Assembly (NCBI GenBank): GCA_021650915.1
Contig: CP091279.1
Span: 1,410,001-1,442,000 of the forward strand
Direction: 5' to 3'
Source of the DNA: Candidatus Brocadia sp.
Lineage (GTDB): Bacteria; Planctomycetota; Brocadiia; Brocadiales; Brocadiaceae
DNA length: 32,000 nt
Part shown: in pieces, positions 1-32,000 of the stretch
Numbering within the stretch: position 1 is the first letter of the stretch
Layout: each line of letters starts with the position of its first letter
Position numbers and translations under genes: made by a program
The notes under the pieces: model-generated
The model's database searches: none
Told to the model about the DNA's origin: nothing
What the model saw: the letters and a program-made list of their open reading frames with translations, nothing else

Positions 1-65
1 ATAGCCCTTTCCGTAGCAATAATCACCCAACGACTTGAAATAGGGTCTTTTCTCAGTTCCGGCAT
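1..65 (-). CDS. First 21 codons of a GalT-type (galactose-1-phosphate uridylyltransferase / HIT superfamily) gene that runs out of the window
   Basis: Minus-strand ATG at 65..63 is preceded by GGAGGG (80..75). The translation MPELRKDPISSRWVIIATERA matches the conserved N-terminus (ELRxDPxxxRWVIIAxER) that I recall for GalT-like nucleotidyltransferases. It is absent from the ORF track because the window edge truncates it. Confidence 0.45.
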   Translation of the reverse strand, partial: MPELRKDPISSRWVIIATERA

Positions 66-112
66 GTTTCATTACCCTCCACTGTCATGCGAAATACTCT
101 GAAAATCGTTTT

Positions 113-140
113 ATTATACCTGCCATATCATTTTTTCAAA
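113..140 (-). promoter_or_regulatory. Candidate sigma-70 promoter for the GalT-like gene
   Basis: The minus strand reads TTTGAA (140..135), a 16-nt spacer, then TATAAT (118..113), about 45 nt upstream of the ATG at 65. Confidence 0.3.
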
Positions 141-775
141 ATCTATCGATGGTACAGAAAAGCTATACTCCACAGGCTCACAATTTGTGATTTATAGTAG
201 TTCAACACGGACAAACAGAGTTTGTCCATGCCACCTTATTATCAATTTAAAATTCACATTTTATGAGCATCTTGAGTATAAATACCGCTCTGCACGGTAT
301 TCTTTGAACAATCTCGTTTTTCAACACCAATTCAGGAAAGATGCCACATCAATACCCAGCAAAAGGCCTGTCGAAGCAAAAGGATGAGATAATTCAATGA
401 TCTTTTCGAAAGAGACACTGAAATACCCCTTCTCAGCGTAAACACGGCTTTTATTGTTCACCTGAAACCGCAGTGGTCTATCTATCAAAAAGGAAGTAGA
501 AATTTGCCGTAACTATTCACCGTAATATCTTTCGCTATCGCTACGGCCTGAGTACATCATCCGCCTTCCAACGCTCCTGCCACATCCTTTGCCGCACGGC
601 TTATCTCTTCAAGCAAAAGTTTCATCTCTTTCGTTCACTGCTGCTTTTCATCCTCTTCTCACACATCCTCCAATTCTCTCAGAGACGACACCCAGTACAG
701 AGCGCGTGCGTACAAACGGTATTGTATTGTCTTTATATTATGGCTGCAGCTAATGCAAGTAAAACGCAATCTTGA

Positions 776-2146
776 TCATTGAGGTTGAATATTTTGAAGT
801 GATTTTTTCCGTGATTCCTTAGGATGAACGATCCGTTTCCAGTATTCATCGAATTGGAACTTGGGGCTATGTTCGCTATCATGACATACCAGACAAGTTG
901 TCTCATCCGTTGAACTGTAGGCATCGTTTACATTTTTTACGTGTTTATTCCCGGCGCCATGGCAGCTTTCACACCCAACATGAAATAAGTTCTGATTTTT
1001 TTCGGCATTTAAAAACCCAGACACATTCCCATATCCTGTCGTATGACACTGAATACACTCCGGGTCATATTGATGTCCAACGCCTGCCAGGGTATGATAA
1101 GCAATGCCATGTGCTGTTTTCAACCAGTGATCGTATATTATCTTATGACACGCACTACAGGTAAAACTCCCCGCATAAGCGAGACCATTTGGAAGAGGCG
1201 CCTGTGGAATGCTACTTAATAAATCTTCATCTTTTAATATATTTTGATATTCCTGTAACAAGGAAACCATCTCTTGTGACCCCTGAAAGGAATGGTCTAA
1301 CGGAATAATTTCAACCGACTTTCTTTCTAACATTTTCTTATCCACTCCATACGTTACTATTCCAATATACTTTCCCCCCATTCCGGAAGAAACAATCGGG
1401 GTGTCTTGAACGTATGTTATTGCGTCCTTTGGCTCTTCTATATGGTGACCTGTTATAACTAAGCCTATTTCCGGGAAATATTTTGCAATTTCCTTTGATT
1501 CCTCCAGCGGGGCGTGTGAGAGTAACACAATGAGATTTACCTTATTTCTCAATTGTTTTATGTAAGGCTTTAGAGCCTTTATGGGTTCAGAGAGAGTCAC
1601 ATATTCACTCAGATTGGGATCAAGAAACGACTTCGAAAGAATACCCAAAAAGGCAATTTTTACCCGGGAATCAAAGTCACAACATTCCTTTATCACAGAT
1701 TGATTGATTTTTATAGGAAATGGGGCATTAAAGCTTACATTGGAGGAAAGGAATTCTACGCCTTGTGACTGAGATAAAAAACTGAGCACCTGTGGGTTAA
1801 TTTCAATATCCTTTTCGCCAAGATTATGCAAGATATAGCCCATGAATCCTAACGCACGGGAGAGTGTCTCCATTTTTATTTCATCTTGTCTGCCACTACC
1901 TTTCGGCAGATCACCAAGACTTACCGGCAAGACGCATTTTTTTTGTTTCTTAACAAAATCTATGAATGAATACCTCCTGGAAATACCGCCCAGTTGCCCT
2001 TCGTAACAACCGCACGGTTGCAAATTACCCAATTCTTCACCGGAAAATATTATTGCCACATCCTTCGGGAAGGCGTAAATATTGACAGGAAACATCATGG
2101 GAAAAAAAAGAGCGTACAGCACAAACAACCGCTTCATAGGGGCCAA
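776..2146 (-). CDS. Secreted fusion protein: degenerate calcineurin-like phosphoesterase/5'-nucleotidase-like N-terminal domain plus C-terminal tetrahaem cytochrome c (c554-type multihaem fold)
   Basis: 456-aa ORF with an N-terminal signal peptide (MAPMKRLFVLYALFFPMMFPVNIYA). A GHH motif (LVITGHHIE) and an LGNLQPCGC...GGISRR region resemble metallophosphoesterases, but the usual DxH motif is missing. The C-terminus has four CxxCH motifs (CSACH, CIQCH, CESCH, CLVCH) in the CxxCHttG...CExCHGaG pattern of cytochrome c554-like proteins. The start lies 7 nt after the stop of the upstream gene. Confidence 0.8.
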   Translation of the reverse strand: MAPMKRLFVLYALFFPMMFPVNIYAFPKDVAIIFSGEELGNLQPCGCYEGQLGGISRRYSFIDFVKKQKKCVLPVSLGDLPKGSGRQDEIKMETLSRALGFMGYILHNLGEKDIEINPQVLSFLSQSQGVEFLSSNVSFNAPFPIKINQSVIKECCDFDSRVKIAFLGILSKSFLDPNLSEYVTLSEPIKALKPYIKQLRNKVNLIVLLSHAPLEESKEIAKYFPEIGLVITGHHIEEPKDAITYVQDTPIVSSGMGGKYIGIVTYGVDKKMLERKSVEIIPLDHSFQGSQEMVSLLQEYQNILKDEDLLSSIPQAPLPNGLAYAGSFTCSACHKIIYDHWLKTAHGIAYHTLAGVGHQYDPECIQCHTTGYGNVSGFLNAEKNQNLFHVGCESCHGAGNKHVKNVNDAYSSTDETTCLVCHDSEHSPKFQFDEYWKRIVHPKESRKKSLQNIQPQ

Positions 2147-2153
2147 TTCCTTC

Positions 2154-3188
2154 CTATCCTTTTATTTCCCCGTTTAACGGAATATGAATAACCGGCTGAA
2201 TGGCACTGTTTGTATATATCGTTAAGCTACCAGCAATTTCTCCTATGAACGAATTTTTCTCAACGGTTACCTGGATCTTCTTACTCGTAGGAGTTATTTC
2301 TGTTACGGTGTAATTTATGACCTTTGGGTCAACTTCAATCTTTTCTATTTTTACCGCTTTATTCACAAAGTTAATAATAACCGTCCTATCAGTATTCCGA
2401 TCCTTTGTTACCTTGCCAAAAGATACCATTTCAGGATAAAAGGTGATATCTCCAACAATCTCGCCAGAAAATGGTACGTCTACTCTTTCCTGCTTTCCAC
2501 TGCTCGTATAAACAAATATGATCCCGTTAAATTTGCCAACATAATCATATTTATCAATAGTAATCTGGAAACGATGCGTACTACGATCGTCGCCCTTCTC
2601 TTCTTTAATCGAAACGTAGGGATTCGGGGATTCAACTTTTTTTACCTCAATCTTCAGTTCTGGTATTGTTTTTACCTCTATATTTCTGGTACAAGAATCA
2701 CCCTTTCTGATAATACCAAAATTAATCCGTTTGGGATTAACACTAACTTCTTCTATAACCTCCCCCGCGATCGTAAGTTTCAACGACGAATCTTTTGGAT
2801 CATTTGAGTTCACCATAACAGTTTTTGATACCTTTCCCACATAGCGGCCAGGATTAAATTTAACCTTAACTTCTCCCGTCTCGCCTTTTCTCAGATGACT
2901 CTTCGACACTAATGCGGCAGTGCAACCGCACGATGATTTAACGTTACTTACAATCAATTCACCCTGCCCCTCATTCTTAAACTTAAAGCCGTATTCCACA
3001 ATTTCACCAATAAATATCTTGCCGAAATTATAGATTTGCTCTTCGAATACGATCTTCGGTTTATCGGTTGTTGTTTCCGCACCGCTATCCCCGCCCTGAA
3101 TACTATCAGAAGCAAATGCATCAGTATATAAATATGAAATTATCACTGCTTGCAGTATAAATAAATACACAGTAATTATTTTCATCAT
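2154..3188 (-). CDS. Secreted DUF1573-family protein with about three tandem beta-sandwich (PapD/ASPM-like) domains
   Basis: 344-aa ORF with a signal peptide. The first domain carries the DUF1573 signature (YNFGKI...GELIVSNVKSSCGCTAA). Two further repeats have the same FG...V/I-rich strand periodicity. Confidence 0.8.
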   Translation of the reverse strand: MMKIITVYLFILQAVIISYLYTDAFASDSIQGGDSGAETTTDKPKIVFEEQIYNFGKIFIGEIVEYGFKFKNEGQGELIVSNVKSSCGCTAALVSKSHLRKGETGEVKVKFNPGRYVGKVSKTVMVNSNDPKDSSLKLTIAGEVIEEVSVNPKRINFGIIRKGDSCTRNIEVKTIPELKIEVKKVESPNPYVSIKEEKGDDRSTHRFQITIDKYDYVGKFNGIIFVYTSSGKQERVDVPFSGEIVGDITFYPEMVSFGKVTKDRNTDRTVIINFVNKAVKIEKIEVDPKVINYTVTEITPTSKKIQVTVEKNSFIGEIAGSLTIYTNSAIQPVIHIPLNGEIKG

Positions 3189-3337
3189 AACAAATATCTC
3201 CTTAACGACACATGGTATTTATATGATTGCTTAATGAAGATAATATGAATTGAACGCTTTTTTTATCCAGTTAAAAGCTTATTGAAGTAGTTTAACCTTT
3301 TTATAGAATAAAATCAATCTTGATAATCTATAAACAC

Positions 3338-3385
3338 GAAGAGCTGGGCAGTGAGGAATAACCCCCACAGAAGACCCAGCTCTTC
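3338..3385 (-). terminator. Stem-loop terminator downstream of the hydrazine synthase alpha gene
   Basis: Perfect 11-bp inverted repeat GAAGAGCTGGG (3338..3348) / CCCAGCTCTTC (3375..3385) with a second inner stem (GTGAGG/CCCCAC). It lies 65 nt after the stop, and the transcript continues GUGUUUAUAGAUUAU. Confidence 0.6.
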
Positions 3386-3449
3386 ATGACGTTAATATCC
3401 GTGAGTCCTGGCTTTCACAACCGACAAGCTCAGCGACCTCTCTCAGGCA

Positions 3450-5882
3450 TTATCTTGAATGATACCCCGGATAGAGATCAGGACCCTGGATGTTGTCCCA
3501 CTGTGCCCCTATATCAATCCACTCAACAAACAAATACCTCTCATCCTGCGTGAGGAACTTGTCATGCATTACTCTTCCCTCTATCGGGAATACATTCTCC
3601 CTCGGTGCAAACTGACTCAACGCCGTCTCATACAGCCTCCAAATTAACAAACTGTTGATGGCCGACGACGGATTGACATACTTACCACCAAGGTTGGCGT
3701 CCTTGCCCCTCTGCGGCTCAAGCAAGCTGGTGTACGCACGGCTGAATGCCGACACGCCATCCACACTCACTAACTCCGATCCACCCGACAAATCCGGTGA
3801 ACTGCCCGCATTGTGACAACCTGCACACTTCACATCAATGATCGGCTGAATGTCCCTGCGGAAATCCACCGTTCTCCTCTTATCATCCGTTAACCCTTCC
3901 ACCGGCTGAGATGTCGTTCCTGACGGGCCTCCATAATACACATCCGAAGGCACCACCACATCGTCCCCGTGCTTTACTCCCTGATAGATTCCACTCTTGT
4001 CAAATTTCAGGTACCCAAACGCAAAGGGTGAATCATAATGGCTCCGGTCATCATACCACCAGTTGTACAACGCCTTCGCATGCTGGTTCTGGAACGCCCT
4101 GCCACGGTACGATCCGTCATGACAACCACTGCATATCCTGCCATGATACGGCCTCAAATACGCCCATACCAACGCCGTCTGCACCGCCATTCCCCTCTCA
4201 TCCAGGTTCTGGATATAGTACGGGGTGTCAGCCGTCTGAGACGTTACCACTGAACCATCATCCTCTACATACTGATACCCGATGATCCGCCTCTGCTGGA
4301 ACGCTGTGCCTGAGTTGCTGCTTGAACGACATCCACCCAACAGGTGACTGCCCGCACCAACCTTGAACCTGCTTGCATCCGGCTCAACACACTGCGTACC
4401 TTCCACTATCCTCACCGCCTTCACATCGCCCCGCTTTGTATCCTTCGCCTTCTGATGCGGATAAGGACCTACCGGGATATCGGTCAACGTCGTGTCAAAA
4501 CAAATCCACGTTGCCCATGAATGCGGATACCCTTCCACTTTCACCTGATCAAACGGCTGATACGTCACCGTCGTTACCCCAAAGTTCTTTCCGGCCGTAA
4601 AGGTGTTGATCCACCTCGGACGGTACTTAACGTATATCGGGGCCGGCTGATGATCGTTCCACTCAGGATCATTGTGCACCAATTCCCCAGCCTTGCCATT
4701 CTTGAAATCAAACCAATAGATGCCGAAATCTCCACGCTCTGCATATGACACCAACATCCTGTCGTCAGGAAGCGGATACGGACTCCGGTACAATCCACCA
4801 TCATCCTTCGTCAACCTCTCATAGGTCTTGTTATACGGGGCATCCCAGCTTACCGATGCCAACTGACCTACTCCCCAGTTCATATACGGCGACTCTACAT
4901 ACACCAATCTCCTGTCCCCGAACGTGATCTTGGCCTGTGACCTGCCACTTGCACCGCCAACCTCACCCTCGCAGTTCCCATAGATCGGCCTCGGATACGC
5001 ACCGTCCCAGTTGTCTACACACAGCATTACCCGACCCTTGCCCCCTGCCCTGCTGCCATTGGCCTGGGTGCTGGAGAACAGGATGTTTCCATCCGGCGTC
5101 GTCGTCGGATCAAAGTTCGAACTGATGTTGTAGGTGATCTGGTCTATCGTCGTATTGATGCTCGGGAACTCTATACCCGACAACACGTGACCGGTAATTC
5201 TCTCCGTCACATGCCCGCCCTGCGTATCCAACCGGAACAGGTTATACGCATACGGATTGTGGAACTCATCCATGACGCCGTCCGGAGAACCTGCAAAGAT
5301 GATGAACCCGGTCTTCTCTACCGTGCCCCTCTCCTTCCAGTCTCCTTCAAAGTACCGGTCACGCCATATGATGCGTCCCTGACCTTCTTCGATACTGCCT
5401 GCTGCATAATAGATCGGCGCACGGCAGGTGCCCTTGTAATCCGTCATCTGCCTCAAACCGCTGCCGTCTACGTTCATCTCCCATATCTGGCATCCGCCGC
5501 CCTTCTTGTGCACCCCGGCAAATGCAAATTTCTTCCCGTCCCAATACGTTGAAGGATCAAAGGCCGTTGCAAAATCATTCGTCAATACCTTCAATTCCTT
5601 CGTCTTTAAATTGTACAGCACAATCCGGCTGCCCTCTGGCACATAGTGCGGATAGTTCTGATACGGATCTCCCTTTGTCGTCCTCGGTGACTGCGTAAAT
5701 AATAACGCATCGACCGGACCCTGCACTTCCTTCGACATCCCGCTATAATCAGTCCATAAGGCCTTTCCCTGCTTCGAACCGCCTACCATCACCTGGTTGC
5801 CCGATGCAAAGACGCTCCCACAGACCAACGCACCTGCCATGATCGCAGACGCCACCACTCCTCCTATTTTCCTCTTACTCAT
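3450..5882 (-). CDS. hzsA: Hydrazine synthase alpha subunit
   Basis: ORF 3450..5903. I prefer the ATG at 5882 (AAAGGAGAAGG about 8 nt upstream), which gives MSKRKIGGVVASAIMAGALVCGSVFA as a signal peptide. The large propeller-like N-terminal part is followed by two C-terminal CxxCH motifs (CSGCH, CAGCH). The peptides YFEGDW and HYDSPF are encoded by exact matches to the degenerate hzsA primers as I recall them (plus strand 5337..5354 and 4023..4042, 1332 bp apart). Confidence 0.93.
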   Translation of the reverse strand: MSKRKIGGVVASAIMAGALVCGSVFASGNQVMVGGSKQGKALWTDYSGMSKEVQGPVDALLFTQSPRTTKGDPYQNYPHYVPEGSRIVLYNLKTKELKVLTNDFATAFDPSTYWDGKKFAFAGVHKKGGGCQIWEMNVDGSGLRQMTDYKGTCRAPIYYAAGSIEEGQGRIIWRDRYFEGDWKERGTVEKTGFIIFAGSPDGVMDEFHNPYAYNLFRLDTQGGHVTERITGHVLSGIEFPSINTTIDQITYNISSNFDPTTTPDGNILFSSTQANGSRAGGKGRVMLCVDNWDGAYPRPIYGNCEGEVGGASGRSQAKITFGDRRLVYVESPYMNWGVGQLASVSWDAPYNKTYERLTKDDGGLYRSPYPLPDDRMLVSYAERGDFGIYWFDFKNGKAGELVHNDPEWNDHQPAPIYVKYRPRWINTFTAGKNFGVTTVTYQPFDQVKVEGYPHSWATWICFDTTLTDIPVGPYPHQKAKDTKRGDVKAVRIVEGTQCVEPDASRFKVGAGSHLLGGCRSSSNSGTAFQQRRIIGYQYVEDDGSVVTSQTADTPYYIQNLDERGMAVQTALVWAYLRPYHGRICSGCHDGSYRGRAFQNQHAKALYNWWYDDRSHYDSPFAFGYLKFDKSGIYQGVKHGDDVVVPSDVYYGGPSGTTSQPVEGLTDDKRRTVDFRRDIQPIIDVKCAGCHNAGSSPDLSGGSELVSVDGVSAFSRAYTSLLEPQRGKDANLGGKYVNPSSAINSLLIWRLYETALSQFAPRENVFPIEGRVMHDKFLTQDERYLFVEWIDIGAQWDNIQGPDLYPGYHSR

Positions 5883-5978
5883 CTGTTGGCCTTCTCCTTT
5901 CACTATTTTTTGGAATTCTCAAATATTTCTCTCATTCTCCAAAGGGCAAACACCTGGTTCACCCCTCCACAAAACCTC

Positions 5979-7004
5979 TTACAGCGCCTTCAGGAATTCA
6001 ACCAGGTCCTGCATCTCCTGCTGAGTCAAATGCGACGTCCTTCCATGCATGTCCTTCTCATTCACCGTGTTGTTGATCGTGTCTATCAACGTCCGGGCTC
6101 CCCCGTCATGGAAATACGTACCCGATGCATAAATATCCCTCAACGTCGGCGTGTCAAACTCCTTCACCAGGTCCAGCCCGATGATCGGCGTGTCACTCTC
6201 CTCGCCATAGGGATCTTCCCCTGCCTCTAATGCCTTCAGGTTAAAGACCTTTCCCGGCGTTGAACGGAAACCCTTTACCCCAACACGGCCCGTCCCCACG
6301 TCATGGGTCTGCGCATCGCTAAAAAGCGCCTTCGGATCACTTGCATCACCCGGATGGCACTCCACACATCCCACATTCGGATCGTTGAATATCTTCTCGC
6401 CCCTCTTCTGCGCATCCGTCAGCGAACCATCCGGATTCCTGAACGGACTTCCCGTGAATTCCAGCGCACGGATGTAGCAGATCAACGCCTCCAACCTCAA
6501 TGGCGAAAAGTTCTCACTCCTGAACACAAACCCAGGGTCTCTTCCGCACACCCTGTCCAGCGAACTCGTTGCTCCCACGATCTCATCCGGATGTCCCGTG
6601 AATCCCTCATGACGGAACGGCGGCAAATACCTTCCCCCACGGATGTACTTCGTGTTCTTCCAGCTTCCCCATCCCTCATCACCAAGGTCCCAGATCAATC
6701 CCGTCGTCTGGCCCCTCTCGTAATGACAGCTCGCGCATGCATACTCACCCTGAAGACCCCAAGATGCATCGTTAAACTGGAACTGCCCGTACCGCACCAG
6801 CTCGCTCTTGTACGGTGAGTGCTTTACCCGATAATGCACCTCCGGCACCGTAAGCGGTTCTGCCCGCGGAAGCGGCTCCCACTCCGGCCCCGTCTGGATC
6901 GTCGCCACTACCTGCGGCGTACCGGCCATCAACTGGCCAGTCGTCGCTACCCCCATGATCCCCAGAGCGGCTATCAAACCGATCTTTTTTATTCCACTTT
7001 TCAT
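5979..7004 (-). CDS. hzsB: Hydrazine synthase dihaem subunit (structural gamma subunit; cytochrome c peroxidase/MauG-like)
   Basis: ORF 5979..7193. I prefer the ATG at 7004 (AAGGAGGAG upstream), which gives the signal peptide MKSGIKKIGLIAALGIMGVATTG. There are two CxxCH motifs (CASCH, CVECH) and the CCP/MauG-type motif FDTPTLRDI...YFHDGG. Plus strand 6292..6311 and 6657..6676 exactly match the degenerate hzsB primers as I recall them. Naming caveat: under hzsCBA operon naming this is hzsB, but in the structural literature it is the gamma subunit. Confidence 0.9.
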   Translation of the reverse strand: MKSGIKKIGLIAALGIMGVATTGQLMAGTPQVVATIQTGPEWEPLPRAEPLTVPEVHYRVKHSPYKSELVRYGQFQFNDASWGLQGEYACASCHYERGQTTGLIWDLGDEGWGSWKNTKYIRGGRYLPPFRHEGFTGHPDEIVGATSSLDRVCGRDPGFVFRSENFSPLRLEALICYIRALEFTGSPFRNPDGSLTDAQKRGEKIFNDPNVGCVECHPGDASDPKALFSDAQTHDVGTGRVGVKGFRSTPGKVFNLKALEAGEDPYGEESDTPIIGLDLVKEFDTPTLRDIYASGTYFHDGGARTLIDTINNTVNEKDMHGRTSHLTQQEMQDLVEFLKAL

Positions 7005-7108
7005 AACTCTTTTCTCCTCCTTAATGAATTGCCCTATTTCTGAATTCTTACCGCTTATCACTCTCTTACTACTTTTCTCTCTGTAATCAGCACGACTATG
7101 CGCCACAA

Positions 7109-8239
7109 TTAATCCACCGGCGTCCTTATCACGGACACGTTGTTGGAAAAATAGTTCGCTGCATAGCAATACTTCCCATCCGGTGATAAACACACTGAGC
7201 TTGGCCCAAGTCCCGTCGGCACCCTGGCCACCAGATAATCCCTTACAAATCCAAGATCATCCCTCAGGTAATCCAGCTCCGCCTGTGAATTCCCGCGCAC
7301 GGCGTTCAACACCTTCGCCATATCCAGGATCGTTACCCGGTGCATGCCTCTTACCCCAATATACAGATACCGGCCCTTCGGATCCATCGCCAACCCGTAC
7401 GGATTTCCATCGTAGTTGTTCAACTCATCCAGCGGCAACCGCGCTACCTTACCACCCGGCTTCGTCTCCAGCACCGCGATGTTGTTCGTAAAGACCTGCC
7501 CGTTCTCTGCCTCGCACACCGGCAACCAGTTCTTCGGCGTCTCATACGTCACCACCACATACTGCCCATCAGGCGTATATACCACATCCCTCAGGTTGGA
7601 ACTCTCACGGATTACCCGCTTCTCAAGCACACGGCTCGTGTCCACATCAATAAAATTCACGCTCCGGCTAATCGAACCTACCGTGTCATTAATCACCGCA
7701 AGCGTCTTGCCGTCCGGCGATATGTCCAAGGTCCTTGGACCGTAATCACTCGTGTAGATCGCCCTCGTCTTCTCCATCCTCCCCGTGTCTATCACATCAA
7801 CCGTGTTCCACATATTTCCCGAACATGCAACGTATGCCGTCTTCCCGTCTCTGGAAATCTTTATCCCGCTTGGCCAGTCCCCCACCTTGATCTCCTTGAC
7901 GACCTGCTTGCGCGCCACGTCAATCACCGACACGCTGTCGCTCTCGGCATTGCATACATACAAAAACGCATTGTCCGGCGTTGTCGCCGCCGCCTCAGGC
8001 TGCACTCCTACCGCAACCTCACCCGTCACCTTCTGCGTCCGGGCATCCACAAACGTCACGCTATGCCCCGACTGATTGCAGATATACAACGTCCCTCCAT
8101 CCGGCGACGTCGTGATATGAAACGGCCCCGGCAGATCCGTCTTCACGTGTGTCCCCTGGATAAACCCAGCGCTCGACACACCCACCACCGACAGCACCGC
8201 TCCCACTACCGCTGCTCCTATCCATCCTCTTCCTTTCAT
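7109..8239 (-). CDS. hzsC: Hydrazine synthase beta-propeller subunit (structural beta subunit)
   Basis: ORF 7109..8308. I prefer the ATG at 8239 (AGGAGGGAAGGAAG upstream), which gives the signal peptide MKGRGWIGAAVVGAVLSVVGVSSA. It contains repeated YVTN/lactonase-type propeller blades (LYICNQSGHSVTFVD, LYVCNAESDSVSVID, AYVACSG..NTVDVID, CYAANYFSNNVSVI). It is the first gene of the three, as in the hzsCBA order; the symbol usage B/C differs between papers. Confidence 0.88.
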   Translation of the reverse strand: MKGRGWIGAAVVGAVLSVVGVSSAGFIQGTHVKTDLPGPFHITTSPDGGTLYICNQSGHSVTFVDARTQKVTGEVAVGVQPEAAATTPDNAFLYVCNAESDSVSVIDVARKQVVKEIKVGDWPSGIKISRDGKTAYVACSGNMWNTVDVIDTGRMEKTRAIYTSDYGPRTLDISPDGKTLAVINDTVGSISRSVNFIDVDTSRVLEKRVIRESSNLRDVVYTPDGQYVVVTYETPKNWLPVCEAENGQVFTNNIAVLETKPGGKVARLPLDELNNYDGNPYGLAMDPKGRYLYIGVRGMHRVTILDMAKVLNAVRGNSQAELDYLRDDLGFVRDYLVARVPTGLGPSSVCLSPDGKYCYAANYFSNNVSVIRTPVD

Positions 8240-8294
8240 CGCTCTTCCTTCCCTCCTATATCTTCGATTTTCTACAATGCAAAATAAAGCACAC

Positions 8295-8837
8295 CTATTT
8301 CGTAACATGCGGACAAGTACCTGATTTCGTACATATTATTTCCAAAGCCACACCGCACGTCTCACAATCACCTGCTTTTTCAATTTGTGGCGCATACCTT
8401 CCCTTCATCGTTGCAAAACCTTTCCCTGGTTCTGGGGTTTCTTTGCCGCATTTGGGGCATTTAAATAATGCTCTCGCCCAAATTTTTTTGCTGGTAATAT
8501 CATCTCCGCATTCATCACAGGCACCAGGAGCTGGCATACATACTCCATATTTCTTACAATTGGTATTTACACAACTGTAAGCAATCTTTTGGCATGCCCA
8601 GCATGTAGGCAAATCGGTATGGGTCTTGTCCCCTGCAGCACGATGTTTTGCAAAATCCCAGATATATCCGATTTCAGAACACTCATTAAATTCACGAACA
8701 TCTTTGCATGCATCACACCAATATGCTTCTAAAATCTGCCGTTTATCGCACGGTTTATCCCATGCAGCAAAAACTGGCTGACCCAGAGAAACAATCATGC
8801 TTACCATACCTGCAGCTAGAAAAAAAGTCCTTTTCAT
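8295..8837 (-). CDS. Small secreted Cys-rich protein of unknown family (five CxxC pairs, zinc-ribbon-like knuckles)
   Basis: ORF 8295..8849 starts at a GTG; I prefer the ATG at 8837. The signal peptide is MKRTFFLAAGMVSMIVSLGQPVFA. The mature part has 17 Cys, including CDAC, CWAC, CDEC, CPKC and CETC. The stop is 55 nt upstream of the first hzs start, on the same strand. Confidence 0.75.
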   Translation of the reverse strand: MKRTFFLAAGMVSMIVSLGQPVFAAWDKPCDKRQILEAYWCDACKDVREFNECSEIGYIWDFAKHRAAGDKTHTDLPTCWACQKIAYSCVNTNCKKYGVCMPAPGACDECGDDITSKKIWARALFKCPKCGKETPEPGKGFATMKGRYAPQIEKAGDCETCGVALEIICTKSGTCPHVTK

Positions 8838-8910
8838 AATTCTACTCACCCCCTTCCGTATGTTTTTTTCGTTCTTTTTAGAAATATATCACGCAACCAA
8901 ATTAACATGC

Positions 8911-8925
8911 GCACAAGTCATACCA
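8911..8925 (-). promoter_or_regulatory. Candidate sigma-54 (-24/-12) promoter upstream of the Cys-rich gene and hzs operon
   Basis: The minus strand reads TGGTATGACTTGTGC, which has the correct GG-N10-GC spacing of the TGGCAC-N5-TTGC consensus with flanking T's. It lies about 75 nt upstream of the ATG at 8837 and directly downstream of a sigma-54 activator gene. This is a pattern match only. Confidence 0.3.
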
Positions 8926-9074
8926 AACACGCTACATGTTCTACATAAATCATAACCAGTTCATTAATGGTGAATTAAAAAAACCAACTTTATTCATGCT
9001 CATATCCTTTGTACAACAGTTTGGTTTAATTCAACCATTTTTATAGTCTTTGCCTTCTGCAAGACCATTATCAA

Positions 9075-10466
9075 TCAATTTGCAAGACCATACTTTTGTA
9101 ACCTATACCGAAATGTGCCTCTTGTTAAACCAAGCAACTTTGCAGCTTTTGTTTTATTATTTTTACTTTTTTCGAGCGCTTGCGTAACCAACTGTTTTTC
9201 TAGGGCGTCCAGAGATAAACCATGCGGGGGAATATCAAATGAAACCAACCGATCTACGGATTGCGCTTTATCTCTATTAACATATTGTGCACACCTTACT
9301 ATCGTCACCGGCAAGTGCTCAGAAGTGATTACGTTTGTCTTACAAAGAATTACCGCTCGTTCAATAACATTTTGCAACTCCCTGATATTACCTTCCCACT
9401 TATGCAGGACAAGCAATTTTTCCGCTTCCTTGCTTAACGAAACCGGCGATTTACCCATTTTTATGGAAAACCGTTTTAAGAAGTGCCTGCTCAATGGAAT
9501 AATGTCTTCACTTCTTTCTCTTAACGGCGTCAGGGTAATTGGAAAAACACTTATTCTGTAATATAAATCTTCTCTAAATTTTCCCGCTCTTACCAATTCT
9601 TCAAGATTCTTATTGGTTGCGCATATAATCCTGCTATCAGCTTTAATCGTTTCCGTACCACCAAGACGCTCCATTTCTTTCGCCTCAATCACCCGCAGCA
9701 CTTTTGCCTGGACAGACATACTCATTTCTGATATTTCGTCCATGAAAAAAGTACCCCCTGACGCTAGTTCAAAACGTCCTTTTTTTGTTTTTTCCGCGTT
9801 AGTAAATGCACCTCGTTCATAACCAAACAATTCACTTTCAAGCAAATTTTCCGGTATCGCAGCGCAATTCACCACAACAAGAGGACCACCCCCTCTGTTG
9901 CTGTTATAGTGAATTGCACGCGCAATTAGTTCCTTTCCTGTACCACTTTCTCCCGTTATCAATACCGTTGAGTCGGTTTTCGATACTTCACCAACCAATC
10001 TCAATGCCTCAATTACCTGCGGTGAATTACCTATGATATTTTTAAAGTCATACTGGGATTCAAGTTCTTGACGTAAATATTTATTTTCAATGGTAAGAGT
10101 GCTCATTTTCAGCGCCCTATTCACAGCCAACTTAAGAATTTCTTTCTCAAACGGCGTGGTAAGGTAGTCAAAAACCCCTTCTTTCATCACGTCAATTACT
10201 GACCCAACAGAGCCAAAAGCTGTTAGCACTATAATGGGCAGGTCGGGAACCTTGCATTTGATTGCCTTGAGAAATTCGAGCCTTCCCATTTCCTGAACTT
10301 TGAGATCCGTTATGAGAAGATGAAACCGCTCATTCTCAAGATAATCAAGCGTTGACTCACAACAACTTGTCGTCACAACCTTGACATCTTTCATCTCCTC
10401 AAAAACCATAGCAAGCACTCTTCGCATGCGTTCTTCATCATCTGCAATTAAAACTCTGTAAGCCAT
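9075..10466 (-). CDS. Sigma-54-dependent response regulator (NtrC family: receiver + AAA+ + Fis-type HTH)
   Basis: 463 aa. The receiver domain has an acidic pocket (LIADDEE ... LLITDLKV). The Walker A motif is GESGTGKE, the sigma-54 contact loop is ERGAFTNA (a variant of GAFTGA), and the C-terminal HTH is KTKAAKLLGLTRGTFRYRLQKYGL. There is no adjacent histidine kinase. Confidence 0.9.
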   Translation of the reverse strand: MAYRVLIADDEERMRRVLAMVFEEMKDVKVVTTSCCESTLDYLENERFHLLITDLKVQEMGRLEFLKAIKCKVPDLPIIVLTAFGSVGSVIDVMKEGVFDYLTTPFEKEILKLAVNRALKMSTLTIENKYLRQELESQYDFKNIIGNSPQVIEALRLVGEVSKTDSTVLITGESGTGKELIARAIHYNSNRGGGPLVVVNCAAIPENLLESELFGYERGAFTNAEKTKKGRFELASGGTFFMDEISEMSMSVQAKVLRVIEAKEMERLGGTETIKADSRIICATNKNLEELVRAGKFREDLYYRISVFPITLTPLRERSEDIIPLSRHFLKRFSIKMGKSPVSLSKEAEKLLVLHKWEGNIRELQNVIERAVILCKTNVITSEHLPVTIVRCAQYVNRDKAQSVDRLVSFDIPPHGLSLDALEKQLVTQALEKSKNNKTKAAKLLGLTRGTFRYRLQKYGLAN

Positions 10467-10544
10467 TCTACACCTAATTATGCTTATAGTCTTTTAAAAC
10501 TTACAAAGGCTTGCCAGTTTCTTACCGAATTGATGCCTGTTGTT

Positions 10545-11390
10545 TCATATAGCCCAAACGATAAGAGCGGAAAACATGAATCCTACCATGATTAACCCGG
10601 TAATTAAGATGGGAACCGCAAACAACCTCGTTAGAAAACTTACGAACAGTGAAGGGGGAGCAACTTTATAATTTTCCAACTGCTGCTGACTTTCAAGTCT
10701 TTTAAACTGATTAAGTCGCTCATGTCGAAATTCTGCCTCTGTTATTTTACCGGTAAAAATCGCCTCATCAACGGGCATTTTTTCCGGTAGCAGGTGGGTG
10801 TGAAAAAAGTGAATCGTGAATATAAAACCAGCCGCCAGAATCGCCTCATATCGATGAATGATCAAGGCTATACTTGGAAGATCAACTATCGTGGCAACTG
10901 AAACGGGGATAATTTTTGTGAATTGCACGGGGAACCATAGAATTAATCCAGTGACCGCCATTACCAATGTTCCCCACATCAACGATAAGTATTCAAACTT
11001 TTCCCAATAAATCCATTGGTCAAAATTAGGACGCTTCCCAATACCAAGAAACCATTTAAGATCAGCAACAATATCAAACAGATCTCTCGGTTGAATGAGC
11101 AAAGAATTTGGCCCCCAAAAGAAGCCCTTCCTTTTTTGAACGGATATACAAATAAACAAGTAGAGAAAATGAATAAAGGCAGCAAAAAAAGTTATGAGCG
11201 CACAAATACGATGAATAAATCCAGCCGTTGGGTAACCGCCAAACAGCTCATATAGCCAACGCGCCCATGCGTAACCTCTAAATGCCAGAGGCATCCCCGT
11301 TAAGACAAGGCCAAAAAAACTTATAATGATCAAAAAGTGGCAAAACCTGTGAAATAAACTAAACCTCACGTAATTAATGCTGCTCTTCAT
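10545..11390 (-). CDS. Integral-membrane b-type cytochrome (FdnI / Ni-Fe hydrogenase cytochrome b-like), putative quinol-interacting subunit
   Basis: ORF 10545..11417; a start at ATG 11390 (MKSSINYVRF) is plausible. It has the family signature RFSLFHRFCHFLIIISFFGLVLTG and several TM helices with conserved His (IHRICA, IHFLY, IHRYEA, HFFHTH). It overlaps the stop of the upstream heptahaem gene, which suggests translational coupling. Confidence 0.75.
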   Translation of the reverse strand: MKSSINYVRFSLFHRFCHFLIIISFFGLVLTGMPLAFRGYAWARWLYELFGGYPTAGFIHRICALITFFAAFIHFLYLFICISVQKRKGFFWGPNSLLIQPRDLFDIVADLKWFLGIGKRPNFDQWIYWEKFEYLSLMWGTLVMAVTGLILWFPVQFTKIIPVSVATIVDLPSIALIIHRYEAILAAGFIFTIHFFHTHLLPEKMPVDEAIFTGKITEAEFRHERLNQFKRLESQQQLENYKVAPPSLFVSFLTRLFAVPILITGLIMVGFMFSALIVWAI

Positions 11391-12426
11391 CTGTATGCCC
11401 CTTTCCCTTATACTCATCTCGCGCTACAGCAAACCAACTTAGCAATGAATGAATTCCAAAAGAAGAAAATGTAAACGCCAAAATCCCCACATACATTACA
11501 AATACAGCACATAAAATTGTCTGCGGGTTCTTTAAAATGGTTTTAAGATTTTCCGGATTACTTCGCGCTTCTTTTATCGCCGATATCAATTTTTTATAAT
11601 AATTTATATTCTTAATCTGCGGATGCTCTACATGCTTTACAAAACTCGCATTGGCACCTGCATGACAATTACCGCATGTTTCCAAAATCTTTTCTTTGCC
11701 GACTTTCGATTCCGGGTCGGTCGAGTTCAAGATCTTATGCTTGCCATGACAATCAAAGCATACCGGGACATCAGTATCCGTGTGACCAAGCGCAGTGACC
11801 TGGCCATGAGCATTATTTCGATAGCTATCAAGATATTCCTGATGGCACTCCCCGCACGACTCAATTGTTAATCTTCTGTGTAATGGATCCGTTCCTCTAG
11901 GCACATCCATTGGTGATTTCTCACCAAGCGATGTATAATGATAAGTCAAACCTGCATGGCAATCCTTGCACGTCGGGACATCTTTGTTGTTTTGCTTCAT
12001 CAATTTCACGTGGTTGCTTTGTAAATAATCGTCTGCCGGGTCGTCGTGACAAAAAGTTATGCAATCAACTGGTTTCAGATTTGGCTTGTGGCCTTCCGTT
12101 AGATCCGCCCCATCAAGATCCTGGTGGCAATCAGTGCAAAAGAAATCTTCCCCCCCGTGAGCTGAAGCCTTAAAGGTTACTTCATCAACTACCATCGAAA
12201 CCACCTTAATTTCGCCTGTGACGGGATTGATCTTCGCCTTTTCAACAGTCTTTAGCTTATCCGGCTTGGTATGACATTCAATACATGGGCCGTTATCGCC
12301 TGCAGTTAAAACTGCAGGCGACAGACCAATGATAGCCACACTTACGACAACAAGTACGCACAATTTAATTTTTTTAAAACTCGACAAAACTTCACCTCTT
12401 AAGCTTTTCTCTGACTTATAAACCAT
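11374..12426 (-). CDS. Heptahaem c-type cytochrome with N-terminal signal/anchor and C-terminal TM helix
   Basis: 350 aa with GAGGAGG upstream of the ATG. There are six CxxCH motifs (CIECH, CTDCH, CKDCH, CGECH, CFDCH, CGNCH) plus one CxxxCH (CITFCH). A hydrophobic C-terminal helix (ILCAVFVMYVGILAFTFSSFGI) is present. Confidence 0.85.
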   Translation of the reverse strand: MVYKSEKSLRGEVLSSFKKIKLCVLVVVSVAIIGLSPAVLTAGDNGPCIECHTKPDKLKTVEKAKINPVTGEIKVVSMVVDEVTFKASAHGGEDFFCTDCHQDLDGADLTEGHKPNLKPVDCITFCHDDPADDYLQSNHVKLMKQNNKDVPTCKDCHAGLTYHYTSLGEKSPMDVPRGTDPLHRRLTIESCGECHQEYLDSYRNNAHGQVTALGHTDTDVPVCFDCHGKHKILNSTDPESKVGKEKILETCGNCHAGANASFVKHVEHPQIKNINYYKKLISAIKEARSNPENLKTILKNPQTILCAVFVMYVGILAFTFSSFGIHSLLSWFAVARDEYKGKGHTDEEQH

Positions 12427-12469
12427 CTACGGAATCCTCCTCAGCTAGATAACTCTTAAGCCCAAAGAG

Positions 12470-13180
12470 TTATTCCTTTTTCTTTGGTTTTAATGGTGTA
12501 TTAAGAATCTCATCTTTCGGCAACAGAGCGGCCCACTTCTTTTTGTCCTCGGGAGAAAGCTTTTTAATCAATACATCAATTTCATCCTCATCGCGATGAT
12601 CGTCCTTCTTGAAATAATCTTTATAATCCATAACCTTATCCGTCTTTGGACATTTGTTTTTATCATCTTTATTTTCCCAATGACAGGTCAGGCATTGCTC
12701 TTTTACCGTTGCGGGTCCGTTAATCCCAGCCACAATCAAGCCGGCATCAAACTGCACCTTCCTTGCTTCAAAAGGATCCTTCTTTAACAATTCCTTAAAT
12801 GCGTCCTTTCCCTTACCCTGGAAGTTCTCCTTTAATTTTTTATACTCAGAACCAGCGCCATGACAGGCCTCGCATTGTACATTCGGCAAATATTTTTTGC
12901 CAACTTCAGCGATCTTTTCACCGTACGCGGTAGCGTGGCATTTCAAGCAATCAGGATTTTCCGCATCCGGAGTTCCTTTCAGCCTTTTTTCCCATGTATT
13001 GGAATGCAATCTCTCTTTGTATTCTTCGCCCTCAAAGCAACCTTTTCCCATATGACACTTACAGCCGCTATTACCAACAAAATCAGCACCATTGGATATT
13101 GCCGGAAGAGAAGAAGCTAAACTCCACACAGAAACCACAATACCACTTATCAAACACAGAGTTTTTCTACCACCAAACAT
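12470..13180 (-). CDS. Secreted multihaem c-type cytochrome (c554-like), three canonical haem motifs plus one contracted CxCH
   Basis: 236 aa with a signal peptide. Motifs are CLKCH, CEACH and CLTCH, plus CKCH. The pattern CLKCHATAYG...VQCEACHGAGSEY is typical of cytochrome c554-family proteins. The C-terminal tail is lysine-rich. Confidence 0.85.
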   Translation of the reverse strand: MFGGRKTLCLISGIVVSVWSLASSLPAISNGADFVGNSGCKCHMGKGCFEGEEYKERLHSNTWEKRLKGTPDAENPDCLKCHATAYGEKIAEVGKKYLPNVQCEACHGAGSEYKKLKENFQGKGKDAFKELLKKDPFEARKVQFDAGLIVAGINGPATVKEQCLTCHWENKDDKNKCPKTDKVMDYKDYFKKDDHRDEDEIDVLIKKLSPEDKKKWAALLPKDEILNTPLKPKKKE

Positions 13181-13405
13181 TACAATCTCCTTTCCTAGTT
13201 ACCAAAAAAAATTACAAAACTGTCTTATCCCGTTTTTATCTCCCAACTCCATACATTCTCATCGCATCTAAATCAAACCAATCCATTCTCCTTTATGATA
13301 CGCACGCAAACGCACCTGTAGAACATTTGATTCAAGCAGAAGTTACTTTTTGGAGAACGGTAGATTAGCATGCTTTTTAAATAGTGTCAAGAAAAAATTC
13401 ACGTA

Positions 13406-14761
13406 TCATGAATGCTGATTTTTCAGCAATAAATTTTCCACAAAATTCGTATTGATATTCCCACTTGCAAATTGCGAATGTGCAATTAGCTCTAAATTGA
13501 GCGGAATGGTCGTCTTAATACCTTCGATCACGTATTCACCTAAAGCCCTTTTCATACACGCGATTGCTTCTTCTCGTGTTTTTTGATGAACAATTAGCTT
13601 TGAAATCATAGAATCATAATACGGAGGAACCTGATACCCGGCGTGTACGTGAGAGTCAACCCTTACGCCTCTTCCACCAGGCGGGTTATAGAACGTTATC
13701 TTACCTGGTTGAGGGCGAAACCCGTTGTTTGGGTCTTCAGCATTTATTCGGCACTCTATTGCAACGCCACGGGGTCTGACTCTTTTTTGCTTTATATTCA
13801 TGCGTTCACCACTTGCAATTCTTATCTGTTGTTTCACTAAATCAATACCGGTAACCATCTCCGTAACGGGATGCTCCACCTGAAGGCGGGTATTTACCTC
13901 TATAAAATAAAAATCACCCGCTTTATTTACTAAAAATTCAACGGTACCAGCATTAGTATAATTCACTGCCTTTGCAATTTTAATTGCCGCCTTGCATATC
14001 TCCTCACGTAAGCGTTCAGATATCGCAGGAGATGGGGATTCTTCTATGAGCTTTTGATGTTTTCGCTGTAAAGTACAGTCCCTTTCACCCAGGTGGATGA
14101 TATTACCGTAATTATCACCAAATATTTGCACCTCTACGTGGCGCGTATCTTCAATATATTTTTCTATGTATATCGATGGATCTTTAAAAGCCGATTCCGC
14201 TTCCCGTTGAGCAATCGCCAAGGAATTTACCAGACTTATGTCGTTGTGGGCAACGCGCATCCCACGCCCGCCACCACCAGAAGACGCTTTAATAATAACG
14301 GGATATCCAATCTTGTGTGCCACATCAAGCGCTTGCTGCTGACTTTTGATAACCGATTCACTCCCCGGGACTACAGGCACTTTACAAGCCTGAGCAATTT
14401 TTCTCGCTTCGGTTTTGTCTCCCAGTTTTTTCAATACGTCTGATTTCGGACCAATAAATACTATTTTGGAGGATTCGCACACTTCGGCAAAATGACTCAC
14501 CTCTGACAAAAAACCATATCCAGGATGTATCGCTTCAATATCCGTTATCTCTGCGGCACTGATAATGCTCGGAATATTCAAATAACTACCTTCTGCCTCT
14601 GAGGGACCGACACACACCGTAATATCTGCTTGCTTTAAATACATGGCATCTTTATCCGACTTCGAACATATTGCAACGGTTTCTATGCCCATTTCACGAC
14701 AAGCCCGAATAATTCTTAAAGCAATCTCGCCACGATTTGCAACCATTATCCTGGAAAACAT
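13406..14761 (-). CDS. accC: Acetyl-CoA carboxylase biotin carboxylase subunit
   Basis: 451 aa. It begins with the [31 protein letters not shown]-terminus and has an ATP-grasp region (GGGGRGMRV), both highly characteristic. Confidence 0.95.
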
Positions 14762-14813
14762 ACCCTTTGTTATCCTTCAGTCATTAATTTTATGAAGTTT
14801 ACCAACATCTCTG

Positions 14814-15278
14814 TCACTGTGCTGATCGCCTAACACGAAAGAGTGGCTGGCCAAATTCTACTGCCTCGCCGTCATTGACATAAATATCCACAATTTCGCC
14901 TACCATTTCAGCTTTCACTTCGTTCATGATCTTCATTGCTTCAATGATACACACAACGGTCTCTTCATTCACAACATCTCCCACATTCGCACACGGCTCC
15001 GCACCAGGGGCATTGGCCCGATAAAATGTACCCACCATCGGAGAAATTATCTCTTTCGTATTTTCACCCTCTTTCGACAACACAGGCACCTGATGTCTTT
15101 GCTCTAACGACGAAGTATAGAGAGGGGGGACTGCAACTGCGGAAGCAACGGTATGCGTATAACCAGCATCACTCTTTTTCAGCCTTATTTTTGTGACATC
15201 TTCCTGAATTTCAATTTCAGACAACTCGTTTTCATTCATAATGGAAATTAATTGCTTTACCTTGTCTATAATACTCAT
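14814..15278 (-). CDS. accB: Biotin carboxyl carrier protein of acetyl-CoA carboxylase
   Basis: 154 aa with the biotinyl-lysine motif IEAMKIMNEV near the C-terminus. It lies immediately upstream of accC. Confidence 0.92.
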   Translation of the reverse strand: MSIIDKVKQLISIMNENELSEIEIQEDVTKIRLKKSDAGYTHTVASAVAVPPLYTSSLEQRHQVPVLSKEGENTKEIISPMVGTFYRANAPGAEPCANVGDVVNEETVVCIIEAMKIMNEVKAEMVGEIVDIYVNDGEAVEFGQPLFRVRRSAQ

Positions 15279-15492
15279 GTTTCATTCCTTAATATGGAGT
15301 TTGTTTTTAATCATTAAACAGGAAAGCCAGCAAAATCTTCTGTTAATCCGTATGAGGAATACCTTTGTTTAAGAACTACGCGGAGAAATAGGAAACGAAA
15401 TTCTGGTGGAACAAAATGAAGGGCTGCTGTATAGATTCTTTTTTACTATACTTTGTGTAACAGGCAACGGCATGTTCTCTTTATTAATTTAT

Positions 15493-16563
15493 TTATCCTG
15501 CTATTTCTTCAAGCCTTTTTGGTATGCGACTTAAAACTTCACAACCGCTGGGAGTAACCAACACCATGTCCTCGATACGTATGCCACCCCAACCTGGGAT
15601 ATAAATTCCAGGTTCTACGGTAAATACCATATTCTCTTCTAATACTTCCTTGCTCCTGCTGTTAATGACAGGCCCCTCATGAACCTCAAGCCCAATGCCA
15701 TGCCCTAATCCGTGACCAAAGCACTTTGCGAATCCTTTTTTTTCAATATAACTTCTTGCCGCACTATCGATTTCTTTTGCCTTTCGGCCAGGTTTTATGC
15801 TGTCAATAGCAAAACCTTGTGCATCTAACACTATCTGATATATCTTCTTATAATCGGGGGATATTTTATCTATGAACCGAACCCTTGTCAAGTCGGAATT
15901 ATAAAACTGAAAACACGCACCCCAATCAATTAAAATTGCTTCTTTTTCCCCGATAATTCTCTCTGTCGGGTGCGCATGCGGCAGCGAAGCCCGTTGTCCC
16001 GTAGCGCAGATTATTTCAAAGGCGCTTCTTTCGCCACCATGATTTCTTATTTCAAGCTCCAGAATATCCGCAATTTTCTTTTCTGATAAGCCAACCCCTA
16101 TTTTCTTTTCCACACGGTTATATGCCTTCTCAGCAATAGAAATAGCCGTCCGAATCTTCTCTAACTCCTGATCTGTTTTTCGTTTCCGATATTCCTCAAC
16201 AATTCCCTTCGTTGGTATAAGATGTATCCCACCATAGCTGCCTAAAATTTCATGGTACTGGTGAACGGTAAGAAAGAGCGCTTCGATAGAAAGCTCTTTG
16301 ATCTTAAGACGTTTGAGTTTCGCACTAATTGTCCTCTCCAACGAAACCTTTTTTTCAACAACGGTAATCCACGGGATATCTTTCTGGGCTTGCTCGACGT
16401 ATCGAAAGTCCGTGAACAAGTAATCCCTCTCCCGCGTGATTAAAAGAATGCTCTCACTACCTGTAAATTTTGTAATATAATGAATATTTACCGCATTTGT
16501 GACTAAGAATCCATCTACATGCTCTTCTGTTAACGTCTGCTTTATTTTCTTCAAACAATTCAT
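15493..16563 (-). CDS. M24-family Xaa-Pro aminopeptidase/dipeptidase
   Basis: 356 aa with a creatinase-like N-domain and the metal-ligand motifs HGLGHGIGLEVHE and VEPGIY...GGIRIED. Confidence 0.88.
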   Translation of the reverse strand: MNCLKKIKQTLTEEHVDGFLVTNAVNIHYITKFTGSESILLITRERDYLFTDFRYVEQAQKDIPWITVVEKKVSLERTISAKLKRLKIKELSIEALFLTVHQYHEILGSYGGIHLIPTKGIVEEYRKRKTDQELEKIRTAISIAEKAYNRVEKKIGVGLSEKKIADILELEIRNHGGERSAFEIICATGQRASLPHAHPTERIIGEKEAILIDWGACFQFYNSDLTRVRFIDKISPDYKKIYQIVLDAQGFAIDSIKPGRKAKEIDSAARSYIEKKGFAKCFGHGLGHGIGLEVHEGPVINSRSKEVLEENMVFTVEPGIYIPGWGGIRIEDMVLVTPSGCEVLSRIPKRLEEIAG

Positions 16564-16600
16564 AGCAAATCATCTTGCTTGCAAAAAGCATCCTGTTATA

Positions 16601-17947
16601 TTACTTCTTTTCTTTTCTAATCTTTTCTATTAACGTATCGATAAACACCTTAAATTGCTTGTCAGTATCAATTTGTTCTTTCACCTTCTTTATAGCAAAC
16701 ATAACGGTGGAGTGTTTCTTACTGGCAAAATAATTCCCGATTTGCTGGTAAGACCAGTTGAGGAGCGTCTTGATCAGGTACATGCATATTTGCCGTGGAA
16801 AGGAGATAGATTTTATTTTTTTGCTCGAATGAAGCTCATTGCGTGAGATGTTGAAATAACTTAAAATCGCCGCTTCAATCTCATTAATCTTAACGATTTT
16901 CCCTTCCGCTAAGAAAAATTCTCCCAGAACGTCACTGGCCAAATGGATATCTATATTTTTCTCGTTAAACTTGGCATGCGCCGAGAGTGTTGTCAACGCG
17001 CTTTCAACTTCCCTTACATTATCTTCAAATCGCTCTGCAATAAACTCCAGTACTTCTTCAGGAAAATGCACATCAAAACTTGCGGCCTTTGACCTCAAAA
17101 TCAAAAGCCTTGTCGCATAATCAGGCTTATCTATCTTGACAATCATCCCTGACATAAACCGGCTCGCAAGCGTTTCTTTCAGCTGACCAATCATCTTTGG
17201 ATGCGCATCGCTTGCAAAGATAATTCTTTTTGACAACTCATACAATGCATTGAAGGTATGTAAAAATTCTTCCTGAACTCCCTGCTTATTGGAAAGGAAA
17301 TGTACATCGTCAATAAGAAATAGATCCACATTCCTGAATTTTTGCCGAAACGCTTCCATCTTTCCCTTTTGCAATGAATAAATAAATTCATTTGTCCATT
17401 TCTCAGCCGGCATGTAAATGCTATTGACATTTTGTTCTTCCCGAATCCGATTCCAAACGCCTTGAAGAATATGCGTTTTTCCAACACCAACGGGACCATG
17501 AATAAAAAGAGGATTAAATGCGGGGTATTTGTCCTTCATAATTTCAAGGGACGCCGTATATGCCATTCTATTATTAGGACCTACTACAAAATCCTCCAGC
17601 TTCAGGTATCTATTCAATGATGAAACGGCTTTATTACCTTCCGACTTCCTTTCAACAGGAGAATTATCAACCGGCAGAATTTGGTCACCTTTACCGTTTT
17701 GTGCTATGGAAAATCTTATATTCAGATCCTTACTATTTACAAGCTTTCCGATACCATCTCTCAAGATATTCGAAAAATTCTCCTGCAACCATACCTGGGT
17801 AAATACATTCGGCACGGCAATGTTTACACAGTTATCATTGAAAGATTCAAGCCGGGTATTTTTAAACCACAGATTGAACCGCAAAGGACCCACTCTTTCC
17901 CGAATATCCTGAAGCACATCATCCCAGACCTTTGTGTAAAACTCCAT
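16601..17947 (-). CDS. dnaA: Chromosomal replication initiator protein DnaA
   Basis: 448 aa. Walker A is GPVGVGKTHIL and Walker B is LIDDVHFL. Domain IV has the HTH region (SFPRQICMYLIKTLLNWSYQQIGNYFASKKHSTVMFAIKKV). An AT-rich region lies upstream. Confidence 0.95.
   Translation of the reverse strand: MEFYTKVWDDVLQDIRERVGPLRFNLWFKNTRLESFNDNCVNIAVPNVFTQVWLQENFSNILRDGIGKLVNSKDLNIRFSIAQNGKGDQILPVDNSPVERKSEGNKAVSSLNRYLKLEDFVVGPNNRMAYTASLEIMKDKYPAFNPLFIHGPVGVGKTHILQGVWNRIREEQNVNSIYMPAEKWTNEFIYSLQKGKMEAFRQKFRNVDLFLIDDVHFLSNKQGVQEEFLHTFNALYELSKRIIFASDAHPKMIGQLKETLASRFMSGMIVKIDKPDYATRLLILRSKAASFDVHFPEEVLEFIAERFEDNVREVESALTTLSAHAKFNEKNIDIHLASDVLGEFFLAEGKIVKINEIEAAILSYFNISRNELHSSKKIKSISFPRQICMYLIKTLLNWSYQQIGNYFASKKHSTVMFAIKKVKEQIDTDKQFKVFIDTLIEKIRKEKK
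16735..17216. repeat. Copy 1 (inside intact dnaA) of a 482-bp direct repeat
   Basis: Manual alignment to 18875..19356 at a constant offset of 2140 shows no indels and 12 substitutions. Confidence 0.9.
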
Positions 17948-17974
17948 TACTCGTGGTATCCTTTTACGCTATGA

Positions 17975-18590
17975 AGAAGTTCGTTTTGGAAATGAAATAA
18001 GATTCATCGTTGAAGGAAGCCGATATTAGCAGAAGGATTTGTAGCTGTCAAAATAAAAAGATATCGCTGTCCTTAAAATACTTTTGGCATAACTACGTTT
18101 TTCACCTAACATCTTTATAAATAAAACAATTAAAAAAAATATAATTCCTACAATAAATTTACAAATAAATTTATTTAAACAATATTCACAACTGGACCTT
18201 TTGCTATAAAAAATATTTTGTTTTATAATATCATAGTAAATTGAAACTTAGAAACACCTCTCTTTTTTACTGCTTTTTTATTGCATTATTTTATTAGATA
18301 TAACCAAACCCTTCTTTTAAAAACTCTTTTATACCATAAAAATAAATTGTTGATAAGTTGTGGATTATTAGTTAAAAAAAAGAAGAGTTGTCAGATATAA
18401 TATATTAACAATAAAGAACATACATCATCTGCAATTTGCTTTAAATAATTTCCATCCTAATGTTAACAACAACAGAATTGTTTACTATCGTCATTAAAAT
18501 GCAGGCAATATTTTCAGCTACCATTTAAGAAGGGCTACGCTTTCAAAAAATGCCGATTGATTTCAAACTATTGTCAATAAAATTTACGAT
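17975..18590. other. AT-rich putative oriC / dnaA promoter region
   Basis: This is a very AT-rich ORF-free tract directly upstream of dnaA. DnaA-box-like sequences are TGTGGATTA (18359..18367, 1 mismatch) and ATATTCACA (18182..18190, 2 mismatches). Long A/T runs around 18110..18180 could serve as an unwinding element. Confidence 0.4.
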
Positions 18591-18874
18591 AAGCACTGTG
18601 GCGCGGAATGGAGTTTTCCTGCTTACTCGCCGCGCCTGATTGTGCGCTGTGCGCAGACAAACGTTTCTCCGTTCTTGCTCATCCTGTCAGTTCAAGAGTA
18701 TCTATCACCCCTCCTTTCCATGCCTTTTTGTCACGAAAATACGGCGTTGCCGGCATTCTGTATTCAACCCGGATCCCAAGATAGTAAGAAGTTAAAAGTA
18801 ACCCCTTAAGGGGAACCAGTAGCAATACCCTTTTAGGACTAATCACGTCACCCGTTATGCGGGTGGCTACTGAC
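18591..18874. other. GC-richer, hairpin-dense non-coding segment of unknown nature at the repeat junction
   Basis: There is a stem GGCGCGG (18600..18606) / CCGCGCC (18630..18636), a tandem TGTGCGC x2 (18641..18654), a palindrome CCCCTTAAGGGG (18802..18813), and a hairpin CACCCG (18849..18854) / CGGGTG (18860..18865). No credible ORF is present. Confidence 0.4.
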
Positions 18875-19356
18875 TCCCGATTTGCTGGTAAGATCAGTTG
18901 AGGAGCGTCTTGATCAGGTACATGCATATTTGCCGTGGAAAGGAGATAGATTTTATTTTTTTGCTCGAATGAAGCTCATTGCGTGAGATGTTGAAATAAC
19001 TTAAAATCGCCGCTTCAATCTCATTAATCTTAACGATTTTCCCTTCCGCTAAGAAAAATTCTCCCAGAACGTCACTGGCCAAATGGATATCTATATTTTT
19101 CTCGTTAAACTTGGCACACGCCGAGAGTGTTGTCAGCGTGCTTTCAACTTCCCTTACATTATCTTCAAATCGCTCTGCAATAAACTCCAGTACTTCTTCA
19201 GGAAAATGCACATCAAAACTTGCGGCCTTTGACCTCAAAATTAAAAGTCTTGTTGCATAATCAGGCTTATCTATCTTGACAATCATTCCTGACATAACCC
19301 GGCTCGCAAGCGTTTCTTTCAACTGACCAATCACCTTTGGATGCGCATCGCTTGCA
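18875..19356 (-). pseudogene. dnaA: Internal dnaA fragment (end of AAA+ domain III to first part of domain IV), copy 2 of the direct repeat
   Basis: It differs from 16735..17216 at 12 of 482 positions. It lacks both the 5' and 3' ends of the gene. The TGG of the WSYQQ codon is changed to TGA (18894..18896), and the internal Met codon is changed to GTG. Confidence 0.85.
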
Positions 19357-19471
19357 TGTCAATATTTATGTTAATTATTCCTTGGCTCACGCTGTACTTT
19401 TTGTCAGACTAAAGAAAATTTGTTAATACCATTGTTGGTAACCCAACACAACAAAGAAAGGAACCGCAAGA

Positions 19472-20164
19472 ATGAAGCATTTACTCAAAGCATTAAGGCA
19501 CCGCATTAGGTCATTGACGCAAACAAAAGAGGAGCGTCGTCATATGCTGGTAGGACCTGCACACCTCTGGAAGATGAAACGTGACTTTCAGATCCGATTC
19601 TTGAAAGATATGGGACTAAAGCCTGAGTACTATCTTTTCGAAATCGGCTGCGGGACTCTCAGAGGAGGAATACCGCTGATTGATTACCTTCAGGATGGCC
19701 ATTACTTTGGAGATGAAGTAAGGGCAACGGTACTTGACGAGGGACAAAAGGAATTAAGGGAAGCGAGGTTAGAAGGAAAAAATCCAACGTTCCTGCTGTC
19801 TCCAGATATTTCACAGCTTACTGTTGACAGGAAGTTCGATTATATCTGGGCGTTTTCGGTATTGATTCACATGAGTGACAAGATACTCAATGATACTCTT
19901 GCTTTCGTGAGCAGCCACTTGTCAAAAGAAGGAGCTTTCTATGCCAACGTAAATATCGGCGAAAGAAAAGAAGGCCATTGGCAGGGGTTCCCCCTTGTTG
20001 CAAGGACCTTTGATTTTTACAGTCAGGCGTGCACCACGAATGGTCTAGTAGTCTCTGATATCGGACCTTTGAAAAAATTCGGGCATGTCTCAAACGTAGA
20101 ACCACAAGACAACCAAAGAATGCTTAGAATAACTAAGAATGGCCCAACAAGGTGCTGCGCCTGA
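19472..20164 (+). CDS. Class I SAM-dependent methyltransferase
   Basis: 230 aa with motif I FEIGCGTLRGG and motif II-like DYIWAFSVLIHM. The substrate is not inferable. Confidence 0.65.
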   Translation: MKHLLKALRHRIRSLTQTKEERRHMLVGPAHLWKMKRDFQIRFLKDMGLKPEYYLFEIGCGTLRGGIPLIDYLQDGHYFGDEVRATVLDEGQKELREARLEGKNPTFLLSPDISQLTVDRKFDYIWAFSVLIHMSDKILNDTLAFVSSHLSKEGAFYANVNIGERKEGHWQGFPLVARTFDFYSQACTTNGLVVSDIGPLKKFGHVSNVEPQDNQRMLRITKNGPTRCCA

Positions 20165-20211
20165 CCGCTATTCCGCTGCGCTCCATAGCGGTTGGTGAGC
20201 GCTGACTTTTT
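20154..20211 (+). terminator. Imperfect GC-rich hairpin plus T5 run, likely terminator of the methyltransferase gene
   Basis: The core stem is ACCGCTAT (20164..20171) / ATAGCGGT (20185..20192), extended by GCGC/GCGC pairing and followed by TTTTT (20207..20211). Confidence 0.5.
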
Positions 20212-20337
20212 GACCTTATTAAGAATTCCTTCTTTTAGCGTTTACCATTAGTTGAAGGTGATTCCTTTGCAATTACTGTATTCCCCTGCTCAGACGCAAC
20301 CCTATCACGCCGAGTATAATCAGTCCAGTCGAAGTCA

Positions 20338-20432
20338 GAATCCGCCCGCTCCACGGGTGGATTCTTTATTTACGGATTAATCGTAATCCGCACCAGTCAT
20401 CCATCCGGATCAGGGCTTTTTTTGAAATTCTC
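20338..20432 (+). other. Cluster of hairpins sharing an AATCCG/CGGATT core, ending in a T7 run
   Basis: Hairpin 1 is GAATCCGCCCG (20338..20348) / CGGGTGGATTC (20354..20364) followed by TTTATTT. Hairpin 2 is CGGATTA (20373..20379) / TAATCCG (20384..20390). A palindrome ATCCGGAT (20403..20410) is followed by CAGGGCTTTTTTT. Confidence 0.45.
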
Positions 20433-21187
20433 TTGTACCATGAATCCCTTCGTTCCAGGTAAGTTTCTACCCTAGAAAATTGTTGGTACTATGCTGTATC
20501 CAATTGTTTGTCACAAACCTGTGGCTCTTCAGTCAACTCCGGGAGAAACGTTTGGGGCCAATTCTTTTAAAATAACACCATCGTTTCGATCAAATTTACG
20601 CCCTGACCATGCTATCAGCTTGAACCTTTTGTGAGATGCCTGTTGTCTTTAAAAATTGTTTAGCTGACAATGAGGTATTTTGTTAAAAACACTTGAATTT
20701 CAGGATTCTTTTTGTATCATACTGCCAATAGTTTATTGCGCTGGATAGCTCATGAATGGTTACTTTGTGCGCTTTTTTATGTTACCGCGGGGCAAATAGA
20801 ATAACTGTCTTTTTCTTAACTTAGCGCCACAAAAAATTCTCGTTTTGCACACGTTGCGCGTTACGTTACGAAAGGCCTTTCATTCTGTCTTTTCTCTTGT
20901 ATACGGCAGGGAATGCATCAGCATTGTGCATCATCAGGTGGCAAGCAGTTAAAATTTCATTTCACCTGTACCCGCGCATCTTGCTTCCTTTGTAAGCATA
21001 CTCCATGGTCTGTTGAATAGCAGGTTTTACAACGGAACCATAGTTTGTTTTTCACCGGAGCAAGTATTCCCCTTATACCTGGCGCAGCACAGCAGCAACC
21101 AAATTTCCTTTATGAAAGCGGGCGAATTGCTTCGGAAAAGGCCCTTGCAATGACACCGACCATGCACTGTGATAGCACACGACACGT

Positions 21188-21240
21188 TGTCATTGCGAGC
21201 ACATTCGATTTGCTCAGGATAAACTCCGCGAAGCAATCTT
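21188..21240. repeat. Degenerate copy of a CATTGCGAGC...CGAAGCAATC-type palindromic intergenic repeat
   Basis: An imperfect inverted repeat is centred on ATTGC/GCAAT. It generates the spurious peptides VIAS...SAKQS (plus strand) and ARNDN (minus strand) that I associate with a widespread intergenic repeat family. Confidence 0.35.
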
Positions 21241-21421
21241 TCGCTCATAAAAAACGGTACCACCTGAAAAAGAGGTTGTGAAAAAACTTACAAAAATGAA
21301 GTCTTTATACAGGAATACTATAAAGCGGAGGATTTTGCAATATTTGTTGTGCCGTACTGCCTTATCCTCACACAAAAACGCATCAAGGTATTGAGTCGCT
21401 TTTTTCTAATCCATAGAAGGT

Positions 21422-24058
21422 ATGTCTGATAAAATTGAACATGCTATCGAACACACAAGACATTTGTTGCCCGATCAGGGTCCGCTGCCATTCTTTGTTC
21501 ACCACAACACCATTCATCACTTTGAATCTTACGACTTTTTCGAAGGCGTTAAACAGGCAGGGCGTACGTATGGCGCTAAGTCGTTTATGTCCGAAGAGGA
21601 GTTCCTCCTGGCGTTTCAACAAGGACGCATCACGGCGTCTGTTTTGTACAAAGAGATCAAAGAATATATAAGGAATCACCATCTCAATATCCCGCCGGAC
21701 ATTCTCTTTAATCTCATGACGGAGAAACCCCGTGTGCGAAGAGAGCCAGGCGCCAGGATTCTGCAGTTTGTAAATGACACTGCATATCAGCGCCCGGGTT
21801 ATTACAAAGAAGCGATTCAAATCACCCACAATCAGAATATTGATGAACTGATGGAACCGGTTCTCTTTCGTTTTTTCCCCTCGTATTTCGACCTTGGCCT
21901 GGCCTATTGGCTTATGCCGCACCGGGAGAAAGGGTTGTGGTATTGTTTCTGTGAAAGCTACTCAAAGAGCGGTTTCTTCAGGCCGAAATTTCTCAAGACA
22001 CTGAACCGGATCGTCTCCGAGGCAAAACGATATCCCTACGATGAGGCTACCACACTCTTACTGAAACGTCTGGCCATTCCCGATGAACACCTGGACGACT
22101 ACCTGTTCAGCATTCTGTATCGTTACCGGGGGTGGACTGGCACCATTAAATCACTGGAAGAGGTGCCGGACTGGATTCCAAGTCACGATATTAAAGCCTC
22201 ATTGAAAGAGGTTGTCCCGGTGATTCTCGTTGTTGAGCTTGCGGCGATTGAGTCCATATGTGAGCTTATAAGTCTGAAGATTCCCGTCTATAAACCAATG
22301 CCATTATATGATCCCTATTTTATCGCTTCTCTGGTAAACGCCCTGGGCATCAAACATGGCGACACATACCCCAGAGAGGTCACACATTTTACCGGTGAAA
22401 ATCTCCTGGAGATATGGCAGCGCTCCTATGAAGACACCTTTTACGATCAATTTCTTACAACATACCGCAAGGGAGCTATCGAGGAAAAGCCGGAATACAA
22501 GCTTCCGAATTATCAGGTCTTTTGCTGCCTGGATGAACGCGAGGAATCTTTCCGCAGACATTTGGAACGAATAGATTCCGGCGCAGAGACCCTGGGGACG
22601 GCCGGACATTTCAGCCTCGATATGAAATTTAAGGCAGCGCCGGATAAGCACTACCGCAAGATGTGCCCACATCCTTTAGTAACACCGTCGGTACAAGTCT
22701 ACGAAGAAGCGGCGAAGCTTGAGGACTCGATGCCTAAAAAATTGCAGCTTTACGGGGAGGCGCAATGGGCAATTACGCAATCATCCAAGACCCTTTTTGG
22801 GGGCTTTGTCCACACGATTTTCAGCGGAATTCTGGATTTCCCGCCGTTTATCCTGGACGTGCTCTCACCAAAGTATAGCTCAAAGCTGCGACGGTATCTG
22901 GCGGCGCATAAATCCAGGACGCGGTTGGTCTACAAAAAAGAAACCCATGAAAATGAAAAAGGATGGGATCTGCAAGGGCGGATCGCCCGCGCCACGGGCA
23001 TTCTCAAAGGCGCCGGGTTTTCGGACAACTTTTCACCTTATGTATTCACGCTGGGTCATGGTTCGAGTAGTCTCAACAATCCTCATGAAGCCGCCCACGA
23101 TTGTGGGGCGTGCGCCGGAGGGCGCGGCGCACCGAACGCGCGCCTTTTTGCAGCCATTTGCAACGAACCTGAAGTTCGCGCAGGGCTTGCAAAAAATGGC
23201 GTCATCATACCGGATTCGACCCGGTTCATTGGTGGATATCATAACACCTGCAGCGACGAGGTGCTATTTTTCGATCTCCCCAACCCTATCGAGCCGCGTC
23301 TGCAAACGTATCTTGATACGATTCGCCGTGCGGCAGCATTGGATGCGAAAGAGCGCTGCAGGCGCTTTGACGCAGTCAGAACGGATTTATCAGAAAAAGG
23401 ATTCGCCGATTATGCGCAGGGACGCTCGATGGATATTACCCAGCCACGCCCGGAATATGGCCACTGCACCAATGCACTGGCTATTGTGGGCCCACGGCAT
23501 CTGACGCGGAATCTTTTTTTAGACAGGCGCGTATTTTTGACCTCTTATAATTATACGGTAGATCCTGAAGGGAAATTCCTGAGAAACATCCTCGGCGCAG
23601 TTGGCCCCGTATGCGCGGGAATAAACCTTGAGTACTATTTCAGCTTTATTGACAACGAGCACTACGGCTGCGGCACCAAATTGCCTCACAACATTACCTC
23701 ACTGGTAGGGGTAATGAACGGACATTACAGCGACCTTCAGTTGGGATTGCCATGGCAGATGGTCGAACTCCACGAGCCTATCCGGTTGATTCTGCTTGTC
23801 TGCTGCAAGGTCGAAACAATGGAAACCATCCTCGGTGAGGCATTCGGCTATACCGGCCAACCCGGACACTTTCAGTGTCTGGTGAAACACAACTGGATTA
23901 CCCTCGCAATCCACGATCAGGAGCAGGAAAAGCTGTTTTTATGGAAAGAAGGACGTTTTGTGCCATTCGAAGAGACGGCGGATGTACCGAAATACAAGGG
24001 CGACGACCAACGGTTTTTCCTCGAACAGGGTCATCTTTTATTTGGCCAAATTATCTAG
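21422..24058 (+). CDS. dabA: DabA (DUF2309-family, beta-carbonic-anhydrase-like subunit of a DAB inorganic carbon uptake module)
   Basis: 878 aa with GAAGG upstream of the ATG. Candidate Zn-site residues are C369/D371 (FCCLDERE) and H546/C561 (GHGSSSLNNPHEAAHDCGACAG). Their internal spacings (2 and 15) are the same as in the characterised DabA as I recall it. Confidence 0.88.
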   Translation: MSDKIEHAIEHTRHLLPDQGPLPFFVHHNTIHHFESYDFFEGVKQAGRTYGAKSFMSEEEFLLAFQQGRITASVLYKEIKEYIRNHHLNIPPDILFNLMTEKPRVRREPGARILQFVNDTAYQRPGYYKEAIQITHNQNIDELMEPVLFRFFPSYFDLGLAYWLMPHREKGLWYCFCESYSKSGFFRPKFLKTLNRIVSEAKRYPYDEATTLLLKRLAIPDEHLDDYLFSILYRYRGWTGTIKSLEEVPDWIPSHDIKASLKEVVPVILVVELAAIESICELISLKIPVYKPMPLYDPYFIASLVNALGIKHGDTYPREVTHFTGENLLEIWQRSYEDTFYDQFLTTYRKGAIEEKPEYKLPNYQVFCCLDEREESFRRHLERIDSGAETLGTAGHFSLDMKFKAAPDKHYRKMCPHPLVTPSVQVYEEAAKLEDSMPKKLQLYGEAQWAITQSSKTLFGGFVHTIFSGILDFPPFILDVLSPKYSSKLRRYLAAHKSRTRLVYKKETHENEKGWDLQGRIARATGILKGAGFSDNFSPYVFTLGHGSSSLNNPHEAAHDCGACAGGRGAPNARLFAAICNEPEVRAGLAKNGVIIPDSTRFIGGYHNTCSDEVLFFDLPNPIEPRLQTYLDTIRRAAALDAKERCRRFDAVRTDLSEKGFADYAQGRSMDITQPRPEYGHCTNALAIVGPRHLTRNLFLDRRVFLTSYNYTVDPEGKFLRNILGAVGPVCAGINLEYYFSFIDNEHYGCGTKLPHNITSLVGVMNGHYSDLQLGLPWQMVELHEPIRLILLVCCKVETMETILGEAFGYTGQPGHFQCLVKHNWITLAIHDQEQEKLFLWKEGRFVPFEETADVPKYKGDDQRFFLEQGHLLFGQII

Positions 24059-24067
24059 GAGTACACA

Positions 24068-26086
24068 GTGGACGAAAAGCATCTGATTACCTATCTGGCG
24101 CATTACTTTGTACTATTTCCCCTCCTCAAGGTGCTCGCAATTAACATCCAGTATTTTTCCCGTAAGCATAAAATCGAAGAACACCTGATCCGCAGATTGG
24201 TTGCCTGGGGAGGCATTAGTGATATCGTACATGTTGTAGTTGCCTTGAGTATCCTGGGATTTAAAACGGCTACCGTTCACATAGAGTCCTTCTGCCTGAT
24301 TGGTTGGCCATTCATTGTGGATTGGAACCTCTATACGGCTACGTTTCTGGCCTTCACGACAATACTTGTCACCATCATTGGCCGGTTTTCCCTCTTTTAC
24401 CTCCACCGCGATGTCTATTATCACAAGTTCTTTTCCCTTTACTTTGTCTTTCAACTGGCGCTGGGGCTTCTCGTTCTCAGTTCCAGCACCTCCTATTTGT
24501 TCATGGGCTGGGAACTTCTGGGCATTTCGTCAGTGCTTCTTATCGCGTTCTATGAGCATCGTCCCAATCCGCTTAAAAATGGCATGCGGGTGATGTTCAT
24601 TTATGAATTCGGAGATATCTTTCTTTTTGCACTAACCGTGATATTGCTTTATTTCCATATTGAGGACATCAATGACATGGCATTGATTCAAAAGCATGGC
24701 TGCGAGTGGGCAAAGTTTTTATTAATTGTGGCATGCTTCTTTAAGTCCGGTATTTTTCCATGGATCTGGATACCACGGGCTATGGAAGGGCCTACGCCTT
24801 CAAGCGCAATTTTCTACGGCTCGCTGTCAACGCATATGCCAATCCTGCTTCTCCTCCGCATGTGGCCCCGTGAATGGTCACTTCCCGCCTGTTGGCCTGA
24901 AGTGTGGACAATTACCCATCCGGCAAATGCCATCGCCCTTGCGATTGCCATTTGTGTTTTTTCCGCCTTTGTCACAACCCATATGAGCCGGCAGCATTCC
25001 GACGCCAAGAACACCGTTGCATATGCCATTACAACACAGCTAGCCATTATTTACATCGAGATTTTCCTGGGATTTTACACCCTTGCTTTAATCCATGTGA
25101 TATCCCACGGGATATATCGTACCTATGAGTACATGCGCACCCCATCGCTGTTCCACCTATACCACACCATGGAAACGCGACGCCCCAGGGTAACGGGCAC
25201 CGGAAAGCACTTTGAATCCATCCTTCCCGAACGGTTCAGAAAGTGGCTTTACGCGCTCACGATCAACGAGTTCGGTTTTTTGTCGCGATCCTTCGACCTT
25301 ATTGACCAGTTTCTTGGTCTGAAATGCACAAGTCTTGACAAAAAAGCGGCACGGCGATTCGCCATTATAATATCCGCGGTCTGGATAGTCTTCAGCATCG
25401 TGATGTTTGTCCTCAACAAGCGGCTTTTCAACGTTCAATATACCAGCGATGGCAGCGGAAATACCGTCATGTCATTCATCATCAACTGGAATTATTTCAG
25501 TATCAACGAAGAGTTAATACTTGTTCTTGCGGTAGGTTTCTGCGCGCTCTCCTTTTACCATATCCGCCGGATAGCTATGTACTTTATAACCCTTGCCTGC
25601 TCCGCCTGGTCGGCTGGTTTAGTCCAGGCATTAGAGTTGATAAAAAATACGGATGTGAAACACCTGTGGTCTTGTGTGTCCGTGATTACCCTGGCCATTG
25701 TCTTTGTGGGACTTGCCTGCTACTCGGCATACGCTTCTTCACATAGTGACAGGAAACAGGCAAGTTTTACCGCACAACTCTATCGTACGCCCCTGTCAAA
25801 CGCACTGCTGTTTCTCCTTGGCCTAACCATTGTCGGTATGCCGGGATTAGGCACCTTTTTGGGCTGGGAACACCTTGTCCATTATGCTGCACCCATTGCC
25901 CCTCATACGGTAGTGAAGGGATTTTTTATCCTGAAACTGAACACGATTCTGGTCGTCCTCTTTTATTTCAGTAACTTCCTCGGCTACCCCGATCACAAAA
26001 CACAGGCGCTGCATCACTACAAACGAGATACCCTGCACTTACGCTGGGCGCAGAAGCACACGGATGTGTATCCCTTTCCTTCATAA
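24068..26086 (+). CDS. dabB: DabB (NuoL/NdhF/MrpA-like proton-conducting membrane subunit)
   Basis: 672 aa, polytopic. The GTG start lies 9 nt after the dabA stop, with AGGAG at 24057..24061. It carries the antiporter-like motifs GWELLGISSVLLIAF and PRAMEGPTPSSAIFYGSL. Confidence 0.85.
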   Translation: MDEKHLITYLAHYFVLFPLLKVLAINIQYFSRKHKIEEHLIRRLVAWGGISDIVHVVVALSILGFKTATVHIESFCLIGWPFIVDWNLYTATFLAFTTILVTIIGRFSLFYLHRDVYYHKFFSLYFVFQLALGLLVLSSSTSYLFMGWELLGISSVLLIAFYEHRPNPLKNGMRVMFIYEFGDIFLFALTVILLYFHIEDINDMALIQKHGCEWAKFLLIVACFFKSGIFPWIWIPRAMEGPTPSSAIFYGSLSTHMPILLLLRMWPREWSLPACWPEVWTITHPANAIALAIAICVFSAFVTTHMSRQHSDAKNTVAYAITTQLAIIYIEIFLGFYTLALIHVISHGIYRTYEYMRTPSLFHLYHTMETRRPRVTGTGKHFESILPERFRKWLYALTINEFGFLSRSFDLIDQFLGLKCTSLDKKAARRFAIIISAVWIVFSIVMFVLNKRLFNVQYTSDGSGNTVMSFIINWNYFSINEELILVLAVGFCALSFYHIRRIAMYFITLACSAWSAGLVQALELIKNTDVKHLWSCVSVITLAIVFVGLACYSAYASSHSDRKQASFTAQLYRTPLSNALLFLLGLTIVGMPGLGTFLGWEHLVHYAAPIAPHTVVKGFFILKLNTILVVLFYFSNFLGYPDHKTQALHHYKRDTLHLRWAQKHTDVYPFPS

Positions 26087-26149
26087 GGAATCTGCCTGCG
26101 GACAAAGGGTAGAAATGAACGTATTGCCATAAGACATCATTTCGTTTTT

Positions 26150-27217
26150 TTACCACTTTTTCTTTTTGAAGAAATAGACCATGGTGGCAGTTACGCATGC
26201 CATTATGAGCAAAACCATCGGATATCCCCAGCGCCATTCAAGCTCCGGCAGATATTTGAAATTCATCCCATAAATGCCGGCAATAAAGGTAAGTGGCATA
26301 AATATGGTGGCAATCATGGTAAGCACCTTTATGACGGCGTTTACTCTGTTGCTAATGCTTGAAAGATAAATCTCGAGCATTCCCGCAATCATTTCCCGAA
26401 AGGTTTCAAGGGTATCAATGATATGAATGGTGTGATCATAGATATCCCTTAAATAAATTCTGGTAGATTCCCTCATCAGTAAAGATCCCCCTCGTTCCAG
26501 GCCACCAATTACCTCCCGCAATGGCCATACGGATCTGCGCAATAAAATCATGTTCCTTTTCAGATGATAGATGGTGCGCAAAACCTTAGGAGTCGGGTTG
26601 CTGACCAACTCATCCTCCAGCAATTCAATCTTTTCTCCCAGGGTTTCCATGATAATGAAGTAGTTGTCAACAATTGCGTCGAGCAGGCAATAGGCAAGAT
26701 AATCAGCGCCCATTTTCCTTATGCGGCCTTTATTCGTTCTGACCCGATCCATGATCCCACGAAAAACGTCACCCGCCCGCTCCTGGAATGAAATGACAAA
26801 ATTTGACCCTAAAATCAAGCTTACCTGTTCAGAGATAATTTCACCGTCCTTGCCGTTACAATGCAACATTTTGAGAACGACATAATAGTATGCATCAAAA
26901 TCCTCACACTTGGGACGCTGATCAGTATTCATGATATCCTCCACAATGAGTGGATGCAGCCCAAAACCTTCACCAAGTTTTCCTAATATCTCACCCTCGT
27001 GAATCCCATCGATGTTGATCCACGCCACGGTGGACCGGTTCTTGTCCTTAAAGGGAAAACATTCTTCAACTGACCTCGCCGTCTGTTCATGAAAATGCGC
27101 TTCATCGTACTCGATGATGGCAATCTTTACTTCTTCAGTCTTTTTCTCCCCAATATGAATCAGCGAGCCTGGCGGAAGACCGGCTTTCCGCGATCTTTTT
27201 TTGATGAGTTTTACCAT
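26150..27217 (-). CDS. corA: CorA-family magnesium/cobalt transporter
   Basis: The C-terminal signature is YGMNF with two TM helices. The ORF extends to a GTG at 27286, but the ATG at 27217 (MVKLIKKRSRK) is the more plausible start. Confidence 0.9.
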   Translation of the reverse strand: MVKLIKKRSRKAGLPPGSLIHIGEKKTEEVKIAIIEYDEAHFHEQTARSVEECFPFKDKNRSTVAWINIDGIHEGEILGKLGEGFGLHPLIVEDIMNTDQRPKCEDFDAYYYVVLKMLHCNGKDGEIISEQVSLILGSNFVISFQERAGDVFRGIMDRVRTNKGRIRKMGADYLAYCLLDAIVDNYFIIMETLGEKIELLEDELVSNPTPKVLRTIYHLKRNMILLRRSVWPLREVIGGLERGGSLLMRESTRIYLRDIYDHTIHIIDTLETFREMIAGMLEIYLSSISNRVNAVIKVLTMIATIFMPLTFIAGIYGMNFKYLPELEWRWGYPMVLLIMACVTATMVYFFKKKKW

Positions 27218-27337
27218 AGGAGGCACCTTCTTAAAAACGGTATTGATATTGCCTGAACGCACGGGAAAAGACAAAATCCGAGGCACAAAATCCCGATGTC
27301 TGCCCTGCCGGGGTTTTCAATTCTGACAGGGTTAGTT

Positions 27338-27492
27338 TTATTGTAACACTTTAGTTTTTTGAAAAAGTAGGGGCGAAGCATTTGCCTGCTTGGGGTGTGA
27401 ATACATTTATATCAATTTATGGCAAATGCTTCGCCCTTACACCGTGCGGTAACATTGTTATTATTGTAATTTTTCAAAAACTAAAGTGTTAC
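27338..27492. repeat. Composite long palindrome (nested inverted repeats) between DUF488 gene and corA
   Basis: The outer arms are 27343..27366 and 27470..27492 (complementary except for one base of run length). The inner arms are 27367..27386 and 27421..27440 (19 of 20 complementary, GTAGGGGCGAAGCATTTGCC). A 34-nt central loop and a 29-nt asymmetric insert are present. Confidence 0.7.
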
Positions 27493-27579
27493 GTTTTATT
27501 TATGTGCGTCCGAAAAATATCAAACGCACCCCGGACGATGCTGGATACGGAGTGATGATAACCAGCTTACCAGCAAAAC

Positions 27580-28158
27580 TCAACTTTCTTTTCCGGTTCC
27601 AGGATCGATCTGAGCTGCATCCGGGGGATACGTAATGCGGATGCCACGTACCACAGCCCATGGGGTAAGCTTATGGGGTTGCCTCTTTTTTTCACTCATG
27701 ATGTGTTCAACCTGAATATTTCTGACCAATAACGCGTCGGCAATGAGGGAGCGATGGCAGCGCCAAGGCAGAGACTCAGCGCACATCAATGCAATACGCT
27801 CGCACCCCGCCAATGCAATCATGGTTTCTAAGTTTTTCTCAAATTCCGGTGTTTGCATATAGTCGGCAAAGCCTCTGAACGACGCATTTCGCCATCCGAT
27901 GTTTGGTGAATCGGGACGCGGGTGGCGAAGGCCTCCAAGTCCTGCCATGTGAGTATACCGTATACCAACTGCTTTCAGACTATCTGGCAGTGTTTCGCGA
28001 TTGAATTGCGGATTGCGTCTGGAGCGCGGCACCGTACGCACATCCACGACATGTTTCACTTCGTGAGCACACAAGAGACGAATGAAAACTTCCAGGGTAT
28101 GTATGGAATGACCTATGGTTAGGATAACAGCAGGTTTTTCTGAAGTACCTTTTCTCAT
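27580..28158 (-). CDS. DUF488-family protein
   Basis: The family pattern is TIGHS...VVDVRTVPRSRRNPQFNRETL...GIRYTHMAGLGG. The ORF reaches 28248, but the ATG at 28158 (AAGGA upstream) removes the overlap with the upstream gene. Confidence 0.8.
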   Translation of the reverse strand: MRKGTSEKPAVILTIGHSIHTLEVFIRLLCAHEVKHVVDVRTVPRSRRNPQFNRETLPDSLKAVGIRYTHMAGLGGLRHPRPDSPNIGWRNASFRGFADYMQTPEFEKNLETMIALAGCERIALMCAESLPWRCHRSLIADALLVRNIQVEHIMSEKKRQPHKLTPWAVVRGIRITYPPDAAQIDPGTGKES

Positions 28159-28217
28159 GGAAAGTATCCTTGCCGGGACAAGCCTTAAGCTGATGCATCC
28201 GACTGATAAACAAAGAT

Positions 28218-28769
28218 TCAGTAAATGGTTTCCTCTATCATTAAACACGGCGAGGACTTATTCAGGGAATATGGGCATGCCGTGGGACAGTTGTCCGGCT
28301 GAAGCCATTGGTGACCGCTTTTGCACCGGCATATTTTCAGTCTGCTGCGCATGAGCTGATTTGGCCAGTGCTTAAAAAAAGGGAAAAGGGCATTGCCAAT
28401 GGAAGTAAATGATTCCTGTCGTTCATTGACATTCTTTGCGTTTTTCAACGACTCTGCCCCTTCCAAAACGAGTTGCATCATGTGTTGGCCTGGTCCCTCT
28501 GGCTCAGTCTGAACACCCAACGTTGCGGCATCAATGAGATTTTGAGCCAGGCTGGAGATCTCGCCTGTCCCGCCTTTTACCATGTAACTATAGATATATT
28601 GATACCCCATCAGGATTGTCTGGAAATGGATATAAGTCTGCTTTTTAATAGTAATTACCGTGTCGGTATTATGGCCATGACCCTCGCGTGCAGACACAAA
28701 AGTCGGATAATGAGACACTAAAAAGATAATAAAAAGAATAACACTTTTCACGCCGCGATATTTTATCAC
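28218..28769 (-). CDS. Secreted DUF3347-like protein (tentative)
   Basis: The ORF extends to 28826. The GTG at 28769 has AAGGAG 6 nt upstream and gives a signal peptide (IKYRGVKSVILFIIFLVSHYPTFVSA). The mature part begins REGHGHN. The helical region and C-terminal pattern (C.C....WL......CPY......C...EE.I) loosely resemble DUF3347 as I recall it. Confidence 0.45.
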   Translation of the reverse strand: MIKYRGVKSVILFIIFLVSHYPTFVSAREGHGHNTDTVITIKKQTYIHFQTILMGYQYIYSYMVKGGTGEISSLAQNLIDAATLGVQTEPEGPGQHMMQLVLEGAESLKNAKNVNERQESFTSIGNALFPFFKHWPNQLMRSRLKICRCKSGHQWLQPDNCPTACPYSLNKSSPCLMIEETIY

Positions 28770-28881
28770 ATCAAACTCCTTTATTGTAATGGTGCAAAGG
28801 TATCGCTTCTTTCTCCTCGAAGGCATAACACCTTCCCTTCAACGATTACTCAACGGGCAACCGTTTGTATGTTTTGCGCAC

Positions 28882-29553
28882 TCAAGGCTTGACATCACCT
28901 GCTGGCTCCTCCTGCTTGTCCTGCTCACCCTCTTTTTTCAGGATTTCATCCATGATGCCATCCAGTTTCTCTATGCCCTTCTTAATTTCCGCTGCACAAC
29001 GTTCCAATGCCTCATCCATTTTTTTCGATGCCACATCGCCCAGCTTCTTTATCTTTTCCTCATATTCAGGCATTTTTTGTTTCATCTCTCCCAGGGCTTC
29101 ATTCACACGCTCTGACAATTTTCCACCCAGATCCCGTAAATTTTTCGTAATCTCGGAAAAGGAATTATCTTCCCGTATCGTCTCTTTTGTTTGAACGTAA
29201 TCTACCCGCCATTCTCCATCCTCTTTCTTCAGAATCGTTTGGAACGGAAGAGAAGTTTCCGCGTCATGTCCCGATAACCGAGCGGTGGTGTCTATGGTCG
29301 CAAGATCACCGTCGATAACGATCTTGCCAAACGTCACCACCGCATTCTTGAATCGTTCACCGGAGGGGTCAATCAGGGCACGGGTTTTTGCCGTAGCATA
29401 TTTCCTGCAACTTTCTACATCCTGAACTTTCATGGCATTCCAAAAGTATTGTGCCACCTCCTGCGGGGATTTATTGCCGCGGCATCCGGACGTAAAGATC
29501 AGGGACAACGTAATCAAATAAACACAAACCCAACGCAATCGTCCTGAAATCAT
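28882..29553 (-). CDS. Lipoprotein with NTF2-like (DUF4878-like) domain and acidic/lysine-rich coiled-coil tail
   Basis: Signal peptide with a lipobox-like LIFTSGC. The N-domain pattern is YFWNAMK...GDLATIDT...EDGEWRVDY. Confidence 0.7.
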   Translation of the reverse strand: MISGRLRWVCVYLITLSLIFTSGCRGNKSPQEVAQYFWNAMKVQDVESCRKYATAKTRALIDPSGERFKNAVVTFGKIVIDGDLATIDTTARLSGHDAETSLPFQTILKKEDGEWRVDYVQTKETIREDNSFSEITKNLRDLGGKLSERVNEALGEMKQKMPEYEEKIKKLGDVASKKMDEALERCAAEIKKGIEKLDGIMDEILKKEGEQDKQEEPAGDVKP

Positions 29554-29836
29554 TTTCTCTCCTCCTCAAAATCGATCCTGTAGACGGCTTTCTATCGAAA
29601 TATCCAATATAAAATATAGGATTTTTATGATACTTTCTCAAGTTAAATATGAAATGGTTATGGGACTGGAATTGCGGGCTGAGGATTCATTCATTGATCT
29701 TGGAAGAGAAAGAACCCCTTCTCTCATCTCCGTGCAATATCACAAATTTCTTCTTGAGTGTACGTTTAAATGCGCTATACTTGCATTAGTTTATTGGCAT
29801 ATATTCGCATCAAAATCACTCTCCCGGATCCCAACT

Positions 29837-31558
29837 ATGGCGGCTAGGTCAATATCGATAAAGACGAGGCCAGGTCTGATTACCCTTCTTATCATCATTT
29901 CATCTCTCGCTTTTTTTGAGGGTGACCCTGCATGCGGTCAAACAGAAAACCGGAAACCTCATGTAGCCAAAGAATCAATTGCAGCGGAAGGGGTAACAAC
30001 ACTCGACACCCTCGCTGGCGTTGTTCAATTAATCACCGAATTAAGGGACGAAATCGAAAGCAAGGAAAAGAATCTCGATGAAACCCAAGCGCGTGAAGAG
30101 AGATTGGAAATTAAGAAGGACATTGATAAACTCAATGAACGGCTGGAATCCCTGAAAACAAATTTTGAGGAGATTGCCACGGGTTTGGATCTGGAGGCAT
30201 TTTATCAAAAACCACAAAAACGTTTTGACTGGAAGGAAGAAATCCAGACCCTCGTAGGGCCGATTGTAAATGACTTAAAAAATATGACCGCTCGCCCCCG
30301 GTTAATTGAAAATTTGCGGACACAAGTGGCCTACTACGAAAAGCAAATTTCCCTGGTAAAAGAGGCGCTGGAAAACATCCAGACGATTGCTGTCCAGGTC
30401 AAAGATGAAGCCTTGAAAAATCAACTCATCGGCCTGAAAAATGACTGGACTAGCAAAGGGAGGCAGATTTCAAGCCAGCTTACCATCGCAAAATATCAAT
30501 TGACCGACAAATTGGGCGAAAGAAAGACATTCCTTGAATCGAGTAAAAATATCGTGAGGGTATTTTTCAAGAGCCGGGGGAGAAATTTTGTCTTATCCGT
30601 ACTCGCATTCCTGTTTGTATTCTTCTTGCTTCGTTATATTCACCGGCATCTTTACAAAGGGAGCGCCATCCACAGGACGTTGGCAGGCTCATTCTACATC
30701 CGTCTTGCAGAAGTGTTGTACCAGGTACTCACCTTTGTTGGCGCCACCGGGGCGCTGCTGATCGTATTGTACGTTTGTGGCGACTGGGTACTTTTGGGTA
30801 TAGCGTTCATTTTTATCTTAGGCCTCATCTGGACGGCAAAACAGACCCTTCCCCGTTTCTACGAGCAGGGCACACTCCTCTTAAACCTTGGGCCAGTCAA
30901 GGAAAATGAACGGGTAATATACAACGGCCTTCCCTGGAAGGTGGTCTCACTACACTTCTATACGCAGCTGGTGAATCCGGAATTGAAGGGAGGAATGATC
31001 AGGCTTCCCCTGAATGAACTCAAGGATATCAGGTCACGCCCCTATCATCACGATGAACCCTGGTTTCCGTGCAAAGAAAAGGACTGGGTTATCCTTAATG
31101 ACGGAACTATGGGGAACGTGACGATACAGACTCCTGAAATTGTGCAGCTTGCTGTTGCCGGAGGAAGTTTTAAAACGTATCCCACGGCGGTATTTTTAAA
31201 CCAGAACCCCCTCAACCTCTCCAGGAACTTTAGTGTCAGGGTTACTTTTGGCATTGCATACCAACATCAGGCAATTGGTATTACCGAAGTCCCTCAAAAA
31301 CTGAAAGAGGCAGTAAACGCAGGACTTATCAGGGAAGGATATCAGGGTGATCTCATGAATCTGAATGTGGAATTTAAAGAAGCGGCCGATTCATCCCTGG
31401 ACTACCTGATTTTTGCCGAGTTCTCAGGACGAGTCGCAAAAGACTATTATAAACTTTCCCGAATCATTCAAAAGATCGCATTGGAAGCATCCAATACAAA
31501 CGGATGGGAAATTCCTTTCACGACATACACGGTTCATACGGTTCCGTCTCACCAATAG
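29837..31558 (+). CDS. MscS-family mechanosensitive channel-like protein with long N-terminal coiled-coil periplasmic domain
   Basis: The ORF starts at 29627, but the ATG at 29837 (MAARSISIKTRPGLITLLIIISSLAFF) gives a signal/anchor sequence. The coiled-coil region is followed by 3 TM helices, then a beta-domain pattern (VIYNGLPWKVVSLHFYTQLVNP...IRLPLNEL) like the MscS pore-proximal domain. Confidence 0.55.
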   Translation: MAARSISIKTRPGLITLLIIISSLAFFEGDPACGQTENRKPHVAKESIAAEGVTTLDTLAGVVQLITELRDEIESKEKNLDETQAREERLEIKKDIDKLNERLESLKTNFEEIATGLDLEAFYQKPQKRFDWKEEIQTLVGPIVNDLKNMTARPRLIENLRTQVAYYEKQISLVKEALENIQTIAVQVKDEALKNQLIGLKNDWTSKGRQISSQLTIAKYQLTDKLGERKTFLESSKNIVRVFFKSRGRNFVLSVLAFLFVFFLLRYIHRHLYKGSAIHRTLAGSFYIRLAEVLYQVLTFVGATGALLIVLYVCGDWVLLGIAFIFILGLIWTAKQTLPRFYEQGTLLLNLGPVKENERVIYNGLPWKVVSLHFYTQLVNPELKGGMIRLPLNELKDIRSRPYHHDEPWFPCKEKDWVILNDGTMGNVTIQTPEIVQLAVAGGSFKTYPTAVFLNQNPLNLSRNFSVRVTFGIAYQHQAIGITEVPQKLKEAVNAGLIREGYQGDLMNLNVEFKEAADSSLDYLIFAEFSGRVAKDYYKLSRIIQKIALEASNTNGWEIPFTTYTVHTVPSHQ

Positions 31559-31626
31559 TCTTCTGAGAACAACGCCATCCGCTTGACGGGATTATAATGG
31601 CCATGAGCAAACGATCCTTTTAGGCA

Positions 31627-32000
31627 TTACGAATGCCCTCTTAAAACGACCCGCGCCGGACTGCCGTCACCGTCCTTTATCTTCAATGGCAACGCGATCA
31701 GTTCGTACTCCCCCGGTTTTACCTCATTCAAATCAAGCCCTTCAATGATAATGATACCCTTGTTCAAAAGTATGTGGTGGACGTCTGCATGCACACGGTC
31801 AAACTTATCGACCGACAGATAATCAATCCCGACCAATTTCACGTTATGCATCGCTAAATATGCGGCAGCCGCCTGGGTCAGATAGACAAAATCCTCGATA
31901 AATGCCGAGTGTTTCCAATAGGTAGAGTTAATCGTCTTAAAAATAACCCGTTCGCACTTTTCTATTTCTAATGATTTTAAATTCTCCGCATCAATTTTTT
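31627..32000 (-). CDS. Cyclase-family protein (arylformamidase/kynurenine formamidase-like), 5' end beyond window
   Basis: The reading frame stays open from 32000 down to the stop at 31627. The translation ...FKTINSTYWKHSAFIEDFVYLTQAAAAYLAMHNVKLVGIDYLSVD...HHILLNKGIIIIEGLDL...PLKIKDGDGSPARVVL matches the cyclase (PF04199-like) C-terminal pattern. Confidence 0.7.
   Translation of the reverse strand, partial: KIDAENLKSLEIEKCERVIFKTINSTYWKHSAFIEDFVYLTQAAAAYLAMHNVKLVGIDYLSVDKFDRVHADVHHILLNKGIIIIEGLDLNEVKPGEYELIALPLKIKDGDGSPARVVLRGHS

Follow-up and report, generated by a model that had tools for sequence, protein, structure and literature searches.

A hydrazine synthase operon of Candidatus Brocadia fulgida type, its probable fourth gene and its apparently duplicated core

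Hydrazine synthase (HZS) has been characterised biochemically in Kuenenia stuttgartiensis (kuste2859–2861; PDB 5C2V/5C2W), and the same subunits, in the same order and with the same mature lengths, are encoded in the DNA that we analysed, a 32,000-nucleotide stretch of a Candidatus Brocadia sp. genome (contig CP091279.1, positions 1,410,001 to 1,442,000; hereafter the window). By analogy with the literature on the Kuenenia enzyme, three exported subunits would assemble in the anammoxosome as an (alpha-beta-gamma)2 complex, with electrons supplied from the quinol pool via the products of neighbouring genes for a cytochrome b, a heptahaem and a trihaem protein, and with a cytochrome partner passing them to haem gamma-II. 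Haem gamma-I, attached covalently through three Cys, would convert NO to hydroxylamine; this would move via an internal tunnel lined by a loop of the beta subunit, and hydroxylamine and ammonia would be joined to N2H4 at the Tyr-ligated haem alpha-I beside a Zn site. The lettering of the subunits varies between papers (PMC3655542, PMC12053348); here hzsC encodes beta, the propeller, hzsB encodes gamma, the dihaem protein, and hzsA encodes alpha.

The minus strand of the window between 3335 and 8925 almost certainly carries an operon for hydrazine synthase from an anammox bacterium of Candidatus Brocadia fulgida type. A first-pass annotation of this DNA had recognised a three-gene hydrazine synthase there, and the three chains of 5C2V (A, C and B), the equivalog HMMs, the ligands and the gene order all concur with it, with every feature it described found at the position and on the strand it gave. 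At the level of sequence hzsC, hzsB and hzsA are shown to be intact, colinear orthologues of kuste2859, kuste2860 and kuste2861, respectively. Their products are 83–89% identical to the Kuenenia crystal-structure chains with zero gaps, all three score above the NCBIfam equivalog cut-offs (hydrazine_alpha, hydrazine_gamma and hydrazine_beta), and in these gapless alignments all the haem, zinc and catalytic ligands checked (residues as published in PMC12758564 and a 2023 preprint) appear conserved. The open reading frames extend over 7109..8308, 5979..7193 and 3450..5903, and internal ATG starts at 8239, 7004 and 5882 give proteins of 376, 341 and 810 aa. We judged these starts to be right because the crystal chains begin, at their mature N-termini, directly behind signal-peptide-like segments; HzsA, HzsB and HzsC each bear a hydrophobic N-terminal segment, a putative export signal.

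The first gene, hzsC (7109..8239, minus strand), encodes the beta subunit, a cofactor-free, seven-bladed YVTN beta-propeller with a putative signal peptide, which aligns without gaps to 5c2v_B (682 bits, 293/352 identical) and scores 753.7 bits against NF052340 hydrazine_beta (cut-off 560). It also matches the YVTN repeat model TIGR02276, a CxxCH motif search of the propeller found none, and the mature crystal beta chain aligns from residue 25, where the hydrophobic segment ends.

The gamma subunit, a CCP/MauG-like dihaem protein with a putative signal peptide, is encoded by hzsB (5979..7004, minus strand). It aligns gaplessly to 5c2v_C (677 bits, 280/314 identical) from residue 28, again where the hydrophobic segment ends, and reaches 739.9 bits against NF052341 hydrazine_gamma (cut-off 625). 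Its CxxCH motifs lie at 90 and 213. In Kuenenia numbering, haem gamma-I is defined by a CxxCH motif, Cys165 as a third covalent link, Asp168, and His144 where CCP/MauG proteins have Trp, and HzsB keeps C90, C93, H94, the third haem-linked C153, D156 and H132; at haem gamma-II it keeps C213, C216 and H217. HzsB is the subunit in which NO is proposed to be reduced to hydroxylamine. Assignment as an ordinary dihaem CCP/MauG protein was rejected, with 27.5 bits against a cut-off of 444 for TIGR03791 MauG and with His132, not Trp.

The alpha subunit, also with a putative signal peptide, is encoded by hzsA (3450..5882, minus strand). It aligns to 5c2v_A at 1598 bits without gaps (647/777 identical), scores 1576 bits against NF052339 hydrazine_alpha (cut-off 800), and is laid out as a propeller, a middle domain carrying haem alpha-I (Pfam HZS_alpha, PF18582, E = 6.6e-29) and a C-terminal cytochrome c carrying haem alpha-II. 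The crystal chain starts no more than 2 residues from the predicted cleavage site. The two CxxCH motifs lie at 584 and 686. Haem alpha-I is distinguished in Kuenenia by a CxxCH His on Zn, joined there by Cys303, and a Tyr at +4 on the haem, and this site appears to be kept in full as C584, C587, H588 (Zn ligand), S591, Y592 (haem ligand) and C304 (Zn ligand). Haem alpha-II, with its CxxCH motif and distal His772 in Kuenenia, corresponds to C686, C689, H690 and H773. HzsA is the proposed site at which hydroxylamine and ammonia condense.

Read through Pfam alone, the propeller is generic (Lactonase, YncE) and the dihaem protein shows weak CCP_MauG and cytochrome c matches, as would be expected if a peroxidase of CCP/MauG type and a cytochrome merely lay by chance next to a periplasmic YVTN propeller. 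That explanation had practically no chance of being right and is already refuted: all three proteins pass the cut-offs of the HZS-specific NCBIfam models, matches that are far stronger than those to generic non-anammox propellers or MauG proteins, while the next-best PDB matches are an S-layer propeller at 143 bits and a CCP at 29 bits, and the MauG and MbnH models give 27–51 bits against cut-offs of 360–440. Just as improbable is that the genes encode the HZS-like alpha and beta-gamma proteins known from Planctomycetota outside the anammox group and from other anaerobes (clades I–IV), which share the fold and are not known to make hydrazine (PMC12758564). Such homologues exist at 27–31% identity (loci L037, L038, L040 and L042) and have the same dihaem and propeller architecture, but the window proteins are far closer, and without gaps, to the characterised Kuenenia enzyme. 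They have alpha Ser591 and Tyr592, which are deleted in all clade I–III homologues, as well as alpha Cys304, and gamma His132 where the HZS-like proteins keep Trp, and the order beta, gamma, alpha is that of anammox bacteria; at sequence level this reading, too, is refuted. A fused beta-gamma protein was likewise rejected for the window, where hzsC and hzsB are two ORFs 104 nt apart with a stop codon between them, and where the fusion model NF052342 gives 656 and 549 bits for the separate proteins against a cut-off of 1250. What the window encodes is a three-subunit hydrazine synthase, a well-known system whose identification is correct and whose biology is ordinary and already known.

The diagnostic hzsA and hzsB primers that the first-pass annotation had given are indeed the published sequences (hzsA_526F/1857R, PMC5653767; HSBeta396F/742R, PMC9899793), and all four degenerate primers match once, with 0 mismatches, where it had located them: at 5337–5354 and 4023–4042 for hzsA, and at 6657–6676 and 6292–6311 for hzsB. 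Each primer still has one site when one mismatch is allowed, and none was found in 100 shuffles. The hzsA amplicon is 1332 bp, as had been noted (5354 − 4023 + 1 = 1857 − 526 + 1), and that of hzsB is 385 bp. The closest HzsA sequences are from Brocadia, at 95–96% identity in the best tblastn segment and 95.8–96.1% in a trimmed alignment, in agreement with the genus. The exact HzsA, HzsB and HzsC sequences are public under Ca. Brocadia fulgida or Brocadia sp., HzsC as 'Hydrazine synthase subunit C, Ca. Brocadia fulgida'. Identifying hzs settles that the organism is an anammox Brocadia and gives the remainder of the window its setting; it brings no new biology.

Sequence features suggest the limits of the transcription unit. 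The operon as first drawn runs from 3338, at a terminator-like hairpin (3335–3388), to 8925, the base at which a sigma-54-type element begins, so that the region also takes in a fourth gene at 8295–8837; hzsCBA stood as described, with this gene left unmentioned. Judged from sequence, the unit probably comprises four genes, the Cys-rich gene 8295–8837 and hzsCBA. Transcription would begin at the candidate sigma-54 −24/−12 element TGGTATGACTTGTGC (GG-N10-GC; 8911..8925, minus strand), 88 nt 5' of the first gene, switched on by the neighbouring NtrC-type regulator; the first cistron would be the conserved secreted Cys-rich protein, and the transcript would end at the hairpin. The form TGGTAT-N5-NTGC is kept at −88 to −103 in three Brocadia loci (L004, L013 and L023), and TGG-N9-TGC is present at five of the five loci with an adjacent sigma-54 regulator gene and at none of the five without, these loci being phylogenetically related. 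In the window element two positions that are C in the consensus are T, and second hzsCBA copies bear TGGTACGNNNNTTGCT. We infer the function of the window element, since a consensus scan of the window by itself showed no enrichment (38 matches against 41.6 expected).

The Cys-rich gene (8295..8837, minus strand; also called as 180 aa in locus L043) occupies the kuste2858 position and encodes a putatively secreted protein of 180 aa with five CxxC motifs, 13–15 conserved Cys, His73 and His177. Searches of Pfam and NCBIfam with this protein gave zero matches. The gene lies directly 5' of hzsC in lineages ranging from Brocadia to Scalindua, with 43–92% identity, and the family comprises only 19 clusters, with 31 representatives among 1.84 billion proteins. 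In Kuenenia, kuste2858 is an 'unknown protein' in the gene table and is detected in the proteome, about 100-fold below HzsCBA in abundance, which makes simple equimolar co-expression unlikely; an extra internal promoter or differential mRNA stability is possible. The intergenic regions of the unit contain no structured or terminator-like stretches, and a Shine-Dalgarno sequence precedes each of its genes. The terminator-like compound hairpin (3335..3388, minus strand), 62 nt past the hzsA stop codon and followed by GUGUUUAUAG, has a 15-bp outer and a 7-bp inner stem, and is missed by a simple terminator scan because its loop is too long; the fold of 3325–3449 has −49.8 kcal/mol (z = −4.5), with 0/200 shuffles equally stable.

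Further upstream, the window holds the full kuste2854–2861 order of trihaem, heptahaem, cytochrome b, sigma-54 regulator, Cys-rich and hzsCBA genes. The NtrC-type sigma-54-dependent response regulator (9075..10466, minus strand; Pfam Response_reg, Sigma54_activat and HTH_8), a homologue of kuste2857, lies where the Kuenenia gene table and PMC12053348 place it and is likely the activator of the hzs operon. The electron-transfer module (10545..13180, minus strand), whose members were recognised by haem counts, Pfam and NCBIfam as homologues of kuste2854–2856, consists of a trihaem cytochrome c (12470–13180; 3 haem motifs), a heptahaem cytochrome c (11374–12426; 6+1 haem motifs) and an FdoI-like cytochrome b (10545–11417). 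Its synteny holds across Brocadiales, and the literature assigns it the supply of electrons from quinol to HZS (including PMC12053348). In the searchable open-access literature kuste2857 and kuste2858 appear just in gene tables.

The same literature touches on duplication of hzs only in passing (PMC12758564, and PMC12053348 for Kuenenia CSTR1), and comparison of public contigs suggests that the hzsCBA core of the window is one of two nearly identical genome copies. Contigs 99.5–99.9% identical to it align exactly over 3332–8271 and then diverge or end, which delimits a repeat unit of 4940 bp made up of hzsCBA with 32 bp upstream and 118 bp downstream; other flanks occur in loci L043, L044 and L045–L048. 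The unit is present twice in the Ca. Brocadia fulgida-type species and in other Brocadiaceae, identical HzsA is found under two accessions in one genome submission, and B. pituitae, H5_AMX3 and MFD09964 have two hzs loci each. As only 32 bp lie 5' of hzsC in the repeat, the two copies must use different promoters. In 99.9%-identical contigs the hzsA of the other copy is followed by a further anammox marker, an HAO-like octahaem gene. The repeat is also a GC3-rich island (0.63–0.68, against 0.32–0.42 in neighbouring genes).

The flanks seen in the window, with the module and regulator 5' and the DUF1573 and tetrahaem genes 3', could have been joined artificially by assembly across an exact repeat of 4.94 kb, around real hzsCBA genes. 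Many assemblies break at exactly 3332 and 8271, and L043, 99.87% identical over 3332–15882, has the same 5' flank and the other 3' flank (HAO-like octahaem, trpB, trpA), as does the first copy of B. pituitae, whose second copy is followed by DUF1573 and c554 genes. However, the pairing seen in the window recurs on megabase contigs of two other genomes (L023 of H5_AMX3 and L015 of MFD09964), and the alleles at 3354 and 3615 follow the downstream context, the window having those linked to DUF1573. L043, moreover, was assembled from short reads, and recombination between inverted copies, the orientation found in B. pituitae and MFD09964, could yield both arrangements. We consider an assembly join unlikely; the flanks combined with the duplicated core vary from genome to genome.

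We tentatively suggest, as a possibility rather than the probable case, a single reading in which the functional unit is larger than three genes, the Cys-rich protein serves HZS as an accessory, and the GC3-rich duplicate core is subject to gene conversion. On this reading a sigma-54 promoter, seen only at loci that have kept the gene for the NtrC-type regulator, would drive hzsCBA together with the Cys-rich gene, whose kuste2858 family is almost wholly confined to the hzs neighbourhood in anammox bacteria. The Cys-rich protein would be an unrecognised metal (Zn) donor, assembly factor or small redox relay; gene conversion would keep the 4.94-kb duplicates nearly identical, and their high GC3 would stem from biased conversion, not from codon selection alone. 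Putative sigma-54 control of hzs, the always-adjacent Cys-rich protein and the duplicated GC3-rich core with shuffled flanks offer leads on the regulation and maintenance of the most highly expressed anammox genes.

Compared with known systems, the locus shares with Kuenenia the same eight-gene neighbourhood (kuste2854–2861) with matching haem counts, and agrees with it at each of the haem, Zn and catalytic residues checked. The two differ in genus, at 11–17% of residues, at the residue after the alpha-I CxxCH (Asp in the window, Tyr in Kuenenia) and at the annotated N-terminus of HzsB. In Scalindua HZS (scal00025; NF052342) beta and gamma are fused, as the first-pass annotation had stated and as PMC3655542 confirms; its domains and upstream module have homologues in the window, and the module at locus L041 includes a homologous Cys-rich protein and regulator. 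In B. pituitae (AP021856; L004, L005) the core is likewise duplicated, with limits matching 3332–8271: one copy has the electron-transfer module, the regulator and the Cys-rich gene upstream of it, as in the window, and the other has a histidine kinase and a second sigma-54 regulator there. Downstream of the module-linked copy lie the HAO-like gene and trpBA in B. pituitae, but the DUF1573 and tetrahaem genes in the window; in B. pituitae these two come after the copy not linked to the module. Public annotations of Ca. Brocadia fulgida (KKO entries) and Brocadia sp. L3J18 (UJS entries, 4.05-Mb contig) have identical HzsA, HzsB, HzsC, regulator, haem proteins and DUF1573 protein and show no substantial difference, although several of these entries are labelled merely 'hypothetical protein', 'c-type cytochrome' or 'lactonase family protein', and the 184-aa and 456-aa ORFs as delimited here differ in start codon from the deposited calls.

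Three minus-strand open reading frames, 7109..8308 (hzsC), 5979..7193 (hzsB) and 3450..5903 (hzsA), yield products of 376, 341 and 810 aa from the ATG starts chosen in the first-pass annotation. The three-gene layout and haem-motif counts described there were all recovered at the same positions, with CxxCH motifs at residues 90 and 213 of the 341-aa protein and at 584 and 686 of the 810-aa protein, and none found on searching the 376-aa propeller. Four sites said to match degenerate diagnostic primers (5337..5354 and 4023..4042 for hzsA, 6657..6676 and 6292..6311 for hzsB) each gave one exact match with no mismatch, against none in 100 shuffles, and the primer sequences given in that annotation are those published as hzsA_526F/1857R (PMC5653767) and HSBeta396F/742R (PMC9899793). 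The hzsA sites span 1332 bp outer to outer, in agreement with the primer names, and the hzsB pair delimits an amplicon of 385 bp.

When the three products were compared with all PDB sequences, their best matches were chains of the Kuenenia stuttgartiensis hydrazine synthase (HZS; 5C2V/5C2W), all without gaps: alpha at 1598 bits (647/777 identical, 83.3%), gamma at 677 bits (280/314, 89.2%) and beta at 682 bits (293/352, 83.2%). The NCBIfam equivalogs hydrazine_alpha, hydrazine_gamma and hydrazine_beta scored 1576, 740 and 754 bits against cut-offs of 800, 625 and 560, and Pfam identified the HZS_alpha middle domain. The possibility that these are generic propeller and cytochrome c peroxidase (CCP) proteins was rejected, as no other PDB match came close (the next best being an S-layer propeller at 143 bits and a cytochrome c peroxidase at 29 bits) and the MauG and MbnH models scored far under their cut-offs. 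Neither the propeller nor the dihaem protein reached the cut-off of the Scalindua beta-gamma fusion model, in keeping with the earlier view that the two genes are separate here. Residues 25 and 28, where the crystal beta and gamma chains start, come right after the predicted signal peptides, and the alpha chain starts at most 2 residues from the predicted cleavage site, which supports the chosen start codons.

Ligand residues and their numbering were taken from PMC12758564 and a 2023 spectroscopy preprint; with no gaps in the alignments, residue numbers convert by a constant offset. By alignment to the crystal chains, every listed residue is present. In the alpha subunit these are, for the predicted Zn/haem alpha-I site, C584, C587, H588 (the Zn-binding His), S591, Y592 (the proximal haem ligand) and C304 (the second Zn ligand), and for haem alpha-II, C686, C689, H690 and H773; in gamma they are C90, C93, H94, the third haem-linked cysteine C153, D156 and H132, together with C213, C216 and H217. 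CCP/MauG proteins and the HZS-like proteins of non-anammox bacteria have Trp where gamma has H132, and the latter also lack the Ser-Tyr pair. The proposal that the genes encode such a non-anammox protein was rejected on these two features, on the presence of alpha C304, on the gapless 83-89% identity to the Kuenenia enzyme and on the beta, gamma, alpha gene order. At the level of sequence, the listed residues set true HZS apart from these relatives. By analogy with the Kuenenia enzyme (PMC12053348), electrons would enter at the surface-exposed bis-His haem gamma-II, NO would be reduced to hydroxylamine at haem gamma-I, and the hydroxylamine would diffuse through an intramolecular tunnel to be combined with ammonia into hydrazine at haem alpha-I.

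The genes upstream keep the order of the Kuenenia 'hydrazine synthase gene cluster' (PMC6423088, table; PMC12053348). A trihaem cytochrome with three CxxCH motifs (12470-13180), a heptahaem cytochrome with six CxxCH and one CxxxCH (11374-12426), an FdoI-like cytochrome b (10545-11417), an NtrC-type sigma-54 response regulator (9075-10466) and a small protein of unknown function (8295-8837) correspond to kuste2854 through kuste2858 in that order, and hzsCBA (3450-8239) to kuste2859-2861. The haem b and haem c proteins are described as conveying quinol-derived electrons to HZS (PMC12053348), and synteny of the cluster is retained from Brocadia to Anammoxibacter and Scalindua. Gene order, PDB chains, NCBIfam models and ligands together support the original interpretation of the three genes as hydrazine synthase. 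Published papers assign locus tags and gene letters to beta and gamma inconsistently; gene order, primer location and PDB chains identify the propeller as kuste2859, hzsC and beta, and the dihaem protein as kuste2860, hzsB and gamma.

A check of genus assignment places the window with Brocadia. Compared with GTDB species representatives, HzsA comes nearest to B. carolinensis, Brocadia sp. WS118, AMX1 and B. pituitae (95-96% in the best tblastn segment, 95.8-96.1% in the trimmed alignment), followed by B. sapporoensis and Jettenia (88% and about 91%) and by Loosdrechtia and Kuenenia-like genomes (81-83% and 86-87%). The grouping is drawn from these identity values, with the Scalindua row left out, and not from the shape of the neighbour-joining tree.

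The region first delimited also takes in a fourth gene (8295-8837), whose 180-aa product has a signal peptide and 17 Cys, with five CxxC motifs. In comparisons between anammox families, 13-15 of the Cys, together with His73 and His177, show little or no variation, and the gene lies directly 5' of hzsC in every locus with the ancestral context, at 43-92% identity. Pfam and NCBIfam searches with this Cys-rich protein gave no matches, a PDB profile search gave insignificant zinc-finger similarity only (best E = 0.028), and an AlphaFold2 model from a 14-sequence alignment (mean pLDDT 56.8, pTM 0.40) was too poor for use. A search of 5.8 billion proteins gave 19 clusters of relatives, and one of 1.84 billion gave 31 representatives at E <= 0.001. 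A C-terminal SGTxPHV motif is common to distant relatives about 157 aa long; no HZS-like genes lie beside two of these, P0125 and P0123, so their context gives no support for a link to HZS, and the P0125 gene follows a sigma-54 regulator. In another relative, P0117 (824 aa), a domain of this family stands C-terminal to a long stretch of PQINNSGQVVW-type repeats, through either a fusion or a gene-call artefact.

The limits claimed for the region, 3338 and 8925, coincide with a terminator-like hairpin and a candidate promoter. Upstream of the Cys-rich gene, TGGTATGACTTGTGC (8925-8911) has the GG-N10-GC spacing of sigma-54 promoters, and other Brocadia retain this candidate element at -88 to -103. 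A consensus scan of the window allowing 3 mismatches gave 38 matches against 41.6 expected, and the promoter call is based on cross-genome conservation, not on that scan. A TGG-N9-TGC element is present in 5/5 loci with the regulator gene and in 0/5 without it, including one with a regulator remnant; this co-occurrence is suggestive but, with Brocadiaceae making up four of the five positive loci, it is not independent evidence. In MFD09964 (L015, 6661-6870) a 70-aa remnant is all that is left of the regulator encoded between cytochrome b and the Cys-rich protein, and the -24/-12 element has been lost as well, a joint loss consistent with functional coupling of the two. After hzsA, a compound hairpin (3335-3388) is far stabler than shuffled controls (z = -4.5); a simple terminator and promoter scan, with counts at chance level, missed it. 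The intergenic regions of 55, 104 and 96 nt carry Shine-Dalgarno sequences and no significant structure, and Rfam and tRNA scans of the window were both empty. The Cys-rich gene and hzsCBA likely form a four-gene sigma-54 operon. Second hzsCBA copies are accompanied by a histidine kinase and a sigma-54 regulator paralogue of their own, with a near-consensus TGGTACGNNNNTTGCT 215-270 nt 5' of hzsC and conserved inverted repeats further upstream. These repeats (GTGACCATAAATAGTCAC and GTGACCGTTTATGGTCTT in the leaders of three such loci, L005, L006 and L016), and an 11-nt direct repeat TGCAAGACCAT (ATGGTCTTGCA on the coding strand) at 9058-9068 and 9081-9091, at the regulator gene 3' end upstream of the sigma-54 element, are candidate activator binding sites.

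Two identical hzs copies with different surroundings have been reported in Brocadiaceae (PMC12758564), and Kuenenia CSTR1 is also reported to carry two (PMC12053348). Two hzsCBA loci were found in each of B. pituitae, H5_AMX3 and MFD09964, and one genome submission gives an identical HzsA two accessions. Near-identical contigs align with the window exactly over 3332-8271 and then end or diverge. Downstream, the window and L044 have DUF1573 with a UshA-like tetrahaem protein, and L043 and L045-L047 have an octahaem HAO-like gene with trpBA; upstream, the window and L043 have the Cys-rich gene, and L048 has unrelated sequence similar to the second-copy leader of other species. The window pairs its flanks as do H5_AMX3 and MFD09964, unlike B. 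pituitae and the 99.87%-identical contig L043; either recombination between inverted copies or a join made across the repeat in assembly would explain this. The alleles at positions 3354 and 3615 follow the downstream flank, the window having the DUF1573-linked ones. The secreted DUF1573/OS_HP2-like protein (2154-3188) and the UshA-like protein, with its four-haem cytochrome c554-like C-terminus (776-2146), follow the hzsA terminator on the minus strand (776-3188), and the pair is tied to one of two hzsA copies across Brocadiaceae.

The same interval, 3332-8271, is a GC-rich island. GC3 is 0.68 in hzsC, 0.67 in hzsB and 0.63 in hzsA, against 0.32-0.42 in all neighbours on the hzs side, the Cys-rich gene, at a distance of 55 nt, among them. 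The contrast recurs in other Brocadiaceae, is weak in Scalindua and is absent from Anammoxibacter, JP1 and RIFCSPLOWO2_12_FULL_50_35. Codon selection in the most highly expressed genes would fit the island, as would GC-biased gene conversion between hzs copies; the HAO-like gene beside the other copy is not GC3-rich (0.42), and strain differences cluster in the repeat, with 14/17 mismatches to L043 inside it.

Between the electron-transfer module and dnaA (16601-17947, minus) lie accC, accB and an M24 Xaa-Pro aminopeptidase gene (13406-16563, minus), syntenic in other Brocadiaceae. A 482-bp internal dnaA piece is duplicated as a direct repeat (16735-17216 and 18875-19356, 97.5% identity), yielding a 146-aa DnaA-fragment ORF at 18894-19334. 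The interval 17948-19471 is a possible replication origin: it adjoins dnaA, has the lowest GC in the window (34%), and separates genes that are all minus (776-17947) from plus-strand genes (19472-26086). Two adjacent near-consensus DnaA boxes lie at 18348-18367; the window has 11 matches against 9.35 expected, so their density lends no support to the origin call. Were this the origin, the hzs cluster would lie about 9-15 kb away, co-oriented with replication. A DabA/DabB-type inorganic carbon uptake pair (21422-26086, plus) comprises DabA (878 aa, 641 bits) and a 672-aa Proton_antipo_M subunit, with moderately raised GC3 (about 0.56).

The hydrazine synthase described here is an already known system whose sequences are public in identical form: HzsA, HzsB, HzsC and most neighbouring proteins have exact counterparts under Ca. 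Brocadia fulgida (KKO accessions) and Brocadia sp. (UJS accessions). The modest additions to this are a likely sigma-54 operon of four genes, an exactly delimited repeat whose flanks are shuffled, and the GC3 island.

What the first reader, a model, noticed from the sequence alone, without database searches (positions are those of the whole stretch)
8295..8837. Uncharacterised secreted Cys-rich mini-protein placed as leader gene of the hydrazine synthase operon
The 180-aa product has a Sec-type signal peptide followed by about 155 residues with 17 cysteines. These include five CxxC pairs (CDAC, CWAC, CDEC, CPKC, CETC), two of them in classical zinc-ribbon/rubredoxin-knuckle context (KCPKCGK, DCETCG). 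I cannot place it in a named family. Its stop is only 55 nt from the SD/ATG of the first hzs gene on the same strand, and I saw no intervening hairpin terminator. The best sigma-54 promoter candidate lies upstream of it, so it is probably the first cistron of the hzs transcript. Its position and export signal suggest a metal-binding (Zn or Fe) accessory, assembly factor or small redox partner delivered to the same compartment as HZS. That function is inference only.
Basis: partly seen in the sequence, partly recalled or inferred. Interest (0 to 1): 0.65.

Follow-up and report, generated by a model that had tools for sequence, protein, structure and literature searches.

The report
Secreted zinc-ribbon protein leading hzs operon
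The gene is real and matches the "unknown protein" kuste2858 already listed in the hydrazine synthase gene cluster: an exported, cysteine-rich protein built from zinc-ribbon modules, encoded as the first gene of the main hydrazine synthase operon in anammox bacteria, with a function nobody has tested.

Summary
A 180-aa ORF lies on the minus strand at 8295-8837. It has a Sec-type leader, 17 Cys and five CxxC motifs. It ends 55 nt before the first hzs gene, with no hairpin in between.

It is the orthologue of Kuenenia kuste2858/KsCSTR_28180. The literature lists that gene as an "unknown protein" of the HZS cluster, and it has been detected by proteomics at about 1% of HZS.

- **Conservation:** 15 Cys and 2 His are invariant across Brocadiales, and dN/dS is 0.02-0.04.
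- **Structure:** a confident AlphaFold model (pLDDT 90.5) has no overall match in the PDB. Only zinc-ribbon modules match locally. No Pfam or NCBIfam family fits.
- **Synteny:** in all 41 genome loci where downstream sequence is visible, the gene sits directly upstream of hzs-β.
- **Promoter:** the operon promoter lies upstream of the Cys gene. 56 of 60 loci carrying the adjacent σ54 activator have a σ54 promoter there. All 9 loci lacking the activator have a consensus σ70 promoter instead.
- **Second hzs copy:** a near-identical second copy has its own σ54 activator and promoter but lacks this gene.

Leader-cistron status is therefore well supported. Metal binding and an accessory role for HZS remain inference. 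The gene is already on record, but its family, fold and regulation had not been described.

The parts
8295..8837 (-). Cys-rich ORF of 180 aa including stop, orthologue of kuste2858/KsCSTR_28180. Signal peptide codons are 8837-8766; the mature 156-aa protein is 8765-8298.
   Evidence: sequence; 15 invariant Cys, invariant H73 and H177; KsCSTR_28180/Q1Q0T5 sits in the cluster of P0012, which is 58% identical; dN/dS 0.02-0.04; confident all-β model with zinc-ribbon local matches only.
8846..8853 (-). Shine-Dalgarno box of the Cys gene. The wider motif GAAAGGGGGTGA is conserved across genera.
   Evidence: near-invariant block in 23 aligned loci.
8911..8925 (-). σ54-type promoter, -24 TGGTAT and -12 GTGC, 88 nt upstream of the ATG. 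The predicted transcription start is near 8900.
   Evidence: single site in the window; the same motif at -79 to -130 in 56 of 60 loci that carry the activator gene, and absent in 9 of 9 that lack it; TGG and TGC invariant while the spacer varies.
9022..9037 (-). Conserved dyad TGGTTGAATTAAACCA, about 105 nt upstream of the -24 element. It is a candidate enhancer (UAS) for the adjacent σ54 activator.
   Evidence: the TGGYNGA...CAGCCA dyad is conserved in position in Brocadia, Jettenia-like and Kuenenia loci. Binding is inferred, not tested.
9075..10466 (-). NtrC-type σ54 activator with receiver, AAA+ and HTH_8 domains; orthologue of kuste2857.
   Evidence: Sigma54_activat 3.6e-70, Response_reg, HTH_8; its presence co-varies with the σ54 promoter.
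8240..8294 (-). 55-nt spacer between the Cys gene and hzs-β. It is AT-rich, carries a strong Shine-Dalgarno sequence and has no hairpin. From about 8272 downward the sequence is shared with the second hzs copy.
   Evidence: (identity with L104 starts 33 nt before the hzs-β ATG).
7109..8239 (-). hzs β subunit, a seven-bladed β-propeller of 376 aa.
   Evidence: β-propeller families; orthologues 62-92% identical in the same position.
5979..7004 (-). hzs γ subunit, a dihaem protein resembling cytochrome c peroxidase/MauG, 341 aa.
3450..5882 (-). hzs α subunit. The likely start is ATG 5882; the ORF listing starts at GTG 5903.
   Evidence: Pfam HZS_alpha PF18582, 6.6e-29.
3335..3388 (-). Strong hairpin followed by a U-rich tract after hzs-α. 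This is the probable operon terminator.
   Evidence: -35.2 kcal/mol, z = -7.1, 0 of 200 shuffles fold as well.
10545..13180 (-). Electron-transfer module genes upstream: cytochrome b-like membrane protein (10545-11417) and two multihaem cytochromes (11374-12426 and 12470-13180). These correspond to kuste2856, kuste2855 and kuste2854.
   Evidence: (the same order in all 43 genome loci).

Best explanation
The ORF encodes the Brocadia orthologue of kuste2858. It is a Sec-exported protein of about 17 kDa, all-β, made of zinc-ribbon modules.

**Likely metal sites (inferred).** By homology with simpler relatives, the invariant ligands fall into:
- three ribbon sites: C41/C44 plus C53 and/or H73; C89/C94/C107/C110 (an HMBD-like 'PGxCxxCG' motif); and C127/C130/C158/C161;
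- one clamp site: C30/C82/C169/H177, which ties the N-terminus, middle and C-terminus together.

These sites most likely hold structural Zn(II), loaded after export.

**Place in the operon.** The gene is the first cistron of the hzs operon that is linked to the electron-transfer module:
- the neighbouring NtrC-type activator binds a conserved dyad at 9037-9022;
- it fires the σ54 promoter at 8925-8911;
- the transcript runs through the Cys gene and hzs β, γ and α to the hairpin at about 3335.

**Expression and proposed role.** The protein is translated at a low level. GC3 is 0.32, and LFQ intensity is about 1% of HZS, similar to the electron-transfer-module proteins. It is absent from the duplicated hzs unit. 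I therefore propose that it acts in trans and sub-stoichiometrically, as an accessory (adaptor or maturation factor) for HZS or its electron-transfer module. The anammox-specific insert at residues 53-77 (EIGYIWDF..H) is the likely docking surface.

**Shown:** gene reality, conservation, synteny, promoter architecture, expression of the orthologue.
**Inferred:** Zn binding (about 0.65), co-transcription (about 0.8), accessory role for HZS or its electron-transfer module (about 0.45).
For: - **Orthology and literature:**. PMC12053348 and PMC6423088 list kuste2858 as an unknown protein in the kuste2854-2861 cluster.
- **Conservation:**
- **Fold:** one search gives pLDDT 90.5 and pTM 0.81. One search finds only local hits to Zn-ribbon modules (8ovl HMBD, 7pxp, eIF2γ, MCM, PolD). 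Distant relatives pass or approach the Pfam thresholds for Zn_ribbon_6 and HMBD. hhalign of A1 against A2 gives 99.6% probability.
- **Odd Cys count:** one clade has 15 Cys in total. An all-disulfide protein is therefore not possible there.
- **Synteny:** 43 genome loci share the order MH3-MH7-cyt b-[RR54]-Cys-hzsβ. The hzs-β start is visible directly downstream in 41. 32 metagenome loci show the same arrangement.
- **Promoter co-variation:** 56 of 60 loci against 0 of 9, with a σ70 promoter in 9 of 9 activator-less loci. The dyad and the -24/-12 footprint are conserved. There is no internal σ54 site.
- **Termination:** no hairpin in the spacer; a strong terminator follows hzs-α.
- **Low expression:** (GC3). 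Hu 2019, Table 2, gives LFQ 144,710 for kuste2858 against 16-27 million for HZS and 217,000-411,000 for kuste2856 and kuste2854.
- **Co-regulation:** all fall on hydrazine exposure. The log2 fold change is -3.07 for KsCSTR_28180, against -4.02 and -3.04 for the two hzs-β copies.
Against: - There are no transcript-end or long-read RNA data, so co-transcription is comparative inference only.
- In Kuenenia, mRNA coverage of the Cys gene is about 6-fold lower per kb than that of hzs-β at the same locus.
- In NO-grown cells, kuste2858 fell 22.6-fold while hzs genes were not in the down-regulated list. This fits co-transcription only if the second hzs copy supplies most hzs mRNA, or if the leader segment decays faster.
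- By my recollection of Dietl 2015, purified and crystallised HZS contains only α, β and γ. No physical link to HZS is known.
- Distant relatives occur without any hzs genes, so the ancestral function is not HZS-specific.
- Metal content is untested. The ligand grouping comes from motifs and homology, not from model coordinates.
Confidence: 0.5

Rival explanations
1. It is a signalling or regulatory accessory rather than an enzyme helper. Under this reading it is an exported metal- or redox-sensing protein belonging to a σ54/two-component circuit. The logic would resemble ZraP with ZraSR. Its linkage to hzs would then reflect the regulator, not the enzyme.
For: - Distant homologues lie next to a σ54 activator plus REC protein (L109-L112) or next to REC/HK genes (L120).
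- One distant homologue lies behind a perfect σ54 promoter at -94 in a 71%-GC genome (L113). None of these loci has hzs genes.
- In anammox bacteria the gene stays with the regulator and electron-transfer-module side and is excluded from the duplicated hzs unit.
- It is the most strongly regulated gene of the cluster in NO-grown Kuenenia, at 22.6-fold.
Against: - The clade that lost the activator keeps the gene in the same place behind a σ70 promoter. Its function therefore does not depend on that regulator.
- Most distant homologues have no regulator nearby.
- There is no sequence or fold relation to ZraP/CpxP/Spy.
Confidence: 0.2
2. It is a small electron carrier. One or more Cys4 sites would bind Fe, as in rubredoxin, and pass electrons between the trihaem/heptahaem module and HZS.
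For: - C107-x2-C-G and C127-P-x-C-G resemble rubredoxin knuckles.
- The gene sits between the electron-transfer-module genes and hzs.
- Its protein level is similar to that of the electron-transfer-module components (PMC6423088, Table 2).
Against: - There is no hit to the Rubredoxin Pfam family even at E = 0.1.
- By homology with simpler relatives, those two knuckles belong to different ribbons.
- Sec export of an unfolded apoprotein is unusual for Fe-Cys4 proteins (general knowledge).
- Structural matches are to Zn sites.
- The literature assigns electron delivery to the trihaem kuste2854 (PMC12053348).
Confidence: 0.1
3. It is a metal-free, disulfide-knotted exported protein. Under this reading it would have a structural or protective role, for example as a thiol buffer or scavenger against NO, hydroxylamine or hydrazine, or as an envelope component. 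It would be only coincidentally operonic with hzs.
For: - Cys content is high in an exported protein.
- Relatives have variable genomic contexts.
Against: - One clade has an odd number of Cys (15).
- The CxxC...CxxC spacing and the invariant His are typical of Zn ribbons.
- Ligands are swapped rather than lost in pairs: C161 is Asp in one clade, and C175 is Phe, Pro or Ala in distant relatives while H177 stays invariant.
- Foldseek finds only Zn modules.
Confidence: 0.1
4. It is an independent transcription unit. hzs β-γ-α at this locus would have its own promoter inside the 3' part of the Cys gene, and the adjacency would say nothing about function.
For: - mRNA and protein levels differ strongly from hzs.
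- There is an abrupt change of codon usage at the boundary.
Against: - The spacer is only 35-65 nt in every lineage and has no element conserved across genera.
- There is no conserved σ54 motif inside the ORF.
- In the second hzs copy the promoter sits 175-226 nt upstream, in non-coding DNA.
- Both promoter types, σ54 and σ70, are always placed upstream of the Cys gene.
- An unrecognised promoter type cannot be excluded.
Confidence: 0.1

Closest known systems
kuste2858 / KsCSTR_28180 (UniProt Q1Q0T5) of Kuenenia stuttgartiensis, the 'unknown protein' of the HZS gene cluster kuste2854-2861
   Same: It is the orthologue. The cluster holding KsCSTR_28180 is represented by P0012, which is 58% identical over the full length. 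It occupies the same position between the σ54 regulator and the first hzs gene. It has the same Cys pattern.
   Different: Nothing functional has been published for it in the searchable literature. Only two papers mention it, both as unknown or uncharacterised. The zinc-ribbon architecture, the wider family, the promoter and enhancer anatomy, and the gene's absence from the second hzs copy are worked out here.
Zinc-ribbon / HMBD modules (Pfam Zn_ribbon_6 PF07191, HMBD PF19335; e.g. the LpCopA heavy-metal-binding domain, PDB 8ovl)
   Same: The knuckle motifs are CxxC...CxxC. 'PGAC107DEC110G' matches the HMBD 'PGxCxxCG' signature. There are local structural matches: 8ovl over 33 residues at rmsd 2.2, TM 0.63 on the target, and 7pxp and eIF2γ at rmsd 1.6-2.6. 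One distant relative passes the Pfam cut-off for Zn_ribbon_6.
   Different: The window protein itself is below every Pfam and NCBIfam cut-off. It combines several modules plus an interleaved Cys3His clamp into a fold with no global PDB match; the best hit has E = 0.65 and TM <= 0.25. It is Sec-exported, whereas classic zinc ribbons are cytoplasmic.
Kustc1130, the assembly factor of hydrazine dehydrogenase (PMC6469936)
   Same: It is a small exported anammox-specific 'unknown protein' that turned out to organise a key catabolic enzyme. It sets a precedent for the proposed accessory role. Both genes are among the most down-regulated in NO-grown Kuenenia: 29.2-fold for kustc1130 and 22.6-fold for kuste2858.
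   Different: No sequence relationship between the two has been shown; they were not compared here. Kustc1130 is roughly stoichiometric with HDH and was seen in the crystal. kuste2858 is at about 1% of HZS. I know of no report of it in HZS structures; this rests on my recollection of Dietl 2015, which I did not check here.
ZraP with ZraSR (HydHG) of enterobacteria. This is a resemblance recalled from memory, not tested.
   Same: A small exported metal-binding protein expressed from a σ54 promoter under an adjacent NtrC-type activator.
   Different: ZraP belongs to the α-helical CpxP/Spy family and is not Cys-rich. Its gene is divergent from the regulator. No homology is claimed.

Membership tests
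kuste2858 orthologue group (the unknown protein of the HZS cluster) | Full-length sequence similarity to Kuenenia kuste2858/KsCSTR_28180 | tested here: met
   (P0012: E = 4.6e-70, 58% identity, 100% coverage). (the P0012 cluster contains KsCSTR_28180 / Q1Q0T5_KUEST).
kuste2858 orthologue group (the unknown protein of the HZS cluster) | Position between the σ54 response regulator and the first hzs gene, on the same strand | tested here: met
   The order KsCSTR_28170-28180-28190 is given in PMC12053348.
Zinc-ribbon proteins (Pfam Zn_ribbon_6, HMBD, Zn_ribbon_LysW) | HMM score above the curated family cut-off | tested here: not met
   the best hit is Zn_ribbon_LysW at 17.3 bits against a cut-off of 27. 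CxxC_Se_CxxC scores 15.3 against 40. Only the distant relative P0035 passes Zn_ribbon_6, at 29.6 against 25.
Zinc-ribbon proteins (Pfam Zn_ribbon_6, HMBD, Zn_ribbon_LysW) | Two CxxC knuckles on β-hairpins with the zinc-ribbon fold | tested here: met
   a confident β-hairpin model whose only structural analogues are Cys4 Zn modules. These matches are local (33-52 residues), with E-values above 0.6.
Zinc-ribbon proteins (Pfam Zn_ribbon_6, HMBD, Zn_ribbon_LysW) | Bound Zn(II) | not testable with these tools
   Requires metal analysis of the protein.
Rubredoxin | Match to Pfam Rubredoxin, with CxxCG ... CPxCG knuckles about 30 residues apart around an aromatic core | tested here: not met
   There is no Rubredoxin hit at E <= 0.1. 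The two rubredoxin-like knuckles are 16 residues apart and, by homology with relatives, belong to different ribbons.
c-type cytochromes (as in the rest of the cluster) | CxxCH haem-binding motif | tested here: not met
   None of the five CxxC motifs is followed by His.
σ54-dependent operon | -24 GG / -12 GC promoter with correct spacing upstream of the first gene, conserved in orthologous loci | tested here: met
σ54-dependent operon | Cognate enhancer-binding protein and an upstream binding site | tested here: inconclusive
   The activator gene is adjacent and co-varies with the promoter. A conserved dyad lies about 105 nt upstream. Binding itself was not testable.
σ54-dependent operon | One transcript covering the Cys gene and hzs β-γ-α | not testable with these tools
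   There is indirect support only: a short spacer without a terminator or internal promoter, and a terminator after hzs-α.

The most novel reading that the evidence does not exclude
The protein is the founding, experimentally tractable member of an undescribed family of Sec-exported multi-zinc-ribbon proteins. In anammox bacteria it would have been recruited as a dedicated maturation factor of hydrazine synthase. One possibility is delivery or insertion of the unusual Zn ion that replaces the haem-iron ligand at haem αI (αHis587/αCys303; PMC12758564). Another is docking of HZS to its membrane-bound electron-transfer module. This would explain why it is kept as the first cistron of the module-linked hzs operon in every lineage.
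Probability: 0.15. Interest if true: 0.75.

Novelty: new variant of a known kind. Interest (0 to 1): 0.5.

Why it matters
Hydrazine synthase is the defining enzyme of anammox and its rate-limiting step. How it is matured, supplied with electrons and regulated is still unclear. This gene is the one universally conserved member of the HZS cluster with no assigned role.

The analysis gives it a concrete description:
- an exported protein built from zinc-ribbon modules with a new overall fold;
- low abundance;
- first cistron of a σ54-controlled operon.

It also provides a regulatory map (dyad, σ54 promoter, activator, and a σ70 replacement where the activator is lost) and shows that anammox genomes carry two differently wired hzs loci. 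Together these make the function testable by pull-down, metal analysis and heterologous co-expression with HZS.

If the protein is only a generic σ54-regulated envelope protein, the finding is of modest interest.

Tried and rejected
- **Family assignment failed.** Pfam and NCBIfam scans of the protein and its relatives gave no family above threshold.
- **No PDB relative by sequence.** A profile search against PDB sequences found only spurious C2H2 zinc-finger matches with E >= 0.04.
- **No global fold match.** Foldseek against the PDB was run with two models. The first (15-sequence alignment, pLDDT 72.7) and the better one (36 sequences, pLDDT 90.5) both found nothing global. The ligand grouping therefore rests on motifs and homology.
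- **No relic in the second hzs locus.** tblastn and blastn found nothing. The only shared sequence is the 34 nt before and including the hzs-β ATG.
- **No internal σ54 promoter.** The only recurrent TGG-N9-TGC inside the ORF is imposed by the WCDAC codons, and it vanishes where TGT is used.
- **σ70 and terminator scan.** The numbers found were no higher than in shuffles, and nothing lies between the two genes.
- **An apparent exception was an artefact.** In L003 no hzs follows the gene, but a run of N (a scaffold gap) interrupts hzs-β after codon 61.
- **Contexts of distant homologues.** There is no common neighbour and no hzs-like gene.
- **No transcript mapping in the literature.** A search for transcription-start data in anammox bacteria found none.
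- My first hzs-β and hzs-γ start coordinates (8242, 7007) were one codon too long. The correct starts are 8239 and 7004.
Full report
**1. What is in the sequence**

ATG is at 8837 and the TAG stop at 8297-8295, giving 180 aa. A script counted 17 cysteines, all downstream of residue 29, and five CxxC motifs at 41, 79, 107, 127 and 158.

The N-terminus MKRTFFLAAGMVSMIVSLGQPVFA|AWDKP has the charge, hydrophobic core and small-x-small layout of a Sec signal peptide. It has no RR motif and no lipobox. This is read from the sequence, because no predictor was available. An in-frame GTG at 8849 lies inside the Shine-Dalgarno box, and all homologues start at the MK, so 8837 is the true start.

The next gene on the same strand starts at ATG 8239, so the spacer is exactly 55 nt. 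That gene is a β-propeller. It is followed by a dihaem CCP/MauG-like gene (5979-7004) and a gene with the Pfam HZS_alpha domain (3450-5882). These are hydrazine synthase β, γ and α. The letters hzsB and hzsC are used inconsistently in the literature for the first two genes, so I use the Greek names.

Upstream on the same strand lie an NtrC-type σ54 activator, a cytochrome b-like membrane protein and two multihaem cytochromes. This is the layout of the Kuenenia cluster kuste2854-2861.

**2. It is a real, constrained gene, and it is already on record**

A search of 5.8 billion proteins found 19 relatives, all unnamed or 'hypothetical'. An exact-sequence cluster look-up showed that the group 58% identical to the window protein contains KsCSTR_28180 / Q1Q0T5_KUEST, which is kuste2858. 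Two papers list that gene as the 'unknown' or 'uncharacterized' protein of the HZS gene cluster.

In Kuenenia it is detected by proteomics at LFQ 144,710-178,908. This compares with 16-27 million for the HZS subunits, and 411,257 and 216,773 for the trihaem and cytochrome b proteins of the same cluster (PMC6423088, Table 2).

In an alignment of 15 orthologues down to 44% identity, 15 Cys, H73 and H177 are invariant. C79 and C161 are not. dN/dS against other Brocadia loci is 0.02-0.04.

**3. What kind of protein it is**

Nothing in Pfam or NCBIfam reaches threshold. The best matches are zinc-ribbon models below cut-off.

An exhaustive HMM search of 1.8 billion representatives found only 30 hits. 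These included a set of 142-195-aa proteins from non-anammox metagenomes with the same layout: a signal peptide, KCDxKxVxKAYYCxxC, VCVKTxYxC, YKCPxCG and a C-terminal SGTxPH. Profile-profile comparison confirms homology over 158 columns, with probability 99.6% and E = 5e-25.

These simpler relatives are plain strings of CxxC-x9-10-CxxC zinc ribbons. One passes the Pfam Zn_ribbon_6 cut-off, and several approach the HMBD cut-off. They also carry four residues conserved family-wide: C30, C82, C169 and H177 in window numbering.

Transferring that pattern to the window protein suggests:
- three ribbon sites: C41/C44 with C53 and/or H73; C89/C94/C107/C110, which contains the HMBD-like PGxCxxCG; and C127/C130/C158/C161;
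- one interleaved Cys3His clamp.

This grouping is inference, because I had no access to model coordinates. Two observations favour metal sites over a pure disulfide knot. One clade has exactly 15 Cys, an odd number. Ligand positions are swapped rather than lost in pairs: C161 to Asp, and C175 to Phe, Pro or Ala with H177 invariant.

With the 36-sequence alignment, AlphaFold2 gave a confident all-β model of the mature protein (pLDDT 90.5, pTM 0.81). Foldseek against the PDB found no global match; the best had E = 0.65 and TM <= 0.25. Only local superpositions appeared, on Cys4 zinc modules: the LpCopA HMBD (8ovl), the benzoylsuccinyl-CoA thiolase small subunit, eIF2γ, MCM and PolD.

There is no CxxCH motif and no Rubredoxin hit. 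Residues 53-77 (EIGYIWDF..H) are specific to the anammox proteins and are the least confident, helical part of the model.

**4. Is it the leader gene of the hzs operon?**

*Synteny.* A scan of one genome per species returned 43 loci from Brocadia, Jettenia, Kuenenia, Loosdrechtia, Scalindua and deeper Brocadiales. All have the order trihaem-heptahaem-cyt b-[activator]-Cys gene. The hzs-β start is visible 35-65 nt downstream in 41 of them. The other two contigs end too early. One apparent exception, L003, is a scaffold gap. Scalindua-type loci carry two tandem paralogues.

*Promoter position.* The spacer has no element conserved across genera, no terminator and no stable fold. The ORF contains no conserved σ54 site. 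The promoter sits upstream of the Cys gene.
- Among 60 loci with the adjacent activator gene, 56 have TGG-N9-TGC at -79 to -130 of the first Cys gene.
- All 9 loci from the clade that lacks the activator have no such site. They have a consensus TTGAYW-N15-18-TATAAT at -70 to -119 instead.
- These loci are not all independent, but they span the order.

*Upstream footprint.* An alignment of 23 upstream regions shows invariant -24 TGG and -12 TGC around a variable spacer. It also shows a conserved dyad about 105 nt further upstream (window 9037-9022) and a conserved Shine-Dalgarno box.

*Terminator.* The only strong terminator-like hairpin lies after hzs-α (-35.2 kcal/mol, z = -7.1).

I rate co-transcription at about 0.8.

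**5. The gene is not attached to every hzs copy**

About 25 of the 43 genome contigs end 36-270 nt after the Cys gene. Short contigs encoding the window's hzs-β begin at its start.

A metagenome scan with hzs-β explained this.
- 32 loci have the Cys gene upstream.
- 16 loci have none. In nine of these, a paralogous σ54 activator (41-47% identical) precedes hzs-β by about 450 nt.
- A near-consensus σ54 promoter (TGGTACAATTATTGC) lies 175-226 nt upstream of hzs-β in most of the 16; L087, L098 and L104 show none.
- No relic of the Cys gene is present in the eight of these loci tested.

Identity between the window and such a locus (L104) starts 33 nt before the hzs-β ATG, at about window position 8272. 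This is exactly where GC jumps from about 0.40 to 0.53-0.56 and GC3 from 0.32 to 0.63-0.69.

The literature agrees. Kuenenia MBR1 and CSTR1 have duplicated hzs clusters (PMC5854607, PMC12053348). The two Brocadiaceae copies are identical but differently flanked (PMC12758564).

The Cys gene therefore travels with the electron-transfer module and the regulator, not with the homogenised enzyme genes. It is needed at most once per cell.

**6. Expression**

In Kuenenia CSTR1, control read counts were:
- 1412 and 531 for KsCSTR_28180;
- 18,593 and 4,964 for hzs-β of the same locus;
- 25,549 and 7,150 for the second copy.

All fall on hydrazine exposure. Per kb, the leader is about 6-fold below its neighbour. 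The two hzs copies are identical, so read assignment between them is arbitrary.

In NO-grown Kuenenia, kuste2858 fell 22.6-fold and kuste2854-2857 fell 5.7-9.6-fold. The hzs genes are not in the down-regulated list.

These data fit co-transcription only if the second locus supplies most hzs mRNA, or if the leader segment is less stable. They are the main evidence against a simple operon picture. They also show that the protein is not stoichiometric with HZS. Its abundance resembles that of the electron-transfer-module proteins.

**7. Interpretation**

*Best explanation (overall about 0.5).* The protein is an exported, Zn-stabilised, low-abundance accessory encoded as the first cistron of the σ54-controlled, module-linked hzs operon. 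It acts in trans on HZS or its electron-transfer module as an adaptor or maturation factor. The HDH assembly factor Kustc1130 is a precedent for small 'unknown' anammox proteins of this sort (PMC6469936), although that protein is stoichiometric.

*Rivals.*
- A regulatory or sensing accessory of a σ54 circuit (0.2). Some distant homologues sit next to σ54/REC genes or behind a σ54 promoter. Against this, the activator-less clade keeps the gene.
- A rubredoxin-like electron carrier (0.1).
- A metal-free disulfide protein (0.1).
- An independent transcription unit (0.1).

A specific Zn-chaperone role for the haem αI zinc site (PMC12758564) is attractive, but there is no evidence for it.

**8. Novelty and score**

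The gene's existence and position are already published, so the bare finding is a rediscovery. Its building blocks, zinc ribbons, are a known kind.

As far as the searchable literature shows, the following are new:
- the family definition and its non-anammox relatives;
- a confident fold with no PDB counterpart;
- the promoter, enhancer and activator co-variation;
- the contrast between the two hzs loci.

I file it as a new variant of a known kind, with interest 0.5. It is a neglected but universally conserved member of the central anammox gene cluster, and it is now directly testable.

Noticed in passing
window 3450-8272 (minus strand): The hzs β, γ and α genes have GC 0.53-0.56 and GC3 0.63-0.69, in a region where other genes have GC3 0.32-0.42. 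The jump coincides with the start of the sequence shared with the second hzs copy. It also coincides with the point where about 25 MAG contigs break. This suggests concerted evolution (gene conversion) together with strong codon selection on hzs. hzs-β also shows lower dS than the Cys gene.
   Followed up: partly
L047, L050, L052, L053, L059, L066, L076, L087, L104 (upstream of hzs-β): A second type of hzs locus. A paralogous σ54 activator (41-47% identical) lies upstream. A near-consensus σ54 promoter sits 175-226 nt upstream of hzs-β in most of these loci, though none was found in L087 or L104. The long 5'UTR contains a conserved GAAAGGAGGTGG box, the same box that serves as the Shine-Dalgarno sequence of the Cys gene in locus 1. 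Here it is followed by no real ORF.
   Followed up: partly
L035, L041-L043, L070-L072, L075, L081 (upstream of the Cys gene): A deep Brocadiales clade lacks the σ54 activator gene. It has a consensus σ70 promoter in place of the σ54 promoter. It also has a conserved ACTGCCTGG motif in the 5'UTR whose role is unknown.
   Followed up: partly
L034, L037-L040, L073, L079, L090, L096: Scalindua-type loci carry two tandem paralogues of the Cys-rich gene, about 35% and 45% identical to the window protein. A single σ54 promoter lies upstream of the first.
   Followed up: partly
window 3335-3388 (minus strand): A very stable hairpin (-35.2 kcal/mol, z = -7.1) followed by a U-rich tract lies just after hzs-α. 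The simple terminator scan missed it because of its long loop.
   Followed up: yes
window 16601-19334: dnaA lies at 16601-17947 on the minus strand. Next to it is a 500-bp stretch of 24% GC (18001-18500) and a separate ORF with only the DnaA C-terminal domain (18894-19334). The hzs cluster therefore lies about 10 kb from the probable replication origin.
   Followed up: no
L113/L114 (5218) and L109-L112: Non-anammox relatives of the Cys-rich protein. One sits behind a perfect σ54 promoter (TGGTACGTCGCTTGCA at -94) in a 71%-GC genome. Another sits directly after a σ54 activator and a stand-alone receiver protein. The family may be generally linked to σ54, but other members show no such link.
   Followed up: partly
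L074: Two hzs-β genes lie in tandem on one metagenome contig. This is reminiscent of the partial extra hzs copy reported for Kuenenia MBR1 (PMC5854607).
   Followed up: no
window 21422-24058 (+) and 13406-15278 (-): A DabA-type inorganic-carbon transporter subunit lies at 21422-24058. Biotin carboxylase and biotin carboxyl carrier protein genes lie at 13406-15278, flanking the cluster.
   Followed up: no
P0027 (824 aa, metagenome): The C-terminal 110 residues match the C-terminal two-thirds of the Cys-rich protein. They follow a long repeat-rich region. This may be a fusion or a mis-called gene.
   Followed up: no

Follow-up and report, generated by a model that had tools for sequence, protein, structure and literature searches.

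A decayed internal fragment of dnaA beside the putative replication origin in the Candidatus Brocadia fulgida lineage

The locus considered here lies in a 32,000-nucleotide stretch of Candidatus Brocadia DNA (the window) and comprises an intact dnaA gene, the AT-rich region upstream of it, a second and partial copy of dnaA sequence, and a set of genes belonging to a lineage-specific block (Table 1). The resident DnaA protein is 100% identical in 9 public contigs and 69-92% identical to the DnaA proteins from 32 Brocadiaceae loci. The AT-rich region is 66-77% identical to the region upstream of dnaA in the relatives, with the similarity detected by blastn ending at about position 18595, and it contains a block of 36 bp (18340-18375) that is 85-93% conserved even in distant genera and harbors two adjacent near-consensus DnaA-box 9-mers (18348-18367). 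Gene orientation switches at this region and the GC skew shifts from about -0.2 to about -0.05; within the region itself there is no significant enrichment of DnaA boxes, no strong box cluster, and no clean flip in the sign of the skew. We infer from its sequence that this region is the chromosomal replication origin, oriC.

Table 1. Features of the dnaA-oriC locus and of the adjoining lineage-specific block (window coordinates unless a contig is named)
Feature	Position	Strand	Evidence and remarks
Resident intact dnaA, 448 aa	16601-17947	-	ORF list; Pfam DnaA_N 6-63, Bac_DnaA (ATPase) 111-270, Bac_DnaA_C 354-422
Parent repeat copy within dnaA (codons 245-405)	16735-17216	-	Alignment, repeat finder; invariant among compared strains
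AT-rich oriC-like intergenic region, GC 24-25%, kept in relatives	17957-18595		Composition, blastn
Candidate dnaA promoter	18051-18023	-	Consensus scan
Unique segment of 280 bp, GC ~47%, at the origin-proximal edge of the lineage-specific block	18597-18874		No similarity found
Visible part of the ~16.7-kb lineage-specific block, oriC to the deoxyhypusine synthase gene	18597-32000		Runs ~3.3 kb past the window, via contig L061
dnaA pseudogene fragment (equivalent of residues 245-405)	18875-19356	-	Alignment, tblastn, Pfam; in contigs L001, L002, L003, L009, L044
Premature stop in the fragment, W398 TGG to TGA	18894-18896	-	13/13 polarising outgroup dnaA genes have G there
Run of 222 bp identical to resident dnaA, putative gene-conversion tract	18895-19116		Clustered differences, run simulation
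Unique spacer of 83 bp, fragment to methyltransferase cassette	19357-19439		No similarity to dnaA flanks or relatives
Class I SAM methyltransferase gene, 230 aa, first in block	19472-20164	+	Pfam Methyltransf_12, Methyltransf_25
dabA-dabB module in block	21399-26058	+	Pfam DabA, Proton_antipo_M
Deoxyhypusine synthase (DHS) gene	L061 117-1205 = window-equivalent ~35316-36404	-	Contig L061 overlap

The partial copy is a direct repeat of a 482-bp internal segment of dnaA, sharing its orientation and lying 2.1 kb away. Pairwise alignment of the two copies extends over 482 columns without a gap and with 12 mismatches (470 of 482 nucleotides identical), and a repeat finder recovers the identical pair at a spacing of 2140. 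The alignment reproduces the constant offset, the lack of indels, the number of substitutions, and the TGG-to-TGA change given in a preliminary description of this DNA, which had also presented the fragment, correctly, as internal to dnaA with both gene ends missing. It is equivalent to DnaA residues 245-405, over which tblastn reports 96% identity, and it lacks residues 1-244 and 406-448, the repeat ending 134 nucleotides short of the dnaA stop codon. Homology to dnaA stops sharply at both ends of the fragment: when the flanks were aligned locally with gaps, scores did not exceed those of shuffled sequence, and a direct reading of the junctions revealed no convincing microhomology. Between the copies lie dnaA codons 1-244, the AT-rich region, and an unrelated segment of 280 bp; the earlier view that direct repeats bracket the oriC-like region stands, but the portion of dnaA enclosed with it amounts to ~54% of the gene, and not to two-thirds.

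In terms of domain content, the fragment retains ~26 residues at the end of the ATPase core, followed by the lid and by positions 1-43 of the 69 in the Pfam Bac_DnaA_C profile, in agreement with its earlier assignment to the end of the AAA+ domain and the first part of the DNA-binding domain. Missing are the N-terminal domain, both Walker motifs (A and B), and the final third of the DNA-binding domain along with the end of the helix-turn-helix. The AAA and IstB matches of DnaA, which include the Walker motifs, cover residues 147-244, and the fragment begins at residue 245; the intact AAA+ nucleotide-binding core required of a functional AAA+ paralogue of the DnaA or Hda type is absent from it. 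A match to Hda_lid in the fragment is weak and sub-threshold (E = 0.009).

The fragment belongs to a ~16.7-kb block, which could not be seen in the preliminary description, and lies 280 bp from the edge of that block on the origin side. In the relatives the DHS gene lies directly beside the origin: the DHS-oriC-dnaA adjacency is present in 21 of 26 informative relatives, and in 20 of these 21 cases DHS ends 500-1150 bp before dnaA. In Candidatus B. fulgida the gene is found ~16.7 kb from oriC, oriented as in the relatives, on a contig (L061) whose positions 4521-9102 match window positions 32000-27419 with 100% identity. Elsewhere, the same oriC/DHS junction carries an inserted, unrelated methyltransferase gene in another Brocadia, and the DHS gene has been lost in B. 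sapporoensis; the junction is a variable site in Brocadiaceae.

The contents of the block in the B. fulgida lineage are heterogeneous in their affinities. The 280-bp segment resembles nothing in the relatives (blastn, tblastx), in the dnaA flanks, or in phage and plasmid collections; it has no Rfam match, no tRNA, and no reading frame open across it, and its fold z-scores of -0.8 and -1.6 are unremarkable. An RNA gene in this segment or elsewhere between the copies was rejected as a candidate: Rfam returned nothing at gathering thresholds over the whole window, ARAGORN found nothing, and an Rfam search of 17900-19500 at E<=5 gave a spurious snoRNA as its sole match. The 280-bp, the 83/115-bp, and the 20165-21421 segments have no counterpart in the loci of 32 relatives or in 16 metagenome methyltransferase loci. 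The methyltransferase gene, which is missing from the dnaA loci of the relatives, has its closest detected homologue (77% amino acid identity) on a non-syntenic JGI metagenome contig with which it has only the gene itself in common, the similarity starting at 19440, and looks horizontally acquired. The dabA-dabB module is 83.7% identical in nucleotide sequence to a region at 2.37-2.39 Mb of the Candidatus B. pituitae genome (AP021856.1), ~1.5 Mb from the dnaA of that genome and with different flanks. On the whole, the block is, to judge from these similarities, a patchwork of unrelated modules that includes native anammox genes relocated from elsewhere.

The position of a directly repeated gene segment at the edge of such a block might recall a target duplication left by an integrative element or genomic island using dnaA as its integration site, and the scar of an element once integrated at dnaA was among the readings entertained earlier. 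The composition of the locus makes this exceedingly improbable. Neither the block ORFs in the window (n=8, Pfam) nor the gene calls of L061 include an integrase, recombinase, or transposase, and no tRNA is present. Elements of this kind restore the 3' end of their target, but here the duplicated piece comes from inside the gene and stops 44 codons short of its end. Moreover, the DNA between the repeats is not an island but the origin with the 5' part of dnaA, the other end of the block lies beside DHS without any dnaA or oriC sequence, and the block holds relocated native anammox genes. The fragment is not surrounded by terminal inverted repeats or target-site duplications, and there were no matches in phage or plasmid collections. 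An 8-bp repeat, TGTCAATA, at 18574 and 19357 was dropped from consideration because homology to the relatives runs through its first copy.

The arrangement recurs beyond the window. The dnaA gene, the oriC-like region, and the fragment are found together, with identical junctions, in the NCBI MAGs GCA_019186885, GCA_029760155, and GCA_000987375 and in one JGI metagenome contig (contigs L001, L002, L003, and L009); in the Logan contig L044 the fragment adjoins the methyltransferase gene, so that the right-hand junction recurs there as well. All contigs carrying the fragment have the same 12 differences, and two of them (L001 and L002) show 2 further differences, both non-synonymous and confined to the fragment, their resident segment being unchanged. 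Judging by record names, the assemblies that confirm the structure appear to rest on short-read or 454 data. For an uncultured enrichment organism one might envisage that dnaA sequence from a variant strain was misjoined beside the origin during metagenome assembly or binning, 2.5% being a common level of divergence among co-existing strains and Logan contigs breaking at or near the repeat. However, the same junctions and 12 differences recur in three MAGs and a JGI contig, and the right-hand junction recurs in a Logan contig; both junctions run into unique sequence in continuous contigs; the stop and the missense changes are not expected in the allele of any functional strain; and the strain-specific variants of the fragment travel with their strain background. 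An artefact thus has a very low probability. The argument made previously from divergence against an assembly collapse is borne out by the several independent assemblies and the strain-specific mutations of the fragment, and the repeat is genuinely part of the chromosome of the Candidatus Brocadia fulgida lineage.

The structure is also restricted to this lineage. None of the 32 other Brocadiaceae dnaA loci, most of them with <=6 kb of upstream sequence, has a second piece of dnaA. The fragment shares 97.5% of its nucleotides with the resident gene, and its identity to dnaA from other species does not exceed 87%; being far nearer to the former, it is therefore an in-lineage paralogue. When the proteins of the fragment ORF and the methyltransferase gene were looked up by exact match, a single Logan contig was returned, and therefore no strain without the fragment was found. 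The fragment is specific to the Candidatus Brocadia fulgida lineage.

Comparison with 13 outgroup dnaA genes allows the direction of many of the changes to be established, and wherever a change can be polarised it is the fragment that has the derived state. This applies unambiguously to seven of the 12 differences, namely those producing M252V, F264V, A317T, H324C (two nucleotides), and W398*, together with a single synonymous change; the remaining five, also synonymous, lie at sites that vary among the outgroups. The fragment is 4-8 differences farther than the resident copy from every outgroup, and the resident 482-bp segment is invariant among strains. When the polarised and strain-specific changes of the fragment are combined (n=9), 8 are non-synonymous or nonsense and 1 is synonymous, a distribution which, at these small numbers, fits neutrality. 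The pairwise dN/dS, calculated with the stop codon excluded and with 5 changes unpolarised, is 0.22 and lies below pure neutrality (P = 0.026 for 6 or fewer non-synonymous changes in 12). This low value may reflect either synonymous changes that occurred on the resident branch as well, or a fragment that evolved in part inside a functional gene, as an import would predict.

The differences are unevenly spread, a feature absent from the preliminary description. They are split 11 against 1 between the two halves of the fragment, over which between-species divergence is even, and the run that is identical to the resident gene reaches 222 bp; P for the clustering is about 0.006-0.007, and a run at least that long has a simulated probability of about 0.007. 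The clustering and the long identical run suggest gene conversion, in which the resident gene has probably, on at least one occasion, replaced part of the fragment with its own sequence. A reciprocal exchange between the repeats would delete oriC together with the 5' half of dnaA and should be lethal, and therefore only conversion or duplication products could persist.

With regard to function, the fragment contains an ORF (18894-19334) that is open for 146 codons and has been annotated in public MAG gene calls as a "DnaA C-terminal" gene of 133 or 146 aa. This ORF, together with the retention of the fragment in all sampled strains despite the deletion bias of bacteria and the interaction between the copies that the 222-bp identical run would show, could be taken to indicate a functional element: a peptide comprising the DnaA lid and part of domain IV that modulates initiation, an antisense or regulatory RNA, or repeats kept for reversible amplification of the oriC unit. 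We regard such a role as highly improbable. The start of the ORF is itself a derived ATG-to-GTG change, with no Shine-Dalgarno sequence before the GTG on direct reading, and a scan with the sigma-70 consensus found no promoter-like site reading into the fragment. As noted above, 8 of the 9 polarised or strain-specific changes are non-synonymous or nonsense, the peptide would be devoid of the ATP-binding motifs and of the recognition end of the helix-turn-helix domain, and no DnaA box occurs within the fragment. The expression of a truncated DnaA, raised earlier as a possible consequence, is unlikely in the light of the same missing signals, the prevalence of non-synonymous polarised changes, and the premature stop. 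There is likewise only a very slight chance that the repeats allow reversible amplification of a 2140-bp unit comprising oriC and the dnaA promoter and 5' part by unequal sister-chromatid exchange, or that an RNA or a lid/domain-IV peptide from the fragment tunes initiation. The fragment is most likely a pseudogene that does nothing today.

Taken together, we consider it likely that the fragment is a non-functional partial paralogue of dnaA which arose when illegitimate recombination duplicated a segment locally. The shared orientation of the copies, the distance of 2.1 kb, and the sharp non-homologous junctions point to a nearby source. As we infer it, the duplication would have taken place after the split from the sequenced relatives and before the divergence of the sampled strains, with illegitimate recombination copying an internal piece of dnaA to a site 2.1 kb away while its orientation was kept. 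This might have proceeded through a tandem duplication of 2140 bp (16735-18874) whose second unit was then largely deleted, or in one step through a template switch during replication; no signature separating the former from the latter, or from capture from a sister strain, was seen. The landing site would have been the oriC-proximal edge of the ~16.7-kb block, a region under restructuring. Subsequently, the fragment would have decayed neutrally through missense changes and the stop, with the resident gene held by purifying selection, and part of it would later have been overwritten from that gene by conversion.

The main competing possibility is that part of the dnaA gene of a diverged sister strain, at roughly 95% identity, was captured beside oriC, through illegitimate recombination or recombination aided by homology, and then truncated or decayed, with its 3' half later converted to the resident sequence. 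Such an import would account for the high synonymous divergence of the 5' half of the fragment (6 synonymous differences in 240 nucleotides) as well as for the pairwise dN/dS of 0.22, and it would be in keeping with the apparently horizontal acquisition of the neighboring methyltransferase gene. The fragment has T, A, A, A, and A at the sites of the five unpolarised synonymous differences (window-equivalent positions 17182, 17147, 17114, 17108, and 17102), and at four of these it agrees with L013 and L011, two of the closest outgroups, against the resident gene. However, matches of this kind at two-fold and four-fold degenerate A/G sites could easily be homoplasies given a GC-to-AT mutation bias, and no donor-like allele was found. 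An import would further make the same-orientation landing 2.1 kb from the homologue a coincidence, whereas a local duplication predicts it, and gene conversion would still be required for the 222-bp identical run. Import is hence unlikely; of the earlier suggestion of an old rearrangement or an import from a related strain, the past rearrangement is supported, while the import is less likely and not favored.

A dead gene fragment of this kind is a minor curiosity that represents no new system and has no bearing on a major open question. Its practical consequences are that the "DnaA C-terminal" genes called in public MAGs should be flagged as pseudogenes, and that the repeat probably contributes to contig breaks near the origin. 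Literature searches turned up no account of this locus, nor of origins with dnaA pseudogene fragments beside them.

Among known systems with comparable features, the template-variable repeat (TR/VR) pairs of diversity-generating retroelements likewise consist of two nearby direct repeats that differ by substitutions only. This candidate was rejected: only 6 of the 12 substitutions involve an A in one copy, no reverse transcriptase domain occurs in the scanned ORFs, and the target is a housekeeping gene. The att sites of integrative elements and genomic islands are duplications of the 3' end of a target gene, and the present case is like them, in general terms, in that part of a chromosomal gene is directly repeated beside lineage-specific DNA; it differs in that the piece is internal, no integrase was found, and the repeats flank the origin instead of an inserted block. 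DnaA-family paralogues include Hda, which consists of the AAA+ domain only, and the second dnaA copies of some bacteria. The fragment is related to these through its DnaA homology and the weak Hda_lid match, but it departs from them in lacking the N-terminal domain and both Walker motifs, in carrying a premature stop, and in bearing no clear sign of purifying selection.

Bacterial gene-fragment pseudogenes produced by illegitimate recombination or by duplication and deletion are alike in being truncated at both ends, in having a functional parent in the same genome and a disabling stop, and in showing mostly non-synonymous derived changes in one lineage and a rearranged region. What sets the present case apart is that the parent is the gene for an essential initiator and that the two copies bracket a putative origin, such that the deletion usual between direct repeats should be fatal, leaving gene conversion and amplification as the only tolerated outcomes. 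The locus offers a small natural example of origin-flanking direct repeats, in which reciprocal recombination is expected to kill the cell and a probable gene conversion is the only exchange seen.

A pairwise alignment and a repeat finder both match 18875-19356 to 16735-17216 of the resident dnaA, with no gaps, an offset fixed at 2140, and 12 substitutions between the two, as the preliminary description had it, and the TGG-to-TGA change that it reported at 18894-18896 is likewise real. The copy spans DnaA residues 245-405, namely the final part of the ATPase core, the lid, and positions 1-43 of the 69 in the Pfam DNA-binding-domain profile. Its ends are sharp, with no homology found past either edge, where gapped alignments of the flanks score like shuffled sequences. 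The two copies do bracket part of dnaA together with the oriC-like region, but the part strictly between them is codons 1-244, or ~54% of the gene, and not the 5' two-thirds originally claimed.

An exact-protein look-up with DnaA recovered the gene, the AT-rich region, and the fragment on single continuous contigs from three NCBI assemblies (GCA_019186885, GCA_029760155, and GCA_000987375) and a JGI metagenome, which are 99.8-99.98% identical to the window across 3.1-4.5 kb and share the same 12 differences. Additionally, a Logan contig reaches from the fragment across the methyltransferase gene (18895-21257), its end coinciding with the last variant site. Two contigs carrying both copies (L001 and L002) show two extra substitutions, D-to-N and S-to-P, only in the fragment, while their resident dnaA segment is identical to that of the window. 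A chimera would neither repeat the same junctions in several assemblies nor evolve along with the strain background; hence, an assembly artefact, against which the substitutions had already been held to argue, appears most improbable.

Contig LAQJ01000056 (L061), which overlaps the right end of the window by 4582 bp at 100% identity, encodes a deoxyhypusine synthase (DHS) protein named by NCBI as that of Candidatus Brocadia fulgida. Scanning the genome collection with DnaA recovered 32 other Brocadiaceae dnaA loci (69-92% protein identity), none with a second dnaA match in the sequence covered, which for most included 6 kb upstream, and two further Kuenenia contig ends that retain just the 3' end of dnaA. 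Identity of the fragment is 97.5% to the resident gene, as against <=87% to the dnaA of any other species, which makes it an in-lineage paralog. By these comparisons, it postdates the separation of this lineage from its nearest sequenced species and predates the divergence of the sampled strains. Two contigs of one MAG, Ca. Kuenenia sp. Bin_40 (L042 1-235 and L043 1-235), both open with the final 235 nt of dnaA (98.7% identical), beyond which they part: one runs into the canonical neighbor pepP, the other into a glutamate-5-kinase-like gene. Either a further partial dnaA duplication or a strain mix could account for this. In Brocadia sp. 21I_052.bin.35 (L040), the contig stops at dnaA residue 319, inside the fragment-equivalent region, which may reflect low coverage (5x) or hint at a repeat there too.

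When polarized with 13 outgroup dnaA genes, 7 of the 12 differences can be assigned without ambiguity to the fragment as derived changes: M252V (with ATG converted into GTG as well), F264V, A317T, H324C (2 adjacent nucleotides), W398*, and one synonymous change. The other 5 are synonymous, at sites variable among the outgroups. With the two strain-specific changes included, the fragment branch holds 8 non-synonymous or nonsense changes versus 1 synonymous, the neutral expectation being 79% non-synonymous, and the fragment is 4-8 differences more distant than the resident segment from every outgroup. A scan found no sigma-70-like site reading into the fragment, direct reading of the sequence revealed no Shine-Dalgarno ahead of the GTG, and no DnaA-box-like 9-mer was found within it. 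From such sequence features we conclude that it is in all likelihood a pseudogene, to be annotated as such. The 8:1 ratio and W398*, taken together with the lack of promoter-like and Shine-Dalgarno sites, speak against the expressed truncated DnaA suggested previously, and a functional peptide, RNA, or amplification device is scarcely to be expected. The pairwise dN/dS between fragment and resident gene (0.22, Nei-Gojobori) nevertheless implies that part of the synonymous change built up on a lineage under selection, whether that was the resident gene once the duplication had occurred or, prior to capture, a functional donor allele.

The differences are clustered, with 11 in the first 240 nt as read in the coding direction (19117-19356) and only one, the stop, in the remaining 242 nt, which include an identical run of 222 bp at 18895-19116. 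Between-species divergence is even over both halves (e.g. 26 vs 29 and 27 vs 31), and under random placement a run that long has P ~0.007 and the 11:1 split P = 0.006. The simplest reading, albeit from small numbers, is that 18895-19116 represents a gene-conversion tract from the resident gene.

The fragment is probably a pseudogene of local origin, as favored by the short distance (2.1 kb) to a source that has the same orientation and by the illegitimate nature of both junctions. One route would begin with a tandem duplication of 16735-18874, joining 18874 to 16735 and yielding one intact dnaA alongside a duplicate oriC and a further dnaA copy truncated at its 3' end. What was left of the second unit would then be deleted, a loss plausibly favored since a surplus origin and a truncated initiator would probably do harm. 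Alternatively, one replication template switch might have copied the 482 bp; no microhomology or intermediate discriminating between these routes was found. Capture of a sister-strain dnaA allele would account for the high synonymous divergence in the 5' half, but it would require the same later conversion and leaves the landing beside a homolog unexplained, making it an unlikely source. Thus, of the old rearrangement or import proposed earlier, a local rearrangement is favored and import is not.

In relatives, the gene order is a citramalate-synthase-like gene, a small zinc-ribbon protein, a family-9 glycosyltransferase, DHS, 500-1150 bp with the AT-rich region, and dnaA; among the 26 loci having enough upstream sequence, 21 have DHS upstream of dnaA, 20 of them at 500-1150 bp. 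Within the oriC-like region of the window, 36 bp (18340-18375) form a conserved block in which two near-consensus DnaA boxes stand side by side, and similarity to relatives stops at ~18595. The Ca. B. fulgida DHS on L061 has the same orientation as in relatives, at window-equivalent ~35316; compared with their short spacing, this indicates that ~16.7 kb was inserted between oriC and DHS (window 18597-32000 plus L061 1206-4520).

Features of the dnaA locus and, numbered in order, of the insert
Feature	Position	Strand	Description
Resident dnaA	16601-17947	minus	448 aa; Pfam DnaA_N 6-63, Bac_DnaA 111-270, Bac_DnaA_C 354-422
AT-rich oriC-like region	17957-18595		GC 24-25%; conserved upstream of dnaA in relatives
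1. Unique segment			280 bp
2. dnaA fragment	18875-19356	minus	280 bp inside origin-proximal edge
3. Spacer			83 bp
4. Methyltransferase cassette	19440-20140
5. Non-coding segment	20165-21398		~1.25 kb
6. dabA-dabB
7. corA, DUF488, three hypothetical genes
8. Cyclase, anti-sigma factor, ECF sigma factor

The closest homolog of the methyltransferase (77% aa, 79% nt) is on a non-syntenic JGI metagenome contig (L045) sharing that gene alone, and examination of dnaA loci in other Brocadia did not turn up the cassette, which was likely acquired horizontally. The non-coding segment has no ORF >80 aa and no Rfam match, and it resembles neither the relatives nor the sequence preceding dabA in B. pituitae, whose module, 83.7% nt identical to dabA-dabB, lies ~1.5 Mb from its dnaA with different flanks. 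No integrase, transposase, or tRNA was found in the block, which is a patchwork and not a recognizable mobile element. This counts against the earlier idea of a scar of an element integrated at dnaA, and renders an att-site duplication barely credible. A 155-bp palindromic MITE-like repeat (27340-27493; terminal inverted arms 27343-27365 and 27470-27492) lies between corA and DUF488, with a second, 97% identical copy (L061 1424-1578) close to the far edge of the insert, ~220 bp beyond the DHS stop; the repeat also occurs at L062 2868-3022 and L063 2995-3139.

Other Brocadia likewise vary at the DHS/oriC junction. In Brocadia sp. WS118 (L014 4205-4960), an unrelated methyltransferase-like ORF of 251 aa separates DHS from oriC, and B. 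sapporoensis (L011 4164-5204) has lost DHS, its glycosyltransferase ORF ending in a DHS-like C-terminal motif (...ELKKHVK). GC skew is -0.15 to -0.33 left of the oriC-like region (1-18500) and about -0.03 to -0.13 to its right (19000-32000), with no positive swing, which would fit a right flank recently assembled from DNA of other chromosomal positions. Positions 3000-9000 have the most negative skew in the window (-0.26 to -0.33) and a GC content of 0.49-0.55 versus ~0.40 in neighboring genes.

If the repeats recombined reciprocally, oriC would be excised together with the 5' half of dnaA, presumably with lethal effect, and this may explain the persistence of the fragment; amplification of the 2140-bp unit could result from unequal exchange. 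Gene-fragment pseudogenes at rearrangement boundaries are of a familiar kind, of which the dnaA fragment represents a new instance. Unlike the usual examples, it brackets a putative origin and bears a hint of ongoing conversion, and is in these respects mildly unusual.
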